The translations under genes and the position numbers were made by a program. 64,000 nucleotides of DNA from a virus, in the IMG/VR virus record IMGVR_UViG_3300045988_042432. One strand, written 5' to 3'. The notes under the pieces were generated by a model. It saw nothing but the letters and a program-made list of their open reading frames with translations, was not told the DNA's origin and searched no databases. Positions 1 through 64,000 of this stretch are shown here, piece by piece (the first letter of the stretch is position 1; each line of letters begins with the position of its first letter).

Positions 1-2
1 CT

Positions 3-554
3 ATGATGGGAACTCATCCGCATGAGTGGTTCATGTTCCACGGTGCTATGTATGGCTATAAACAGGCTAATTACATGGCTCTTGAGAATTGGGTAAATGT
101 GTATGACGGTGATTTGGGAATAGCATTGTCTGACACATATACTTCTGAAGTGTTCATGAAGAACCTGTCTCGCAAGCAAGCTAAATTGTTTGACGGAGTA
201 AGATGTGACTCTGGCGATGAGTTTAAGTTCATAAACAGTATGATTGCTCGTTATAAAGAACTTGGAGTAGACCCTACTACTAAGACTATAGTATTCAGTA
301 ATGCTTTGGACTTTGACAAATGCCAGGACATTATGGAGTATTGTGGAAGTAGAATCAGGTGTTCGTTTGGAATAGGCACTAATCTCACTAATGATACTGG
401 GTTTAAGCCGGCTAATATAGTGATGAAGCTTATTAGCTGTCAAATGAATGCTAATCAACCTGTTTATGGATGCGTGAAGCTGTCTGATGATGCCGGTAAA
501 CATACTGGAGAAAATAAAGAAGTTAATGCTTGTTTAGTTGAATTAGGATTATGA
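3..554 (+). CDS. pncB: Nicotinate phosphoribosyltransferase (PncB/NAPRTase family), C-terminal 183 aa; 5-prime end lies outside the window
   Basis: The ORF runs off the left edge. GTHPHEW, VRCDSGD and SFGIGTNLTND match conserved PncB signatures (GT.AHEW / R.DSGD / GIGT.LT.D). The stop overlaps the next start (ATGA at 551-554). Confidence 0.8.
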   Translation: MMGTHPHEWFMFHGAMYGYKQANYMALENWVNVYDGDLGIALSDTYTSEVFMKNLSRKQAKLFDGVRCDSGDEFKFINSMIARYKELGVDPTTKTIVFSNALDFDKCQDIMEYCGSRIRCSFGIGTNLTNDTGFKPANIVMKLISCQMNANQPVYGCVKLSDDAGKHTGENKEVNACLVELGL

Positions 555-1513
555 GTGAACTAAATTATGAACACGTATTTAACGTATTAGTTGATAAAAC
601 AGCTGAATACGTTACTTCTAACAACCTTAAAGCAATGGTATTGGGCATCAGTGGAGGAATTGACTCCACTGTTGTCGCTGCTATCTGCCATGAGGTTAGT
701 AAGAAGACTGGTATTCCTCTTATAGGAAGAAGTCTTCCTATTAAGAATAAAAGTGATGAGTTCGCTACTTCTGTACATGTAGGAGAAGCCTTCTGTAATG
801 AATTTAGTGTTTACAGACTTGAACGTTCCTATCGTGCAGCTTTGTTTGATGCCTGTGCTGATGCAGGTGATGTCAATATGGCTAATTCTTACTATCTCGA
901 TGAACTAGAAGAAATGCCTAGTAGAACTCCTATTGCTAATGGTAATCTTCAAGCTAGGTGCAGAATGATGTATCTATATGATATAGCTAGTCGCCATAAA
1001 GGATTAGTAATGAGTACAGATAATCAAACTGAATATCAGCTTGGATTCTGGACTATTCATGGTGATGTAGGTGATTTTGACCCAATTCAAGACCTATGGA
1101 AGACAGAAGTTTATGAGTTAGCTAAGTGGATTAGTAATCGCTATAAAAACATTGAACACCACCATACTATAATGACTGGTGCTGGAAGTAAATCTGATGC
1201 TATAGAGTTATCTATAGCTCTTACTCCTACGGACGGTCTTGGCATTAGTAACAGTGACTTAGAGCAAATTGGAGCTAAGAGTTACGATGAGGTTGATGAT
1301 ATACTCTCTAGATATATTCCATTTAAGGAGTATCGACAGAAGCATGGAGAACCACTTCATCCACATGATGAAATAGCAGAATCTGATTGCTGGTCACAAT
1401 TATGTGTTAGGCATGGAGAAGATGTAGTCAATAAGGTTTGGAGCCGACATTTAGCTTCCGAATTTAAACGTAAGAAAGCTCCAATTTATATATCTAGGGA
1501 ATTATATGAATGA
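551..1513 (+). CDS. nadE: NH3-dependent NAD+ synthetase
   Basis: 320 aa, single-domain size. The PP-loop SGGIDS lies at 650-667 after the hydrophobic strand AMVLGI. NadE-like downstream blocks are present (MSTDNQTEYQLGFWTIHGD; TPTDGLG..SDLEQIG..YDEVDDIL). There is no glutaminase domain. Confidence 0.88.
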   Translation: MSELNYEHVFNVLVDKTAEYVTSNNLKAMVLGISGGIDSTVVAAICHEVSKKTGIPLIGRSLPIKNKSDEFATSVHVGEAFCNEFSVYRLERSYRAALFDACADAGDVNMANSYYLDELEEMPSRTPIANGNLQARCRMMYLYDIASRHKGLVMSTDNQTEYQLGFWTIHGDVGDFDPIQDLWKTEVYELAKWISNRYKNIEHHHTIMTGAGSKSDAIELSIALTPTDGLGISNSDLEQIGAKSYDEVDDILSRYIPFKEYRQKHGEPLHPHDEIAESDCWSQLCVRHGEDVVNKVWSRHLASEFKRKKAPIYISRELYE

Positions 1514-2609
1514 TTTAGAGAGAAGGGTTCACACAGCTATTAAAGAGTGTTATGATGTAGTCATAGCCCCAACTTACGGGTTAGGTTCTGCATTAGCCGC
1601 TGTATTTATGAAGATACATGGAAGAGCTCCACATAGGGCGACTTTTAGAACAGATTATTATGCAGTAGACTTACCAGAAGGACGAGAATGGTCAGATGCA
1701 GAATCTAAAGGAAAGATTAAATCTATTTCCGGAAGTAAATCTATAGACTATTGGGCAACTCAACACAACCTTTTAAAGTTGTTTCCAGATGCAGTTCATA
1801 TAAGGTGGGGAGATGATTACTTCTTATTTACTGATGAGTATATTATAGACCTTCAGGACCTAGAAATTCTAATGTTGAATACTGATGATATTCCAAAAGA
1901 AATAGTAGATTGCTTGGTATATAAAGAGGCTAAAGCTACTATGGAATACGTAACCTACAGTAATCAAGGATTCAGAACCACACTAATGAAAGTAAAAGAA
2001 CAAGATTGTGATATACAATCTAATTATAATGATGACTTACCACATCAACAAATAACCGATATGATAAATTCCAAGGAAAGTGGAATTGCCATACTACACG
2101 GAGTTCCTGGTTGCGGTAAGACTAGTTATATTAGAAAGCTAATAGCCGACAATCCAGGTAAGAAGTTTGTGTTCTTAGACGCTTCTACGTTTCAATACAT
2201 TGGGGATGCTTCATTTATTGAACTTCTTACTAATAAGAGAGATTCAGTGTTTGTAGTAGAAGACTGCGAGGACTTATTAGTAAGTAGGGACACTAAAGGA
2301 AATCACAGAATATCCTCTTTACTAAACCTGTCAGACGGTATACTTGGAGACTCTTTAAACCTTAAGTTCATATGTACCTTTAATGCTGATATTAGTAGTA
2401 TTGATAAAGCATTATTACGTAAAGGAAGATTGAAAGTTAAATATGAATTTGGTAAACTTACCAAAGATAAAGCTACTGCCTTAGCTGTTAAACTTGGTAA
2501 GACTGAACCTGTAACTGAAGACATGGCATTGTGTGATGTCTATAACTTAGGCACAGACAATGGTGGTGAACAAATTGAAAGTGATAGACCTAAAATTGGA
2601 TTTAGATGA
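1506..2609 (+). CDS. AAA+ ATPase (classic clade) with an unrecognised ~190-aa N-terminal domain
   Basis: Motifs seen: Walker A GVPGCGKT (2100-2123), Walker B VFVVEDCED, sensor-1-like FICTFN, and the Arg-finger region ALLRKGRL. The start overlaps the nadE stop and the stop overlaps the next start. Confidence 0.8.
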   Translation: MNDLERRVHTAIKECYDVVIAPTYGLGSALAAVFMKIHGRAPHRATFRTDYYAVDLPEGREWSDAESKGKIKSISGSKSIDYWATQHNLLKLFPDAVHIRWGDDYFLFTDEYIIDLQDLEILMLNTDDIPKEIVDCLVYKEAKATMEYVTYSNQGFRTTLMKVKEQDCDIQSNYNDDLPHQQITDMINSKESGIAILHGVPGCGKTSYIRKLIADNPGKKFVFLDASTFQYIGDASFIELLTNKRDSVFVVEDCEDLLVSRDTKGNHRISSLLNLSDGILGDSLNLKFICTFNADISSIDKALLRKGRLKVKYEFGKLTKDKATALAVKLGKTEPVTEDMALCDVYNLGTDNGGEQIESDRPKIGFR

Positions 2610-2863
2610 AAATGAAATTGTATTATGGAGCCTTGGCCTTGCTTTGGCTCCTTTCTAGTTGTACTCCCAGTGATAATGTAACTGACAACCATGACAAGGT
2701 TGGAACTTGTCGTAATGGTCATATCAGAGCTCTTACTTTGAATGGTCATACATATTACTGGCAAAATCATTGGTTTGCACATGCAGGAGACTGTAAGAAG
2801 TGTAAGCATGAACTTGATAGTATAGTTAAAGCAGCAGTTAAGGAGGCAATGCAATGCGAGTAG
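2606..2863 (+). CDS. Small secreted lipoprotein (85 aa), Cys/His-rich mature part
   Basis: MKMKLYYGALALLWLLSSC gives a basic n-region, a hydrophobic core and a lipobox-like LSS|C (Cys19 codon 2660-2662). The mature part carries CKKC and several His. It is coupled to both neighbours by overlapping codons. Confidence 0.6.
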   Translation: MKMKLYYGALALLWLLSSCTPSDNVTDNHDKVGTCRNGHIRALTLNGHTYYWQNHWFAHAGDCKKCKHELDSIVKAAVKEAMQCE

Positions 2864-3429
2864 GATTATTCTTTGGCTCATTTGACCCTCCCCATATCGG
2901 GCATGTAAATGTGGTAATGGGAGCCATTAACTCCAATCAGGTGGATAGAGTGTTAGTGATTCCTGCTTATCAAAACTTATGGAAGGAGAATAGCTCTAAA
3001 TTTTCATATAGGTATGCTATGAGTTGTATGCAATTCGACACTTTGCCTTTTGTACATGTAAGTGATGTAGAGAAAGACTTAGCAGGTCCTGCTTATCCCA
3101 GAGGTATACCTACATACGTTGTACTGGAGGAATTAAAGTCTAGAATGCCAGAGGATGAATTAGTAATTATTACTACTCCAGAAACCTATAAGGATATTCC
3201 TGAATGGCATAAAGGGTCTGTAATATTGTGTGACTATAAATTCCTCATGGTGGTAAGTGGAGAGGAGACCCCACAAGACCTTCCGGAGAATGTACATGTT
3301 GTATACGTTCCGCAAATAACAATATGCTCTACTTGCATTCGCAATAGAGTAAAGCTTGGAATATACATCCAGCCATTTGTAAGAGATACTGTAGAAGCAT
3401 TCATTGACCAATATAGATTATATGTATAA
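2854..3429 (+). CDS. nadD: Nicotinate/nicotinamide mononucleotide adenylyltransferase, NadD type
   Basis: 191 aa. The nucleotidyltransferase motif GSFDPPHIGH lies at 2875-2904. The C-terminal ISxT.IR-type motif is ICSTCIRNR. The motif style is NadD-like rather than NadM/NadR-like. Confidence 0.8.
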   Translation: MRVGLFFGSFDPPHIGHVNVVMGAINSNQVDRVLVIPAYQNLWKENSSKFSYRYAMSCMQFDTLPFVHVSDVEKDLAGPAYPRGIPTYVVLEELKSRMPEDELVIITTPETYKDIPEWHKGSVILCDYKFLMVVSGEETPQDLPENVHVVYVPQITICSTCIRNRVKLGIYIQPFVRDTVEAFIDQYRLYV

Positions 3430-3457
3430 AAGCTGGATTAACTGAAGAATTTTACTA

Positions 3458-4012
3458 ATGAAGAATTATCCTATTACAATTGAAACAGGTGAACATGCTG
3501 GGGAGACAGTCTGGGTTCACCGTAGTATAGCCGTTGCAGGATTTATATTTTGTAAAATTAACGATGAATGGTGTGTTCTTGCTAATCAAAGAGGTGAAGG
3601 AGCACCAGACTTTCAAGGATATTGGAACTGTCCTTGCGGCTATTTGGACTTTGATGAGACATTAGCAGAAGCTTGCTCTAGGGAAATCTACGAGGAAACT
3701 GGAGTTAAGATTGAACCTAGTGCTCTTTATATGTGTAGCGTTAACGATGACCCGAAAGACTCTAACAGACAGAATGTTACTATGAGGTTCATGGCTGTAG
3801 TAGACGAGAGTCATATTGGAATTTCTACTAATGCTATCAAAGGACAGCTAGGCGGAGAGGAGAATGAGGTAAAGGCTATCATGTGGGTTAAAATATCTGA
3901 CCTTGATAATTACCAGTGGGCGTTTAATCATAGACATCTCATTGAAGGCATCTTTTATACTTATGTAGATTATGAAGAAGTAGAAGGTTTAGACGATTTA
4001 TTTGCTGAATGA
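3458..4012 (+). CDS. Nudix hydrolase (substrate unknown; ADP-ribose/NAD-derived nucleotide is plausible from context)
   Basis: A perfect Nudix box G-x5-E-x7-REUxEExGU is present: GYLDFDETLAEACSREIYEETGV (3638-3706). Confidence 0.88.
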   Translation: MKNYPITIETGEHAGETVWVHRSIAVAGFIFCKINDEWCVLANQRGEGAPDFQGYWNCPCGYLDFDETLAEACSREIYEETGVKIEPSALYMCSVNDDPKDSNRQNVTMRFMAVVDESHIGISTNAIKGQLGGEENEVKAIMWVKISDLDNYQWAFNHRHLIEGIFYTYVDYEEVEGLDDLFAE

Positions 4013-4554
4013 CATACTTCATTAGTGGACACAGAGACATAACTCCTGAAGAATTTGAGAAGTTCTACGTTCCAGCAATTGTTGATGTGATAGATACATG
4101 CAACGATAATTACGATGACTGTGAATTTGTAGTCGGAGATTGTAGGGGTTGTGATGAAATGGCAGCTAATTTCATAGCAAACTACATTAAGGAGAATACA
4201 GATGATACAGAGTGTCCTCCATGTATTTTGTGCATTTATCATATGTTCTCTGAACCTAGGTTTAGAGTAGGCGTAGCTGGACAAGACGGTTGTTATCATG
4301 TTGACATGGTAGATGAGCTCAATGCAGACTTATGCGAGGATGATGACCCATATACCATAGATGATTGTCCTATTGTACATTATGTAGGTGGATTTGAGAC
4401 AGATAGAGACCGTGATTCTGCTATGACCAATGTTTCAAGTGAGGATATTGCCTTTATAAGAAGCAAATCTAAATGGGATTCTGGTACAGCAGAGAATATA
4501 TTACGTAGGCACACTATGAAATATCTAAACCCTAGTTTTTATGGACAACAGTAA
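4009..4554 (+). CDS. SLOG-superfamily (YspA/DUF2493-like) nucleotide-binding protein, putative
   Basis: The ordered elements ISGHRD, FVVGDCRGCDEMAANF, DRDSAMT..SEDIAFI and DSGTAENI follow the conserved layout of DUF2493/DprA-LOG-like Rossmannoid domains. There is a Cys-rich acidic insert. The call comes from remembered family consensus only. Confidence 0.5.
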   Translation: MTYFISGHRDITPEEFEKFYVPAIVDVIDTCNDNYDDCEFVVGDCRGCDEMAANFIANYIKENTDDTECPPCILCIYHMFSEPRFRVGVAGQDGCYHVDMVDELNADLCEDDDPYTIDDCPIVHYVGGFETDRDRDSAMTNVSSEDIAFIRSKSKWDSGTAENILRRHTMKYLNPSFYGQQ

Positions 4555-4786
4555 AGATTGGGGTGAGTTCCTGGAGGGCATTAAGGCTGCACAACAGGCA
4601 ACTGAAGCTCAAAAGGAAGCTAATGAGCAACATGAAAAGTATGAAAGATTGAGATTTGAATTTACATTAGCATTAATCAATAACAATGACCTCTTACATG
4701 AGAGGTCATTTAAAGAGATATGTCAATTAGGAGTTGAATTAACAGATGAATTTATGAAACATGAATCTGAAAAAGGGAAAGTTTAA
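4541..4786 (+). CDS. Hypothetical protein (81 aa, helical/coiled-coil composition)
   Basis: The ORF sits in the operon frame pattern and overlaps its neighbours. No motif was recognised. Confidence 0.5.
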   Translation: MDNSKDWGEFLEGIKAAQQATEAQKEANEQHEKYERLRFEFTLALINNNDLLHERSFKEICQLGVELTDEFMKHESEKGKV

Positions 4787-5498
4787 AATTGTTGAGGGAA
4801 CAAGAGTTAGAATGGTTTCTTCAAAAGATACTCATATAGTCGAAGGAGCTTACGGTACTGTAGTCAGTCCTGGTATAAGAGAGTCGGAAGTGCGTTGGGA
4901 TAGTATGTTAGCAATTAGAGCAGATTATAGATACAGAAATGAACTAGAAGATGCTCTCATCATTCCAGTTTATAATGACTTATTGGACCCTTCTGGAAAC
5001 TTCCAAATTTGGACTCCTGAACCTATTGCGCGAATATACCTTGACGATTGTATCAAGTATATAGGAGAGGATACAAAAGACCTCAAATATGGTGATTTGC
5101 TTTGTGTATATTCTATGACTTTATCAGAGCATTCATTGTATGCAATACAGTTAAGTAATTACAAACTACACAAATTGGACACCAGTGTCTGTGCATTAGA
5201 AGGAAAGGGATATGCTTTAGCTAAAGACACTAAGGTCAAAGTAGTCCTAGACTCCGCTTATACAGAAGTTGGACAAACTGGTAAAATTTATCGTACTGAT
5301 TACAGGTCAGCGCTGCCCTATGAAGTTATTATAGATAAGGGTGATTGTGTTTGGGTTGCTGGATGTACCATACAGAATGTTGATACTGAAGTGTACATAG
5401 AAGAGTATTCAGCAGATGTTGAGAATGAAGTATCACCAGACGAGGATATACTAGAGAACGGATTCTCCAGACAAGTAACATTTTATGAAAAGGATTAA
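4761..5498 (+). CDS. Hypothetical protein (245 aa), possibly three small beta-rich modules
   Basis: A long ORF co-oriented in the operon. It shows a weak three-fold recurrence of the pattern G..V.V...(x)G..G.V. No catalytic motif was recognised. Confidence 0.6.
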   Translation: MNLKKGKFKIVEGTRVRMVSSKDTHIVEGAYGTVVSPGIRESEVRWDSMLAIRADYRYRNELEDALIIPVYNDLLDPSGNFQIWTPEPIARIYLDDCIKYIGEDTKDLKYGDLLCVYSMTLSEHSLYAIQLSNYKLHKLDTSVCALEGKGYALAKDTKVKVVLDSAYTEVGQTGKIYRTDYRSALPYEVIIDKGDCVWVAGCTIQNVDTEVYIEEYSADVENEVSPDEDILENGFSRQVTFYEKD

Positions 5499-6390
5499 CA
5501 AATATTTATTTCTAGACGTAGACGGGGTTCTCAATAGTGTCTCATGGTACAGAGCAGAATGGAATAAGGACCATGTGTATCCTCAAGGTGACTTTGACCC
5601 TAAGTGTGTTGAAATTGTAAACAGAATAGTCAAAGAGACTGGCTGCAAGGTAGTAGTCAGCTCCTCTTGGAGAGCTGAAATTAATTTGCAATCAATCTTT
5701 GACAAAGCTGGTTTAAAGTTCAAGATACATAGTATTACTCCGTTTGGAGTCCATAGAGGTTGTGAAATAAGGGATTGGTTAGCATCCGAAACCGAACCTT
5801 ATGTTTATGCTATATTGGATGATGACAGAAGTATGCTTGCAGAACAGAGGAAGTACTTCATTAAGACTAACACAGTTACGGGTATTACTGATGAAGACGC
5901 AAGACATGTAATTAACATTTTAAATAGAAATGATATGTGGAATGATAAATTAAACTCCTTAATTATGGAGTCTATGAAGAATCACGACGCTGTTCGGACT
6001 ACAGTCCTCCGTGCAATTAAGACGGAATTTAGCAACTATGCAACTGCTAAGAATGCTAAACCTCTTGACAATGCTGCTGAAATAGCCATTATTAAGAAGT
6101 TACGTGACCAACGTATTGATAATGCCGAACAGTATCGTATGGCAGGTCGTCAGGATTTATATGATAATGAAATGGCAGAATCTCTTATCTTGAATGAGTT
6201 TCTGCCCGAGGTCCCTGATGATAAAGTACTTGCTTTAGGGTTAGTAGAAGTCTGTGCATTACAAGGATGTGAAGACGGGCCTAAGATTCCTAAGAGCAAA
6301 ATGGGAATCATTATCAAAGAGCTTAAAGCTATGTTCCCTGCCGCAGATGGTAAACAGATTGCTGATTTAGTAAAATCTTGTGTAGTATAA
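5485..6390 (+). CDS. HAD-superfamily phosphatase fused to a GatB/YqeY-type domain
   Basis: The N-terminal half carries HAD motifs: I FLDVDGVLNS, II VVVSSSWR, IV AILDDD, plus RGCEIRDWL. This pattern recalls the HAD clade linked to RNA-repair proteins. The C-terminal half (about aa 165-301) reads VLRAIKTEF..AEIAIIKKLRDQRIDNAEQY..GRQDL..E..ILNEFLP, which is YqeY/GatB C-terminal-domain-like. Confidence 0.65.
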   Translation: MKRINKYLFLDVDGVLNSVSWYRAEWNKDHVYPQGDFDPKCVEIVNRIVKETGCKVVVSSSWRAEINLQSIFDKAGLKFKIHSITPFGVHRGCEIRDWLASETEPYVYAILDDDRSMLAEQRKYFIKTNTVTGITDEDARHVINILNRNDMWNDKLNSLIMESMKNHDAVRTTVLRAIKTEFSNYATAKNAKPLDNAAEIAIIKKLRDQRIDNAEQYRMAGRQDLYDNEMAESLILNEFLPEVPDDKVLALGLVEVCALQGCEDGPKIPKSKMGIIIKELKAMFPAADGKQIADLVKSCVV

Positions 6391-6391
6391 T

Positions 6392-6643
6392 ATGACACTA
6401 AAAGAAATTGTAACCTTACCTTATCCAGCTAAGATATCACATGCTATAGCTGGTGTACTTTATTATCAAATAATAGCTGGTGATAAAGCTATTGTCTTTC
6501 CAATAGACATGAATGACAGAGACGATGTAGGAACTACTACGTTTCTAGCAGAGTATCCGAAACCTATCACATTAATGAGATACATTCGTAAAGCAATTGA
6601 CTCTGGTGAGTTAGTAATAGCTACTACTGATGCCGAAGTATAA
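6392..6643 (+). CDS. Hypothetical protein (83 aa)
   Basis: The ORF is tightly packed in the operon. No motif was recognised. Confidence 0.5.
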   Translation: MTLKEIVTLPYPAKISHAIAGVLYYQIIAGDKAIVFPIDMNDRDDVGTTTFLAEYPKPITLMRYIRKAIDSGELVIATTDAEV

Positions 6644-6812
6644 TGTAAGTATCGATAGACAGCTTAGATGTCGTCTATGCTTTGACATAAAAGTTGAAGC
6701 CGACAGCGAAGACGAAGCTTGGGAAAAGGCTTACGATACAGTAGACCTAGGAGATTTAGAAGTGAGAGATTGTGAGTATAGCGACGATGAAATAACCCTT
6801 CTAGAAGAATGA
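6630..6812 (+). CDS. Hypothetical small, strongly acidic protein (60 aa)
   Basis: The ORF overlaps both neighbours. The C-terminal two thirds are dominated by D/E (DSEDEAWEKAYDTVDLGDLEVRDCEYSDDEITLLEE). Confidence 0.45.
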   Translation: MPKYNVSIDRQLRCRLCFDIKVEADSEDEAWEKAYDTVDLGDLEVRDCEYSDDEITLLEE

Positions 6813-7525
6813 TTATAGGTATAGTTGGTAAGAAGCAAAGCGGTAAGGATACAGTTTGTAATATCATTCGGTATATAAGTTGGCTTAAATCTTCCAAACT
6901 ATGGGGAGAAGTAACTCTGAATGCTAAACACTTTGAAGCTGTCTGTGAAAGTGAGGATATTGCTCCTATACTTAGTATATGGGAGAAACATCCATGGGCA
7001 GAGAAGCTGAAACAGTGTGCATCCATTATACTAGGATGTCATGTGTCAAGCTTTGAGACAGAGAGTATCAAAGAATCATTTACACATATTCCAATTAGTA
7101 ATAGTGAAGGAGAACCTATGACTCATAGAGAGTTCCTACAAGTACTAGGTACTGAAGTGGGAAGAACTATTGACCCTAACCTATGGGTTAAATCTATGAT
7201 GTCTGACTATGATAAAGGATTTAAGAGTTATCCTACTTATGGTACTGATGAATATGGCAATACTGCGTTTGTACACATGAATACAGTAGAGCCTTGTTGG
7301 ATTATGCCAGATACTAGGTTTCTAAATGAAGTCCAAGCTATCAAAGATAGGAAAGGAATTGTCATTAAGGTAAACAGAGATACCGGATTACTAGATAATC
7401 ATATTTCAGAACATGCTTTGGATGATTATAATGACTATGACTACGTCATTGATAATAACGGAACTCTTGGTGAGTTAATTGTCAAAGTAGCAACTATGAT
7501 GGAGACCTTAGGGGTGCTTCAATAA
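6809..7525 (+). CDS. Deoxynucleoside monophosphate kinase (phage T4 gp1-like)
   Basis: P-loop GKKQSGKDT. The blocks REFLQVLGTEVGR..PNLWVK, IMPDTRF.NE, NHISEHAL and VIDNNGTLGEL are collinear with T4 gp1 (GVKRSGKDT, RRLMQALGTDL..MYWVK, IVPDTRQ.HE, THITEAGL, VITNDGSLEEL). Confidence 0.85.
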   Translation: MIIGIVGKKQSGKDTVCNIIRYISWLKSSKLWGEVTLNAKHFEAVCESEDIAPILSIWEKHPWAEKLKQCASIILGCHVSSFETESIKESFTHIPISNSEGEPMTHREFLQVLGTEVGRTIDPNLWVKSMMSDYDKGFKSYPTYGTDEYGNTAFVHMNTVEPCWIMPDTRFLNEVQAIKDRKGIVIKVNRDTGLLDNHISEHALDDYNDYDYVIDNNGTLGELIVKVATMMETLGVLQ

Positions 7526-7533
7526 ACAATAAT

Positions 7534-7582
7534 GGCCTGTATGGTGGAGTGTAATGCTCTACTGTACAGGCCATTTTTTTTT
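7534..7582 (+). terminator. Intrinsic terminator at the convergence point of the two arms
   Basis: The GGCCTGTA/TACAGGCC core (7534-7541 / 7565-7572) extends to a 16-bp stem. The three non-Watson-Crick positions are G-U pairs only in the + strand RNA. Nine T follow (7574-7582). The 8-bp core plus the T-rich complement of 7525-7533 could also act on the - strand transcript. Confidence 0.8.
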
Positions 7583-7587
7583 GATTA

Positions 7588-10500
7588 TTACTCTGTATCT
7601 TCTTTAACTGTGTCAGCTGCTAATTTAGCTATATTCTTTAGTTCAGTAGTAGCTCCCTTGAAAGTTCTACCGAATCCTGTAGTTCCCATAAAGTATTGAG
7701 ATAGAGTCTTATCTCCAAATGCAAATTCATAGGTATTATTGAACACCGTGCTAAGATATCCAATAGATACAGGTTCCGAATTATTAACTAAGCTCAACAT
7801 AGTGTTGATAGGAGTTACATCGCCAAATGAATTGGTAAATCCTCTCTGGAATAGACTAAACACTGTATCTTCCATAGCCCTAGACATAGTAGGATTTAAT
7901 GGGTCTCTATCTTCCTCTCTGGCTTCAGCCCACAACCTTATTAGATACTGACCTAGAGCTCCTAATAACAACCACAGCATTAAGTCATGTCCTAATCTCT
8001 TTAAATTAGATTTCTTGACACCAGTATCTTCGTTCCATATGTTGTCTCTGACTCCTTTAAGCCCTCCGGATTTAAATTCCCTCCAGGCATCTTTAAGGGT
8101 GTAAAAGATTCCCTCTAGGTATCTGTCAGCCCAAGTTTCTACCGGCACTCCTGTATTCTCTGTAGTTACTATAGTTTTAGTTTCTCCATTATCGTCTACT
8201 ATATCCTTGTACCATAGGAGGTCTCCATTATCATTTTTAGCCTGAACTCTACCTGCCAGTCCATAGTTCTTTGGTTCTAGTAAATAAGCATTCCTGGTTG
8301 CGGACAAGAATGTTTTAAATTGACCAAGCAACGCTCCCATAAAGGTCTTCTCGGCCTGCATTCTTCCGTCATGGTCATAATAACCATAAACTAAATCTGA
8401 TAAAGTTTTAATAGCAAGTACTTCGTCCTGTGTATAAGCAAATGGTAATGCATCACCTTCTTTTAGATTCAGACCTTCAGTTTCATTGAAAGATTTCATC
8501 ATAGATAGATACAGACCTCTTTGCTTATTGTAGTCTGGATTACTCTTATTGCCAGAAGCATAAGCAGCTAACCGCTTGTCTTTCTTCCAATCATACTTTA
8601 ATCCATCCTTAGTCATTTCTATAGCATCCCAAGTCCCATCATGTAGACTTTGAGCTATAAACATGGTCATTCTATTATAGTAATCCGGTGCTGTAGTAAA
8701 CCAATAAGTATACCTGGATAGATTAGACAATCCTGACTTGTTACTTACTAACCTCTGTGACAATTTATTCATATCAAAATCAGCGAGTCTCATTCTAGCA
8801 TTAAGAGCCTCTATCTTAGTGACTCTTGATAAAAAGTCAGGCCCGTCTTTCATGATAATAGCTCCAGCCTGTAGTAATTCCTTATAAGTAAATTTCTCTC
8901 CAGTGTAATACATTTTACTAAAGGCCATTGCAGAGTTCTTCCACATTCCGTCAAATACATCTCTGACTGCACCAGTAACATTAAATGCCAACAGTCCGAA
9001 GGATGCTAATCTCTTAATAGGACCCACAGCTTGATATAGCTGTTTACCTTCCTCACTAATAATGGACTGGTTAAATACTGCAATTTTAAGGTAATTATCC
9101 ATTGTCTCATTAAACACTGTTAAATCAACACCAGTTTCTTTAGCATAGTTAAGAGCTAATAGTTTAATTGCTTTAATTGCCGGGAGCACATCATCAAAGG
9201 CATCTTTGCGTTCTGCGGCGAACACATAGCTAGTTACTAATGATTCCAAATTACGTTCCCAGAAATCAGAATTGTATTGTGCTAGTAATGCCTGTCTAGC
9301 ATCTTCACTAGATTCAGAAATGTTAAACCTATTATACATTTCATATCTAGTAATCATGTCAGACTTAGCTGTGTATTCTTCCTCCGAATATGCATCATTC
9401 TCTTCCCTATTCCAGAAGTCTTTAAACTTCATGGTAACATCTTTAGTTTCTTGGCTAGCCCATTTAGCAATTCCCATTTGCAATATCTTATTATTGGTCT
9501 GTTGCAATGGTACCCAGAACCATTTGTCTTGTTTCTTTAATTGTGCCACTTCTGGGTCAGATTCTGACTTGCCTTCCAGATTAAATCTGTACTTGTTGAT
9601 ATCCCATAATATCTTCTTCAGGAATCTTCTTTCTTCGGATGATAGTGGAGTATTATTATCGTAAGGATTAGCAAACAGCATTTGCTCATTTAGAGACCCG
9701 TCTGGATTTCTTCTAAACATATTATCATATATTTTAGTCTGGTCTCCTATTACTAAATTTCTGGCGTTTGAGTATCCCTTGTCCTTCCATAAGGCTTTAA
9801 CGTAGTCGTTAAAGAATGGATAGTAATATTCTTCAGTCTTCCTAGTAACTCCGTCAAATGCCTTTCTTACTAATTTAACAGCTTGTCTAATATTATTCTC
9901 TGGAATTAGTTCAGGGTTAGTATCCATACCTCCTGATAATGGAGCTCCTTTACGAGTATATCTTCCCATCTTCTCCGGCTGTGTAAATGGAATATCTCTA
10001 TAATAAAGCATCGCTCCTAGAACTGCTTTATAGAATCTTTCTATACCAGTATTAGAGTTCTCTTTCATTATATCCTCCACTGATGCTTTCTCAAGGATAG
10101 TTGGGAATGAAGTATACAACGTTTTGGCTATATCTTCTAACCTGTCGGCTGTAGCAGCTTTATCGTTTGCATTTATGTCAAATAATACCTTACGTACTTT
10201 AGTGTTTAATTCTTGCTGGGTTCTAGGAGTAGCATCTGGTCTACTCATAAGTGCTAAGAACTCTCCTTTTAAAACCTCAAGCTCATCCATAAATGTAACT
10301 TGATTAAGTCTATTAGTCACTCCAGTCTCCTTTGCTAATAAGTTGAACGTCTCTCTTATACTTCTCATATTAGCTATAGTAGCTGTAGATGTATCTGCAT
10401 TTAAGACCTTAAATGTTCCAATCCTAAACACATCTCCAAAGACTTCTGGCATCTCATTAATAGCTGCCATAATCTTCATCAACTCTATATTACCACTAGT

Positions 10501-12159
10501 GGCTCTTAATAGCCAAGGGTTATTCATGGCATATGCGTCTTTCTCATAATCTCCTAACATAGTAGTTCCTAAAGACAGTGGTATGATAGTATTTAAATCA
10601 TGTTTACTAAGTGCCACAAAATCCACCTGCTTAGTAATAACATTATGAATAGCTATAATTCCCAGCTGTTTAAGATTCTCCATATCAACCACTTCCCAAC
10701 CAGGGTCGTTTACATACTTCTGAAATGTGCTCACCACAAAAGCTGTAGTCTTAAACCCTGAAGGTGGTACGATTTGGTCTAAAGGTTTATAACCCTTTAA
10801 AGCCTTGTCCAAATCATATATAAATGCCTGTCTCTTCTCTGCAAAGATTCTATCCCTTTTCTTCAAGTATTCTTCAACCTTTTGTCTAAGTTCCTCATTA
10901 ACAGCTTTATCAGCTGTATCTTTAATATAGATAGGTTTACTATGATTGTAATAATCACTAAAGTACCACCTTCCTTCTGAAGGATGTGGTGAATCATGTA
11001 CTTGAGTTTGAATAAACGAATCTACGTCTATTCTATCCATTCTACTCTGTAATTTAGGATTGGGAATAAACTTTGATAAAGTGTTAAGCACTCCGTCCTT
11101 AATAGGATGTCCTACAGTCTCGTCAGTAATCCTTACAGGTATTATGTTACTAATATTTGAATAATATTCTCCTACTCCCCAAGCTAATCTATTAACAGCT
11201 GAAGATGTGTCTTTCTTCCTGTCTTGTACTGCCTCAAACTGAACGTCTGTTAAAGGACCCTCATCTAGGCCTTCTATTTTCATTGGAATTATATTAAGTT
11301 CCATATTTCTTACTGGGATTCCCTTAGAAGCTAGCATCTGCCTATAGAATCCCAATTGATAGTCATATTTAGATGCTTTAGCCGCATCCCAGTCGTTAGA
11401 AATTTTAGTAGAACTTTTAAATAAATACAAATGAGGTTGTCCTTCTTCATCTACAACTATTAAGTCTATAGAACCTACTAGTTTAAGTCCGTCGTTTGTG
11501 TTAGCATCAACCAGAAATTGAGACATTATTTTAGCACCTTTACCATGAGCTCTATATAGCTCACTTTTAAGTGTTTCTAAATTATCATACAATGATTTAA
11601 TAACAGCTTCGTTGTATTGCATTCCATATTTCTTAGTCAGGGCTTCTAAGTCATAATGCCCTGCAAAGTAGTCTCCAATCATAGAATGTATATCAATACC
11701 AGTTTCAGCTATTCTATCCCACATCTCTAACGTTTGGTCTACTCTAGCATGTGCTTCTTCTCTACTAATCTTCTCCTTATCCATTAATTCAGTAACAGTT
11801 CTGCCTCTCCAATTAGTAACATTAAAGGGCTGAATTAATGCGCCTTCACCGTCACCAGACCTTCCTTTCTCTAAGAAATCTGTAACGGACATATTACCGT
11901 CAGAAGCAGTATAACTTATATCTCCCCCAGTTAAATCTACTCCGTCTTCTCTAAGTCTAGCTTCACTTCTGATACCTCTTAGTTTAGCTACTATTTCAGC
12001 TTGCTTAGTGTCCTGACTAAGTACGATATCAGATATAAGACCATATTCTATCTGATTCTTATGTGCTATCAAGAAGTCAAATAGGTCTGCATAGTTGTTA
12101 TTACCCTCCCCAAATTGTACTACTTGACCATTTATATTTAAACTATATGAACAAGCCAT
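7588..12159 (-). CDS. Giant virion-associated (ejected/cargo-type) protein, ~1523 aa, with an N-terminal PD-(D/E)xK-like module and a C-terminal hydrophobic segment
   Basis: Uninterrupted ORF. The listed start at 12165 is TTG. The ATG at 12157-12159 overlaps the upstream stop (TAATG), so it is the likelier start. The C-terminal segment LMLWLLLGALGQYLIRLW looks transmembrane-like. Confidence 0.75.
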   Translation of the reverse strand: MACSYSLNINGQVVQFGEGNNNYADLFDFLIAHKNQIEYGLISDIVLSQDTKQAEIVAKLRGIRSEARLREDGVDLTGGDISYTASDGNMSVTDFLEKGRSGDGEGALIQPFNVTNWRGRTVTELMDKEKISREEAHARVDQTLEMWDRIAETGIDIHSMIGDYFAGHYDLEALTKKYGMQYNEAVIKSLYDNLETLKSELYRAHGKGAKIMSQFLVDANTNDGLKLVGSIDLIVVDEEGQPHLYLFKSSTKISNDWDAAKASKYDYQLGFYRQMLASKGIPVRNMELNIIPMKIEGLDEGPLTDVQFEAVQDRKKDTSSAVNRLAWGVGEYYSNISNIIPVRITDETVGHPIKDGVLNTLSKFIPNPKLQSRMDRIDVDSFIQTQVHDSPHPSEGRWYFSDYYNHSKPIYIKDTADKAVNEELRQKVEEYLKKRDRIFAEKRQAFIYDLDKALKGYKPLDQIVPPSGFKTTAFVVSTFQKYVNDPGWEVVDMENLKQLGIIAIHNVITKQVDFVALSKHDLNTIIPLSLGTTMLGDYEKDAYAMNNPWLLRATSGNIELMKIMAAINEMPEVFGDVFRIGTFKVLNADTSTATIANMRSIRETFNLLAKETGVTNRLNQVTFMDELEVLKGEFLALMSRPDATPRTQQELNTKVRKVLFDINANDKAATADRLEDIAKTLYTSFPTILEKASVEDIMKENSNTGIERFYKAVLGAMLYYRDIPFTQPEKMGRYTRKGAPLSGGMDTNPELIPENNIRQAVKLVRKAFDGVTRKTEEYYYPFFNDYVKALWKDKGYSNARNLVIGDQTKIYDNMFRRNPDGSLNEQMLFANPYDNNTPLSSEERRFLKKILWDINKYRFNLEGKSESDPEVAQLKKQDKWFWVPLQQTNNKILQMGIAKWASQETKDVTMKFKDFWNREENDAYSEEEYTAKSDMITRYEMYNRFNISESSEDARQALLAQYNSDFWERNLESLVTSYVFAAERKDAFDDVLPAIKAIKLLALNYAKETGVDLTVFNETMDNYLKIAVFNQSIISEEGKQLYQAVGPIKRLASFGLLAFNVTGAVRDVFDGMWKNSAMAFSKMYYTGEKFTYKELLQAGAIIMKDGPDFLSRVTKIEALNARMRLADFDMNKLSQRLVSNKSGLSNLSRYTYWFTTAPDYYNRMTMFIAQSLHDGTWDAIEMTKDGLKYDWKKDKRLAAYASGNKSNPDYNKQRGLYLSMMKSFNETEGLNLKEGDALPFAYTQDEVLAIKTLSDLVYGYYDHDGRMQAEKTFMGALLGQFKTFLSATRNAYLLEPKNYGLAGRVQAKNDNGDLLWYKDIVDDNGETKTIVTTENTGVPVETWADRYLEGIFYTLKDAWREFKSGGLKGVRDNIWNEDTGVKKSNLKRLGHDLMLWLLLGALGQYLIRLWAEAREEDRDPLNPTMSRAMEDTVFSLFQRGFTNSFGDVTPINTMLSLVNNSEPVSIGYLSTVFNNTYEFAFGDKTLSQYFMGTTGFGRTFKGATTELKNIAKLAADTVKEDTE
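11326..11718 (-). other. PD-(D/E)xK / RecB-Cas4-like nuclease-fold region (possibly degenerate)
   Basis: GIDIHS ... GSIDLIVVDEEG (Asp codon 11464-11466) ... LYLFKSS (Lys codon 11416-11418) ... YQLGFY (11344-11358) follows the order h-D / (D/E)xK / QxxxY. The acidic residue of the (D/E)xK triad is Leu. Confidence 0.4.
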
Positions 12160-14573
12160 TAGCAATTCTCCTTTAAGTTACCACTCTTTATTAATTTCTG
12201 AATTAAATTAGTTATAGTACGGGATTCAGAAGCTAAGTTCATATCAAAACCTGCTGCTAAATCGTTGTTAATAAGTGCACTACCAAATTCAGACATAATA
12301 TTATCTATAGACATATTAAGAAGTCTTCCTAACTTCTCATTCTTAATATCATCACTAGTTTGGAATGTCTTTTGAGTCTTCTCTTTAAATATTCTCCCCA
12401 TTTCCTCTAGTGAAGCTTCTTTACCTTCAAACCAAGGCTCTGCGATTCTAGCGAAGTAATTACCAAACTCTGTAACAAATATCTCCTCATTCAAGTCAGG
12501 AACAGCTCTAGTATCTCCTATCATCCTAAATGCTTCTAGTTTATCATCATAGTTCGCCAGAGACTCCACCTGTTCAACTAGCCCATAGTAAAGACCTGGA
12601 TTAGTCCTCTTCATAGAACCCATAATTAAATGTGCAAACTCATGCAGTGAATCAGCTGTAGTAGCTCTGTCTACATTTAGATAGACTTCTCCATTATAAA
12701 TAAATGCATTAGTTCTTCCAGCATTAGGAATCACTCCTCTGAATTTAGAAGCTATCTCTCTAGCAGTAACTACGTTAACATTAATGCCATAGTTCTTACT
12801 AAGGTGATTGGCTATCTCTACCATTTCACTTTTAAATGACCTGGGTACTTTCTTGTGAACTGGTACACTTCTTTCTGATTCTAGCTTTCTGAATGAGTAT
12901 TTGTCCCCATTTGCCCCAGTTACTTCATATACAGATTCGGTAGCATTCTGAATTGTATTTAAAGCTTCTGTCATTAATTGCAGCTCATAGTCTAGTTTGT
13001 CTTGAGTTAGCATACTAGGTACTTTACTGTTATATAGAGAAGCATGAATGTCTGGGTCTCTTAATTGATTCTTTAATAAGAAGAAAGTCTCCAATTTCTC
13101 TTGAGTGTTAAGTATAGATTCTATATTAAGTCCCTGCTCTTTAAGTATGCCAATTAGTTTCTTATATTGGGGCTTCTTATTAAGCTCTGATATGAAGTTG
13201 TTAAAAGTAATACTCTTAACTAAATCCTTATCATTGTATAGCTTTATGTTATCATTTAGTTCTATATCCAAAACGGAGAATCTGTCTCCAATTTGTAAAG
13301 ATTGATGACTTTGTATTGCTAAACTTCCATTTTTGAGTTTACTAGTAACCGATTTCAAATCTATAGGTCTGTCTAATAGTTTATTGGCAATACTTCTAGC
13401 ATATTTGAGATTATCTACTCCTGCTCCTTTCAGCCCGTCTGAAGTTGTAACAATCCTACTGTCTATATAATATCTGTCATTATATTTAGCGATGTTATAA
13501 CCCCCTACAGTTTCAATAGGCTCTATTAACTCTCCAGAGTATTCTGTGTTAACTATAGTCTTGTCAAACTCCGGCTGCTTAAACGTATTTCTTAATAATA
13601 TTCCCCCATCACTTATAAATGCAATGTCTAAGAACTTCTCATTGTCAATTTTATTATTCAAGTCTTGTATAGTAGATACTATAGATTCATCAGACAGTTC
13701 TCCGTAGCTATAAGCATCCATAAAGTCTTGCATATCTTTCTTAGATATACGTAAGTAGTTCCCAGATACTTCTGCTCTATCTACTAGTGCTTGAACTGTA
13801 ATATCTGAATAAGAAGGAATTTCAGTAGTAGGAGTACCTATTATTTGATTAAACAGCTCATTAAATTTACTAACAAGCCCATTCTTATATAATGCATCAT
13901 TGAAAGTAGCACTAGTATAGAAGTAATTCACAAAAGCAGGTATAACATTACCATGAATACTATTGGTGTTAAAGTTATACCCTATATATTTCATGATAGT
14001 CTGCACTCTAGATGAAGTATCATTACTTGCAGCTAGCATTTTTAACGCAGACTCTATATTCTTGTTTACTTCCTGAACTTGTTCTTTAGGAGCCTTATCT
14101 AATACTGTATTCACATATCTTTGCTTTAGATAGGTCTCTATATATTCTTCTTTAGGCTTAATAACTGCCAAACTGCCACTAGTGTCTCTAAATATACCAT
14201 AATTGGTATTCCAAGCAAGGCTAAATCTAGCATTAGTGAGTAGTATATTATTCCTATTTAAGTCCTCACCTTCCCCTTGCAACTTGTCTACTAAGTAGGT
14301 AATATTTGGAGTTGGGAACTCATTTTTAATTGTATTTAAATTATAATTACCAATTGGTAATCCGTCCTTGCCAAGATTCTTGGAATCCAAAGCTGTAATA
14401 GGAAATCCTCCTGAATTTACTGCATTAATAAAATCATTATAACTCTCTACATTTCCCATTAATGCTCCTATTGCATCTTCTAAAGACATTTCACTAACGT
14501 CAGGAACCTCTAGCTTAAATAAGCTAGGGGCTCCCTCGTTAGAATGTACTAAAAATTCTACTGTACAACTCAT
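12159..14573 (-). CDS. Virion-associated protein with a zincin (HExxH) metallopeptidase motif, 804 aa
   Basis: HEFAH lies at residues 644-648 (12630-12644) in the context SLHEFAHLIMG, with downstream Glu candidates (GLVEQVE). It sits between two giant virion ORFs with coupled stops and starts. Confidence 0.6.
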   Translation of the reverse strand: MSCTVEFLVHSNEGAPSLFKLEVPDVSEMSLEDAIGALMGNVESYNDFINAVNSGGFPITALDSKNLGKDGLPIGNYNLNTIKNEFPTPNITYLVDKLQGEGEDLNRNNILLTNARFSLAWNTNYGIFRDTSGSLAVIKPKEEYIETYLKQRYVNTVLDKAPKEQVQEVNKNIESALKMLAASNDTSSRVQTIMKYIGYNFNTNSIHGNVIPAFVNYFYTSATFNDALYKNGLVSKFNELFNQIIGTPTTEIPSYSDITVQALVDRAEVSGNYLRISKKDMQDFMDAYSYGELSDESIVSTIQDLNNKIDNEKFLDIAFISDGGILLRNTFKQPEFDKTIVNTEYSGELIEPIETVGGYNIAKYNDRYYIDSRIVTTSDGLKGAGVDNLKYARSIANKLLDRPIDLKSVTSKLKNGSLAIQSHQSLQIGDRFSVLDIELNDNIKLYNDKDLVKSITFNNFISELNKKPQYKKLIGILKEQGLNIESILNTQEKLETFFLLKNQLRDPDIHASLYNSKVPSMLTQDKLDYELQLMTEALNTIQNATESVYEVTGANGDKYSFRKLESERSVPVHKKVPRSFKSEMVEIANHLSKNYGINVNVVTAREIASKFRGVIPNAGRTNAFIYNGEVYLNVDRATTADSLHEFAHLIMGSMKRTNPGLYYGLVEQVESLANYDDKLEAFRMIGDTRAVPDLNEEIFVTEFGNYFARIAEPWFEGKEASLEEMGRIFKEKTQKTFQTSDDIKNEKLGRLLNMSIDNIMSEFGSALINNDLAAGFDMNLASESRTITNLIQKLIKSGNLKENC
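12630..12644 (-). other. HExxH zinc-binding motif (HEFAH)
   Basis: Read directly from the reverse complement (catgagtttgcacat). Confidence 0.7.
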
Positions 14574-14574
14574 G

Positions 14575-17500
14575 TTAACAATTAATTCTTATTTGTATAG
14601 TATTACGCTCCATTAAGCTCTTAATCTTATTAACTATATTCTCCATAGAATCATTCCTATTAAGGACTAACTCTTTCATTTTAGCATTCTGATTTGGAGT
14701 TCTAATAACGAAGTAATCATCATATAGTCTTCGCATGTCTACATTACTTGGGTCTGGGATGTCATTTACTTCATAGTAGTCTTCTCCGTCCCTTTCATAT
14801 AGTTCAAGACGACCTGTTTCTTCATTTCTCATTCTAATATACTTATCTCTAGCTCTACCCTTAGCACTTTCACTAATAATAGGAGCCATTCTAATGAGTG
14901 CATCTTCTAATGAGAATGTGTCCATGTTAACATCCAAATCATAGTCTGATTGTCCTACATACTTTTGATACTCTATTAGTAAGTCACTAACATCAGTCTT
15001 ATCAAATGTGTTCAGTAAAGTAGTAAGTCTGTCAGCACCGTACTTATTCTTATTAACAACTAAGTTATATAAGAAGAACCAGTCAGTAAGAGGTAATCCT
15101 TGCAGATTAATTCTCTTCAGTGCTGCAAAATCTTTCTGGTATCTACTGAACATTGCTTGGTCTGATTCAGTTCTTACGTTCATCATATCAATAGGTAATT
15201 TCATATATGTAGTATTACCTCTAGTAAATGGGTCAGTACGTCTGTTCCTACTTAATCCTTGCACAAACTGGTTGATTAATAAGGAGCGAACCCTCTTATC
15301 TCCAACCATTCCGTTATGAAGTTCCGGAATAACTGTTCTTTCCATCCAGAGTTTAAAGTTAGCAATTCCATCATTAGTAGCCAAACTAAATACCTCGCCT
15401 CCTTCTTTAATATCATGCAGAGTCATATCATTTCCGATATACTTCTGACCCTCATCCATTCTGAAGGTAATGTTGCGTTTAGCCAGCCAGCCAGTGATTA
15501 GTACATCGTCTACATGCTCACCGAGTGCATTTAATTGCTCTTTAGTAACAGCTCTACCATATGTAGGATTCTCTTTAATAAGAGCTTCTCTATAGGAATT
15601 TACTAGATTAAATTTAGTACTGATATTTACATCAGTTGTATCAGTAAGGTTATATACTTCGAACAATGCCTTAAAGTGAGGAATTTTATCAATCATGTCG
15701 AATATATTCCAAGTTCCCTTTATTAGATTATAGTAAGCTATGGTTGACTTCTTATAACCAGAGTTCATTGGGTCAAGGAATTTCCTCATACTAAATCCTC
15801 CATTAGTAATACCTTGTGCAACAGCATCGTTGACTACAGCTCTTACTTGCTCTTCGGATAGATAAGGCTTATCATTCAGGATGTTCTTAATAACTACTTC
15901 CGAGTTATAACCTTTCTCATATTTGTCATCTTTATATAGTTGCTCTCTGCTAGTAATTGCAGATTCATATGTATTTAACCTGGACATCTTACCTCCTAAA
16001 TCTGTAGGCATACCTTGATTTAGTCCGTAGAATCTTCCTAACAGTTCTGTCTCTCTAGCATTTCTATTTACCTTCTTAAATTCGGCAAATCTGTCCATGT
16101 CCAACCTATTTTTCATCTTCTGTAGGTACTTATATTCTTCCAAGAATCTGTGTTCTCTATAAGATACAGCTGGGAATATATCATCAATAGAATCACCTTC
16201 TGCAAACCTATCTTTGATAGCTTGAATCCAATTACCTCTCTTATCGAACGCTTCCTCTCCAGAGTCAAGTAGTTTCTCTTGCACTCTTTTGAAGAAGTTA
16301 CCTAAAGAAGTAGAATCGAAGTAGTTTCTAATATTAGGGCCTTCTTCCAATGCTCTAACTACAGAGTCTACTGATGCATGGTCATGATATTCATCAAATA
16401 CATTTACCTTCATTAAGTCATTTACAGTTTGTACTGTCGGGCTTGTCATGAATTTAGCGATATCATTAAAACTGAATCCTAACATAATCATATGTAAGTA
16501 CATACCAGCTAGATTAGGACCTGCATTAATTTTAGAAAGAATCAACTCTTTAGCATTATCAGTAGCAGCTGACAGTAATGCAGAAATTACTAATGACTGG
16601 TCTGGTTGCATACCTAATTGCTCTTGAACTACTCTAGCTACATCCTCCGGTGACAATTGCTGTTCTACAGCTCTGACTATTAAATTTCTCCAATAATCTT
16701 TCTTAACTGCCAAATCATCGAAGTTAACGTTGGCCATTATGTTTCTTAGAGTAGGTACTGTTATAGGTTTACCATTCTCACTTAACATTGTTTGAATGCC
16801 TTCAAATCTAGTGGAGAAAAACATGTTGTCTAACCAATCCTGGTCTCCATTTCTAACGCCTTCATTGAAATAGTAACAGTTGGCAAAGAATACTTTCTCA
16901 CCTACAGCTGCAATACCAATTACCTGTTTACCGTCCATATTCTGCATCTGCATTACCCATTTGGATGAGGGTGATGTCATGGTAATCTTATTAGCTTCTT
17001 GTCCAGATGCTGATTCCTTAGCTGCCCTTTGTGGGTCTCCCATTTCAATAGGAGAATAAGCCTGGTTCATATTCTTCAAATTCTGGATAATATTGCTAAT
17101 TTTAGATGATACAGAGTTTCTAAATGCAGGAAGTAAGTTGCTTCTTCTAATCTTCTGTCTACCATTTCTAGCTTTCTTTCCATTCTCATCAAATTCTTCA
17201 GTCATATACATAGTATGATTGTTAATTCTATTAAGAATGAAATTAGCATTATCGGTGTCAACTTCACCTGAATATGTTAATATTCTAGCATCATCAATAG
17301 CGTTAAGCATCTCTGCTATTACTGAAACAGACTCTGGATTATAGAAGTTCTCCTTGTTAAGTTGGTTTAGATAGTTAGTAATGTCTACTCCACCGCTTCC
17401 GTATGCGTATAACTTACCATTAGGAGTAGGTAGCATTTCGGATGCTTTGAGTGACTCGATACTATTAAAATTAAAATATGGAGACCAGCCTACATAATGT

Positions 17501-20500
17501 CCGCTGGTATCAAAATCATAACCCATAATATAAGCCTTGTCAATATCATAGTCAGAACCCTGCAACCATGTCTGCCAGTGAGATACATGTACCACATTCT
17601 TATCAGAATCATTAAATGCAACAGCTTTCATCTTCATAAATGACTGCATTGTCTGTGCAGGAATACGAGCTACTGTAAATTCAAGTGATTTCTGGAATGA
17701 TACAAACTTCTTCTTGGCATCTATAATCTTCTGATTCTTCTCTATTCCGTCTAATTGATAAGCCAACCTAGATACGCTAAACTCTTCTCCTTCGTTCTCT
17801 TTATAAGTATCAAATAGTAATTTAAGCAATCTATCATTTCTTTCAGAACCTGCTTCAATTACTTGTTGCATCATTTCCTTATTCTTAGTGTATTGGTTAA
17901 TTTTGACAGAATCGAAGCTGTCCATTCCGTAAATGTCAATTACACTGTCAGGAGTTTTAGCTACTAATACTTCTTCAGTAGTGTTATTACCTAATGCATT
18001 GTAAGATGTTACTACTTCATGATACTCTCCACTTTCATCATAGAATCCAGCCTCGTACATCTTCTCACCATTTTCATCTACCCTCATAACACTATTACCA
18101 ACTCTAACGAAATCAGATTCAGTAAGTGCTTTATTAACTGATAGATGTTCCATTAAGGAAGGAGTTTCTCCGAGTGCAACATACACATGTTTACCATTAG
18201 CTCTAGTAAACATCATATCATACCATTTAATTTTAGGAGCGTGATATTTATCATACCTATTAACGAAGAACTGATATCCTTGTGTAAGTACATCATTAAT
18301 ACTATCATTAGGTCCTAAGTTAAACTGGTCTACATATAGTTTACTAATAGAAAGTTCAGCAGGATTACTAACTAAATTCTGAATAGGAATAGCAATATCT
18401 CCATTGCCTAAATCCCTAATATAGCCATTGGCTGCATATTTATCACTGAATGCGACTGGGTCTGCTAAGTACTCTGCTTTCTGAATACCAGTTACAGGCA
18501 TATATCCGTTGTCCAGTAACGTAAATGTTGCTTGTATTTGTGCTTGTATTTCAGAATCTAAAGCTTTAGGAAGTTTACCTCCGTCATACTTAGTTCTTTC
18601 ACTGAATGACCTTTGTATAGCTGGCATATCAAATATGCTATGTCTCATACCGGTCATATCTTCCCAATAAATCTCTGCTGGCTTTAAGTCTGTAGGTCTA
18701 GTAATATCAGTATAAAATTGAGAGAAATTAGCTTTTACTAAGTTGTATGTATCAAAATCATTTACATACACTGGTACGTAACTGCCCTCTATACTCCAAC
18801 CTCTATCAGCTAGATATTGGTCTACAGTCATTAAAGAATTGGCTTGATTCTTAGCTTGTGCAGACACAGCTTTGTCATAATTATCCTGTGCTTTAGCTAT
18901 CTCTACACCTTCTCCGTCTCCATTTTGCGCTTTCTCAAGTTCTGTCAGAGTTCTCTTAACAGCCAAATCAAGAGCTATTTGCTTGTCTAATGCATTTTGG
19001 CTAATTCTAGCCACTACTGATGCTACTTCTTGAATAGGCAATTTGATTCTGTCTCCAGGAAGTAATCTATCTATAGTAGATGCTGGCTGTGCCTCTATTT
19101 TAGCTTGCTCGCTTTGTAAATATTCATCGGGAGTCATTCCTTGTTCGGAAGCAATCCTGTAAATATCATCATATTTATAATTAGTACCTCCTATGCGGAA
19201 TTGTTGTACTATATTATATGCGGGAGCCATAACTGCACCCATACCTGGGAACTTCCTCTTAATAGCAGTTTTATTAATATTAGATGTAAACGAAGATAAA
19301 GTTTTACCAAAGATAGAAGGGTCACTGTACGGTATTTTATATACATCAGTTCCATGAGAATTATTATTCTTTCTATCTAATGCAAACTCTGCTTTAGCTT
19401 TCTCAATAATAGTCTTAGCAGTACCAAGTTCATCTCCGTCCTTATTAAGCTCCTTAATAATAGCTTTACCTACTATCTCATAAATATCAGATTTAACATC
19501 GGGATTGTCAGTAGGTTTAATCCCAACTAATGTATACACTGCATCTCTAATGCCACCTATTGATGATAATGCCACTCTACCTAAGTCCTTGTATGCCATT
19601 TTAGCCATACTGTGAGTGAATCCCATGGCTTCCAATGCAGATATTACCTGTGAGAACTCTGTCATTGTGGATTGATGTTCTGGGTCAGTTACTACATGGT
19701 CTGCATCCATTTGAATACCAAGACCTTCAGTATTAAACTCCATTTCCATTAAAGGACTGTTATTAAACCAAGAACTATCCCCGTTTATATTTTGGGCTCC
19801 CACTTTAATTGCAGACTTGTTAACCAAGTAAGCAATCATTTTATGTTTGAGCGGTTGAATAGTATTACGTTGAGAAGGTATCTCTCCATTAGGTCTATAC
19901 CAACCTACATTGTTAGCATAATTAGCAGTAACGGCTAAAGAAGCATCACTGTAAGCAAGTTCTCCATTTCTAAGAGATTCACTATACACTCCACCTAGTG
20001 CTGCATGTAGTTCAAATAATGAATTAATAGGAACATTTAACTGAACCATTACATTAGCGTCTCCTACAGCTTTAACTGGATTACCATATTCATTAACTGC
20101 TTGAGTTCTAATATTATATAATCCGTCACCTACTCTATCAAGACCTAATATCTCATAATGATTGTTACCGTCCCTGTAGAATATTCTTTCACCACCAGTA
20201 ACATCTTTAAGCTCCATAGTGTTTCCGAATATGTTCTTAGTAAGGTCTATTCCTTCATAAGCTCTGTCGAACTGGTTTGTAGACTGATTCCATTTGAAAT
20301 CAGACATCTTTCTAAACATATTATATAGACTAATGTCAGATTTCATAGAGTTTCTCATCCTTTCGTTATATGTAGAGAATGTAGCAAATTTCAACAAAGA
20401 AGCAGTACCATAATCCCCATTAAAGTCATGCCCAATAGGCTTTTTATCATCACCTACAGCAGAATCCTGTAATGAGAAGTTCTCTAAATAAGACATAATA

Positions 20501-23500
20501 GGATTACAGAACGCAGAACCGTCATGTGCATCTACAGTAGATGTCTCACCTTTAAAGTTGTACACAAATGCTGCAACGTCGCTCATAATAGCCAATCTGT
20601 ATGTCTTAGGAATACCTAGCAAGCTGTTTTGTTGGAAATACTGTAGTGTACCTGGTATAATTACATTTCTCTTTAATTCTGCAAGTTCTCTAGAAGATTG
20701 CTCTAACTCTATACCATTAAATGACACAGGATTAACTTTACCATATTTAGCTTTATTAGGATGTGCTATACTACTACCTGTAGTGACTAGTCGCAAGTTC
20801 TCTGAAGTTAGAAAGTCAGCTAAGAAGTACCTTTCGAGAATAGGATTTAGAGTAATATCTTCATCATTTCTTAACCATGTACTATCTAAGTCAGACAACC
20901 TACTAAGTACCTTGTCTCCTTGCTTAGCTAGTATTAATTCTTGAGTATCATTGTTTATCCATGATGCCTTATCAGTAGGAATAAGAGTATTTAATGCCTT
21001 ATTTAAAACAGAGTTTACTCTACCGTTAGCGTATCTAAGAGGGAATGTCATATTATTATCAATCATATCTTTGACAAACTTCTTCTTCTCTCTCAAGAAC
21101 ATTTTATTATATACATCTTCCTTAGCATATAACTCATTAGCATTAAAATTCAATAAAGCGTTTGGAGACAGTCCGCCTTTCTTGTTTCCATTTAGGACAA
21201 ACGAACCTCCCTTATTAACATGTACATTATCAATATTAGGGACTCCATTTCGATAAGACATATCACCGTATTCTCCTTTAGTAGTTACTGACAATATTGC
21301 TTGAAAGTCTTTAAATGTCATTTTATCTACTAAGTCAATAGGTTCCTTAGGCTGTAATTCTGTTAATATATAGTTATTAATTGCATCAATTTCCATATAA
21401 TCTCCAGCCTGCAATGCCGCATCAGCTAATGCTTGTTGTTTAGCAACTTCTTCTGCCAATTTAGCATTATGTGCTTCTATTTTAGCATTCTCTGCATCCA
21501 CTGCTGCTTGCTTACCAACTATGCTATTATAAGCATCTGTTAGTCCATTCTCTTGTAGTCTCTGTAGGAATGTATCGAGACTTCCTCTATATACATTTCT
21601 ATAGTCATTAAGCACATTATTAAATGTGTTCTTATAGTAAGAACCAACAGTAGACCTAATAGCTTTGTTTAAATCGGAAATTGATGAATTAAGTAAGTCA
21701 ATAGTAAACTCTTCTCCATTCTCGTCAACAAGTTTGATTCCGTCGGCAGTTAAGGTCCACATTACGAATGTTCCCTTATCAGAATATACAGTAGGTTGAA
21801 CATTAATAGTCTTAGATTGTCCTTTGTCAACCTTCCTTAATAGATTAGCATAGAAGTCATATAATATTGAAGAATATCCAATCTCTGCTACAGAGAAACT
21901 AGTAGCACTCTTCTTAACTCCAGTTCTACTAACAACATCGGTTTTAATTGATGTACCTCTAAGCATACCTGGATTTAATCCAAATAATGTATTCTTTAAA
22001 GAAGAGTTCGGATTCTCTATAATGGTTCTTGTGACGTATCTTCTAGTCAATCCAGCTAAATTAGCAATCCTACTATTAGGAATATTATTACCTTCAGCGT
22101 TCTTAATAACAGATTTAAATATTTCTCCAGTTACTATTTGCTCTGCTGCTACTAAATCATTCAAAGTGTTAATTAAAGCACCATCAATAGCTTTTAATGA
22201 GTTAGATGACTTGTCGTAGTAGAATCTAGCTTCTGGACTATCCTCATCAACTTTATCAGTATAATATTTAAGGGTCTTAATAAATGAATACAGGTCTAGG
22301 TTGTCTGGATTGTTAGTCTCGAACTCATTATATACTGTATTTACAAATGCAGAACTATTAGCTAGAGACATTAAGTTCTCTGTTAGATATTTTAGATTGT
22401 CTGCTTCTTTTACATTCTTAAATGCCGCCAGTAAATCTATGTTGCCATTTAGGAATCTAGTATTAATGAAATCATCCATAAACTCTACTAAAGATACATA
22501 TAGTCTCTCCTGTGGAGTTATAGTTTGAGGGTTATTCTCTTCATAGATTGCTTTTAGTGTAGTAAATGAAGGCTCTTTTAATATAGTATCTAATGAACCA
22601 TATTTAACCTTATCAGAAGGACTTAACTCAAGTTTCTTTTGACCTTTACTACCAATAGCAGCCCTATTATATATAAGAGTAATAGTGTCGCCATTATAAG
22701 GTAATTTAAATGAGATGTCTCCCAGAGTAGCGTTATGTACTTCTACTCCCCACTTGTCAAGTAGTTCTTGTCTGTTGCCACGTAATTCATTACTAATATC
22801 AATATCATTCTCTCTCTGGATTTTACGTCTGTTGACATTAGTTTGTTTAATTTCCATAGAATCTAGGTCATTTGTGTCTTGATTCATGGCATACTGAATA
22901 TACTTAGCATTATTAGTTCTATCTACAACTCCAGATATTGAATCAAGCAAATCATAAGTGGTTATAGCTTTGGATTGCTTGTAATCGTTATTAATAATGT
23001 TATATAGAGAGTTAGCTCTGCTATCATTATAGAACTTCTCATAAATAGATTTAAATACATTCAAATCATTTATTTGAAATATTCTAGAACCTCCCCCATT
23101 GTTAATAATTTCTTCAAGAATCCTCTTCAAGTAATAATTAGGAGCTGAATGGAAGTTAATAACTAATTCTTGCAGTCTGTCTCCAAAATATAGAAAGTTC
23201 GCTTCGTCTTTAAGCTTATTCATTGAATGCAAGAACTGTTTAAGTGTAAGGTAATTGTCCCTTATTTGCTCTCCAGTGGTAAAGTTAAGCACAGGAGTTT
23301 GCTCAATAAGTAACCTAGACACATTACCTATTTCAGATATTGCATCCACATTCTCATTAGTTCTCCAGGTTTTAACCATGTTAGAACCAGCTCTAAATTG
23401 ATATTTATTAACTGATACGGGAATCTCTATTCCAATATATCCTTTGTTCTTAATCTCCATATTCTTTCCGAATAGATTCTTAAGAATAGTATCAAAATTA

Positions 23501-24339
23501 CCATTTGACAGTACAGCCCAAGCATTAAACGCATCAATCAGCATTTGATTCTTATACAGGTCTCCGAACTTCTGCTTTCTTGAGACATATGCATTGTCTA
23601 GTTTAGACCTAGGCATGTCCTTAAACAACTCATCAGCTAGTCTAAGAACTTTCTGCATACCTTCCACATCTGGAGTTCCATCTGTATAGATAGAGTTAGG
23701 CATATTGAAATCTGTAGTAATTCCATCTTCTTCATTAGTCACTTTAATATAATCGACTAAGTTCTTGAACATAGTATTCTTATATTTAGCAATATATATG
23801 TTCAAATCATCAGTAGTCTTGATTAATTTACCATCAGTAAAATTAACTAAAGACGATTCAATTATATTATATCTGAATTGATTTAGCATGTACTCTTTTA
23901 CTACTGTAGCAGAGCCATACGTATCATTCAAAGACGGAGTAAGTATTCTCTTCTCCGAGTTGGAAACCTCATTATTGATATTCTCTGGAGCATCCGGAAT
24001 GATAAGGTCTTTATCAGCTACTTCAATTGTAGTTGCTTCAGGAGAAAGTCCAAAATTCTGACCTAGAGGTTGTGCATATTCAGCTAACAGCTGTTCTTTC
24101 TGTGTATCTTTAAGTATTCTTGATGTTTTAATATAATCTTCAAAAACCTTAGAAAGCGAGACATACTCTGCCTCGCTTTCTAGGTTGAATAGGTTAGTAC
24201 CTTTCAAGTTAGTAAAGAAATGCTGAACAAAGTCTGTAGTAGACAACGGTTCAGCCTTTCTAAACTTAAGTACTGTTCCTCTAAGGACACTTTCGGCATC
24301 AATCCTATGTAGTCCTATGTCAAAGTTAGTACATGCCAT
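14575..24339 (-). CDS. Giant virion-packaged two-barrel RNA polymerase-like protein (crAss-like vRNAP class), 3254 aa
   Basis: Uninterrupted 9.8-kb ORF. The DxDxD motif is DYDID, residues 2263-2267, in the context HWQTWLQGSDYDIDKAYIMGYDFD. Position and size match the giant RNAP-containing ORFs of crAss-like phages. Confidence 0.6.
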   Translation of the reverse strand: MACTNFDIGLHRIDAESVLRGTVLKFRKAEPLSTTDFVQHFFTNLKGTNLFNLESEAEYVSLSKVFEDYIKTSRILKDTQKEQLLAEYAQPLGQNFGLSPEATTIEVADKDLIIPDAPENINNEVSNSEKRILTPSLNDTYGSATVVKEYMLNQFRYNIIESSLVNFTDGKLIKTTDDLNIYIAKYKNTMFKNLVDYIKVTNEEDGITTDFNMPNSIYTDGTPDVEGMQKVLRLADELFKDMPRSKLDNAYVSRKQKFGDLYKNQMLIDAFNAWAVLSNGNFDTILKNLFGKNMEIKNKGYIGIEIPVSVNKYQFRAGSNMVKTWRTNENVDAISEIGNVSRLLIEQTPVLNFTTGEQIRDNYLTLKQFLHSMNKLKDEANFLYFGDRLQELVINFHSAPNYYLKRILEEIINNGGGSRIFQINDLNVFKSIYEKFYNDSRANSLYNIINNDYKQSKAITTYDLLDSISGVVDRTNNAKYIQYAMNQDTNDLDSMEIKQTNVNRRKIQRENDIDISNELRGNRQELLDKWGVEVHNATLGDISFKLPYNGDTITLIYNRAAIGSKGQKKLELSPSDKVKYGSLDTILKEPSFTTLKAIYEENNPQTITPQERLYVSLVEFMDDFINTRFLNGNIDLLAAFKNVKEADNLKYLTENLMSLANSSAFVNTVYNEFETNNPDNLDLYSFIKTLKYYTDKVDEDSPEARFYYDKSSNSLKAIDGALINTLNDLVAAEQIVTGEIFKSVIKNAEGNNIPNSRIANLAGLTRRYVTRTIIENPNSSLKNTLFGLNPGMLRGTSIKTDVVSRTGVKKSATSFSVAEIGYSSILYDFYANLLRKVDKGQSKTINVQPTVYSDKGTFVMWTLTADGIKLVDENGEEFTIDLLNSSISDLNKAIRSTVGSYYKNTFNNVLNDYRNVYRGSLDTFLQRLQENGLTDAYNSIVGKQAAVDAENAKIEAHNAKLAEEVAKQQALADAALQAGDYMEIDAINNYILTELQPKEPIDLVDKMTFKDFQAILSVTTKGEYGDMSYRNGVPNIDNVHVNKGGSFVLNGNKKGGLSPNALLNFNANELYAKEDVYNKMFLREKKKFVKDMIDNNMTFPLRYANGRVNSVLNKALNTLIPTDKASWINNDTQELILAKQGDKVLSRLSDLDSTWLRNDEDITLNPILERYFLADFLTSENLRLVTTGSSIAHPNKAKYGKVNPVSFNGIELEQSSRELAELKRNVIIPGTLQYFQQNSLLGIPKTYRLAIMSDVAAFVYNFKGETSTVDAHDGSAFCNPIMSYLENFSLQDSAVGDDKKPIGHDFNGDYGTASLLKFATFSTYNERMRNSMKSDISLYNMFRKMSDFKWNQSTNQFDRAYEGIDLTKNIFGNTMELKDVTGGERIFYRDGNNHYEILGLDRVGDGLYNIRTQAVNEYGNPVKAVGDANVMVQLNVPINSLFELHAALGGVYSESLRNGELAYSDASLAVTANYANNVGWYRPNGEIPSQRNTIQPLKHKMIAYLVNKSAIKVGAQNINGDSSWFNNSPLMEMEFNTEGLGIQMDADHVVTDPEHQSTMTEFSQVISALEAMGFTHSMAKMAYKDLGRVALSSIGGIRDAVYTLVGIKPTDNPDVKSDIYEIVGKAIIKELNKDGDELGTAKTIIEKAKAEFALDRKNNNSHGTDVYKIPYSDPSIFGKTLSSFTSNINKTAIKRKFPGMGAVMAPAYNIVQQFRIGGTNYKYDDIYRIASEQGMTPDEYLQSEQAKIEAQPASTIDRLLPGDRIKLPIQEVASVVARISQNALDKQIALDLAVKRTLTELEKAQNGDGEGVEIAKAQDNYDKAVSAQAKNQANSLMTVDQYLADRGWSIEGSYVPVYVNDFDTYNLVKANFSQFYTDITRPTDLKPAEIYWEDMTGMRHSIFDMPAIQRSFSERTKYDGGKLPKALDSEIQAQIQATFTLLDNGYMPVTGIQKAEYLADPVAFSDKYAANGYIRDLGNGDIAIPIQNLVSNPAELSISKLYVDQFNLGPNDSINDVLTQGYQFFVNRYDKYHAPKIKWYDMMFTRANGKHVYVALGETPSLMEHLSVNKALTESDFVRVGNSVMRVDENGEKMYEAGFYDESGEYHEVVTSYNALGNNTTEEVLVAKTPDSVIDIYGMDSFDSVKINQYTKNKEMMQQVIEAGSERNDRLLKLLFDTYKENEGEEFSVSRLAYQLDGIEKNQKIIDAKKKFVSFQKSLEFTVARIPAQTMQSFMKMKAVAFNDSDKNVVHVSHWQTWLQGSDYDIDKAYIMGYDFDTSGHYVGWSPYFNFNSIESLKASEMLPTPNGKLYAYGSGGVDITNYLNQLNKENFYNPESVSVIAEMLNAIDDARILTYSGEVDTDNANFILNRINNHTMYMTEEFDENGKKARNGRQKIRRSNLLPAFRNSVSSKISNIIQNLKNMNQAYSPIEMGDPQRAAKESASGQEANKITMTSPSSKWVMQMQNMDGKQVIGIAAVGEKVFFANCYYFNEGVRNGDQDWLDNMFFSTRFEGIQTMLSENGKPITVPTLRNIMANVNFDDLAVKKDYWRNLIVRAVEQQLSPEDVARVVQEQLGMQPDQSLVISALLSAATDNAKELILSKINAGPNLAGMYLHMIMLGFSFNDIAKFMTSPTVQTVNDLMKVNVFDEYHDHASVDSVVRALEEGPNIRNYFDSTSLGNFFKRVQEKLLDSGEEAFDKRGNWIQAIKDRFAEGDSIDDIFPAVSYREHRFLEEYKYLQKMKNRLDMDRFAEFKKVNRNARETELLGRFYGLNQGMPTDLGGKMSRLNTYESAITSREQLYKDDKYEKGYNSEVVIKNILNDKPYLSEEQVRAVVNDAVAQGITNGGFSMRKFLDPMNSGYKKSTIAYYNLIKGTWNIFDMIDKIPHFKALFEVYNLTDTTDVNISTKFNLVNSYREALIKENPTYGRAVTKEQLNALGEHVDDVLITGWLAKRNITFRMDEGQKYIGNDMTLHDIKEGGEVFSLATNDGIANFKLWMERTVIPELHNGMVGDKRVRSLLINQFVQGLSRNRRTDPFTRGNTTYMKLPIDMMNVRTESDQAMFSRYQKDFAALKRINLQGLPLTDWFFLYNLVVNKNKYGADRLTTLLNTFDKTDVSDLLIEYQKYVGQSDYDLDVNMDTFSLEDALIRMAPIISESAKGRARDKYIRMRNEETGRLELYERDGEDYYEVNDIPDPSNVDMRRLYDDYFVIRTPNQNAKMKELVLNRNDSMENIVNKIKSLMERNTIQIRINC
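17539..17553 (-). other. Candidate catalytic metal-binding DxDxD motif (DYDID)
   Basis: The reverse complement of 17539-17553 reads gac tat gat att gac, in frame with the 3254-aa ORF. Confidence 0.6.
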
Positions 24340-24344
24340 TATTC

Positions 24345-27300
24345 TTATATATTTAATTTACAGTTCTGACTATCAATTATTTGCTTATTATTAGCAAGAC
24401 TGTTAATATATTCCATAACATCTAATATGTCAGGGTCGTCAAGTTGCTCATCAGTCAAGTAACCTTCGAAGTGATTGTCCACTAATCTTATCTTATCAAG
24501 AAGTGCATCAGCAGCTTCCGGAGTAAGAGAGGTAGTAGCTCTCAATTCTTGGATAACAGTCATGATTTCGGTCTCCCTAAGATTCTCATGGTCTCCAATG
24601 GTATCTTCGAATATCTTGAGTTTCTGTTCTCTATTAGGGTCAAATGGAACTTCATACATCACTGTATCAACTATATTAACTTCACTTCCAATAATGCTTC
24701 CTTTAATTGTTTGTCCACCTTGCAAATATACTGTAAAATCTTGTAAATTACCACTACTATAATCAACATTTTGAATACCCGTAGTATCAATCTCTCCGTC
24801 TTTAGTTTTGGGTAGTACAGACGGACTCTTAACATTTATTTCCTGTAATAGAGTATGTACCTTATTAATGACTGGCATGTTGTTAACATCAACAGTCATA
24901 TCTAGATGAATTACAGGGTCGTTATTAATTAATAGCTGTCTGTTATTTATGTCATTAGTAAGACTAGTATTTACCTTAGTTGCTACTCCTTTTAATATTT
25001 CATCTAATGCAATATCACCTTTCTCTAGATATTCATTGCGTGCATCATTAAGGATTTGGTCTATTGAGGTATAGCCAGTGAAAGCACTGGATACTCCATT
25101 AGCAATTAACGTAATGTTATTATCAAACTCTGACTGTCTGTTATGTGGAACTCCTTTATTAAATTGTCTCTCTGATAATACAGTAGGGTCAATGGTTATT
25201 TCAAAGTTAGGACTTTCTATAGCAGTATCAATATAGAATTGATTGTCATTATTTCTAGTTGGATAGAAATCAGAAGGTCTACTATCATGTGAAGTCGGAG
25301 TTCTAGGAGTATAATATATTCCATTTATAAATGGAGCATATGTAGTAGTTGCAGCTCCTTCTTTAATAGTTGGAGTACCATGGAATATCACATTAAACAT
25401 GTTATTTAGTACAGAGAAGTAGTTATCTCTACCTGCATCTCTAACTGCCCTAACTATATTAAATGATAACTCCTCTAACCTAGTTTCCTTCATTTTACCG
25501 TCTCTAGCCTTAGCTCGGAATACATAACTTTCATCTGATTTCTTACCAGCGGAGAATAGTTTGTAAACTGATGATAATAATCCAACCATTTTGAATGAAC
25601 CACCCATTCCACCTATATTAGATGCTGCATGTTTATAAGTATTCTTACCGTCAGTCAATTCTATGGCTCCGTCGTCAGCTATTAACTGTGCTAAGATATT
25701 GTCCATATCTCTGCCGTTAGTAGCTATGGTGAAGTTCGGATTACCTGGTAATGAAATATACTCTTCTAATATACTAAATAGATTATCCAATATAGATAGT
25801 TGAGCTTGAGCTACTTTAGGGTCTATGTAAACACCGTATGTAAGAGTTCTAGGAACTTTACCGTTAGAGTCAAATGTTTGCCATTCATTTCTACTTAAAT
25901 TTATAGGTCTTACTACCATACCAGGAGCATTAGTCTTGATAGCATCTGCGTATGTAAGTCTAAACATAAATCCATTATAAATAGAAGAATCCCAAGGAAC
26001 TCTCTTCTGTCCATCCACAGTAGATTGGTCGATTAGTCTATTAAACTCATTAACTTCAGAAGTACCTCTAACATCATCAAGGTTATTAGCCTGTCTGTAA
26101 GTGTCATAAGCCTTAATGAAGTTCTTTAATCCAGACCTGTAATTCCACATACTTACTAGCATTCTAGCAGCAGTAGTATTACTTCCAAATGTTCCTAAAT
26201 ATTCCTTTACTTGATTCTTGTCTAATTTAGTTTTACCGTCATCAGCAGTATGAACTAAATCATTAAAAGACAGTCTAAAGTAATTATCAATAAAGGTTCC
26301 ATTGGAATTAGCTACTATCATTCTTATAAGTGGTGGTACCGTCTTAGCTACTTCAGCTTGAGCATCCTTATCACTAAGACCTCTAGATTTAGCTTCATCT
26401 AGCGCGGCTTTACGCTTCTTCTGCATTCTTAGATACATCTCTGCAAGATTAGATTCAGTTACTTTCTCTCCGTCAATTTTAAGATGTTTGTTAGAAGTGG
26501 CAAATACTACACCTTTACCTCTTACAGACTTATCTACCATAGCTACTCCACCATGTCCTGCATAAAGATACATCGGACTAATAATGGCATTAGGAAATGC
26601 TTCTCTAACCTTATCCAAGTTCCAAGTTTGGTCTGGAACTTTCTTAAGTCTAGTCGCAGCAGAGAATGATATATCACTTTCATCAATTCCAAGATATTTA
26701 ACAGTACTAGGATTATCTAAGATTTCCTTCTGCATATTCTTATACCACTTCTTGTACTTATTAATTCTAGCAGCAATATCAGCATCTTTGCCGTTACTAT
26801 TGTTCCATTTCTGCCAAGTGTCAGGATTGGTTAATTTACCTATAGTGAATTGTAAATCATTACCTTTCTCCATAGGTATTCTATATACTATATTGAACGC
26901 AACAGGTTCTACTTTAGTAGAGTCATAACCCTGTTTGTCTCTAGCTTTATCAGTGCCTTCTTCGTTAGTATCATCTTTCCTGATTTCTAGATTGAACGTA
27001 CCATTATTCCAAACTTCTGCACCCAATCCAGCTAAGTATTTATAACCATTGTCGCTTAGTTTCTGAATGAAGTCAGCATCAAACTTCTCGCCAAATGTCA
27101 AGTAGTTTCTAACGTCTACTAACATATCCTTGGCAGGTTGTAATGTATTAGTATCATACTCTACATTACTTCTAGTGAAGACATTCAAATCATCAACTAC
27201 ATCATTCCTTACCACTCTAGTAAATTTACCATCGGAAGTTTCTGCCATACCATATCTCATATACCAGCCGTATGCTCTAATTCCAGAAAGAGGTTCACTT

Positions 27301-30300
27301 AGTAATAATTCATCTATAACAGATTCTTCTCCTTTACCCTCTATATCTGCTAAGAACTCATTTTCAAGCTCATTAGTGCCAGTCATAGTTCTACTAGGTG
27401 GTATAAATGTAGGAGCTTGCACTTCCTTAGATTTCTCTTTAGTTGTAGGAGTAGGCTCTGGTATATCAGTAGATTTTACTGGCTCCGGAGCTTCTTCTGG
27501 ATTAACTGGAGCAGGTTCAGGTATAGGTGGCTCCTGTGCTTTCCTAGAAGGAGTATATCCCTCTAATTCGGCATTAAATGCAGCCATTCTAATTACCTTG
27601 AATCTATCTATCACAGCAGAAGGGTCAGAAGTAGTAGATGTATATTCATCTTGACGTAAATTAGCTTCTTTGATAATAGTTCCCATGTTGCTATTAATAA
27701 AATAAGCTCCGTCCTTAGAACGAGACATCATAGTATAAAATGACTTCATATAATCAATAAGTCCAGAGACTGTATTTGTATTATACTTACTGAAGTTTAC
27801 ATCAATTATAGCATGTTTAAACTCAGAACCTTGAACTGATTTAGGAGTACGCATAATAATCCTACTATCTGCCATATTGGTTAGCATTTTGTAAGTAGGA
27901 GTATTCTCATCATCATACACATATCCGACTTCTCCGTCCCTTTCTAGTATTTGTCTAACGTCGTCTTCGGTAATAGCAGTGACAAATTTACTTCCATTAA
28001 GGATATTGTCTCCGTCTTGATAATAATGTAACTCCATCATGTTACTTATTGTATCTTTGACATTATTAACAGCATTAGCTTGACTCTCTGAATCAGCCAT
28101 TTGTTCTGGAGTAAATGTCAACACACTCAAAGCCGCATTTACCGTAGTATTATTATCATTCTGTTGAGTATTAGTAATACGTAAGCTAATATCCAGCTTA
28201 GGAGTTCTGACCATTAAAGATTCAGATGACTTAACATTATAGACACTGATGGTAGGATTCTCATATCCATTCTGATTTAAGTCTCCTAGTGGAACAATAG
28301 TTACATTGTTCTTATGTGCCCAATTAGACAAATGTTGCATATAAAGGCTATTTACCCAGGTAGCCTCATCAATAAATACAAGCCTCGGAGTTTGAACATC
28401 GTTATACTCTATATCTTCATTGATAATGGCAGCTCTATAAGATTCCATTACTGTTCCACCAGGCGATGTAATGGGGCCAAGTTCTTCTATTGTGAACTGC
28501 TTAGACTCCTTATTATTATGTAATATATCATTAGACAGCTCTGCATAATTAGATTCTCCCAATACATGACTCATTAAATCCTCTATAGTAAACGCTTTGC
28601 CTTCACTTCCTAAAGAAGACACTAGATTATCTACTTGCTGTTTAGTTGGACCTACTTTCCATATCTCTGCATCAGGATAGTACTTCTTAACAATGTTCTG
28701 AATTAACTTAGCAATAACAGCTGTTTTACCAGCACCACCAATACCGTCTACCATTACAGTATTCCAGTATCGTATTAACTCACTACCATAAGTTCCTTTA
28801 GGAGTATCTATATTATTAACAGCAGCATTCATTATATCCGGATTAACTGCCATAGCTGTAGCCAAATATGCAGCATATTCTTGTGAATATAAAGGGGCAT
28901 AATTAGCATCTGTCTCAACAAGGGATTCTCTTAAGTAATAATCAAAATCTGACTTCTTAAAAGCTATCATTGCATGTAATAGCATATAAACATCATAATC
29001 CTCTAAAGATTTAGTCTCCGGGCTAAATTTGGTGTTTCTTTGCTCTACCAAATTATTAATGTTGAATTGATTTCTTACATCAGAGAATAGGTCCTTCAAT
29101 ATAACTTGTGGAGAATCTCCAGTAGTTTGCACTATCTCCTGGAAGTTGTCATATAGCTTGTTCTGTAATGAACTAAGTTCCTTAGAGATAAGCGGATTGT
29201 CATAGCTAACATTGTCAATATCATCAAGAGTAGGGGTTGGCATAGTATCTATATCTTTAAATAGCTGCATGCCTTTATACTTAAGTTCTTTTAGGAACTG
29301 GTATCTATCCTTACCCTTTAATATATTAGCTGTCAATTTAGATATTTGTTGACCTGTTCTACCATGTTTGCTAAATTGATTAACAGCATTCATTCTAGAC
29401 AATTCTTTCAAGAATGTAAGTTGCCTAGTTATTAATGCCAACTCCTCTTTCATGATTGCAGCTATATCACCTCTAATGATTCCATACTTCTCTTCTTTTG
29501 GGAAGTAGGTTTCTAGGAAGTAATTCATAGTAGCATTGTGCCCAAATGGATTATTGATGTCTAAATCAGTAGTAGAACTGGCATCAATAACAGCACTAAG
29601 CATGTCTATGATTTTGAATGCTTGGTCTATTTCCTTCTCCTTATTACCGTCCAATACGTAGTCAGATACAGAAGGGGCGTTCTCTAGTCTTCTATTCTCA
29701 TCTCTTAGTAAGTCAAAGATAGTGAGTTTGCTTCCATATACAGTATTAGTAAGTTGGTCAAGGAAATCATATACTGGACTAGTTTTGATTTGTAAAACAT
29801 CCTTCCTTAATTGAGCTATAGTAGCATTAGTAGGATTAGACATTACAAGACTTTCCATATCCTTAGCTGCTTGTACAAATGTCTTCTCGAAATTATTTAT
29901 TCTCTCTTCGACTTTCTCCATTACTACAGGAGCGTCTTCCGAAGGGTACACGTCCCCATTGTTGTCCATGAAGTCTAAAGTGTCATAAACAAGTCTCTTT
30001 CTATGTACATCAGAATGAAGAATATTATGAATATTGTCTATAACAGTATCCAAATTATTACCGTCTATGTCTTTTAATGTTTCTAATAAGGCATCATATA
30101 TAGGATGTGGTATTCTGTTCCCGTCTATATCTAAAACTGGTACATCATTTGCAATAGCTTTTAATACTACATCAAATGCTGCTTCATTAGAGATTTTGTC
30201 TCCAAGTACACTTAATAGAATCTCCTTGGTATCAGCATCCATAAATCCAAACTGCATAGCTTGTTGTATTACAGCTTGCACTCTTCCGATTACTTCTAGA

Positions 30301-33248
30301 TTCTGAACTTCAATAGCTTGACGTCTTAGGTCTGCGTCAACTTCAGACTCACCTTCAATAGGAGAGAATCTTTCTCTTACGAACTTCTTGTTTAGTACTG
30401 GTCTAATATTCTTGTCTCTTCCTAATTTAGAAATAAGTACCTGTTCAGCATCAGCACCTTCTGGCACATCTAACTTGTCAACAGTGGCTCTTAAATCGAT
30501 TAGATTATTATATGCCCATGCTTTGAACTTATAATAATCATCGTAAGTTACTGTGCCTTCTTCAAGTTTAGTAGAGAAATCTTTATTAAGCTTCTTAAAT
30601 ATACCATAGGCTGTATCAAGAGCTTGCATCTTGTCTTGCTGTTTATAAGATGCATAATCAGACTCGTAACCTTTAACTTGTTCAGGAGCCATATCTTGGA
30701 ATCTTTGTCCTGATTTAAACTCAACAAAATCCCTAAATGTTGGTGCATAGAAGAATGCATTTACACTATTATCAATAGCGAACAGCATTTGACCAGTATA
30801 GTATTCAGAGAATGTTCCGTCTAGGAATTTCTGTTTCTTCAAATCAAGGTCAGCCTTCTCTTGTCTTAGCCTTTGTAAGTCGTCAGCATAAGTAGTACTC
30901 TTCTTACTTTCTGTTCCAGTGTCTTGTGTATTAGACTCTAATGCGGCTATCTTTCTACGAACTTCTACAATGTCAGAAACTAAACTATTAAAATCTTGAA
31001 GCATTTTGCCATTATATCCATTCTCTATAGCTCTACCGAACTTCTGCCCGTCTGATACTTCAAAGCTAGCTAGAGCTTTCATCCTAATGTCCCCCATTAC
31101 CATTTTGTCAAGGAGCTGTTCATCAGAGAAGTTTAATCCCTCTTGATTAATAACAGCGTCAAGATGCTGTAGGTAATTCTTAGTCATGGTATAGACTGCT
31201 TCGTTTTGATTGTCACTAGGAGTAGTAGGAGAGGTCCATATAGTACCTTGGTCTGTATCTTCTGTCTTAGTAGCAGACAGATTCTTATTGCCAAGCTTGC
31301 CCTTTTTCCGCATGTCATTTAATTCTTCCATTAACTCGCTAGTTCTGCCATTTCTAATAAGGTAGATAAGTTCTTGGTTAGTTTGTTCATTAGTGGCCTT
31401 CCTATTCTGTGCAATATCTACACCATAGAAGATAGCACCACCAAGAGCTCCTCCGAAGAAGTTCATACCATATCTTTCAGCTGCATTCTCCCAAGCATCA
31501 AGTTTCTGTTTACTCTTAGTGTAACCCATTTCTTGAGCCCAGTTAAATGTAGCTTTCGATAGGTCAACTACTAATTCTTCAGACATTTCTTCCAGACCTT
31601 CACCTATGGCCTTACCTACGAATCCTGTAGTATGATTTCTAATGTCAGACCAATAATTAGAAGAGTATTGTTTAGCAGTATTAAACATTTTAGCCAGCTT
31701 GTTAGGCTTAGGCATGTTACTAGTAGCAAGTTGACCCAATCCCTTATTAATTTCTCCAGTTACTTGTGAGATAGCCTTTCTGTAAGTGAGAGCGTCTCCT
31801 TTAAGCTCTGGGAAGAATAATTCACCAAGTCCAGTTCTATCAACTGCATACATGCCAGCTACTGCTCCCCATGCTATAGCTGCTGCTTCTGCTCTATCAG
31901 CTCCTTGCTCTATAGCATCTTCAAAAGTCTCAAGACCTTGCATCATAGCCATATAACCTAGAGCTGTATTAGCTGCCATTCTGTTATTTCTTTTAAGAAT
32001 AGTCTCAAACGCTTTTGTACCTTTAAGCCTATTCATCTCATACAAGCTGCCTATGGCTCCTTTATATTTATCAGGATTAGAAGCCAGTAATCTAGTTGAT
32101 TCCAAATCAGCAGCTTGCATTGCAGCTTTGTACTTCTTATCTGTACCTAGTAATGCATTCATGCCTTTGAAGATAGTTCTTTGCTGTCCCCACTGTAATG
32201 CCACATCGGTTACTAAATCAAAGAAATTCTCTGCTGACATCAATTTACCTTGAGAGTATTCTGATTTAGAGCCTTTAAATGTTCTACCTATACCTTGTAT
32301 TAGATTAGCTGTAGGCGTATCTTCGTTCAGTCCTAGAGTAGATTTATAAATAGTGGGTAGTATATCCATTAACTGAGCACCAATCATAGCTCCTCCATAT
32401 ACCAAATTCACATAAGGTACAAATAAAGGTGCTAGTGAAGTCACTGTCTTCATAACAGTACCAGTAACAGACTTATCAAGTCCGTCAGAATCAAAGAAGT
32501 CATATTTATTAGCAGCAGAACCGTCTACTGTGAAACTGTCAAACATAGATTTAAACTTACGACCATAAGCTTCTCTTCCGGCTAGTGTCTCATAGTAGTA
32601 GGTTCCTTCGTCATTGTATTTAAGGTCACCTTTACTATGCTTAACTATTCTGCCAGAGTATGGGTCTTTATGCTCTCCGTCTGAATCCCATTGGGCAAGT
32701 ACTAAAGGTTCTGAAAGTGATTTCAAGAAACCTAATGGGCTGCCAAATAGAACATTATCATTAGGAGTATAGTCTTCGTACTTACCAGTTTCGTAGTTAA
32801 ATACCTTCTGTGTTTGTGCTAGTTCTGATGCTGTCCATTCTCTATTATCTGTGCGTCCTATTTGTGACACACCAGTCTTCAATCTATCAGGATTAAGTAC
32901 CCTTCTAACATTAAAATTAATAGGTTTATCCTCTGCATCATTAGGTTTTAATTGAGAATATGGGTCCCAATCAACGTCCTCCATGATTGTATCCTCGAAT
33001 TGGTCATTGGCAAACTTTTGATAAGTAAATGCAGCACTATCATACTTTTGGTTAAATGCTACTTCATTAAACTTACCATTCTCATCCTTAAACATTTCTT
33101 GGACAAACTTACTATTCCTGTAAGTATTCTTATCTAGTAATCCAGTATTATCAGCTGTTAATCCTACATCTCTAAAATTGTCCATAGTAAATGAAGGATT
33201 CTCTAATTGAGCTACAAACCAATCATTAGGTTTCTTTATATCATTCAT
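24345..33248 (-). CDS. Giant polyvalent virion protein, 2967 aa, with an embedded SF1 (RecD/Dda-like) helicase core and a Pro-rich linker
   Basis: Uninterrupted 8.9-kb ORF. All SF1 motifs appear in order (see the helicase feature at 27700-28830). The N-terminal ~1450 aa and the C-terminal ~1050 aa are unrecognised. Confidence 0.7.
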   Translation of the reverse strand: MNDIKKPNDWFVAQLENPSFTMDNFRDVGLTADNTGLLDKNTYRNSKFVQEMFKDENGKFNEVAFNQKYDSAAFTYQKFANDQFEDTIMEDVDWDPYSQLKPNDAEDKPINFNVRRVLNPDRLKTGVSQIGRTDNREWTASELAQTQKVFNYETGKYEDYTPNDNVLFGSPLGFLKSLSEPLVLAQWDSDGEHKDPYSGRIVKHSKGDLKYNDEGTYYYETLAGREAYGRKFKSMFDSFTVDGSAANKYDFFDSDGLDKSVTGTVMKTVTSLAPLFVPYVNLVYGGAMIGAQLMDILPTIYKSTLGLNEDTPTANLIQGIGRTFKGSKSEYSQGKLMSAENFFDLVTDVALQWGQQRTIFKGMNALLGTDKKYKAAMQAADLESTRLLASNPDKYKGAIGSLYEMNRLKGTKAFETILKRNNRMAANTALGYMAMMQGLETFEDAIEQGADRAEAAAIAWGAVAGMYAVDRTGLGELFFPELKGDALTYRKAISQVTGEINKGLGQLATSNMPKPNKLAKMFNTAKQYSSNYWSDIRNHTTGFVGKAIGEGLEEMSEELVVDLSKATFNWAQEMGYTKSKQKLDAWENAAERYGMNFFGGALGGAIFYGVDIAQNRKATNEQTNQELIYLIRNGRTSELMEELNDMRKKGKLGNKNLSATKTEDTDQGTIWTSPTTPSDNQNEAVYTMTKNYLQHLDAVINQEGLNFSDEQLLDKMVMGDIRMKALASFEVSDGQKFGRAIENGYNGKMLQDFNSLVSDIVEVRRKIAALESNTQDTGTESKKSTTYADDLQRLRQEKADLDLKKQKFLDGTFSEYYTGQMLFAIDNSVNAFFYAPTFRDFVEFKSGQRFQDMAPEQVKGYESDYASYKQQDKMQALDTAYGIFKKLNKDFSTKLEEGTVTYDDYYKFKAWAYNNLIDLRATVDKLDVPEGADAEQVLISKLGRDKNIRPVLNKKFVRERFSPIEGESEVDADLRRQAIEVQNLEVIGRVQAVIQQAMQFGFMDADTKEILLSVLGDKISNEAAFDVVLKAIANDVPVLDIDGNRIPHPIYDALLETLKDIDGNNLDTVIDNIHNILHSDVHRKRLVYDTLDFMDNNGDVYPSEDAPVVMEKVEERINNFEKTFVQAAKDMESLVMSNPTNATIAQLRKDVLQIKTSPVYDFLDQLTNTVYGSKLTIFDLLRDENRRLENAPSVSDYVLDGNKEKEIDQAFKIIDMLSAVIDASSTTDLDINNPFGHNATMNYFLETYFPKEEKYGIIRGDIAAIMKEELALITRQLTFLKELSRMNAVNQFSKHGRTGQQISKLTANILKGKDRYQFLKELKYKGMQLFKDIDTMPTPTLDDIDNVSYDNPLISKELSSLQNKLYDNFQEIVQTTGDSPQVILKDLFSDVRNQFNINNLVEQRNTKFSPETKSLEDYDVYMLLHAMIAFKKSDFDYYLRESLVETDANYAPLYSQEYAAYLATAMAVNPDIMNAAVNNIDTPKGTYGSELIRYWNTVMVDGIGGAGKTAVIAKLIQNIVKKYYPDAEIWKVGPTKQQVDNLVSSLGSEGKAFTIEDLMSHVLGESNYAELSNDILHNNKESKQFTIEELGPITSPGGTVMESYRAAIINEDIEYNDVQTPRLVFIDEATWVNSLYMQHLSNWAHKNNVTIVPLGDLNQNGYENPTISVYNVKSSESLMVRTPKLDISLRITNTQQNDNNTTVNAALSVLTFTPEQMADSESQANAVNNVKDTISNMMELHYYQDGDNILNGSKFVTAITEDDVRQILERDGEVGYVYDDENTPTYKMLTNMADSRIIMRTPKSVQGSEFKHAIIDVNFSKYNTNTVSGLIDYMKSFYTMMSRSKDGAYFINSNMGTIIKEANLRQDEYTSTTSDPSAVIDRFKVIRMAAFNAELEGYTPSRKAQEPPIPEPAPVNPEEAPEPVKSTDIPEPTPTTKEKSKEVQAPTFIPPSRTMTGTNELENEFLADIEGKGEESVIDELLLSEPLSGIRAYGWYMRYGMAETSDGKFTRVVRNDVVDDLNVFTRSNVEYDTNTLQPAKDMLVDVRNYLTFGEKFDADFIQKLSDNGYKYLAGLGAEVWNNGTFNLEIRKDDTNEEGTDKARDKQGYDSTKVEPVAFNIVYRIPMEKGNDLQFTIGKLTNPDTWQKWNNSNGKDADIAARINKYKKWYKNMQKEILDNPSTVKYLGIDESDISFSAATRLKKVPDQTWNLDKVREAFPNAIISPMYLYAGHGGVAMVDKSVRGKGVVFATSNKHLKIDGEKVTESNLAEMYLRMQKKRKAALDEAKSRGLSDKDAQAEVAKTVPPLIRMIVANSNGTFIDNYFRLSFNDLVHTADDGKTKLDKNQVKEYLGTFGSNTTAARMLVSMWNYRSGLKNFIKAYDTYRQANNLDDVRGTSEVNEFNRLIDQSTVDGQKRVPWDSSIYNGFMFRLTYADAIKTNAPGMVVRPINLSRNEWQTFDSNGKVPRTLTYGVYIDPKVAQAQLSILDNLFSILEEYISLPGNPNFTIATNGRDMDNILAQLIADDGAIELTDGKNTYKHAASNIGGMGGSFKMVGLLSSVYKLFSAGKKSDESYVFRAKARDGKMKETRLEELSFNIVRAVRDAGRDNYFSVLNNMFNVIFHGTPTIKEGAATTTYAPFINGIYYTPRTPTSHDSRPSDFYPTRNNDNQFYIDTAIESPNFEITIDPTVLSERQFNKGVPHNRQSEFDNNITLIANGVSSAFTGYTSIDQILNDARNEYLEKGDIALDEILKGVATKVNTSLTNDINNRQLLINNDPVIHLDMTVDVNNMPVINKVHTLLQEINVKSPSVLPKTKDGEIDTTGIQNVDYSSGNLQDFTVYLQGGQTIKGSIIGSEVNIVDTVMYEVPFDPNREQKLKIFEDTIGDHENLRETEIMTVIQELRATTSLTPEAADALLDKIRLVDNHFEGYLTDEQLDDPDILDVMEYINSLANNKQIIDSQNCKLNI
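27395..27545 (-). other. Pro/Glu-rich low-complexity linker
   Basis: QEPPIPEPAPVNPEEAPEPVKSTDIPEPTPTTKEKSKEVQAPTFIPP lies immediately after the helicase core. It looks like a junction between two fused modules. Confidence 0.7.
27700..28830 (-). other. SF1 helicase core (motifs I-VI)
   Basis: Motifs seen: I GIGGAGKT (28722-28745, residues 1502-1509); Ia VGPTKQQVDNL; II LVFIDEATWV; III VPLGDLNQ; V TPKSVQGSEF; VI FYTMMSRSK. Confidence 0.75.
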
Positions 33249-33249
33249 A

Positions 33250-35082
33250 TCAATTATTTAATATTTTAGATGTACTTGGAGTCATAAATGAGTCTAATTT
33301 AGCTGCTCTAGCTGCCCTTCCCTTTAGGATTGTCATATCTCCCCAGTCAGCAGGTACAGTAGGATTCTCGCCAGCGACGTTAAGAGCTAATCCAGCACTC
33401 TCTCTTAGTGGCATATAAGCAACTGTTCTATATATGTCATCATAAGGTTTCATTCCAAGTGTTCCTTTAAATAAGTTCTCTATATCATCAGGGTCAACAT
33501 TAGGCATACTTCTGATATTAGTCATATAACCTTCCCCTGCCCTATCTACATCAATTGCACCTTTCTTGCTGCCAAACCATGGGTCTTCCCCGCTAGCATA
33601 TACGTTAGTCATTAAGAAAGGACGGAATTTAGATTTGTCCCAAACTAGTCTTCCGTTAGCATCTTGCACCATATATCCTTCTAAGTCATGCTTCATAAGT
33701 ATGCTCTGCACTTCATCAGCACTTATATTAGCTCCTCTGGATTCTATTTCTTTTTGAGCTTCGATGAATCTAGGCATAAGTTCAAAGTCTGGAGCTATAC
33801 TGCCGTTTTGGTCATATGTGTATGGTAGAACTGCCCTTGCAAGTTGAGTTCCGTCATACAGCACCTGCCCAAATTTAGAAGAATCGACTTTCTGATTGCC
33901 TAAATGAATGCTATTACTGTCAACAATACCTCCAATTCCAGACATTAGTAATGACTCTAATGAGCCTTTAGCAACTAAGTTACCGTCTTGTCCTTGTGGT
34001 GTACCATAAAATACAGCATCCGCTTCCATTTGGTAACCTTGTCCGGGATTAAGTATGTATTTACCAGCATCTCCATTCTCCCCCATGTAATAAGACATAA
34101 TAGGTTTAATCTGCATAGTCTTATTAGATTTAGAGCCAGATTCAGATGCTCCCTCTGTGGCATTCTTATCATAATCTACTTTAATAGAATAGTCAGAATC
34201 AATTCCAGATGAAATCATACCAGCCAGTAATTCATATGCACCTTTAGTAGGGTCCAATCCAGACAATGCAGCCTTACCTCTTAGTAAAGCCTTTGCATTA
34301 TTAGGCATGGTAGACAGCAAGTAAGTAAGAGCTACTCTAGCCTTCTTTGATTGGTCAGTATTACTTTCTGTAATTTTATACACTCCGTCCTGTCCAGTAG
34401 CTAGTAATTCGTCTATTCCCTCCTTTATATCTTTACCTTTCTTAGTTTTAAAGAACTCTTTAGAAGTGCTATCCTTACCTATTTTACCAATGAGGTCCCA
34501 TACTGTCTTATTAATACTATCCATGCTGACTCCATTAGCAATTACAGTTGATATATTATTAGCATATGGTAATTTATTAGCTCGTAGGTCAGCCAGGTCA
34601 GCATTAGTAAGAACTCTATCACCTTGCTCTAGAGTTGCTTTAGTAGTAATTCCGTCCTCTCCCATTACATAATATCTGCCGTCAGTAGTAATCGCCATTT
34701 CACCAAAGGAGCCATTCTTCTGTGACTCTGCTATAGCATCTTTTAGTTGAGTTTTGCCCTCTCTAAGTCTTGCCATTAGTTGAAGAGTTCTTCTATAAGC
34801 TGTGGCAGTTTGATTTGGATTGAATGGGTTGTTCTGACTACTGAATAGATTACCTATTTCTTCAGCCACTGCATCAGTGTCGCTAATAAGACCCTCTTTA
34901 TACAGAGCAGTAATCAATGATTTATCTATACCTCCTATTGTATTCTTATCTGCTTCTGCATTGCTGCTCATTGCTCCTTCAACATAGGGAGCCGTAGGTT
35001 GCGGTTGAGGAACGTTAGTATAGCTAACAAAGGCGGGAATACCCCCGCCCTGTAGCTTCTGTATTTTATTTATTATTTCCAT
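33250..35082 (-). CDS. Virion internal/ejection-class protein, 610 aa
   Basis: The N-terminus MEIINKIQKLQGGGIP carries the shared aromatic/Leu-Q-x-GG motif. The ORF is coupled to its neighbours. No enzymatic motif was seen. Confidence 0.6.
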   Translation of the reverse strand: MEIINKIQKLQGGGIPAFVSYTNVPQPQPTAPYVEGAMSSNAEADKNTIGGIDKSLITALYKEGLISDTDAVAEEIGNLFSSQNNPFNPNQTATAYRRTLQLMARLREGKTQLKDAIAESQKNGSFGEMAITTDGRYYVMGEDGITTKATLEQGDRVLTNADLADLRANKLPYANNISTVIANGVSMDSINKTVWDLIGKIGKDSTSKEFFKTKKGKDIKEGIDELLATGQDGVYKITESNTDQSKKARVALTYLLSTMPNNAKALLRGKAALSGLDPTKGAYELLAGMISSGIDSDYSIKVDYDKNATEGASESGSKSNKTMQIKPIMSYYMGENGDAGKYILNPGQGYQMEADAVFYGTPQGQDGNLVAKGSLESLLMSGIGGIVDSNSIHLGNQKVDSSKFGQVLYDGTQLARAVLPYTYDQNGSIAPDFELMPRFIEAQKEIESRGANISADEVQSILMKHDLEGYMVQDANGRLVWDKSKFRPFLMTNVYASGEDPWFGSKKGAIDVDRAGEGYMTNIRSMPNVDPDDIENLFKGTLGMKPYDDIYRTVAYMPLRESAGLALNVAGENPTVPADWGDMTILKGRAARAAKLDSFMTPSTSKILNN

Positions 35083-38000
35083 GACATTCCTTTCTTAATT
35101 AGTTCAGAAGTTAATGAAGACATATGTTTAATCATATCAGCATGTTGCTTCTTCGCTGCCATTATGTCTTTATGGAATTGCTTATTATCTGCTAGCATTC
35201 TTCTGTTGAAATCCTTAGCTCTTTGAATTATAATCCTTTCCTGGGCTGTCAACCTTCCACCCTTAGCATAAGTATATGGGGTATTAGGAGAAGGAGTAGT
35301 TCTTTGGAACATCCAAGGCATTCCAACATTATTTCTAGAATAATTAAGCATATCTGTATTGTACTGTCTTAATAATTGTTGCTGTTTAGCTGTATTCCCA
35401 GCTTGAACTGCTGCATCATATTGTGGCTGCATTGTAGATAGTAACCCCTGCCTATAAGATTCAGCATCGTATTGTTTACGAGCTGCTCTATTCTGTCTGA
35501 ATTGATTTTCAATACCAGATAGGTAAGGATTAATAACTTGCTGATAATTAGCTGTAGTCTTAGCAGAATCAATTTGCGCCTTAGCAGCATCAATTTGTAG
35601 CATTGAAGCTCTATTTCTATTGGCAACATCAGTTCTTCTAGCTTTAGCAGCATCCGACTCTTGTTGAGCCATCATTCTTGTCTTATAGAACATATCAGCA
35701 TCAGCCATATCTCCTTGGAATCTTATATCACCAGCTTTGTTCTGTGCTTCTAATTCTCCAGCAAGCTGAAGCGATGCATCAGAAGTTCTAGGTCTAGCGG
35801 CAAGAGATGTCAAATTAGAAGCTTGCCTATCAGCAGATGCTTTAGCAAAGTAGTTACCAGTAATGGGTACAGTGTTCTCATATGTATCTATTAGCAATGG
35901 TTTTAGTCCAGCTTTGTACTGTTCAGCTGCCTTGTTATTAGTTGCCAATCCTCCAACCATTCTGCCTAATGCTATCACATCCTCTGGCAATACACTAAAA
36001 CCTCCTAAACCTTTCTTTTCACCTCCAGCTGCTCCGCGTACAGTACCGTCTCCGGCAGCTTTCTGTGACCTTTTAGCATCTCTAATTTGCTTCTTAGTAG
36101 GATTACTACCCATAGCTGGAACTGGAGATTCTAGTTTAGTTGGCATAGCTGGTTGTGGATTTCCACTAGTAATACCTGCTGCCTTAGCTTTAGGCATAAA
36201 GTTTAGCATTCCAGTATTTAAGTTCTTAATAACATCAATATTATCATTAACTCCAGCTCTAACTTTAGCTAGATTATCAGCACTGATATTGTTAGTTCCT
36301 AGATGTCTTAACCAAGTTTGGTCTCCTGCATATCCGTCAGCAGTCCATTGAGTACCCTTGTCAGAACTTCCACCTCTACCTGTTATTCTACCAGATTTAA
36401 CCAGACTAGCCATAGTTCCAGTATTCACTTTAGTATTAGTATTAAAGTTAGTCTGATAGTTAGCTACGTTCTGATTATAAGATAATCTAGAAGCCCCAGG
36501 CTTAGTAGCAGTAAATCCAAGATTACTGTAATCTCTTTGCATATTATTGTATGTACTAGCATTTGCTGGGTTAATCATGCCTAATGTGTCGTTGTAACCA
36601 GCACTTCCTAAGACGTCTGTGTTCCAATTCAAATCATTAGCAGATTGTACATTACGTATAGCTTTACCTCCTTGATATTTAGGAATTAACACTCCTCCGT
36701 TAGCTTTCTTAGTAACTCTGTCATCCTTAGACTTCTTCTTAGTCTTAGGTTTAGATTGCTTCTTAGGAAGTTCTCTTTTAACATGAGCAGTACTACGTTT
36801 GGGCGGATTAACTAATTCCCATAAGTATCTGGCATTCTTATCGGTAATCTTATTAGTAGGAGTAACAGTAATTTCAGTTGGAGTTGGTGGAGTATACACA
36901 TTCCTTCTAGGAGTTACATCCTCATATCCAAAATCCTTTTTATTCTTAACTGCTTCATCCCATACTTTATTGTACTCACGTTCAGCTACTGGTTGGAATA
37001 CTTCTCTGTAAGTCCTTTCCTTATTAGCTCTGGCTGCTCCAGCTAATGGTTGTTTAGGTGAAGGTTGATTAGTAGCCCATGCAGTCAAAGCTTCATTTCT
37101 AGCTTTTTGAGCTTCTCTAGCTTCAGCCTGCTTATTAAGCCTTTCATTCCTAATAGCTTCATTACGTCTGTTTCTATCTCCTGTGGCTCTAGTTTGTGCC
37201 AGCTTGTTTGGGTCAGTAATGTCTACAACTTGTCTTGACTTACCATCTCCCATGTGAAATACCCTGTTAGACGGAGTTACTTGATTAGGGGCAGGTAATG
37301 CTAACAGCTCTGAAGGCTTAGCTTGACCTTTATTAAGATTTCTGTATTTGAAAGAGTTGTACCATTGAGCTGGCTTATCAAGACCAGGAATAGATATAAC
37401 TCCAGTTTGCATTCTTTTAACTATTCCCTTCTCTGAATCTGAATAGACTAGAGGCACTTCGATATCACCTTTAGTAGTGCTGACTATTTTAGTTTTGTTG
37501 AAGTTGTATTCTGGTCTTACTACAGAATTGGGCAAACTAGTTATAAACGGATTGTGCCATGAGAAATTAACTTGACGACCTAATCTATCATCACTCTTAG
37601 TAATCTTCTGGAAAGCTGCCTGTTGGTCTTTGAGTTTACCATGACTAGCTATCTCGTCCAACTGCGCTCCAGTGACAGTGTATTCTTTACCAGTAGCGCT
37701 AGTTATTACATGATTTCCAGTAGCAGCAGCATTTCTAAGCTGTTTAGATTGTATTTGGCGTTTAACCCCTTTACCACCCCCAACTACAACTTTTATTAGT
37801 TCAGCCAAGTTTCTATAATCATCTACGGAAAGGTCTTTTGGGTTAGTAGCCAACTTTCTAGCTGATTCTATACCAGGGCCTGTATAGTTTATTGCAGCTG
37901 CTGCCGATAATAGTCTTGGAGTCCATTTTATAAGATTCTTGACTACCTTACTACCTTTAGCTGCCGCACCCAGTCCGGGAATTAGTCCAACTGTATCTAA

Positions 38001-39737
38001 ACCTAAATTCATAGCTAGACGTCCTGCATCTCCCCAGTCAAGACCATCTTGGCCCCAATCAGCTCCAAAATTGGCCAGTGTTCCAGCATAACCTACTACC
38101 CCAGCTCCAGGTATCATAGATATTAAATCAGCACCTATAGCCCCAAGCCTTGCATAATCAGAAGCAGTGAATCCAGTATCTGCTGGCTTTCTGCTATCAT
38201 TAACGGCTTGTTGTGGAGATTTACCAGATGCTACAGATTGTTCTACTTTAGCTTCCTTGTCAGCTTGACGTTTAGCATCTCTCTCCCTAATAGCTTTAAG
38301 TATTTCAGCATTAGCAGCTTCCCTATTAAACCCTATGCTTCCTCCCTGTTGGAAATATGAACCTCCCCGCTTTGGTACTCTAGGAGCAACTCTAGGTTTT
38401 GAACTATCAGTAGGATTCTCATAATGAGCATAGGCTATCTGTTGCAACGCAGGTATATCTAGCATAGATACTTCCTTGTACTGTTTAGTTTCAGGATTAT
38501 ATGCTATACTAGTATAATTATTGAAATCATATGTAGTGGGCACTGCTACAAAGCCATCGCCTATGTCTGGGAACTGTGACCTCATGACACTTAAGGCAGC
38601 ATCCATATTATTAACTATATGCTGTCCGTTGTCTGGTCTAAATGAAGTTCTTCCTAATACATTGGTAAAGTAATTTGCCATGTCTGGTTGACCTTTCAAG
38701 TAATCCAGTAAGTTGTCAATATTGTAATTAGGATTAACATTGCCGAAATGTCCTGACATGGAAGATTTAAACGGATTATTCTTTCTATAATCCTCAAAGT
38801 ATTTCTTAGTAGCTTCAGTCTTCAGTTCAGCCTTGTTAGTATCTATTATTTCTTTCTCCTTATTAGCTTGGTCTCTTAGACCTTTCTCTACATAGGCGTT
38901 AATTGCTTCATCTCCTAATATTCCTTTGCTTTTGGCATCTGCTATTAAGGACTTCCTGTAAGCATCTATCAAGTTTACATCATTACCTCCTTTAGAGACT
39001 TCGTCATTTAAATAAGTACCTAAATCTCCATAGCCCATAGCGGCAGAGAATTTTAGGTCTTCAGGGTCATATTTATTGTCTTCTAGAGCTTTTAACAGGT
39101 TAGAGCTTCTCTCTATCCAATTCTCTCTAGTTCCGAATACATCTTTGTTATATTCTGCTTCTGGATTATTAATGAAATCATTATGACTAGATTGTATTGC
39201 TTGTCTTAGGAATCCTAAGCGGTCTTGTGAATTAAACTTCCTCCATAGACTATCATCCCAGTTTCCTCCCATAGCTATATTAGCTAGTCTTTGTTTAAAT
39301 GAAATTGGAGCTGCCTTAGTTTGAGGTTTCTCTTCAACCTGTGCCTTATAAGGACTCATACCTTTAATATAGCTTAATGCATAATCACCAACTCTGTTGA
39401 ATGCATTATTCTCTGTATTCTTAGTACCTAATCCTAGAAATTTCTTGTCATATTTACCAGTACTACTCATTTGCCCAGAAGCATCTGTAAAGGTTCCGTC
39501 TCCATTCATAGTCACAGTCCCGGACTTAAGACCCTCTATGAATTGACCAGCAGCCTTTCTGAATTGGTCAGCTTTGTCCCCTTTTAGTCCGTTATTCTGT
39601 ATATAGGTGTCAATGTTTCTATATAAGCCAGATACTAAATCTGATTTGTTATATTTGTTAACATCTTTCCACTCAAACAGCTCTGGTTCTTGTGAGGACT
39701 TGCCACCAGTTTGATACTTTCTTATTGCTTGTGACAT
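35073..39737 (-). CDS. Large internal/ejection protein, 1554 aa (tape-measure-like composition)
   Basis: The N-terminus is MSQAIRKYQTGG. Internal copies are YFQQGG, KYQGG and YAKGG. Gly-zipper hydrophobic stretches are present (IPGAGVVGYAGTLANFG, GLIPGLGAAAKG), along with a Lys-rich patch and a C-terminal coiled-coil-like Q/A/R-rich region. Confidence 0.6.
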   Translation of the reverse strand: MSQAIRKYQTGGKSSQEPELFEWKDVNKYNKSDLVSGLYRNIDTYIQNNGLKGDKADQFRKAAGQFIEGLKSGTVTMNGDGTFTDASGQMSSTGKYDKKFLGLGTKNTENNAFNRVGDYALSYIKGMSPYKAQVEEKPQTKAAPISFKQRLANIAMGGNWDDSLWRKFNSQDRLGFLRQAIQSSHNDFINNPEAEYNKDVFGTRENWIERSSNLLKALEDNKYDPEDLKFSAAMGYGDLGTYLNDEVSKGGNDVNLIDAYRKSLIADAKSKGILGDEAINAYVEKGLRDQANKEKEIIDTNKAELKTEATKKYFEDYRKNNPFKSSMSGHFGNVNPNYNIDNLLDYLKGQPDMANYFTNVLGRTSFRPDNGQHIVNNMDAALSVMRSQFPDIGDGFVAVPTTYDFNNYTSIAYNPETKQYKEVSMLDIPALQQIAYAHYENPTDSSKPRVAPRVPKRGGSYFQQGGSIGFNREAANAEILKAIRERDAKRQADKEAKVEQSVASGKSPQQAVNDSRKPADTGFTASDYARLGAIGADLISMIPGAGVVGYAGTLANFGADWGQDGLDWGDAGRLAMNLGLDTVGLIPGLGAAAKGSKVVKNLIKWTPRLLSAAAAINYTGPGIESARKLATNPKDLSVDDYRNLAELIKVVVGGGKGVKRQIQSKQLRNAAATGNHVITSATGKEYTVTGAQLDEIASHGKLKDQQAAFQKITKSDDRLGRQVNFSWHNPFITSLPNSVVRPEYNFNKTKIVSTTKGDIEVPLVYSDSEKGIVKRMQTGVISIPGLDKPAQWYNSFKYRNLNKGQAKPSELLALPAPNQVTPSNRVFHMGDGKSRQVVDITDPNKLAQTRATGDRNRRNEAIRNERLNKQAEAREAQKARNEALTAWATNQPSPKQPLAGAARANKERTYREVFQPVAEREYNKVWDEAVKNKKDFGYEDVTPRRNVYTPPTPTEITVTPTNKITDKNARYLWELVNPPKRSTAHVKRELPKKQSKPKTKKKSKDDRVTKKANGGVLIPKYQGGKAIRNVQSANDLNWNTDVLGSAGYNDTLGMINPANASTYNNMQRDYSNLGFTATKPGASRLSYNQNVANYQTNFNTNTKVNTGTMASLVKSGRITGRGGSSDKGTQWTADGYAGDQTWLRHLGTNNISADNLAKVRAGVNDNIDVIKNLNTGMLNFMPKAKAAGITSGNPQPAMPTKLESPVPAMGSNPTKKQIRDAKRSQKAAGDGTVRGAAGGEKKGLGGFSVLPEDVIALGRMVGGLATNNKAAEQYKAGLKPLLIDTYENTVPITGNYFAKASADRQASNLTSLAARPRTSDASLQLAGELEAQNKAGDIRFQGDMADADMFYKTRMMAQQESDAAKARRTDVANRNRASMLQIDAAKAQIDSAKTTANYQQVINPYLSGIENQFRQNRAARKQYDAESYRQGLLSTMQPQYDAAVQAGNTAKQQQLLRQYNTDMLNYSRNNVGMPWMFQRTTPSPNTPYTYAKGGRLTAQERIIIQRAKDFNRRMLADNKQFHKDIMAAKKQHADMIKHMSSLTSELIKKGMSWK

Positions 39738-39753
39738 ATCGTATTATAAACTA

Positions 39754-39791
39754 AGAAAGGGACATATACTGTTTGATATATGCCCCTTTCT
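39754..39791 (-). terminator. Hairpin (terminator/attenuator or processing site) after the 106-aa gene
   Basis: A 15-bp stem AGAAAGGGGCATATA/TATATGTCCCTTTCT in the - strand RNA. The single non-Watson-Crick position is G-U in the - sense but A-C in the + sense. CTTAGTTTAT follows. Confidence 0.55.
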
Positions 39792-39805
39792 AACTTGTTA
39801 AATGA

Positions 39806-40126
39806 TTATCTAACTCTTCTAAGTTTAGAACCATTTCTTGCAAAGGTTGGTTCCTCTTGAGGAGCTTCTCCAGGTCCCATACCTCCCTGTGCTGCCGACA
39901 TAAGAGTCTGACATACAGCTAGAGCTGCTTCGCAGTTACCTGTTTGCACTGCCTGTGCTGCCACTTGAAGAATCTGTTCCATAGGATTACCTGCTTGTGC
40001 TCCTTCCGGTGCTCCGCCTTCCATTGGTGCTCCTTCAGCAGGTGCGCCTCCTGCTGCGGGGTCTTGTGGTACAGGAGCTGCACCACCTTGTTGCATAAAT
40101 CTAGCTACTTTACTTTGAATTTTCAT
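39806..40126 (-). CDS. Small Ala/Gly/Pro-rich protein, 106 aa, probably an abundant internal virion protein
   Basis: The N-terminus MKIQSKVARFMQQGG carries the shared motif. The middle is low complexity (AAPVPQDPAAGGAPAEGAPMEGGAPEGAQAG). A strand-specific hairpin follows. Confidence 0.55.
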   Translation of the reverse strand: MKIQSKVARFMQQGGAAPVPQDPAAGGAPAEGAPMEGGAPEGAQAGNPMEQILQVAAQAVQTGNCEAALAVCQTLMSAAQGGMGPGEAPQEEPTFARNGSKLRRVR

Positions 40127-40133
40127 AATTATG

Positions 40134-40916
40134 TTAATTTAAAGATTGAATTGTGTTTATTATCTCTTGCAAGTCATCGTTCTTATAATCATACCTTAAA
40201 ACATACAACTTACAGTTATTAGCTTTACATTTCTCTAGTTTATAACTGTCTCTTTCAACAGTTTTATTATATCCAAGTACTCCTCCAAACCTAGCTATAG
40301 GTTTATAATGCTGCTCCCCATTATATTCTATAGCAATATTATATTTAGGTATGTAGATGTCAAATCTTTGCTTACCTAGCCAATCAGGACTATATTCATA
40401 TAATATTTCCAAATCTGGAAATTCATTACATAACCTACTATATAGCTTGTATTGTGACTTGTACAAGCATTTTGGGCAACCATTACCTGATAAGTGTGAG
40501 TGAGGAGTCTGGTAGAACTCACCATGAATGGGGCATACTATACAGACATTAACTCTATTAGTAACATATGTAACTTTAGAGTAGTCATATTTATAATTAT
40601 GTACTTCATTAGCTTTCTCTATAAACTTATCAGTGCTGTTTCTGCACTTCTTTCCTACAAGTGCTCTAGCACATTTGGGACATCCATGCCCGTTGAACAA
40701 ATGAAGTGGTTTAGCTTCAAACTCATGAGAGCATACGTTGCATTTAACTTTAACTTTGGTTTTAGCATCTATATATTTAACTTTAGATATGTCTAATTTA
40801 TCACCAAATGTGTTTGTCAGCCTGGTTATGACTTCTTCTTGTGTTAAGTACTTACCCATAACATTATATTTGACTACAAATTTAGTGACTAAATTAGACA
40901 TATCAAAGCTAACCAT
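40134..40916 (-). CDS. Free-standing endonuclease: two tandem Zn-ribbon modules plus a C-terminal Vsr/DUF559-like PD-(D/E)xK domain (homing-endonuclease-like)
   Basis: There are two copies of the module KV.Y....V.V.C..(C/H)..F......HL.G.GCPKC. The C-terminus FDIYIPKYNIAIEYNGEQHY...ERDSYKLEKCK...KLYVLRY matches the DUF559/Vsr-like pattern (DF...IE.DG..H...D..R...L...RF). Confidence 0.7.
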   Translation of the reverse strand: MVSFDMSNLVTKFVVKYNVMGKYLTQEEVITRLTNTFGDKLDISKVKYIDAKTKVKVKCNVCSHEFEAKPLHLFNGHGCPKCARALVGKKCRNSTDKFIEKANEVHNYKYDYSKVTYVTNRVNVCIVCPIHGEFYQTPHSHLSGNGCPKCLYKSQYKLYSRLCNEFPDLEILYEYSPDWLGKQRFDIYIPKYNIAIEYNGEQHYKPIARFGGVLGYNKTVERDSYKLEKCKANNCKLYVLRYDYKNDDLQEIINTIQSLN

Positions 40917-40929
40917 TACTATTGTTATT

Positions 40930-40941
40930 TACATTAATGTA
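40930..40941. repeat. Perfect 12-bp palindrome TACATTAATGTA in the spacer upstream of the endonuclease gene
   Basis: Read directly from the sequence; function unknown. Confidence 0.5.
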
Positions 40942-40968
40942 GATAGTAATTATATTAAAATACTATGG

Positions 40969-41535
40969 TTACTTTTCAGGAGCCTCCACATATTCAGGCT
41001 CACGTTCATCTTGCTGTTTTAAATAGGTAAACATCTTCTTCCCGAGTGCCTTATAATCTCTATCTGCCTTAGATTTATCTGCTCTCTTAGCCATACGAAT
41101 AAGAGTTTTAGTATTCTTTCTACTAAAGATTCTCTCTCCTCCATTTAATTCCATTTGAGTGGAACCATCGGGAGCTATAACCTTCATAGTTGGTACTTCA
41201 TCATCGTCATCTATGTCAAGCTCATCTCCTTCCTTAATTCCAGAACCTTGATTTACTTCTAATACAAACTGCACATCGTCTTCTTCAGCAATAGTTTCAT
41301 CGTGCGGTTGTCCCTTATAAACTGATATTACTTCAAAATCTTCGTCAATAAATATTATATCAAGTGGAATGTCAGTATCTTGCATCCAGAAACCAACTGT
41401 TTGAGGTTCATCATATATGAACAGCATACCTTCATCTTCAGCAAGCTCTTTCTTGCCTTGCAATCCTTTGGTCTTCTCCTCATCTGTTTGAGCTACCTCT
41501 ACATTATACTTCTTATCGCCAATTTCTATTCTCAT
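40969..41535 (-). CDS. DUF192-domain protein with an acidic/basic C-terminal extension
   Basis: VEVAQTDEEKTKGLQGKKELAEDEGMLFIY....VGFWMQDTDIPLDIIFIDEDFEVISV......VLEVNQG..IKEGDEL follows the DUF192 consensus (A.t...r.rGLm.r..l....GMLF.f.....fWMknt..pLDiiF.d......i....vLE...G). Confidence 0.75.
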   Translation of the reverse strand: MRIEIGDKKYNVEVAQTDEEKTKGLQGKKELAEDEGMLFIYDEPQTVGFWMQDTDIPLDIIFIDEDFEVISVYKGQPHDETIAEEDDVQFVLEVNQGSGIKEGDELDIDDDDEVPTMKVIAPDGSTQMELNGGERIFSRKNTKTLIRMAKRADKSKADRDYKALGKKMFTYLKQQDEREPEYVEAPEK

Positions 41536-42884
41536 TCTACTACCTCCATTAGACCTGTATTGTCAACAGTGTTATTAATAATTTCATGTGCAAGTAATTT
41601 GCCAGCTTCTATAGCCGCGTCATCGCTTCCGTCCTTCATAAGTTCTTCTAGTTTCTTAGTAACTTCTAACCTGAAGATGATTTCATTACGCTCAATTTCA
41701 GCATGTTGCTTCAATTTACCACCTTCCTCTTCCGTTACTACAGGTATTCCTTTACTAGTTACTTGTTCATACTCTGGACTAATATCCTCCAAATGATGCT
41801 TGTGTGCATGTAATGCTCCGTCTGGAATTACATTGACTGTACCTCCCTCTGCAAATTTTGGTGGTTGCTCTTCTAACTTCTCTTTAGGTCTAATCTTAGC
41901 TTTAGTAAGAACTTCCCTAGCCCATTGTGATTCAGCATCTAGTATCTTCATTCCGTTTCTACCAACTGCCATATTTCTATAACCTCCACTAAGTGCTAGT
42001 TCATTTCTAAGACCAATTCCACTATAATTAGATGCTGCAAATGCATCCTGTGCTTCTTGATTAATATCAGATACCAAATTCTGCTGCCGTTTAGCTTCTG
42101 CTATTTGTGCATTAGCTTTACGTCTAGCCTTACCACTGAAGGCTCCGTACTTCTTACCACTTTTGGTGAGAGCATCATCTACCTTAGCCATTGAACCTCC
42201 ATAAGCTGAACCTTGCTGTTCCCAGGTTTCGTTATCTTTATAAATAGTATCAGCCTTCTTAGCTCCGAAAGCATTTACTAACCCCATTGGAGTTAACTTC
42301 ATAAATTTACTATCAAGAATCTTATCAGTAGTAGTCATTTGGTCGGTTCCTACTCCTAAAGCTGTAAGTCCATCTGACAACATACCACCAATCTTCATTG
42401 CCCCTCCAACGATAGTTCCTACTCCAGGTACACTAGAAATCATATTAGCTGCTGCATCATATCCCTGATTTAAGCCAGTAGTAAGTGCTGATTGCTCCTT
42501 CTTCGGAATAAAACTGCCAATCATATCAGCATAGCCTCCTGCCTTAGACATGGTGTTACCGATATTTGCTTTACTAAACAGCCCTCCACCAGGTTTAACA
42601 GTACTTCCAGCAGTTCCAGTTGCCATATTAGCAGCTGATTTAGATAATCCATTGACAGCTTTATTAGTATTAGCATTCATTAGTAATGCCTTAGAAGCCA
42701 TGTCACCACTAGCCGCACCAGCTTGTAATAAAGGATTATTGGCGGGAGAGAATTTATCGAAGTTAGCGGATTGTAATCCAGTCATTGCTGTATAGAGGTC
42801 GCTACTAGACTGTAGGGGAGTTATACTCCCCATACCTTGTCTTAATAGCGAATTTCCCCATTGGAATTTCATAATTTTACGCAT
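41532..42884 (-). CDS. Gly/Ala/Ser-rich internal/ejection-class virion protein, 450 aa (446 aa if it starts at ATG 42870-42872)
   Basis: The N-terminus (MRKI)MKFQWGN and the internal KFAEGG match the shared motif. A Gly-zipper stretch is present (VPGVGTIVGGAMKIGGMLSDGLTALGVG), plus a His cluster ALHAHKHH. Confidence 0.6.
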   Translation of the reverse strand: MRKIMKFQWGNSLLRQGMGSITPLQSSSDLYTAMTGLQSANFDKFSPANNPLLQAGAASGDMASKALLMNANTNKAVNGLSKSAANMATGTAGSTVKPGGGLFSKANIGNTMSKAGGYADMIGSFIPKKEQSALTTGLNQGYDAAANMISSVPGVGTIVGGAMKIGGMLSDGLTALGVGTDQMTTTDKILDSKFMKLTPMGLVNAFGAKKADTIYKDNETWEQQGSAYGGSMAKVDDALTKSGKKYGAFSGKARRKANAQIAEAKRQQNLVSDINQEAQDAFAASNYSGIGLRNELALSGGYRNMAVGRNGMKILDAESQWAREVLTKAKIRPKEKLEEQPPKFAEGGTVNVIPDGALHAHKHHLEDISPEYEQVTSKGIPVVTEEEGGKLKQHAEIERNEIIFRLEVTKKLEELMKDGSDDAAIEAGKLLAHEIINNTVDNTGLMEVVE

Positions 42885-45800
42885 AACTTATTGTATATAA
42901 TGTCTTTAATGCTGTTATTATTGCTAACTCTTCGCCAGTATATCTTACTCTAATCTTGATGTATTTGTCTCTAAGTCTTGCTTCCTTCCTACCACTCCAC
43001 CAATCAGATGTGTCTATATCTTCAGGTCCATATCCTAAGTCTATTAAATCTTGAGGCATATAGTCTTCCACAGGAGTTTCTGAAGTTATATCAAATCCTT
43101 TTAAGTCGTTTGGTATAGGAGAATTACCTACAGAGATAGGAACCTTATCTATAGTTTCCTTAGTAAGTTTTGCTGTATTCCATGCTGGCTCGTTTCGCTG
43201 TACAAAGATAATAGGATTAATTTGAATATTCCAAACATCTCCTTGATAATTCATATTTCCTCTTAATCTTCCAATTCTTGGGTCTTTAATATCAGCAGCC
43301 TTAGCATGAGTCCAGACTCTAAACTCATCTAGCTTCTCATTATAAACTATTTCAGAACCTGACAGATTAACATAATCCTTATTAGGAGCAGTCTTACCTT
43401 TGTAGTAATCCTCAATCTCATTAAATGTATCTACTCTAGCATAGTATAATGGGAACATTGTAGATTTCACTTTCTGTCCAGTGGGTTTCCAGTTTCTAAG
43501 AATGTCTCTTTGCTTACCTCTTAGGTCTAAGAAATTCCTGTTGTACAGTATATCAGAACCATTATATTGATAGAAGTCCTTAGTAGCTTCTTGTCTTATA
43601 TACATGTTCTTCTTGTCCTCATGGAACTCATAACTTTCACCTACTACTTCATAATGGAATGAGTCCGGAACAGCCTTGTTACTTACAATTTGCAAGTTCT
43701 CGAATATTTTATGTGTAGCTGGGTTGTCAACTACTACAAATTCATACTCAAATGGATGTTGCTTACCATACCAATAACATGGTTTAATCTTGTCCTTAAT
43801 ATCAATGATTCCAGACTGACCATGTTTCCAGAAGTCTGTTGTTAAGTTAGGCAGCTTTTTATCATCTTCGGTAAGTCCAGGATTGTTCACTACTCTATCA
43901 GAAGTAATAGCGACTACAGACTGATAATAACCATAATTGGTAGTAGAGTAACTATTCCATCCATTAATATACTGTTTTATATTATTATCTGTTCCAGAGT
44001 ATCTATCTATTACTATACTTACTTTAATATTAAGCAACCACACAGGCTTAGAAGTTAATTCGTCATAAGTACCTAAATAAGTTAATATTCCATCCTCAGA
44101 AACACTGAACTGTTCACAATTCTTAAAGTTGTCTCTTTCTAGGCTGTACCTGTAGTAAACTGCTGGTAAACCTGTGTTGTATTCATTCGGAATTGGTCTA
44201 TTAACAAGACTCAATTTGGTAGATTTCATATTTTCAGTAAATATAACAGAGTCAGCCACAATTCCATCAGCACTGGTTGAATTTATATTAGATAGTGCTA
44301 ATTTACTTATCCATTTAGAGGTATCTCTATTAAAGCTAAAATGAATGTTGTCAATGTTAGCTGAATAGGAAGGAATCCAAGAGTAAAATGTTACAAACTT
44401 CTGCATAACCTCATTATAACAGATGTTCCAAGCCTTCTCTTCAAATCCATATAAATTATCATAGAAAGTGAACATAACATCTTGTTTGAATGCATTATAA
44501 TGACCCTTAACGTTTCTAACACCTATTACCGGGGTAAGCTCTCTTTCACTTAGTGTAATATTCTCATTTAAGAACTCCTGTATCTTAAAATCGGATATTA
44601 TTTCGAACTGGTCTCCATTAGTTCTCCAAATCTTCTTTCCGACTGTATCCACTCCATAAACGAAATACGGGGTCTGTACGACACTTTCCGGCCACTGGGT
44701 ACCATAGGTATCCGACAGCATCTTTGGATTCTCTGGGAGTACGTTAGAGGTGTTAATGAAGACATTTCCGCCTGAACCTTCACCTGCTACGGCACGTTCA
44801 TTAACTGGAATTAACGCTATACCGTGTTCGAATATACAGAGGATATTACCAAACAGCTCAACTAGTTTCATAATTCCTCCATATATTCTAGGATAGTCTC
44901 TATAGTGAGTAAACTGAAATACTCTATATCCATTCTTGAAGGCATCTGTAATTGCTAGGTCAGAATAAGCTATTCTAGTATCAAATCTGTTCTTTATATA
45001 GGGAACATCTGGTAATGTAAAGAAGTTCTTATCGCTAGTTGTACTACTCAATCCACTGTTAATGATAGATGCCTCAGGTATTTTATAATTTCCAGATGTA
45101 CTCATTTCTTGTAATGGATAGAACCCTCTCTTTAATCCGGTCAAGCCTTCCTCGGTAGGATAACTTGGGTCTAGAGACCTAAGAGATAAATTAACAGAAG
45201 AGCATAATTTAAATGTAATCCAACTGCCTAATTGAACCGCATTTATATCTCCTCTGTTTATATCTGCTAACTTCTCCGTATTCTCTACATCATAATTGTC
45301 CTTCCAAGTATTTTCATCCACAATTTCGTCATTTATAGGAGCAGACGGGTCTTGGAAATTTCTATTTAGTCTGTGAGTGTAATTGCATATATAGCAATCT
45401 CCCCTGTAGCATACTGTAGAATAAGCATGTATGTCACTTTGCTCTACTACGTCATAAGTCTCGCTTACTGTATCAAAACCAACTCTGTCTGATATGGCGT
45501 AATAAGGGGAGACGTCCTCATATCTTATCCTAAAGTAGTCAGACATGTTACCTATGGAATAACCAGGAATGTATATATTGATTATTCGTCCTACACTAGG
45601 AGTCCCCACTATTCCAATATATGATGAATATGAACCCCTGACTAGATTGGTTGCCTCATTATTTTTGTTCTCTATGCCTAAGTATCTAAATTTATATCCC
45701 TCCTCTGCTTCTCCAGCTCTAGCTCTGAAAGAATAGTCTTCTATAGCTATTATGGGAGTATTATCAGGTATTCCGACTATTTTAGCATCCATCTCCTTTA

Positions 45801-47682
45801 CAGAAGTATTATAAGTATAAGCATCAACATAATAACTTCTAGATTCGTAGGTACTCCTGGTTAATCCGGCACTAGCTGGGATTACTCTACTTTCTTTAAT
45901 AGGAAATGATGTTCCCGTGAACAAGGTGTTAAAATAGGATTGTTTTAAACTATATTCAGGACATATTCCAGCTCTAGACCACGTTGTATTCTCATTGTAA
46001 CCTTCTAACGTATACAACCTACTTAAATAGCTACTGTTTATGCCCTTGTTATTATCTAAGAATCTTTCTGCCACCACTGAATATTGAGGATTACTGTTTA
46101 CGTTTAACACATTGATTCCAGGAACTTCTGCTTTGGCTATCAAGGGTAATACATATGCTTGAGCTAATATAGTAGGTATTCTCTTTTGTCTAACTATAAA
46201 GAATCCTCGTACCTTACCTTTTAAATAGTTGACTACATCTATTGGTATAAACATTCCTAAGCCGTAAACTTTATGGGACCCAGTACTAAGATTAGAATTT
46301 ATTCTAATCACTCCCTTACTATTCTCTATATATCTAGAATCCTCAAGTTCGTAAGTAGATTCATCTACTTCTAAGTATTGACGTTCCCCAGAATCATCTA
46401 ATATAGAATAGTTTGATAAGGAGTACTTATCAAATAAAGTATTTATGTCTGGTAATCCGTTTATGCCTCGAATATTAAACACAGGAGACAATGAGCCATC
46501 AAACATTATATATACTATTCCAAGTCTGTATATCTCTTCATCCCAATAGCCTAAATGGTAGTAAATATTCTTAGTATTATAATATTCAAATGCAGTAATG
46601 GAATCAGAAACATCTCCATATTGAGGGGACACTTCACCTATAAGAGAATGGGCATCAGAAACTTCTAGATAAGGCAATATTCTAAGACTTATATCAGACA
46701 AGTCGGAGTATAGCATATCTGGTTTATTATAATTACCTAGAAATAGCATATTCTGGCAAGCCGCTTGTGCCTTAGCTTTGTCTGCTATTAAATACTGCAT
46801 ATTAATTTCAGACAATGGTATATCTTGTCCAGCTTCATTACCCGTTATTATTAAATTACAGGTGCGATTCTTGACAGGATACTTCTTAGAAATTCTAAAT
46901 GCAGTAGTAATCTCATTACCGTCTACATCCGATGTAGACCTAGTATAATAGACTTTTATATAGTCATAACTATCATCTACATCAGATATTAACAAACTTA
47001 TGGATTTGTTGGCAATCATATCCCTAAGTCCTCCGTTTATAGAGAAAGGGTCCCTATCCAACCCTTGGAAACATGATATTATTCCGGACTCAGCAACGAA
47101 GTCTGTTTCGTTATCATCTGCGTCTGCATATTTGAGATAGACTACATAATTACCAACTTTCAAATTACCATATGGAAGAACCTCGTTAAACGTTAAAGAA
47201 GGTATGTTATTTACTCTTTTATAAAGTGATGTATCTAAATCAAATTGAGAATCGTCATACAAATTGGTATCATTGTTACCAATTCTATCTACAATTTCGT
47301 ATGTGTTGTTTTGTAGCACAGAGAATCTAGTGTTGATTAGTCTTGGTATATTCTTGTTGTCATTTAATATAAGATTTACAGAACCGTCATATGACTCTTG
47401 TGCAATAATATCTACAGGGTGGTTTAAGCTGAATTGAAGTGATTCAGTATCTAAATCTAATATACTTCCACCTTCCACAACAACATCGTTCGGATTGAAT
47501 CCATCCTGACCAGATACTTTACCCTTACTATCAGTATCTCTGGTTATTCTATAATTATGTAGAGGATTATATTCATAGACTATGTTGCCCTCAGGTTTTA
47601 TTTGCCCTAGGAAGTATGAGAAAGCTAAAGTATCGAAGTTCAAGGAGTAATTATTAAATAATCCGTTCTCTAAAGTAGTCAT
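42877..47682 (-). CDS. Very large tail structural protein, 1601 aa (muzzle/tail-hub class by position)
   Basis: Uninterrupted 4.8-kb ORF. Its beta-rich, Asn/Tyr/Ser-rich composition is typical of tail proteins. It sits between the capsid genes and the ejection-protein block, as in crAss-like phages. Confidence 0.55.
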   Translation of the reverse strand: MTTLENGLFNNYSLNFDTLAFSYFLGQIKPEGNIVYEYNPLHNYRITRDTDSKGKVSGQDGFNPNDVVVEGGSILDLDTESLQFSLNHPVDIIAQESYDGSVNLILNDNKNIPRLINTRFSVLQNNTYEIVDRIGNNDTNLYDDSQFDLDTSLYKRVNNIPSLTFNEVLPYGNLKVGNYVVYLKYADADDNETDFVAESGIISCFQGLDRDPFSINGGLRDMIANKSISLLISDVDDSYDYIKVYYTRSTSDVDGNEITTAFRISKKYPVKNRTCNLIITGNEAGQDIPLSEINMQYLIADKAKAQAACQNMLFLGNYNKPDMLYSDLSDISLRILPYLEVSDAHSLIGEVSPQYGDVSDSITAFEYYNTKNIYYHLGYWDEEIYRLGIVYIMFDGSLSPVFNIRGINGLPDINTLFDKYSLSNYSILDDSGERQYLEVDESTYELEDSRYIENSKGVIRINSNLSTGSHKVYGLGMFIPIDVVNYLKGKVRGFFIVRQKRIPTILAQAYVLPLIAKAEVPGINVLNVNSNPQYSVVAERFLDNNKGINSSYLSRLYTLEGYNENTTWSRAGICPEYSLKQSYFNTLFTGTSFPIKESRVIPASAGLTRSTYESRSYYVDAYTYNTSVKEMDAKIVGIPDNTPIIAIEDYSFRARAGEAEEGYKFRYLGIENKNNEATNLVRGSYSSYIGIVGTPSVGRIINIYIPGYSIGNMSDYFRIRYEDVSPYYAISDRVGFDTVSETYDVVEQSDIHAYSTVCYRGDCYICNYTHRLNRNFQDPSAPINDEIVDENTWKDNYDVENTEKLADINRGDINAVQLGSWITFKLCSSVNLSLRSLDPSYPTEEGLTGLKRGFYPLQEMSTSGNYKIPEASIINSGLSSTTSDKNFFTLPDVPYIKNRFDTRIAYSDLAITDAFKNGYRVFQFTHYRDYPRIYGGIMKLVELFGNILCIFEHGIALIPVNERAVAGEGSGGNVFINTSNVLPENPKMLSDTYGTQWPESVVQTPYFVYGVDTVGKKIWRTNGDQFEIISDFKIQEFLNENITLSERELTPVIGVRNVKGHYNAFKQDVMFTFYDNLYGFEEKAWNICYNEVMQKFVTFYSWIPSYSANIDNIHFSFNRDTSKWISKLALSNINSTSADGIVADSVIFTENMKSTKLSLVNRPIPNEYNTGLPAVYYRYSLERDNFKNCEQFSVSEDGILTYLGTYDELTSKPVWLLNIKVSIVIDRYSGTDNNIKQYINGWNSYSTTNYGYYQSVVAITSDRVVNNPGLTEDDKKLPNLTTDFWKHGQSGIIDIKDKIKPCYWYGKQHPFEYEFVVVDNPATHKIFENLQIVSNKAVPDSFHYEVVGESYEFHEDKKNMYIRQEATKDFYQYNGSDILYNRNFLDLRGKQRDILRNWKPTGQKVKSTMFPLYYARVDTFNEIEDYYKGKTAPNKDYVNLSGSEIVYNEKLDEFRVWTHAKAADIKDPRIGRLRGNMNYQGDVWNIQINPIIFVQRNEPAWNTAKLTKETIDKVPISVGNSPIPNDLKGFDITSETPVEDYMPQDLIDLGYGPEDIDTSDWWSGRKEARLRDKYIKIRVRYTGEELAIITALKTLYTISYA

Positions 47683-47687
47683 AATAT

Positions 47688-50600
47688 TTAGCTTAATGTG
47701 CCCCAGTTGTTACCACTACCTTTGTCTAGCTCTATCTCTACAACAGGGAAGCCTGCAAAATGCACGGATATATCACCGTCTCCTAAACTATCCCTATACA
47801 CTGCAAAGTCCTTAGTGGTGGCAGACGTAGAATTTACTAACAAAGTTCCATCTTTTAATTTCAGGTTTCTGACTTTAGCCGCTCCTGTAGTTGACTGTTC
47901 TATTGGAATTATCCTGTCTACAGTTTCACCGTAGTAGATACGTCCTCCTATAAATGGATTACCAGTTCCGTCCAAAATAAAGAAAGTGTCGTCTCTGCTT
48001 AGAACCCCTACATTAGAGCTAACACTATCAGATTTAGCATTCTTATCCAATTCAGCATACACACTCTCCATACTTAGGGCTGTCATTGGCGTGGATAATG
48101 TGTAAGGAATAGTAGATTCATAAGTGGTCCCATCCACTTTATTATACCCAGAATCTGATTTTACATAAAATGTCATTAGATTTATATAGCTTTCCTTATC
48201 CTCTATTTTGAACAAATCTAGGAAGTCACTTATAGACGTTGTATTAACATCGTTACCATTAACCTGCAACAAAGATTTAGTACTTATGTTCCTTTTGCAT
48301 GAAACGTCGTAAGCTAGAGTTATTTTAACGTCTGGATTATATAAATAATCATTTGGATTATAAATCCAGTAACTTTGCACAGTAGAATCACTGGTTTGGA
48401 TGTAAACATCTCTAAACGTTTCATATACTATATTCGCCATTTCATTATTAATAAACAAACTGTCGCCGCCACTCTCTCCTGGATTTCTATATGCAAAGTC
48501 TTTAACCCAAGCATAAGTCGTACCAGTGTACCATAGAAGCATTTGGAATGAGCCTAATGATTTATCACTGACTAATCCCCCAACATGTGTAGCATCTTGA
48601 CTCCCTGGATATTTGTAACCCTTATTGTTAAATTCACTGATAGTTCCAAATATTACACATGGTGGATACCTTTTAAAAGCGGACCATACTGCCCCCATAA
48701 AATTATCCCAATAGTTTCTGAAGTCTTGACGTGTACCACTATTTTTGTCAGTGTATATTTGTGAATTAATAGAACTAGGTTCTCCAGTAGGAGAGTATCT
48801 ATTAATTGTGTCTAGGTATATTCTTCTACGTTTGTTTTTACTATATACATGAACTCCAAATTCTGAACTACTGTAATAAGCTCCAGTACTCTTCTTATTC
48901 ATGTTGGTCCCAAATACTTGACTCATGTCACTTACAAAGGATTTATAGATATTAGAATAGGTTATGGGTTTAGGAGTAGGGTCTTTAGCGGCTACTAATT
49001 CAGAAATAACAGCTCCATTAACTCCAATCTTATCTCCCTCAACTTCTATAGAATACTTATGACTATTATAATCAGGTCGTGCTTCAACTAATGGCAATCG
49101 TTCAAAATCAGAATCTACTATATAATCATCAGGCTTAGCTCCATTGCCTTCCAGAAAGTAGTCCTCATGTGTAGTCCTGGCTTCATCAGAATCTACTAAA
49201 TATTTAGTATCAATTGATGATACATTCAACTCGAATGGATATTTAGCCTCTGTTGCTATCTTATGGCTTTCTATCATAGTATACGAATAGTTATACAGAG
49301 TCACTGCTTTTACATCAAACTCACTTAGAGGTCTATTGGACAACGGAAATAAATCTGCACCATCTTTTACTAATGCTCCTACTTTCCTGGTATACGTATT
49401 ACTGTAGGTAGTATCTAATTGTAATGAATTGTACTTTTTAATTAAAGTATCATCAAATCTGTTATAGTCTAGCTGTGTATTATCTATGTAAGCTTCATTG
49501 TACAAAGGAGAAGCTACGAGCCATCTAAATTCGGAGTCTGGGTCCACTTCTGTAATATTCCCTTTTGTTATAGTCTTTTGTATCTCAACCAAATAGATGT
49601 TATTAGGCTCTAAAACATCCCCGAATCTTAGAACCTCTGTAAATACTCCGTTATAATTCCTTTTAGCTGGCACAACATACTCGGATGTAGGCATATCTGG
49701 TCTGCCGTCTGGAAATCTATAAAATTTAAACTTAATTTCATTTATAGAGGTGCCTTCCACTAAATAAGCTTCCAGTCCCCAAGTCAATATAATTGACATA
49801 TCATTGTAGTAATACCTCCAGGTATTTAGCTGAATTATACCGGAGCCTATCTTGGATAAATCCATAGCCCCATTGATGCTTAATCCTTGAAGCCTACTAT
49901 ATGTCATACATGGAGTAACAGTATAGCTTATTAAATTCCCAGTTACGTCACTTAAGTTAACCTGAACTGCTTGTTCTCTGGTATATTGCTTTGATTCTAG
50001 GCTGTAAACTGGAGCTTTGTCTGAGTTATCAAAGTTAACGTGGCCTTGAAGAGTAGCCTTGCTAGAATCAATCATAAAGAACTCACATCCCTGAATTACA
50101 TTTTGATGAGAACCGAAATCTTTTGCCTCTCCGTAGTATGAATTATAATACTCTATAACCTCATCATAATTATATGGCTTATTGTCCTCATAATACCCAT
50201 CTGGACAATTATACTTGTATGTTAAATCATATATTAGTGTATACTTGGAACCGGAGGGCATAACTATGCCAGATTGATTAGGAACTTCATATTCAATATT
50301 CATATCCGTTTCTTCAGGTCTTACATATCCAGTCACCGCTACATCTATTGAATCTATAGTATTCAAGGTAGCTATTAAAGTTAAAGAGCCTGATAACTTG
50401 TTATTGTATACATTTGCTGGATACGCCTTTCTATATTCATCCACATTAGATGAGTAATCCTCTGCCACAGTTTGTATATAATATCCCGCATTAGTTTTAT
50501 AAAGTGGGGCATCACTTTCGCTGAATACTATAGTTTTATTATCCTCATCAAATCTCTTTAATTGTTCTGTAATATCCCTAAGATATCCATTAGAATCACT

Positions 50601-51176
50601 TACAGCAAGAGTTAAAGTCATCAATTTGTTTTTAGGAGAATCGGGCTTGTTACTTGATGTATTAAAGCAATTTGATAGGTATGTCCTAAGTATTTTAGTG
50701 TCTATTTGACTCCCCTTAGATGCATCTAGCATAATAGTAAATTTGTCTCCTGACCTTATAATTGTGCCTTCAGGGAATATGTTTATTTTAGATACAAAAG
50801 TGTCTAAAATTCCATTAGACAGCGCTCCAAATGAACTGGGAGTAAGCACACTCTGTGCCCCTTGAATTTCGTTACTACTAATATTACGCTCTGGAGACGG
50901 GAATGAGCCAATCTGACCCTTATTAGTAAGAGGATTATATGACGCAACATATATTATTCCTCCATATTCTTTAATTCCAACTGGAACATAGCCTGAAGGT
51001 AAATAAGCAGTTTCGACTCTACCATTACCCATATCATTCTGAAGCACAAATTCATTACCATTATAAGTAACCATAGTAGCATTCAGAGCACTTGTAAGTA
51101 CATTGTTAGGAGTGGTTAATGGATTTAGGTCCATTATCATTCCATCTCCAAAGGTATTTGTTGCTTCTTGTTTCAT
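47688..51176 (-). CDS. Large tail structural protein, 1162 aa (ring/tail-hub class by position)
   Basis: Uninterrupted 3.5-kb ORF with beta-rich composition. It lies directly upstream of the 1601-aa tail protein. Confidence 0.55.
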   Translation of the reverse strand: MKQEATNTFGDGMIMDLNPLTTPNNVLTSALNATMVTYNGNEFVLQNDMGNGRVETAYLPSGYVPVGIKEYGGIIYVASYNPLTNKGQIGSFPSPERNISSNEIQGAQSVLTPSSFGALSNGILDTFVSKINIFPEGTIIRSGDKFTIMLDASKGSQIDTKILRTYLSNCFNTSSNKPDSPKNKLMTLTLAVSDSNGYLRDITEQLKRFDEDNKTIVFSESDAPLYKTNAGYYIQTVAEDYSSNVDEYRKAYPANVYNNKLSGSLTLIATLNTIDSIDVAVTGYVRPEETDMNIEYEVPNQSGIVMPSGSKYTLIYDLTYKYNCPDGYYEDNKPYNYDEVIEYYNSYYGEAKDFGSHQNVIQGCEFFMIDSSKATLQGHVNFDNSDKAPVYSLESKQYTREQAVQVNLSDVTGNLISYTVTPCMTYSRLQGLSINGAMDLSKIGSGIIQLNTWRYYYNDMSIILTWGLEAYLVEGTSINEIKFKFYRFPDGRPDMPTSEYVVPAKRNYNGVFTEVLRFGDVLEPNNIYLVEIQKTITKGNITEVDPDSEFRWLVASPLYNEAYIDNTQLDYNRFDDTLIKKYNSLQLDTTYSNTYTRKVGALVKDGADLFPLSNRPLSEFDVKAVTLYNYSYTMIESHKIATEAKYPFELNVSSIDTKYLVDSDEARTTHEDYFLEGNGAKPDDYIVDSDFERLPLVEARPDYNSHKYSIEVEGDKIGVNGAVISELVAAKDPTPKPITYSNIYKSFVSDMSQVFGTNMNKKSTGAYYSSSEFGVHVYSKNKRRRIYLDTINRYSPTGEPSSINSQIYTDKNSGTRQDFRNYWDNFMGAVWSAFKRYPPCVIFGTISEFNNKGYKYPGSQDATHVGGLVSDKSLGSFQMLLWYTGTTYAWVKDFAYRNPGESGGDSLFINNEMANIVYETFRDVYIQTSDSTVQSYWIYNPNDYLYNPDVKITLAYDVSCKRNISTKSLLQVNGNDVNTTSISDFLDLFKIEDKESYINLMTFYVKSDSGYNKVDGTTYESTIPYTLSTPMTALSMESVYAELDKNAKSDSVSSNVGVLSRDDTFFILDGTGNPFIGGRIYYGETVDRIIPIEQSTTGAAKVRNLKLKDGTLLVNSTSATTKDFAVYRDSLGDGDISVHFAGFPVVEIELDKGSGNNWGTLS

Positions 51177-51178
51177 TG

Positions 51179-51772
51179 TTATAAATATTCATAATTGTCG
51201 TTACTTACTAAGATGTCTTCAAACTTAGCATTTCTATCTCTTGTGAACGCTATCTCTGGATACTCACATTTAAGTACTTCTTTCTTATAGGAGAATCCTA
51301 AATCTACAAGCCCTTTGAATTTTATAATACAAGGACTGCCAGAGAATGATAGTTTACACTCATCTAGAATCTTAAACACCTTCTTATTATTGAAGGTGTA
51401 ATATTTCCTCTTCCTGCCTTTCTTATTAAAAGATTCTAGTAGTTCTTCGTATTCTTCATTGGTTAAGGCTACATAGTAGTACCCGTCCCATTGAATCTTC
51501 TTTCTAGTATACATCACTCTCAACTTGTTCTGCATCTTTCTCCTGTAATATCTAAAATGCTTAATAGGATTCTTAGTCAACTCCCCTATATATAACCAAT
51601 ACTTATATTTATGGCTATTAAGGATTGTATCTCCTCCTCTTTGGTTTAAGAAGTATATTTGTCTCCAGCCATATCTAACAATAATTTCTATGTCATGCTT
51701 ACTAAGATATGGAAATTCCTTCATTATTTCGTCTGTATAATCAGTAAACTTCTTAGTAGTATTGCATTCCAT
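51179..51772 (-). CDS. Basic small protein, 197 aa, possible IHF/HU-fold DNA-binding protein
   Basis: Lys/Arg/Tyr-rich. The segment DIEIIVRYGWRQIYFLNQRGGDTIL..HKYKYWLYIG resembles the helix plus G..V.L.GFG.F strand pattern of IHF/HU. It overlaps the upstream gene by 20 nt. Confidence 0.3.
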   Translation of the reverse strand: MECNTTKKFTDYTDEIMKEFPYLSKHDIEIIVRYGWRQIYFLNQRGGDTILNSHKYKYWLYIGELTKNPIKHFRYYRRKMQNKLRVMYTRKKIQWDGYYYVALTNEEYEELLESFNKKGRKRKYYTFNNKKVFKILDECKLSFSGSPCIIKFKGLVDLGFSYKKEVLKCEYPEIAFTRDRNAKFEDILVSNDNYEYL

Positions 51773-52193
51773 TGTTAGTATTCTCTGTGATTACGTTCTT
51801 ATTAACAGGGTCTAGATAAGCCATCTTCTCCCTTTGTATCTCTTGATTCTTGTAAGTTAATACCATTCTATATCCGCAGAAATCAGAAGCTAGAAAGTCT
51901 ACATCTTTCCACTTACCAAATCGTCTAGCTTCGGTAAATTCATTACCAGAAACTCTCTTCATGTATAACCAGGCATTTCTTCCTAAAGTTGGAAGCTCAA
52001 ATCTATTGTTTCTATGTATAATATCATCAATTACTAGCTTAACTGCGTATTTAAACACTTGCTTAGCAATTACTTCTTTATGTCTATTACCTATTAATTC
52101 CTCACATGTCTTACTGTCCAAGTCAAGTCTGCTGGTATCAAAACCAGCAAACATGTCATGGATGTTAAAGGCATATCCTAAAGCATAATTCAT
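51753..52193 (-). CDS. Small protein, 146 aa, possible IHF/HU-fold DNA-binding protein
   Basis: AKQVFKYAVKLVIDDIIHRNNRFELPTLGRNAWLYMKR parallels IHF-alpha [33 protein letters not shown]. crAss-like capsid modules are reported to carry IHF-like genes. Confidence 0.35.
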   Translation of the reverse strand: MNYALGYAFNIHDMFAGFDTSRLDLDSKTCEELIGNRHKEVIAKQVFKYAVKLVIDDIIHRNNRFELPTLGRNAWLYMKRVSGNEFTEARRFGKWKDVDFLASDFCGYRMVLTYKNQEIQREKMAYLDPVNKNVITENTNNGMQYY

Positions 52194-52194
52194 A

Positions 52195-52884
52195 TCATTT
52201 TAAGGGCTTATATGACTTATTAAATATCTTTCTATTCCAACTAGTTTTAGCATCTAAGATTTCATTCATGTCATTTTGACTTAAATGAATTGAAACTCTA
52301 GCTGCATCACATAGTTTCAACCACCTCTGTTCCAATAATTGTGCTTCCTGTAACATATTCTGGTTGTGATTCTTCCAACCTTCTTTAAATCTCTTAGTGC
52401 AAGCACAGTAACATGCAATGGCGTCTTTCTCTTTATAATTGATTTCAGGTAATCCGTCCTCATCTACCAGAATGCCCTTATAGAGAATGTTTACCTGTCC
52501 ATAATTCTTCTCAAAGTACAAAGTATCCCCCACTCTTTCAAATTTGGCATACTTGCCACTTATATAGAGAGGGTCACTATAAAGCTTTCTTGATTCTATA
52601 TAGTTTTCAGTAAACTGTGAAGAGTAATCTCCGTTTACTGTGTCATTCGTAACATAATTCCACTCTTCAAAGCCATAAGTGACTGCTTCAATTATGTCAC
52701 AGTTGCAAGGTAAATCCACTGTGTTGTCAGGGCATTGAATATCAGTAACATACCTGTATAATCTAGTTCTCCTGTTACCTATCTTATGCCAGGCAATCAG
52801 TCCAATTTCTTCGAACTCTTCAGGAGACAATTCTGTTCCATAGAGCAGATTCATTTGATAATAAGCTGAATTAAAATTCTCCAT
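52195..52884 (-). CDS. Virion-module protein, 229 aa, function unknown
   Basis: The ORF is coupled by a TAATG overlap to the upstream gene. No motif was recognised. Confidence 0.6.
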   Translation of the reverse strand: MENFNSAYYQMNLLYGTELSPEEFEEIGLIAWHKIGNRRTRLYRYVTDIQCPDNTVDLPCNCDIIEAVTYGFEEWNYVTNDTVNGDYSSQFTENYIESRKLYSDPLYISGKYAKFERVGDTLYFEKNYGQVNILYKGILVDEDGLPEINYKEKDAIACYCACTKRFKEGWKNHNQNMLQEAQLLEQRWLKLCDAARVSIHLSQNDMNEILDAKTSWNRKIFNKSYKPLK

Positions 52885-53561
52885 TATTTAGGTACTTGGT
52901 CATTAGGTAAAACAGGAGCTGCGAGCTGCCTATAATAACGAATCTTCTTTTCAGTTAGTCTCTTCTTAATTTCAGCATCAATGAATGTCATATTATTAAT
53001 ATCAACAGGGGCACAGCATCCGAACCAATCTAATTGTCTAGGGTCTTTTAATATTGCCACTACTGTTACTTTCTTTAATAATGGAGCATTAAATACAAAG
53101 CAATCGTACATATTGTTCTCGTTAGGAGTTATATCAATCCACACGTATGGTTTATTCTTTCCTCTTACTCTATATTTATGATACTTCATTACGATAGGAT
53201 TAGTATAATATATAAATGGATTACTCATATCAGTAGCTCCTATATATTCTATACCGTCTTCTCCGAACTCTGTAAGAAGTTGAGGAATTTCAAAATGAGC
53301 AGTTAATGTGTCACAGGGACTAGCATTACATCTACACCTTTCAATATTCTTGCAGTCAACTTCTATACAAGGTATAGTCATCAGTAAGTCCTTCTTAGGA
53401 ACTAATCCTTTAATAAAATATTCCTTAATAATTTGAAGTCTTTCATCAACGCAATCATCCTCTAACTGTTCTAATGACATTGTTGGAGTGGAGCTATAAC
53501 CTCTAAGACCACTCATTATGTCATTATATATGGCTGACGATAATTTCTCGTAATATCCCAT
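52884..53561 (-). CDS. Virion-module protein, ~225 aa (Cys-rich central segment), function unknown
   Basis: The listed start at 53609 is TTG and would read through a GC-rich terminator hairpin. The first ATG (53559-53561, MGYYEKL) is the likelier start. Confidence 0.6.
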   Translation of the reverse strand: MGYYEKLSSAIYNDIMSGLRGYSSTPTMSLEQLEDDCVDERLQIIKEYFIKGLVPKKDLLMTIPCIEVDCKNIERCRCNASPCDTLTAHFEIPQLLTEFGEDGIEYIGATDMSNPFIYYTNPIVMKYHKYRVRGKNKPYVWIDITPNENNMYDCFVFNAPLLKKVTVVAILKDPRQLDWFGCCAPVDINNMTFIDAEIKKRLTEKKIRYYRQLAAPVLPNDQVPK

Positions 53562-53567
53562 ATGATT

Positions 53568-53606
53568 ATAATAAATAAAGGCGAAGGCGTATGACGCCCC
53601 CGCCTT
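53568..53606 (-). terminator. Intrinsic terminator after the 346-aa gene
   Basis: The - strand RNA AAGGCGGGGGCG-UCAUA-CGCCUUCGCCUU forms a continuous 12-bp stem (two G-U pairs, 5-nt loop). UAUUUAUUAU follows. It is the most GC-rich patch in its neighbourhood. Confidence 0.8.
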
Positions 53607-53625
53607 CAATTACTGTTTTAAGTTG

Positions 53626-54666
53626 TTACGCTTTTGGCTCAAATTTAGCATCTGCTTCTGTTTTAGTATAAACATCAGCAACGTTAGCCTTGCCAGTCTT
53701 CAATTTAGCAATTTCAGCTGCATTAGCACTACTAGCTTCTAGAGCTTGTTGTGCAGTTTCACCTGGAGTAACTTCTTGACCGATAGTACCTATCTTAGCA
53801 AGAGCTGCTTCAAAATCAGCTGCCAAATCTTGTTTAACATAGAATACATGAGTCGTAAGTGACCTTGTAACTTCTCCTACAGCATCTCCGCCCATAATGC
53901 CTCTATTAACGCAATAGTTAATAATATACTCATTATACTTAGCTCCTGGAACAGGAAGCTCTTCTTCGTTAATACCAGCAAAGCGTCTAGCTTCCATAGT
54001 CGGAAGTCTTAGGTCTTTAAGAATCATCCAGTAAGTACCGAATCCTTCTTTAGATTTCACAATAGTGTTTTGTCCATCGTAGTCTGGGTCGTCAGCTGGA
54101 AGTGCTGTTGCAATTGTTTCAAACTCTCCACCAACTAAAGCAGTGTTCAAGTCTGGATTGAATTTCTGAATTTCAGCTTTAGTAAATAGTTGATATTCAT
54201 CCATTCCTTCAATAACAAGGTTGTTACCATTTGCACTAGCTTTAATCCAGTGGTCTCCATAGATAGTCTGAATCTTCTCAATTACTCTAGCCGCTTCTTT
54301 AGCAACATCTGCTGCTGTAGCACTTGCATTCTTAATTGCAAATTCATACATTAAAGGTTTGCCTTTGAATACGAAGTCATTTGAGTAATAAGAGTTCTGG
54401 CTTCCAGATAGTCTGATGTAAAGAGCAACTCTATAATTACCTACACCTTGATTGCTCATGGTGAAAGTAACTTTACCAAGTACTGGGTCTGATGCCTCTT
54501 TCTTATAGATTGCTACTACGTTTGGTTTGAGGAATTTGTTAACTCTTTTAAATTCGAAGCTACCTACAACTCCACTACCAGTGTCTTCAGCCTGTGCTGA
54601 CCATTTTGGTTTGCCACTAGAATCTAAATTAGAATTTACGATTAATGTGTTTGTCCACTTAAACAT
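53626..54666 (-). CDS. Abundant virion protein, 346 aa (decoration/head-fibre-like?)
   Basis: A strong terminator follows. The C-terminal Ala-rich helix ends with ADVYTKTEADAKF, a motif type common in phage fibre proteins. Confidence 0.45.
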   Translation of the reverse strand: MFKWTNTLIVNSNLDSSGKPKWSAQAEDTGSGVVGSFEFKRVNKFLKPNVVAIYKKEASDPVLGKVTFTMSNQGVGNYRVALYIRLSGSQNSYYSNDFVFKGKPLMYEFAIKNASATAADVAKEAARVIEKIQTIYGDHWIKASANGNNLVIEGMDEYQLFTKAEIQKFNPDLNTALVGGEFETIATALPADDPDYDGQNTIVKSKEGFGTYWMILKDLRLPTMEARRFAGINEEELPVPGAKYNEYIINYCVNRGIMGGDAVGEVTRSLTTHVFYVKQDLAADFEAALAKIGTIGQEVTPGETAQQALEASSANAAEIAKLKTGKANVADVYTKTEADAKFEPKA

Positions 54667-54677
54667 AATTTAAATAA

Positions 54678-55634
54678 TTATTTGGTTTGTGTCTGTTGCT
54701 GAGCTGGATTTGCAACTGACGTTGATATCGGAATATGTGTTTGTAATCTAGGATTACCTTCGTTCTCCAAGATTATATGTACCAGCTCATTAATAATCTC
54801 GTGACACACGTAATCAGGAAATTCCATAATTTGGGATGTGTCTTCTGTCATATCCATCTGTTCTTGTGTCAATCGTATAGTTTGTGGAGCTTTCAGGTAG
54901 TCCACATATACTTTCTTTAACTCAAATAGAGTATGGTCCTTCCCGTACCGTATCTCCATTCTAACAGTAGAAGGATTACCGAAACGAATCTGTCCTTCTC
55001 TTTCTACTGTGGTAACAGCATTACCACCAATAGAAATTGTTCTTGGCAATCCACCAGCTACATCTGTAGCATTAGTATCAGCATCAGTCTTAGCAGAACT
55101 AATATCAGTACCATGTGGATTATCAACAGCATCATACGGGTTAGTAGGATTGCTAGTATTTATGTCAACATTGTGTATGTAAAAATAAGGACGTTTATAG
55201 CTAGGTCTCATATAGATATTCTGAATGATTTGAGACCATGCGTCAGATGTTAAACGGCTAGCTCCGACTTGAACTCTGGAGCCAGCGTTATAACATTTGA
55301 AAGTCTTCTTTAGTTCAAAATCACATACACAATTAAGTAAATGTAAGTAATCACTAGGTAATTCCACTTCATACGTCGCGCCATATAGTGAATCAAGACC
55401 TTCTGTGTCTCCGTAAGCGGACGTAGCAAGTGTTACAGGAAGGGCTATTGTAGCTTTTAGAACCCTAATGTCGTCAGTAGTCTGTTGGTTAATATCATAT
55501 ATATTATATCTCTTATTAATATATTGATATATAGCCTTATTAAAGAAGTAGTTAAAATCCTCTAATAATAGAGTCATAGACTGTACTTTATTTACTTCAG
55601 TAGCGGTTCCTTCATAAACCTGTCTAGCAGTCAT
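54678..55634 (-). CDS. Virion-module protein, 318 aa, function unknown
   Basis: A long ORF coupled (TAATG) to the upstream gene and located after the capsid gene. Confidence 0.6.
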   Translation of the reverse strand: MTARQVYEGTATEVNKVQSMTLLLEDFNYFFNKAIYQYINKRYNIYDINQQTTDDIRVLKATIALPVTLATSAYGDTEGLDSLYGATYEVELPSDYLHLLNCVCDFELKKTFKCYNAGSRVQVGASRLTSDAWSQIIQNIYMRPSYKRPYFYIHNVDINTSNPTNPYDAVDNPHGTDISSAKTDADTNATDVAGGLPRTISIGGNAVTTVEREGQIRFGNPSTVRMEIRYGKDHTLFELKKVYVDYLKAPQTIRLTQEQMDMTEDTSQIMEFPDYVCHEIINELVHIILENEGNPRLQTHIPISTSVANPAQQQTQTK

Positions 55635-56509
55635 TATTTAATATAGTTACCAGTTGAAGATGACTTCTTAGTCTCTTCATCTTTTATTTTGTTAGTAAAA
55701 TCAGGCTCTGGTTGTTCATACAGTTCCGGATATGTGTCCCTCTTAATTAGTTCAAGAGTTCTTCTATTCTGTGGACTCTTCATCCAAGTAATAACTGCAT
55801 CATCACTTGCGCCCAATGGTATTTGATTCTCGCTATATAGATATACTTTATTCTTAACGTATATTACACGTTTGTCTTTAGCATCAATAAACAGAAGTCT
55901 AAGTGCAATGTCATCACCAGTATATAGATTAATAATCTTCTCTGGGTCCTTAGACGCAATGTTCATCAAGAAGTCTTCTACGTCGGCATCAGGGGCATTA
56001 CGCATGTTACGTCCAAGCAATTTAGCCATTTTAAGTCTACCAGCAGCACCTTGTGGGTCTTTAATGATATACTCTTCAGCATCATGGATAAGACGTCTCT
56101 TATTAACACGCTTATTAGTTTCATAACCAGGTCTCTCAACGTAAAGTTCAGCTCCTCCGTATCTCTTAGAGTCACCGTCAATCACTAAATTACCATTCTT
56201 GTCACGTTGGTCACGAGACATAGCAATCATAGGACAGTGTTGAATAGAATACCATTCAGCTGCTTGCCAAGGGTCAGTAAGGTCAAATGTTTTACCGTCT
56301 TCAATAATAAATACACGGTTCTCTGCAATTAAGCATTTACCTTTGTCTTCTTCTCCTCTTAATAGCATATCACCTTTACTATCTACTGGTCTTACACAGT
56401 CAGGGTATCTGCCTGTCTGTGGGTCTCTAACTGGATTAAGGAAGTACTTTTGTCCTACTTTACCGAATACACTTCTTAAGACAATTATGTTGTCTGTTTC
56501 ATTAGCCAT
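55634..56509 (-). CDS. Virion-module protein, 291 aa, function unknown
   Basis: A long ORF, first gene after the post-capsid terminator. Confidence 0.6.
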   Translation of the reverse strand: MANETDNIIVLRSVFGKVGQKYFLNPVRDPQTGRYPDCVRPVDSKGDMLLRGEEDKGKCLIAENRVFIIEDGKTFDLTDPWQAAEWYSIQHCPMIAMSRDQRDKNGNLVIDGDSKRYGGAELYVERPGYETNKRVNKRRLIHDAEEYIIKDPQGAAGRLKMAKLLGRNMRNAPDADVEDFLMNIASKDPEKIINLYTGDDIALRLLFIDAKDKRVIYVKNKVYLYSENQIPLGASDDAVITWMKSPQNRRTLELIKRDTYPELYEQPEPDFTNKIKDEETKKSSSTGNYIK

Positions 56510-56547
56510 ATTATTTCAATCATTTACTTAATATAAATTACTATCTT

Positions 56548-56583
56548 GTAAAATAATGTGAGGAAGGTCTATGCCTTCCCCAC
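56548..56583 (-). terminator. Intrinsic terminator after the putative major capsid protein gene
   Basis: The - strand RNA GUGGGGAAGG-CAUAGA-CCUUCCUCAC forms a 10-bp stem. The one non-Watson-Crick pair is G-U in the - sense and A-C in the + sense. AUUAUUUUAC follows. Confidence 0.75.
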
Positions 56584-56600
56584 AATATCTACTTATTTAA

Positions 56601-58022
56601 TTACACTTCTTTCATAATAAAGCTTCTGTATGGTGAGAATACACCAACACCAGAATAACCCCAGTTGATTAGTTTAGAAGCTGCTACAGGGCTAGAAACT
56701 ACACCTGAGCTTAGACCATCAAGTCCACCAACACCTGGATATTTATTAGAGATGAAGTCACCACCTTTAAGAGTGAACATTTGAATAGCTGGTTCTCCAC
56801 TTACTTTGTCAGCAGTCAAGTCTAACATTAGCATGAAGCCCTTGTCGCTACCCCATTCACGAGAGAATGTACGGTCAACCTTGAATGAAATTGTGTTACC
56901 ACCGATTTCATAAGATTGGAATGTAGCACCAACGTCAACATAGCCGTTAGCTTTCTTAGACCACAGATAAGTTCCGCAAGTTTTGAATCTTGCAAGCCAT
57001 TCTGATAGACAAGTTTGTACGTCTTGCCAAGCTTTCTCATTGCAAATAAGTACATATTTGTTACCAGTTGGATTCTCACTCTTTTCATTCATCATAGCGA
57101 TAGCAGTAGTGAATGCTTCCACAGTAAGCTTATTATATGCATATTTAGATGCAAATCTTTCTACTTGTGGGATGATACCATCACCAATGTAGATAGGACG
57201 ACCAGTGTCAGGGTCGAACAGTGTCGGTTTACCATTCTTGTCAACGTTAGTTTTGTTGAACAGCAAACCGTTGTTTCTTACATATAGGAAGTTCTTCAGC
57301 AAGTTAGATTGAGTCTTATCCATGCGGTACATAGTTTCAGACATCTGACCATTACCTTTACCTTCACCTATTTTAATAAGAACGTCTTCTTGTGCAGCAT
57401 ACAGAGCTGTATAACTGTCATCACATCTGTGAGTAGTAATATAACCTCTGTGTCTTTCAATGTTAGATTGATATTTAACATATCCCTCTTCGTGTGCTTC
57501 TGGCATAGCGTTAGATTGGAAACGAGTAGTGTCACCAATTTGGCATCCGCTAAGGTCAAGAACACTAGAGTAGTCGTTGTCAATAATTCTAACAGTTACT
57601 TCCCAGTAATTATCAGCTTTACGAACTGGTCTCTGGGTTACAAAGCATTGCTGCATTGTTTTGTCAATCTTGAAGATGTCGTACTTCTGGTAATAGTTCT
57701 CTTTGAAAGCCATTACGATTTCAGTTCCGTTCTCTCCAGTTTCAGTTGGTACATCTGCAAACTCAACTCTCTTAATGTAGTTGGTTTCAACTTCCCATTC
57801 AAAGTACATTGAGTCAATGCTTCTGTACTTGTTATTTGATTTAGAATCCATGTAGAAGATGTTTCTCAAAGATTCTGTTAGGTAAGAAGCAGTCAATTCT
57901 GGGTAGAGTCTTGATACTACACCAAGTCTAGTTGGTTTAGTTCCTAGAAACTTATAGAAGTCTTCATAAGTTCTAGTGTCGCCCATAGTGGCGCGATTAG
58001 TTACGAAATTTGCTACTATCAT
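56601..58022 (-). CDS. Putative major capsid protein, 473 aa
   Basis: The size is typical of HK97-fold capsid proteins of crAss-like phages. It lies directly downstream of an acidic scaffold-like gene and is followed by a strong terminator. No sequence motif was checked against a database. Confidence 0.55.
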   Translation of the reverse strand: MIVANFVTNRATMGDTRTYEDFYKFLGTKPTRLGVVSRLYPELTASYLTESLRNIFYMDSKSNNKYRSIDSMYFEWEVETNYIKRVEFADVPTETGENGTEIVMAFKENYYQKYDIFKIDKTMQQCFVTQRPVRKADNYWEVTVRIIDNDYSSVLDLSGCQIGDTTRFQSNAMPEAHEEGYVKYQSNIERHRGYITTHRCDDSYTALYAAQEDVLIKIGEGKGNGQMSETMYRMDKTQSNLLKNFLYVRNNGLLFNKTNVDKNGKPTLFDPDTGRPIYIGDGIIPQVERFASKYAYNKLTVEAFTTAIAMMNEKSENPTGNKYVLICNEKAWQDVQTCLSEWLARFKTCGTYLWSKKANGYVDVGATFQSYEIGGNTISFKVDRTFSREWGSDKGFMLMLDLTADKVSGEPAIQMFTLKGGDFISNKYPGVGGLDGLSSGVVSSPVAASKLINWGYSGVGVFSPYRSFIMKEV

Positions 58023-58038
58023 AATAATTTATTTGGAT

Positions 58039-59148
58039 TTAATCTAAATCGTAAATAGATGTTGTTTTAGGTTTACGACCAGTTTGCTGCTCTGGTCTTT
58101 TAACTACAGTCTTAGCAGGATTAGAGGCTCTGCCAGCCTTAGCATCCTCATAACCTTTCTTATAATTGGCTTTGGATTGCTCTGTAATCTGATGTTTATA
58201 ATATTCGGAGATTTGACGTATAGCTTCTTGTCCTTTAAGAGCAAACCACGACATCTGCACTAGCATTTGTGGGTCATTAATGGCTTTGGCTAAGTATCTT
58301 ACTCCAGCAGCATCTGAATCTAAGATAAAGGAAGCAATTTCATTCATATCGTCCTCTGATAGCGTTAATGATGACTCTCCCAAATCTATAGTTTCGTTAT
58401 CTTGAATAGCTTGTAAAATTTCGTCTTCGTAAGCTTCATACATTTCTTTCTGTTGAGCTTCTGCTTCTGCTTGAGCTTGCTGTATAGCTGCTTCTTCGCG
58501 TTGCTGATAGCTAGCTCTCATTCCGCTCATCTTCTTATTAAAGAGAGCTTCGTTTTGCTTCTCAAGATTTAACTGTTCTAAAGCTTCATCATCAGTAAGT
58601 TCTGGGACATTTGCCTTTAAATCTGCAATAAATAGTTCATCATCTGTCATGCCATCTACTTGATATTCTGGTTCATCTTCTAGGTGGTCTAGGTAATCCT
58701 GAATAGCTTGACGTCTATGAGATTCCAGGTAGTCATCTACACTTAAATTATTTCTTCTAAGCTCGTTAATAAGGTCAATCTCTTCTGGCTCTAAACCATA
58801 ATTATAATCTGTATCATCATAGTTTAAAAGCTCTAATTGCTCTTCCCTAGATAGTTCAGAGAATGGAATTTCTTCTACTTCTCCGTTATCATTTTGGAAC
58901 TTAATAGCCTCTGGATTGATTCCTTTAGCTTTGAGCATAGTTGTGATTAAATCATCCTCTGTAGGTTCTGTATCTCCGTCACCTTCTTTAGGTGGTTCTT
59001 GATTGTCCAATGGTTCATCCAAATCTACTGGAGTATCATTGTCAATCCAACGTTTAATGTCATCATCAGGGTCTCCTGTTTGCACTACACCGTCTTCACC
59101 TAGCAGGTCTTCATCGTCAAAACCTAATTCTTCTAATTTCATGTCCAT
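58039..59148 (-). CDS. Acidic coiled-coil protein, ~369 aa, putative scaffolding protein
   Basis: Very D/E-rich, with a central QQREEAAIQQAQAEAEAQQKE helix. The listed start at 59175 is TTG and overlaps a promoter-like box. The ATG at 59146-59148 (MDMKLEEL) is the likelier start. Confidence 0.5.
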   Translation of the reverse strand: MDMKLEELGFDDEDLLGEDGVVQTGDPDDDIKRWIDNDTPVDLDEPLDNQEPPKEGDGDTEPTEDDLITTMLKAKGINPEAIKFQNDNGEVEEIPFSELSREEQLELLNYDDTDYNYGLEPEEIDLINELRRNNLSVDDYLESHRRQAIQDYLDHLEDEPEYQVDGMTDDELFIADLKANVPELTDDEALEQLNLEKQNEALFNKKMSGMRASYQQREEAAIQQAQAEAEAQQKEMYEAYEDEILQAIQDNETIDLGESSLTLSEDDMNEIASFILDSDAAGVRYLAKAINDPQMLVQMSWFALKGQEAIRQISEYYKHQITEQSKANYKKGYEDAKAGRASNPAKTVVKRPEQQTGRKPKTTSIYDLD

Positions 59149-59172
59149 ATTATTCCCTTTTAAAGTTATTTG

Positions 59173-59180
59173 CAAATTTA
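59173..59180 (-). promoter_or_regulatory. Bacteroidota-type -7 promoter box candidate (TAAATTTG = TAnnTTTG)
   Basis: The - strand reads ACTAAATTTGCAAATAAC, with 24 nt between the box and the ATG at 59148. No clear -33 TTTG partner was seen. Confidence 0.3.
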
Positions 59181-59256
59181 GTGATAAATTTCCATACCTT
59201 AAAATTAAAGACTAATTATTCTTAATTTAACGTAAATTAGTAATCTATCACTAAAT
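59176..59256. repeat. 11-bp perfect inverted repeat ATTTAGTGATA / TATCACTAAAT separated by 59 nt in the fibre-scaffold intergenic region
   Basis: The arms lie at 59176-59186 and 59246-59256 and were read directly from the sequence. Confidence 0.6.
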
Positions 59257-59269
59257 ATTGCTATCTCCA

Positions 59270-61297
59270 TTAAGCCAATTTCATAATAAACACTAATGAG
59301 TAATATGTAATAGGAGTTTCAGTTGAACTACCGGAGCTTGCAGGTATAAATTCCCCTGTTTCACCAGCAGTTTCACTGGCTTTAATGAAGTTGCCAGTCA
59401 AGTTAGGAGTACCTTCAGTACCATCGCATATAGCCCAGCCCGCAGGTATTCCAGATGTTCCGTTATACATTACTATTGTGCCCGCAGGTATTCCAGATGT
59501 TGCAGTTGACATATCAGGAATACAAATAACAGAGACTGTATTATTGTTGTAATATACATCTTTTACCTTTTCATTATCATAAAGTAGAGCGTATACAGTA
59601 GTATCAAAGTCAACATCGTTTATATCTGAATGGAATGTAGTCCTTGAGAACGATTCATTAAATGTTACGTTAGTAAGACTTCTAATAGCTACCTCATCTA
59701 TAGTAGAATCTTCTTTAAATGTTACATTCTCTAATGTTCTGGACACATTCAATTTATTAGCAGTCCCGGAAAAGTTAAAGTTACTATTAATAGTTCCAAA
59801 GTTGTTATCAGAAAGAGTTCCTTGTAATGTAACAATATTACCATTATCACGTACAGTTACAGTTTCAGATTTAATCTCATAATTATTAACAGTTAATACA
59901 TTATTCCTACATGTATCAGTTAAACTTAAATCCTCTTCTCCGTTTCTAAATGTATAAATCCACTTATCTACACCGTCTTCGGTGATTTTAAATTTTAGAT
60001 GTTTAAAGTCATAGTTACAGGAATTGCCCTTCTCATCTGTTAATTTAGTAATTCTCCCCTTAGCCATTACATCTTCCATTACAGATGCTCCATCCTCATC
60101 AATTCCAGGAAGTTGAAACACTTCTTGGTAATTCACATCATATTCAATTTCCCAACTGGGAAAGTCTTTATAATATGCTATCGGATTTAAAGTAGAAGTA
60201 GTGGTTGCTGTAACTACTAGAGGTCGTGTGTTAACAGGAGGGTCTGGAGTACTTTCACTCTCATCAGTTAATTCTTCATCATCTTTTGTGTCATCCTCAT
60301 TGGAAGGCTCCTGTGTATCATCTTCAGTAGTTAGTTCCCACTCATTCTGAAAGTCTTTTATTACATACTTAGCCCCTACTATCAAGTCTTCATTATTGAT
60401 GAGTTCCAACAGCTCCGAAAAGGTTACTTCTACAGAATTGTCAGAAGGGCTACGTTCTATAACGCTGTCAACTACTAATTTAGATTTACCGTTCTCTATA
60501 TACAATTTAAATCCGTAATTATCTGAAAACGAATTTGAAGAGATAGAGTCAGATATGACAGAGCCGCTAGTTGTAATATCAGTAGAGAAGATAGTTTCAG
60601 ACGTTCCTGCAACTACCACGTTTGAATTACCTATTCTTAGTATTATGTTGCCTGCACTGTTTTTCACATATGTAGCACCGTTCTCTCTATATAAAGAAGC
60701 TCCATTAGAAGTGGTACCTAATACAAGAGCATTGCCAATTCCCTCTCCATTTATGATTATAGCCCCTACAGAACTATCAGACTTCTGGATAACAAATTGG
60801 CCTGTATAAGGCATACTTATTTCAGACGGATACTTAGTAAATATTCCATCATTGACAATAAAGAAACGTTCAGTTTCATCAATAAAAACCACCCCATTCC
60901 TTACTCCAGCTAAAGTAGCAGCCTCCTCAGTTTCATATCTGAATCCTATATTAGAACAGGCTACTGCCTTCTGCTCTTCTGTAGTGTCTTGCTTAGATAA
61001 AAACGATACAAATGTTCCTGACCCATCATCAGATAAATTGATAACAGTATTTCCTATTTTGAGCATTACTTCATTAGTGCTCTCCACATAATAAATACCA
61101 TCAGAACTTATTCTGTCAGGAGAAGATACTTTCTTAATGACCTCTGCATCAACATTAAGTTTACCGTCCTTTATAATGTCAATGAACTTCTTGCCCCATT
61201 GTACCTTAACCTGTCCTCTAGTTTTAATAATAAAGTCAGAATCAGAGTTACCTACTGTACTATAAGTTCTTCCAAATAATTTATCAAAGTTGCTCAT
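59270..61297 (-). CDS. Tail fibre/receptor-binding protein with a C-terminal Phage Tail Collar-type domain, 675 aa
   Basis: The C-terminus GTIVMYNGTSGIPAGWAICDGTEGTPNLTGNFIKA matches the Tail Collar pattern (G.I..f.g...P.GW..CDG....PdLrGrF). It has beta-rich repeats and an acidic insert. Confidence 0.7.
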   Translation of the reverse strand: MSNFDKLFGRTYSTVGNSDSDFIIKTRGQVKVQWGKKFIDIIKDGKLNVDAEVIKKVSSPDRISSDGIYYVESTNEVMLKIGNTVINLSDDGSGTFVSFLSKQDTTEEQKAVACSNIGFRYETEEAATLAGVRNGVVFIDETERFFIVNDGIFTKYPSEISMPYTGQFVIQKSDSSVGAIIINGEGIGNALVLGTTSNGASLYRENGATYVKNSAGNIILRIGNSNVVVAGTSETIFSTDITTSGSVISDSISSNSFSDNYGFKLYIENGKSKLVVDSVIERSPSDNSVEVTFSELLELINNEDLIVGAKYVIKDFQNEWELTTEDDTQEPSNEDDTKDDEELTDESESTPDPPVNTRPLVVTATTTSTLNPIAYYKDFPSWEIEYDVNYQEVFQLPGIDEDGASVMEDVMAKGRITKLTDEKGNSCNYDFKHLKFKITEDGVDKWIYTFRNGEEDLSLTDTCRNNVLTVNNYEIKSETVTVRDNGNIVTLQGTLSDNNFGTINSNFNFSGTANKLNVSRTLENVTFKEDSTIDEVAIRSLTNVTFNESFSRTTFHSDINDVDFDTTVYALLYDNEKVKDVYYNNNTVSVICIPDMSTATSGIPAGTIVMYNGTSGIPAGWAICDGTEGTPNLTGNFIKASETAGETGEFIPASSGSSTETPITYYSLVFIMKLA
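59438..59501 (-). repeat. 22-nt perfect direct repeat, 42 nt apart, inside the Tail Collar-coding region
   Basis: gcccgcaggtattccagatgtt occurs at 59438-59459 and 59480-59501. It encodes TSGIPAG twice, 14 codons apart. Confidence 0.9.
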
Positions 61298-61749
61298 TAC
61301 TCAATAGTTATTTCTATATTCTTGTCCTTATTAAGTTCAGTCATAAGTCTATTAAATGCAGCAGTACTATTAATAACTTGCCCTTTAACCTTATTCTCTC
61401 CAACTAAAAGACATCCCAATGTATCTTCTGGTTTATTACCAACGTGAATAAGAACTCCACTGTAACCTTTAACATCTAATAATCTAGGTAATTTACCACT
61501 ATATGGCTTAGCCCAAGTCCTATCCTTAAACTTAGGACTGACTGTATTCATATCAACCTTATATGTGCCGGTAGGTATAGCGGTTTTACCATACACCTTA
61601 ATCTTCTCAATTTCCTCTATAGGCATAGTATCTTTCAGCCCTCTGTCTGTATCCTCAAGAGTGTCACAGAAATACTTACCGTTTAGGTACAGCTTCCCTA
61701 TAGTATAAGACACACCTTTATAAATTCTCTCTAATCGTAAATTAATCAT
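61297..61749 (-). CDS. YkuD-like (L,D-transpeptidase-fold) protein, 150 aa; candidate peptidoglycan-acting enzyme
   Basis: GVLIHVGNKPEDTLGCLLVG matches the His...(S/T).GC(I/L) catalytic signature of the YkuD fold. The overall size and shape recall the small DUF5675-type proteins of Bacteroidota phages (from memory). Confidence 0.45.
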   Translation of the reverse strand: MINLRLERIYKGVSYTIGKLYLNGKYFCDTLEDTDRGLKDTMPIEEIEKIKVYGKTAIPTGTYKVDMNTVSPKFKDRTWAKPYSGKLPRLLDVKGYSGVLIHVGNKPEDTLGCLLVGENKVKGQVINSTAAFNRLMTELNKDKNIEITIE

Positions 61750-61763
61750 GGCTCGAATTTGGA

Positions 61764-62096
61764 TTAATTGTTCTGTTTAAATGTCTTAAATATTTCTACT
61801 AATTGATTAACGTCGTCCTCTCCAAACCTTACTGGCTTGTTAAGAATGTTAACTACAAACCCATCAGCAGACTTCTCTTTCATCTCTGCTTTAACTGCAT
61901 TGGCAAGCAATTCCAGATTAATATTGCCGTGCACGTCTGTGAATATGTCTAAATACTTACCATATTTATCTTCCATATTCTTAACTACGTATGTGATAAC
62001 AGCTTGACTTGCCACGCTATTAAAATGAAATAGGTTACTCGCCAAGTCTTTAGCATACTTATTAATAGCTTGAAATACAATTTCTTTATCGCTCAT
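61764..62096 (-). CDS. Hypothetical protein, 110 aa
   Basis: A co-oriented ORF coupled (TAATG) to the upstream gene. Confidence 0.5.
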   Translation of the reverse strand: MSDKEIVFQAINKYAKDLASNLFHFNSVASQAVITYVVKNMEDKYGKYLDIFTDVHGNINLELLANAVKAEMKEKSADGFVVNILNKPVRFGEDDVNQLVEIFKTFKQNN

Positions 62097-62536
62097 TACT
62101 TACTTTTACTTAACATAACTTCGTCTAATCTCTTCTTAATCTCTGGGTCCTGTTCCACAAGTTCTAATAATGTGTTAACCTTATCTTCTTTAGCTTTTAA
62201 TTGAGCATGAATGTGCTCTTTACTCTTTCTAATAGTAGCTAATAGATTATCAGCTGCTACTTTACCATCTGCTGATGACACGAACTCTTGACTAAACTTA
62301 GTGCCTAAGAATGACATAAAGCCAGCTTCATAGGTTTGCTTAGCCATTTGATATTCTGGCATCTGTGCTAGAACCTTCTGCTCATCTAAAGACAGAGACC
62401 CAACCTCTCTGTTTATTTCATCTAGAATAGGTTGGGTCTTCTGCTGTGCTTGTTGAGCTTGTTGCATCGCTTGTAATTGTTGCATGTAATGGTTCTGTAA
62501 ATCCGTGTAGTTACTACCGAATGGTTGTCCAAACAT
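62096..62536 (-). CDS. Hypothetical Gln-rich coiled-coil protein, 146 aa
   Basis: QQLQAMQQAQQAQQKTQ near the N-terminus, helical remainder, tightly packed in the operon. Confidence 0.5.
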   Translation of the reverse strand: MFGQPFGSNYTDLQNHYMQQLQAMQQAQQAQQKTQPILDEINREVGSLSLDEQKVLAQMPEYQMAKQTYEAGFMSFLGTKFSQEFVSSADGKVAADNLLATIRKSKEHIHAQLKAKEDKVNTLLELVEQDPEIKKRLDEVMLSKSK

Positions 62537-62537
62537 G

Positions 62538-63023
62538 TTATTTAGATTTAGCTACTGACGCAATTGCGGCTGTTGGTGCAGGAGCAGGTGTTACTCTAAC
62601 ATCAAATACTGAATATGCACAATGTCCCTTAACAGGAAGAGAAGTAGGCAATTCATCAAGTACTTGTTGACTAACAATACTAACTCCGTTAGGTATAATC
62701 ACATCTATAACTTTAGTTACTGTTGGTGTCAAAGTGGTAATAGTTTCACTAGTTGCAGCAGTCTCCATAATTGTAGATGTAGACTCTGTAGACACTCTTA
62801 CATTTCCTTTACAATCAGTGTATTGGATATTGTGAATAACATCAAATTTAGTAACTTGTACGTACTCCGTTCCTGTGGTTGAAACGTTAACGACTTTTGC
62901 CCATCTCTGTGTAACTGTTAATGTAGACACAGGAGCAATTGATGCATTTGCTCCACATGGTAACGATACATTAAACTCCATTACTTGAGCACTTTCTCCA
63001 GTTGGTGTAATTTTAACTTTCAT
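62538..63023 (-). CDS. Hypothetical beta-rich Thr/Val/Ser-rich protein, 161 aa
   Basis: The first ORF after a strong terminator. Its composition suggests an Ig-like or surface domain. No motif was recognised. Confidence 0.5.
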   Translation of the reverse strand: MKVKITPTGESAQVMEFNVSLPCGANASIAPVSTLTVTQRWAKVVNVSTTGTEYVQVTKFDVIHNIQYTDCKGNVRVSTESTSTIMETAATSETITTLTPTVTKVIDVIIPNGVSIVSQQVLDELPTSLPVKGHCAYSVFDVRVTPAPAPTAAIASVAKSK

Positions 63024-63040
63024 ACGATAATTAAATTTGA

Positions 63041-63085
63041 ATTAAATAATAAAAGGGAGACCACTTAGATTGTAGCCTCCCTTTT
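63041..63085 (-). terminator. Intrinsic terminator after the Gly/Cys-rich protein gene
   Basis: The - strand RNA AAAAGGGAGGCUAC-AAUCUAA-GUGGUCUCCCUUUU forms a 14-bp stem. Its two wobble pairs exist only in the - sense. AUUAUUU follows. Confidence 0.75.
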
Positions 63086-63100
63086 ATGGGTTATCTTAAG

Positions 63101-63997
63101 TTATTGGGCTGTACAAGAAGGACATCCGCCTGTAACTGTGTTAATAGCTGTATTTACAGCATTAAAGTTACTAGCAGCAGTTCCAGCATACATGCCAGTT
63201 CCGTAACTTGTGAATGGGCTACAGTATAGTGGAGCTATACTTGGAACAGGTGCACACAGGTCACTGTAAGCATATTTCAACTGTCCATCAATCTTGTGGT
63301 CAAGTTGACGCTGTAATCCATTAGCAGTCATTAACAGATTAGTTTCAGACTTGCAGCAGCAAGCATCAGTGTATCTTTCAGCATTAACTTTGTTAAGCTC
63401 GAACATTAGAGGTAGAGCAGCAGCTGTAGCAGCTTCTTTCTTCTCTAAATCAGAGATTCTAGTGCTTAGTCTAGCAAACAAATCAGCTTTCTCCTGAACA
63501 TCTTGTTCTCTCCTCTTGTAAAGCTCATCACATAATCTTAAATTCTGTGCATTATCACGAGATACGATATCTACGTACATTGCACTCTTCTCTTGAAGGT
63601 CTTCTACTCTACCTTTCCAGATTTGGTTAGTTAAAACTTGAGACTCGTTACCGATTCTCTCGTTAGTAGCCAAAGCACGGCTGTTAACGTAAGTGTACAG
63701 GTCAATGTCGTCTTGCATTGATTGTACTCTGTTCGCCCATGATAGGTTATCAGCTTGCTGTCCTTGAGCCATAGCTAAGGTTTTAGCATTTTCAGCTGCC
63801 TGCATAGCGCAACAGTTGTTGTTACCTCCAAAGAGGTTTCCAAGGATTCCGCCACCGTTACCACAACCACATCCTCCGTTGTTTCCAGCGAAAGCTGCTA
63901 ATGCAGTACCGATAATACCAAGTGTAAGTCCAGCGTTTGTTCTTCCTTTAGTACCGAACTTTGACTTAGCTTCGTCCATTGTTAGAAATTCTGCCAT
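63101..63997 (-). CDS. Gly/Cys-rich membrane-anchored coiled-coil protein, 298 aa, function unknown
   Basis: An N-terminal hydrophobic helix GLTLGIIGTALAAFAG is followed by GGCGCGNGGGILGNLFGGNNNCC. The centre is a heptad-like region. Cys clusters occur near the C-terminus (ACCCK, C..P....LYC, GGCPSC). Confidence 0.6.
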   Translation of the reverse strand: MAEFLTMDEAKSKFGTKGRTNAGLTLGIIGTALAAFAGNNGGCGCGNGGGILGNLFGGNNNCCAMQAAENAKTLAMAQGQQADNLSWANRVQSMQDDIDLYTYVNSRALATNERIGNESQVLTNQIWKGRVEDLQEKSAMYVDIVSRDNAQNLRLCDELYKRREQDVQEKADLFARLSTRISDLEKKEAATAAALPLMFELNKVNAERYTDACCCKSETNLLMTANGLQRQLDHKIDGQLKYAYSDLCAPVPSIAPLYCSPFTSYGTGMYAGTAASNFNAVNTAINTVTGGCPSCTAQ

Positions 63998-64000
63998 AAT

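Follow-up and report, generated by a model that had tools for sequence, protein, structure and literature searches.

An SF1B helicase module lies in the middle of a giant protein that is probably packaged by a Zeta-type crAss-like phage, and we tentatively propose, giving this reading a nearly even chance, that the helicase would be co-ejected and would unwind the incoming DNA for the virion RNA polymerase (vRNAP). The window analyzed is the whole 64,000-nt stretch (one strand of IMG/VR virus record IMGVR_UViG_3300045988_042432), to which all nucleotide coordinates refer.

The gene occupies 24345..33248 on the minus strand, where the ORF listing and its translation give a single unbroken ORF with an ATG start that encodes 2,967 aa; the gaps to its neighbours are 1 nt on the upstream side (610-aa gene) and 5 nt on the downstream side (vRNAP gene). 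A plus-strand ORF at 27130..27654 (174 aa, TTG start), which lies opposite the conserved coding region, was rejected as spurious. The N-terminal module (residues 1-660; 31269..33248, minus strand, as are all the modules and motifs below) shows the highest conservation in the family (mean identity 48%). It contains moderately hydrophobic helices rich in Gly at residues ~265-300, 455-470, and 596-612; in the homologue alignment, G599, G600, and G603 never vary and G604 hardly does. The hydrophobicity of the module reaches no more than a modest 1.38 on the Kyte-Doolittle scale, and it has no match in Pfam, PHROG, or NCBIfam. A middle variable module follows (residues 661-1345; 29214..31268; mean identity 27%), and then the helicase module (residues 1346-1895; 27564..29213), in which a short helical lead-in precedes two RecA-like domains and whose core ranks second in conservation among the segments of the 2,967-aa protein. 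A Pro/Glu/Thr-rich acidic spacer (residues ~1896-1985; 27294..27563; mean identity 13%) leads to the C-terminal module (residues 1986-2967; 24348..27293), which is of mixed alpha/beta character and stays joined to the helicase in split orthologues. The predicted structure of residues 1975-2967 has a pLDDT of 76 and found no fold match in the PDB (best E-value 0.41). PHROGs gave zero matches for the helicase-carrying protein and its giant neighbours, and NCBIfam gave nothing meaningful for the former.

The first-pass annotation had claimed a complete SF1 (RecD/Dda-like) helicase core, and we indeed found all of its motifs in canonical order where it had placed them, in an arrangement of the SF1B type. 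These are motif I, or Walker A (GIGGAGKT, residues 1502-1509; 28722..28745); motif Ia (GPTKQQ, residues 1533-1538, from a motif scan of the translation); motif II, or Walker B (FIDEATWV, residues 1625-1632; 28353..28376); motif III (GDLNQ, residues 1655-1659; 28272..28286); motif V (VQGSEF, residues 1805-1810; 27819..27836, from the motif scan and the homologue alignment); and motif VI (FYTMMSRSK, residues 1837-1845; 27714..27740). The region of motif IV, which that list had omitted, is present as well (PKLDISLRITN, residues 1683-1693; 28170..28202). Conservation of the motifs in relatives, on which the claim had been made to depend, was evaluated in 218 homologues of >2,000 aa each: the G, G, K, and T of motif I, D1627 and E1628 of motif II, Q1659 of motif III, R1690 of the motif IV region, and T1839 and R1843 of motif VI are kept in 218/218, down to ~25% identity. 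As read from this alignment, the helicase motif residues are under purifying selection.

Profile and structure searches place SF1B helicases on top. The Pfam cut-offs were passed by AAA_30 (31.9 bits against 27; 1.4e-7), by AAA_19 (29.1 bits against 25.1), and, weakly, by Viral_helicase1 (22.3 bits against 21). An AlphaFold2 model of residues 1430-1905 has a mean pLDDT of 90.5 and a pTM of 0.89, and when it was compared with the PDB by Foldseek, the top 50 matches were almost all SF1B enzymes (E ~1e-9 to 4e-9, probability 1.00), including nsp13, Sen1, SETX, Upf1, IGHMBP2, RecD, Dda, RecD2, and DSH9, with Gabija and Schlafen helicases among the weaker ones. Insertions and domain orientation keep the global TM-scores to SF1B structures down to 0.3-0.43; judging by the secondary structure of the model, the insertions lie between motifs Ia and II and between motifs IV and V, at the 1B and 2B positions, where a putative 1B pin and 2B/SH3 domain would be expected. 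When PDB sequences were searched, neither the bare sequence nor a profile found more than weak matches, confined to the Walker A region. A search of 1.84 billion representative proteins yielded 211 relatives of the domain, and in nearly all of them it takes up this position within a protein of 2,500-3,500 aa. By its motifs and its modelled fold, the segment of residues 1346-1895 is an SF1B helicase module, which may translocate and unwind in the ATP-dependent 5'-3' manner of that class.

The first-pass annotation had further described a Pro/Glu-rich stretch of ~50 aa after the helicase, and residues 1901-1950 do hold 13 Pro and 8 Glu; a long C-terminal part also follows, of about 1,015 residues in place of the ~1050 given at first. 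Its reading of this linker as a gene-fusion junction, which would have orthologues split there, did not survive. The position of the spacer is conserved, its sequence is hypervariable, and its length ranges over 51-354 aa across homologues, whereas in all three lineages with a split gene that we examined the break lies upstream of the helicase, at residues ~1295-1348, ~160 aa before Walker A and at the C-terminal end of the middle variable module. At these upstream fissions, the two ORFs share 13-19 nt and are read in different frames. It is conceivable that a programmed frameshift takes place there, but a new Cys pair has appeared in the split genes, one residue on either side of the break, which argues for two separate proteins instead. 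One apparent split after the helicase, in L026, where P0228 ends 185 aa past the domain and the next ORF continues in the same frame past one TAG, was rejected because relatives recode TAG. L027 is fragmented and says nothing on splits.

From its gene content, the phage looks like a member of the Zeta group of crAss-like phages, for which our criterion was the presence of crassvirus structural genes, a genome of ~145-192 kb, and the gene order of the Zeta phage Lera; the placement is based on the structural genes, the contig size of cluster members, and the Lera-like gene order. Pfam matched Crass_capsid (major capsid protein) and crAss_MUZ (muzzle, 2.5e-32), and the helicase-carrying protein belongs to a 90%-identity cluster of 5,534 members, which sit on contigs of ~185 kb. 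The gene had been assigned to a virion block, and its surroundings bear this out: it is co-oriented with, and downstream of, the muzzle gene and Cys-free cargo-like genes, and 5 nt upstream of the vRNAP gene. Both cargo-like products, of 1,554 and 610 aa (33250..39737, minus strand), contain no Cys and are positional counterparts of crAss001 gp45 and gp46. The downstream neighbour (14575..24339, minus strand) is a virion-type RNA polymerase of 3,254 aa that starts with MAC and ends with ...INC. No PDB sequence matches it, and its identity as an RNAP follows from synteny with Lera and from the alignment of its catalytic motif, GSDYDIDKAYIM, which begins at residue 2263 (window 17539-17553, in a GSDYDIDK context), with GSDFDVDKLYIM in crAss001 gp50. 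Next comes an 804-aa zincin-like protein (12159..14573, minus strand) with HEFAH at residue 644, which starts with MSC, ends with ...ENC, and has no other Cys; in phi14:2, the HEFAH protein gp65 is likewise encoded downstream of the RNAP gene. The block closes with its last giant protein (7588..12159, minus strand; ~1,523 aa, MACSYS...), whose sole Cys is at position 3, with none at the C-terminus, and which probably starts at the ATG of a TAATG overlap with the preceding stop codon. Neither Pfam nor NCBIfam detected a nuclease domain in this protein or in the helicase-carrying one.

A pattern of terminal cysteines runs through the block. The only Cys of the helicase-carrying protein, C2963 (codon 24360..24362, minus strand), sits five residues before the C-terminus, within a tail modelled at low confidence, and a C-terminal Cys is present in 219/220 large homologues. 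Each of the next three proteins downstream begins with M-[A/S]-C, and in two a Cys is also the last residue. The same pattern, again in gene order through the block, occurs in phi14:2, crAss001, p-crAssphage (compared via BK010471), and Fpv3, and it is common to the virion proteins verified by mass spectrometry (MS) in the first two, where phi14:2 gp65, gp66, and gp67 and crAss001 gp47, gp49, and gp50 were detected. In phi14:2, gp67 ends in ...DSNTIC, gp66 runs from MACKIEN... to ...KQECK, and gp65 begins with MSCKLQT... The 4,287-aa protein of Fpv3, which spans several modules, has only its terminal Cys. We define the signature as a Cys-poor protein that bears a Cys at the C-terminus but not at the N-terminus and whose downstream neighbour is a vRNAP beginning with M-x-C; this definition is new here and absent from the literature, and the helicase-carrying protein shows every element of it.

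We regard it as a serious, if tentative, possibility that the giant ejected proteins of crAss-like phages are disulfide-joined head-to-tail in gene order, from the C-terminal Cys of one to the Cys at positions 3-6 of the next. The order of the chain here would be the helicase protein, the vRNAP, the zincin protein, and the last giant protein, so that the Zeta helicase would be coupled to the N-terminus of the polymerase and the chain would be released only in the reducing cytoplasm. Since fissions gain Cys pairs and multi-module chains need none inside, a disulfide would replace the peptide bond of an ancestral polyprotein. Should the signature mark disulfides that actually form, it would account for the fixed order in which several proteins of 100-370 kDa exit the capsid, and it would provide a simple sequence rule to spot ejected proteins in uncultured crAss-like phages.

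The proposal of a co-ejected helicase addresses the question of how the vRNAP of crAss-like phages, which in vitro uses only single-stranded or denatured DNA, obtains its template in the cell. This restriction was reported for phi14:2 gp66, and QDE-1, a structural relative of gp66, needs a helicase and RPA (bioRxiv 10.1101/2020.03.07.982082). By position, the helicase-carrying protein would be the counterpart of phi14:2 gp67 and crAss001 gp47 that acquired an SF1B module in this lineage. It would enter the host ahead of the vRNAP, joined to it through the C-terminal Cys; in the ATP-containing cytoplasm, the helicase would load onto the entering genome and unwind it, which would supply the polymerase with a single-stranded or opened template for early transcription. 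The acidic disordered spacer may give the motor freedom relative to the polymerase-linking C-terminal module. What we observe is the helicase fold with its motifs, their strict conservation, the gene context, and the terminal-Cys pattern; that the protein is packaged, is disulfide-linked, acts on DNA, and is coupled to transcription is our inference. As we found no isolate or virion proteome of a Zeta phage in the literature searched, probable packaging is argued from synteny and from the Cys pattern. These proteins lack the helicase in phi14:2, crAss001, p-crAssphage, and Fpv3, so a helicase is not generally required for vRNAP function. It also counts against the model that a 340-kDa protein must unfold through the tail and refold afterwards, as does the lack of detectable homology to phi14:2 gp67 and to crAss001 gp47 and gp50.

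Given that its top fold matches include RNA helicases (nsp13, Sen1, and Upf1), the substrate could be RNA or an RNA:DNA hybrid. An unlikely but coherent alternative is a helicase working behind the vRNAP, which would strip nascent early transcripts off the single-stranded template or terminate early transcription. SETX and IGHMBP2 among the best PDB folds, the weak Viral_helicase1 match, and the automatic naming after UPF1 of a TPA protein that shares a 90% cluster with homologue P0020 all point this way, and Sen1/SETX and, functionally, the vaccinia virion ATPases offer an analogy, as they act so on transcription complexes. Polymerases that use single-stranded templates, such as QDE-1 and N4 vRNAP, make RNA:DNA hybrids and need an RNA-release factor, which also counts in its favour. 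However, the best Pfam family is AAA_30 (RecD/TraA/Dda type), the fold scores of RecD, Dda, RecD2, and DSH9 are almost equal, the counterpart in the Suoliviridae is clearly Dda-like and thus of a DNA helicase type, and no sequence feature separates an RNA from a DNA substrate.

Less likely still is a motor for genome internalisation, in which the Gly-rich N-terminal module would anchor at the envelope while the helicase pulls the ~185-kb genome into the cell. The size of that genome and the conserved module with its hydrophobic Gly-rich helices would suit such a motor, and a precedent is offered by the N4-like phage DEV, whose ejection proteins are termed a 'genome ejection motor' (PMC11445570). 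SF1B enzymes, however, travel along single strands, and the incoming genome is double-stranded; the modest hydrophobicity (maximum 1.38) makes membrane insertion only putative; and crAss-like phages of ~100 kb are without the domain, as are some with other large proteins.

We consider it improbable that the protein is an effector of host takeover or counter-defence, which would displace host proteins, decoy or inhibit RecBCD-type or helicase-based defences, or partner a nuclease of the block. An 'exonuclease V' annotation of the last giant protein in the Lera block (PMC12386605), a PD-(D/E)XK domain placed in a large transcription-block protein of some crAss-like phages by PMC7886860, and the Gabija and Schlafen folds among the weaker matches would fit this role, but the Pfam and NCBIfam searches showed no nuclease domain in the 1,523-aa or the helicase-carrying protein, and strict conservation at a fixed position in >200 diverse lineages looks like a core function and not like an arms-race gene. 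Finally, an unpackaged intracellular factor for replication, recombination, or late transcription that merely sits in a late operon is very improbable, since the gene is squeezed in, with gaps of 1 and 5 nt, between the cargo-like genes on one side and the vRNAP gene on the other, the Cys pattern is identical to that of MS-verified virion proteins, and the replication helicases of Lera are separate genes in an opposite-strand block (PMC12386605), even though we found no Zeta-lineage proteome and no homology in sequence to gp67 and gp47, whose place in virions is proven.

Under the preferred co-ejection model, an adjacent, strictly conserved, and apparently tethered helicase is a concrete and testable answer to the template question for one very abundant lineage of gut phages. 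In the literature searched, no tailed phage was described as delivering a helicase in its particle, and the present one is possibly the first.

Among known enzymes, T4 Dda, RecD/RecD2, and Pif1 share the motif set I, Ia, II, III, IV, V, and VI and the two RecA-like domains (fold-search E 1e-7 to 1e-9), with only 10-14% identity, and they are not embedded in a 2,967-aa protein. The conjugative relaxases TraI and TrwC contain SF1B helicase domains of the AAA_30 type and are moved into the recipient with the DNA. Like the phage protein, they are large multidomain proteins with a RecD-like helicase that are threaded through an envelope-spanning channel alongside DNA, but they use another secretion machine, no covalent DNA link is known for the phage protein, and Pfam and NCBIfam detected no relaxase domain in it. 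The poxvirus proteins NPH-I and NPH-II are virion-packaged SF2 helicases/ATPases that serve the packaged RNA polymerase inside the core particle; the shared concept is a motor delivered with an early-transcription polymerase, and with unrelated sequences the likeness is one of analogy only.

Within the crAss-like phages, the first-pass annotation knew of no helicase described in the giant virion proteins. Labels do exist, and in this respect it was wrong; it was right in that we found no discussion of the domain in the text of the literature searched. The syntenic gene of Lera, ORF191 (PV725988), is labelled 'RecD-like protein' in Supplementary Table S1 of PMC12386605, whose main text never mentions RecD. 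By that table, ORF191 is 8,346 nt long against 8,904 nt here and lies on the same strand, and both phages show the order muzzle, DUF192, two hypothetical proteins, this gene, RNAP, and a further gene, which in Lera is labelled 'exonuclease V'. An 'SF1 helicase' is listed among the replication genes in the legend of Fig. 1c of PMC7886860. In BFVD, A0A8S5RTY8 ('RecD-like protein') and A0A8S5TKT5 ('Helicase') have the same fold, with TM-scores of 0.76 and 0.67 and 21-22% identity. Phi14:2 gp67 and crAss001 gp47 occupy the same place between the cargo genes and the vRNAP gene, are also giant, and likewise carry just one Cys, at the C-terminus or close to it, with none at the N-terminus; they differ in having no Walker A and no match to the helicase HMM. 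Homology of the helicase-carrying protein to phi14:2 gp67, crAss001 gp47, or crAss001 gp50 was not found by hhalign (probability <1%), and BLASTP against gp67 and gp47 was not significant.

The closest parallel in architecture comes from the Suoliviridae, where cr118_1 (Besingivirus coli) encodes a 4,946-aa RNAP polyprotein annotated 'DNA helicase' (QOR58373.1), for which we found no discussion of an RNAP-helicase fusion in the literature searched. Here, too, an SF1B helicase lies covalently within the giant virion-RNAP block of a crassvirus, and the protein has a C-terminal Cys (...HCKGE) and is followed by one that starts with MIC. The cr118_1 helicase, however, forms the extreme C-terminus, past the zincin and RNAP parts, whereas the Zeta helicase belongs to a separate protein upstream of the RNAP. 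Further, the cr118_1 domain is conventionally Dda-like (AAA_30 1.7e-25, UvrD_C_2 4.6e-11, 26% identity to T4-type Dda), and the Zeta domain is far more divergent (AAA_30 1.4e-7); the Zeta helicase HMM cross-matches cr118_1 with only 7.8e-12. The two helicases may have either a common origin or been captured independently. With cr118_1, a helicase and an RNAP are associated for a second time in the crassviruses, which counts for the co-ejected-helicase model.

The ORF at 24345-33248 (- strand) is listed in the window as a single unbroken reading frame of 2,967 aa. All of the SF1 helicase motifs that the first-pass annotation had read in its product (hereafter, the helicase protein) are confirmed in place, namely motif I (GIGGAGKT, residues 1502-1509), motif Ia (GPTKQQ, 1533-1538), motif II (FIDEATWV, 1625-1632), motif III (GDLNQ, 1655-1659), motif V (VQGSEF, 1805-1810), and motif VI (FYTMMSRSK, 1837-1845); a motif IV arginine (R1690, in PKLDISLR) is additional to these. 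Pfam AAA_30 (31.9 bits; cut-off 27), AAA_19 (29.1 bits; cut-off 25.1), and Viral_helicase1 (22.3 bits; cut-off 21) all score above threshold. An AlphaFold2 model of residues 1430-1905, with 26 sequences in the input alignment, reached a pLDDT of 90.5 and a pTM of 0.89, and its best Foldseek matches in the PDB are SF1B helicases (probability 1.00, E 4e-9 to 1e-7), including coronavirus nsp13, Sen1, RecD of RecBCD, DSH9, Dda, RecD2, Dna2, and IGHMBP2. The SF1 core claimed within this giant protein is thus upheld by profile and structure searches alike, and the SF1B assignment is secure. Since these PDB helicases share only 10-14% identity with the model, and sequence searches of the PDB with the protein gave barely any signal, the domain is a very divergent member of SF1B.

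The motifs are also conserved in relatives. Walker A G/G/K/T, Walker B D/E, and the motif III glutamine, together with the motif IV arginine and the motif VI T/R, are kept in all 218 homologs longer than 2,000 aa (218/218), and the same positions form invariant columns in alignments of 26 and of 56 diverse sequences. At ~25-35% overall identity, conservation this complete speaks for a functioning NTPase; the SF1B helicase is real, and probably active. Antisense to the helicase/linker coding region, a 174-aa TTG-start ORF (27130-27654, + strand) is most likely spurious.

A whole-protein search recovered 829 cluster representatives, nearly all of 2,800-3,250 aa and with the same Pfam domains, whereas the helicase region alone, in an exhaustive HMMER scan of 1.84 billion proteins, matched 211 representatives, almost all at residues ~1,400-2,000 of 2,500-3,500-aa proteins. 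The helicase domain is essentially restricted to this giant-protein architecture. At 90% identity, the helicase protein clusters with others into a group of 5,534 members, on contigs of ~185 kb, and the unannotated MT835470.1 (human faeces, Mexico) shows 99.7% protein identity to the window.

A Pro/Glu-rich segment does follow the helicase (13 Pro and 8 Glu within residues 1901-1950), although ~1,015 residues remain beyond it rather than the ~1050 claimed. Across 26 diverse homologs, this segment spans 51-354 aa, and its sequence varies between low complexity (rich in Pro/Glu/Thr/Lys/Ser) and long helical insertions. Mean identity is 13% here, 34% in the helicase core, and 48% over the first 660 residues of the protein; this variability and low identity indicate a flexible spacer fixed in position. 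Its interpretation as a gene-fusion junction is not supported, as natural breaks fall elsewhere. Split genes at L002 (MT835492), at L005 and L006 (independent contigs, one of them of pig-gut origin, that share one split protein), and at the more distant L004 encode ~1,540-1,557 aa plus ~1,554-1,603 aa, and their fission point maps to residues ~1295-1348 of the window protein, before the helicase, such that the helicase and the C-terminal module remain together. None of the split orthologs examined was truly broken at the linker; L026, which seemed to be split after the helicase, was rejected, because its apparent break is one in-frame TAG. As for the flanking modules, the N-terminal 660 residues, the best conserved part, include Gly-rich, moderately hydrophobic helices, and the C-terminal module (residues 1975-2967) was modeled with a pLDDT of 76. 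This model has no structural relative among PDB structures, and neither the N-terminal nor the C-terminal part matched the family libraries.

By its sequence, the window phage is evidently crAss-like, with a major capsid protein that matches Pfam Crass_capsid (4e-14) and shares only ~23% identity with capsid proteins of classified Crassvirales, and a 1,601-aa protein that matches crAss_MUZ (2.5e-32). The Zeta-group phage Lera has the same gene order, gene sizes, and DUF192 gene; the DUF192 protein of the window (40969-41535, - strand; 1.2e-27) lies in the same place and makes a useful marker of synteny. Genome size and TAG recoding among the window's relatives are also consistent with what PMC7886860 describes for the Zeta group. 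At L002, L004, L005, L022, L023, and L024, long ORFs appear only on TAG readthrough, with dozens of in-frame TAGs per gene; in the window phage, this block is written in the standard code.

Gaps of 1 nt and 5 nt separate the helicase gene from its upstream (610-aa) and downstream (3,254-aa) neighbours, respectively. The downstream product carries GSDYDIDKAYIM versus GSDFDVDKLYIM in crAss001 virion RNAP (vRNAP) gp50; the counterpart of this catalytic motif in phi14:2 gp66 is DFDID. Beyond this downstream vRNAP gene lie genes for a protein of 804 aa, whose HEFAH motif is zincin-like, and for a ~1,523-aa protein (7588-12159, - strand), whose Lera counterpart is labelled 'exonuclease V' and in which Pfam and NCBIfam found no nuclease or P-loop domain. 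In several relatives, at L015 (12947-19717), L004 (14817-22067), and L005 (10258-17205), the reading frame of the RNAP breaks off right within its catalytic motif (…WLQGSDY) and restarts ~0.4-1 kb downstream (MGYDFD… or MGFN…). An intron, or some other insertion, in DxDxD would be consistent with this and has been described for Zeta phages (PMC7886860); the window RNAP gene has no interruption. On the upstream side, two cargo-like proteins with no Cys (33250-35082, 610 aa; 35073-39737, 1,554 aa) share a similar short N-terminal motif (…KIQKLQGGG and …RKYQTGGK; …PKFQGG and …KFAKGG in relatives). The N-terminus of p-crAssphage gp45 (L028, 4727-10600), MDVLKFLQGG, resembles it; the motif may be a signal common to these proteins. 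Between the muzzle and cargo genes, a 260-aa protein (40134-40916, - strand) has 12 Cys in an otherwise Cys-poor block; its best match is DUF4379 (4e-11), a family of treble-clef zinc fingers, with CapR and DUF723 weaker.

The sole Cys of the helicase protein, C2963 (…SQNCKLNI; 24360-24362), falls within a tail that is disordered in the C-terminal model. The vRNAP, with four Cys in all, starts MAC (24331-24339) and ends …INC (Cys codon 14578-14580); the zincin protein starts MSC (14565-14573), ends …ENC (12162-12164), and has no other Cys; and the last giant protein starts MACS (MAC, 12151-12159), with that single Cys. These four proteins contain 8 Cys in 8,548 residues, six of them at the three junctions, and structural proteins of the same window contain ~1% Cys or more. 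The giant ejected or transcription-block proteins are thus nearly devoid of Cys, apart from those at their ends: along the gene order, one protein ends in a Cys or has one close to its C-terminus, and its successor has one at position 3-6. The series lacks an N-terminal Cys in its first protein and a C-terminal Cys in its last.

This pattern recurs widely: 219 of 220 large homologs have a Cys within the last 12 residues. In phi14:2 (L009), the sole Cys of gp67 is its final residue, those of gp66 are C3 and C2179, and that of gp65 is C3; in crAss001 (L003), the one Cys of gp47 is C2339 (of 2,341 residues) and that of gp49 is C5, and gp50 has an internal Cys besides C5 and C2404; p-crAssphage gp45 ends …SFSCM, and gp44 starts MSC; and the 4,287-aa protein of Fpv3 (L029) has its lone Cys at residue 4286, with the following protein starting MAC. 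The pattern was also found in uncultured phage cr118_1 (L025) and six further Zeta lineages; loci that show it include L002, L004, L005, L015, L018, and L022-L024. In a split Zeta gene, new Cys flank the break (…EACKVTA*, then MQSNC…), with both codons inside the 19-nt overlap. Together with the missing outer Cys of each series and the disordered position of C2963, this points to pairing, and intermolecular disulfides have been seen experimentally in crAss001 tails. The simplest reading is a head-to-tail chain whose disulfides would stand in for peptide bonds that once held a single polyprotein together; alternatively, the terminal Cys may bridge metals or serve recognition of another kind. 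We found no mention of the pattern in the papers examined.

In the best-supported model, the helicase protein would be packaged in the particle and ejected with its C-terminus joined to the vRNAP N-terminus; in the cytoplasm, the helicase would unwind incoming DNA to give the polymerase an opened or single-stranded template, and the chain would finally come apart by reduction. In vitro, phi14:2 gp66 is active only on single-stranded or denatured DNA, and its relative QDE-1 requires a helicase and RPA (bioRxiv 10.1101/2020.03.07.982082). As a rival, the helicase might act on RNA:DNA hybrids or in transcript release, by analogy with Sen1 and nsp13, and the Foldseek ranking does not separate DNA-substrate from RNA-substrate helicases. 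It might instead be a DNA-internalisation motor, or a host-takeover or counter-defence factor. Finally, it might stay unpackaged and act inside the cell. Its positional counterparts, phi14:2 gp67 and crAss001 gp47, are virion components, as are phi14:2 gp66 and gp65 and crAss001 gp49 and gp50; packaging of the helicase protein is likely, though on indirect evidence. The finding gains interest from its testable link to the vRNAP template problem and from the terminal-Cys pattern.

The first-pass annotation knew of no helicase in the giant proteins of crAss-like phages, which holds for the discussed literature but not for database annotation. Searches on virion or ejected phage helicases, and on Crassvirales with RecD, returned nothing relevant, and the domain is present in pipeline annotation without discussion in the text of the papers searched. 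The syntenic Lera ORF191 is listed as a 'RecD-like protein' in a supplementary table, with RecD absent from the paper's text; a TPA protein in the 90% cluster of one homolog (P0020) is named after UPF1; and BFVD has fragments of the same fold under the names 'RecD-like protein' (TM 0.76) and 'Helicase' (TM 0.67). Unlike the window protein, gp67 and gp47 have no Walker A motif, helicase signal, or detectable sequence homology to it, and p-crAssphage and Flavobacterium phage Fpv3 likewise have giant proteins without a helicase. In cr118_1 (MT774379.1, Suoliviridae), a polyprotein of 4,946 aa that bears the annotation 'DNA helicase' (L025, 6661-21501) contains a zincin motif (HEAFH, at 1734), the vRNAP catalytic motif (GSDFDIDK, at 3209), and, at its C-terminus (~4440-4910), an SF1B helicase of Dda-like type (AAA_30 1.7e-25, UvrD_C_2 4.6e-11). 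At least two crassvirus lineages thus have a helicase, differently placed, in the vRNAP block, which lends weight to a functional link with the polymerase. We rate the helicase protein as a motor-bearing member of the RNAP-associated cargo proteins of crassviruses.
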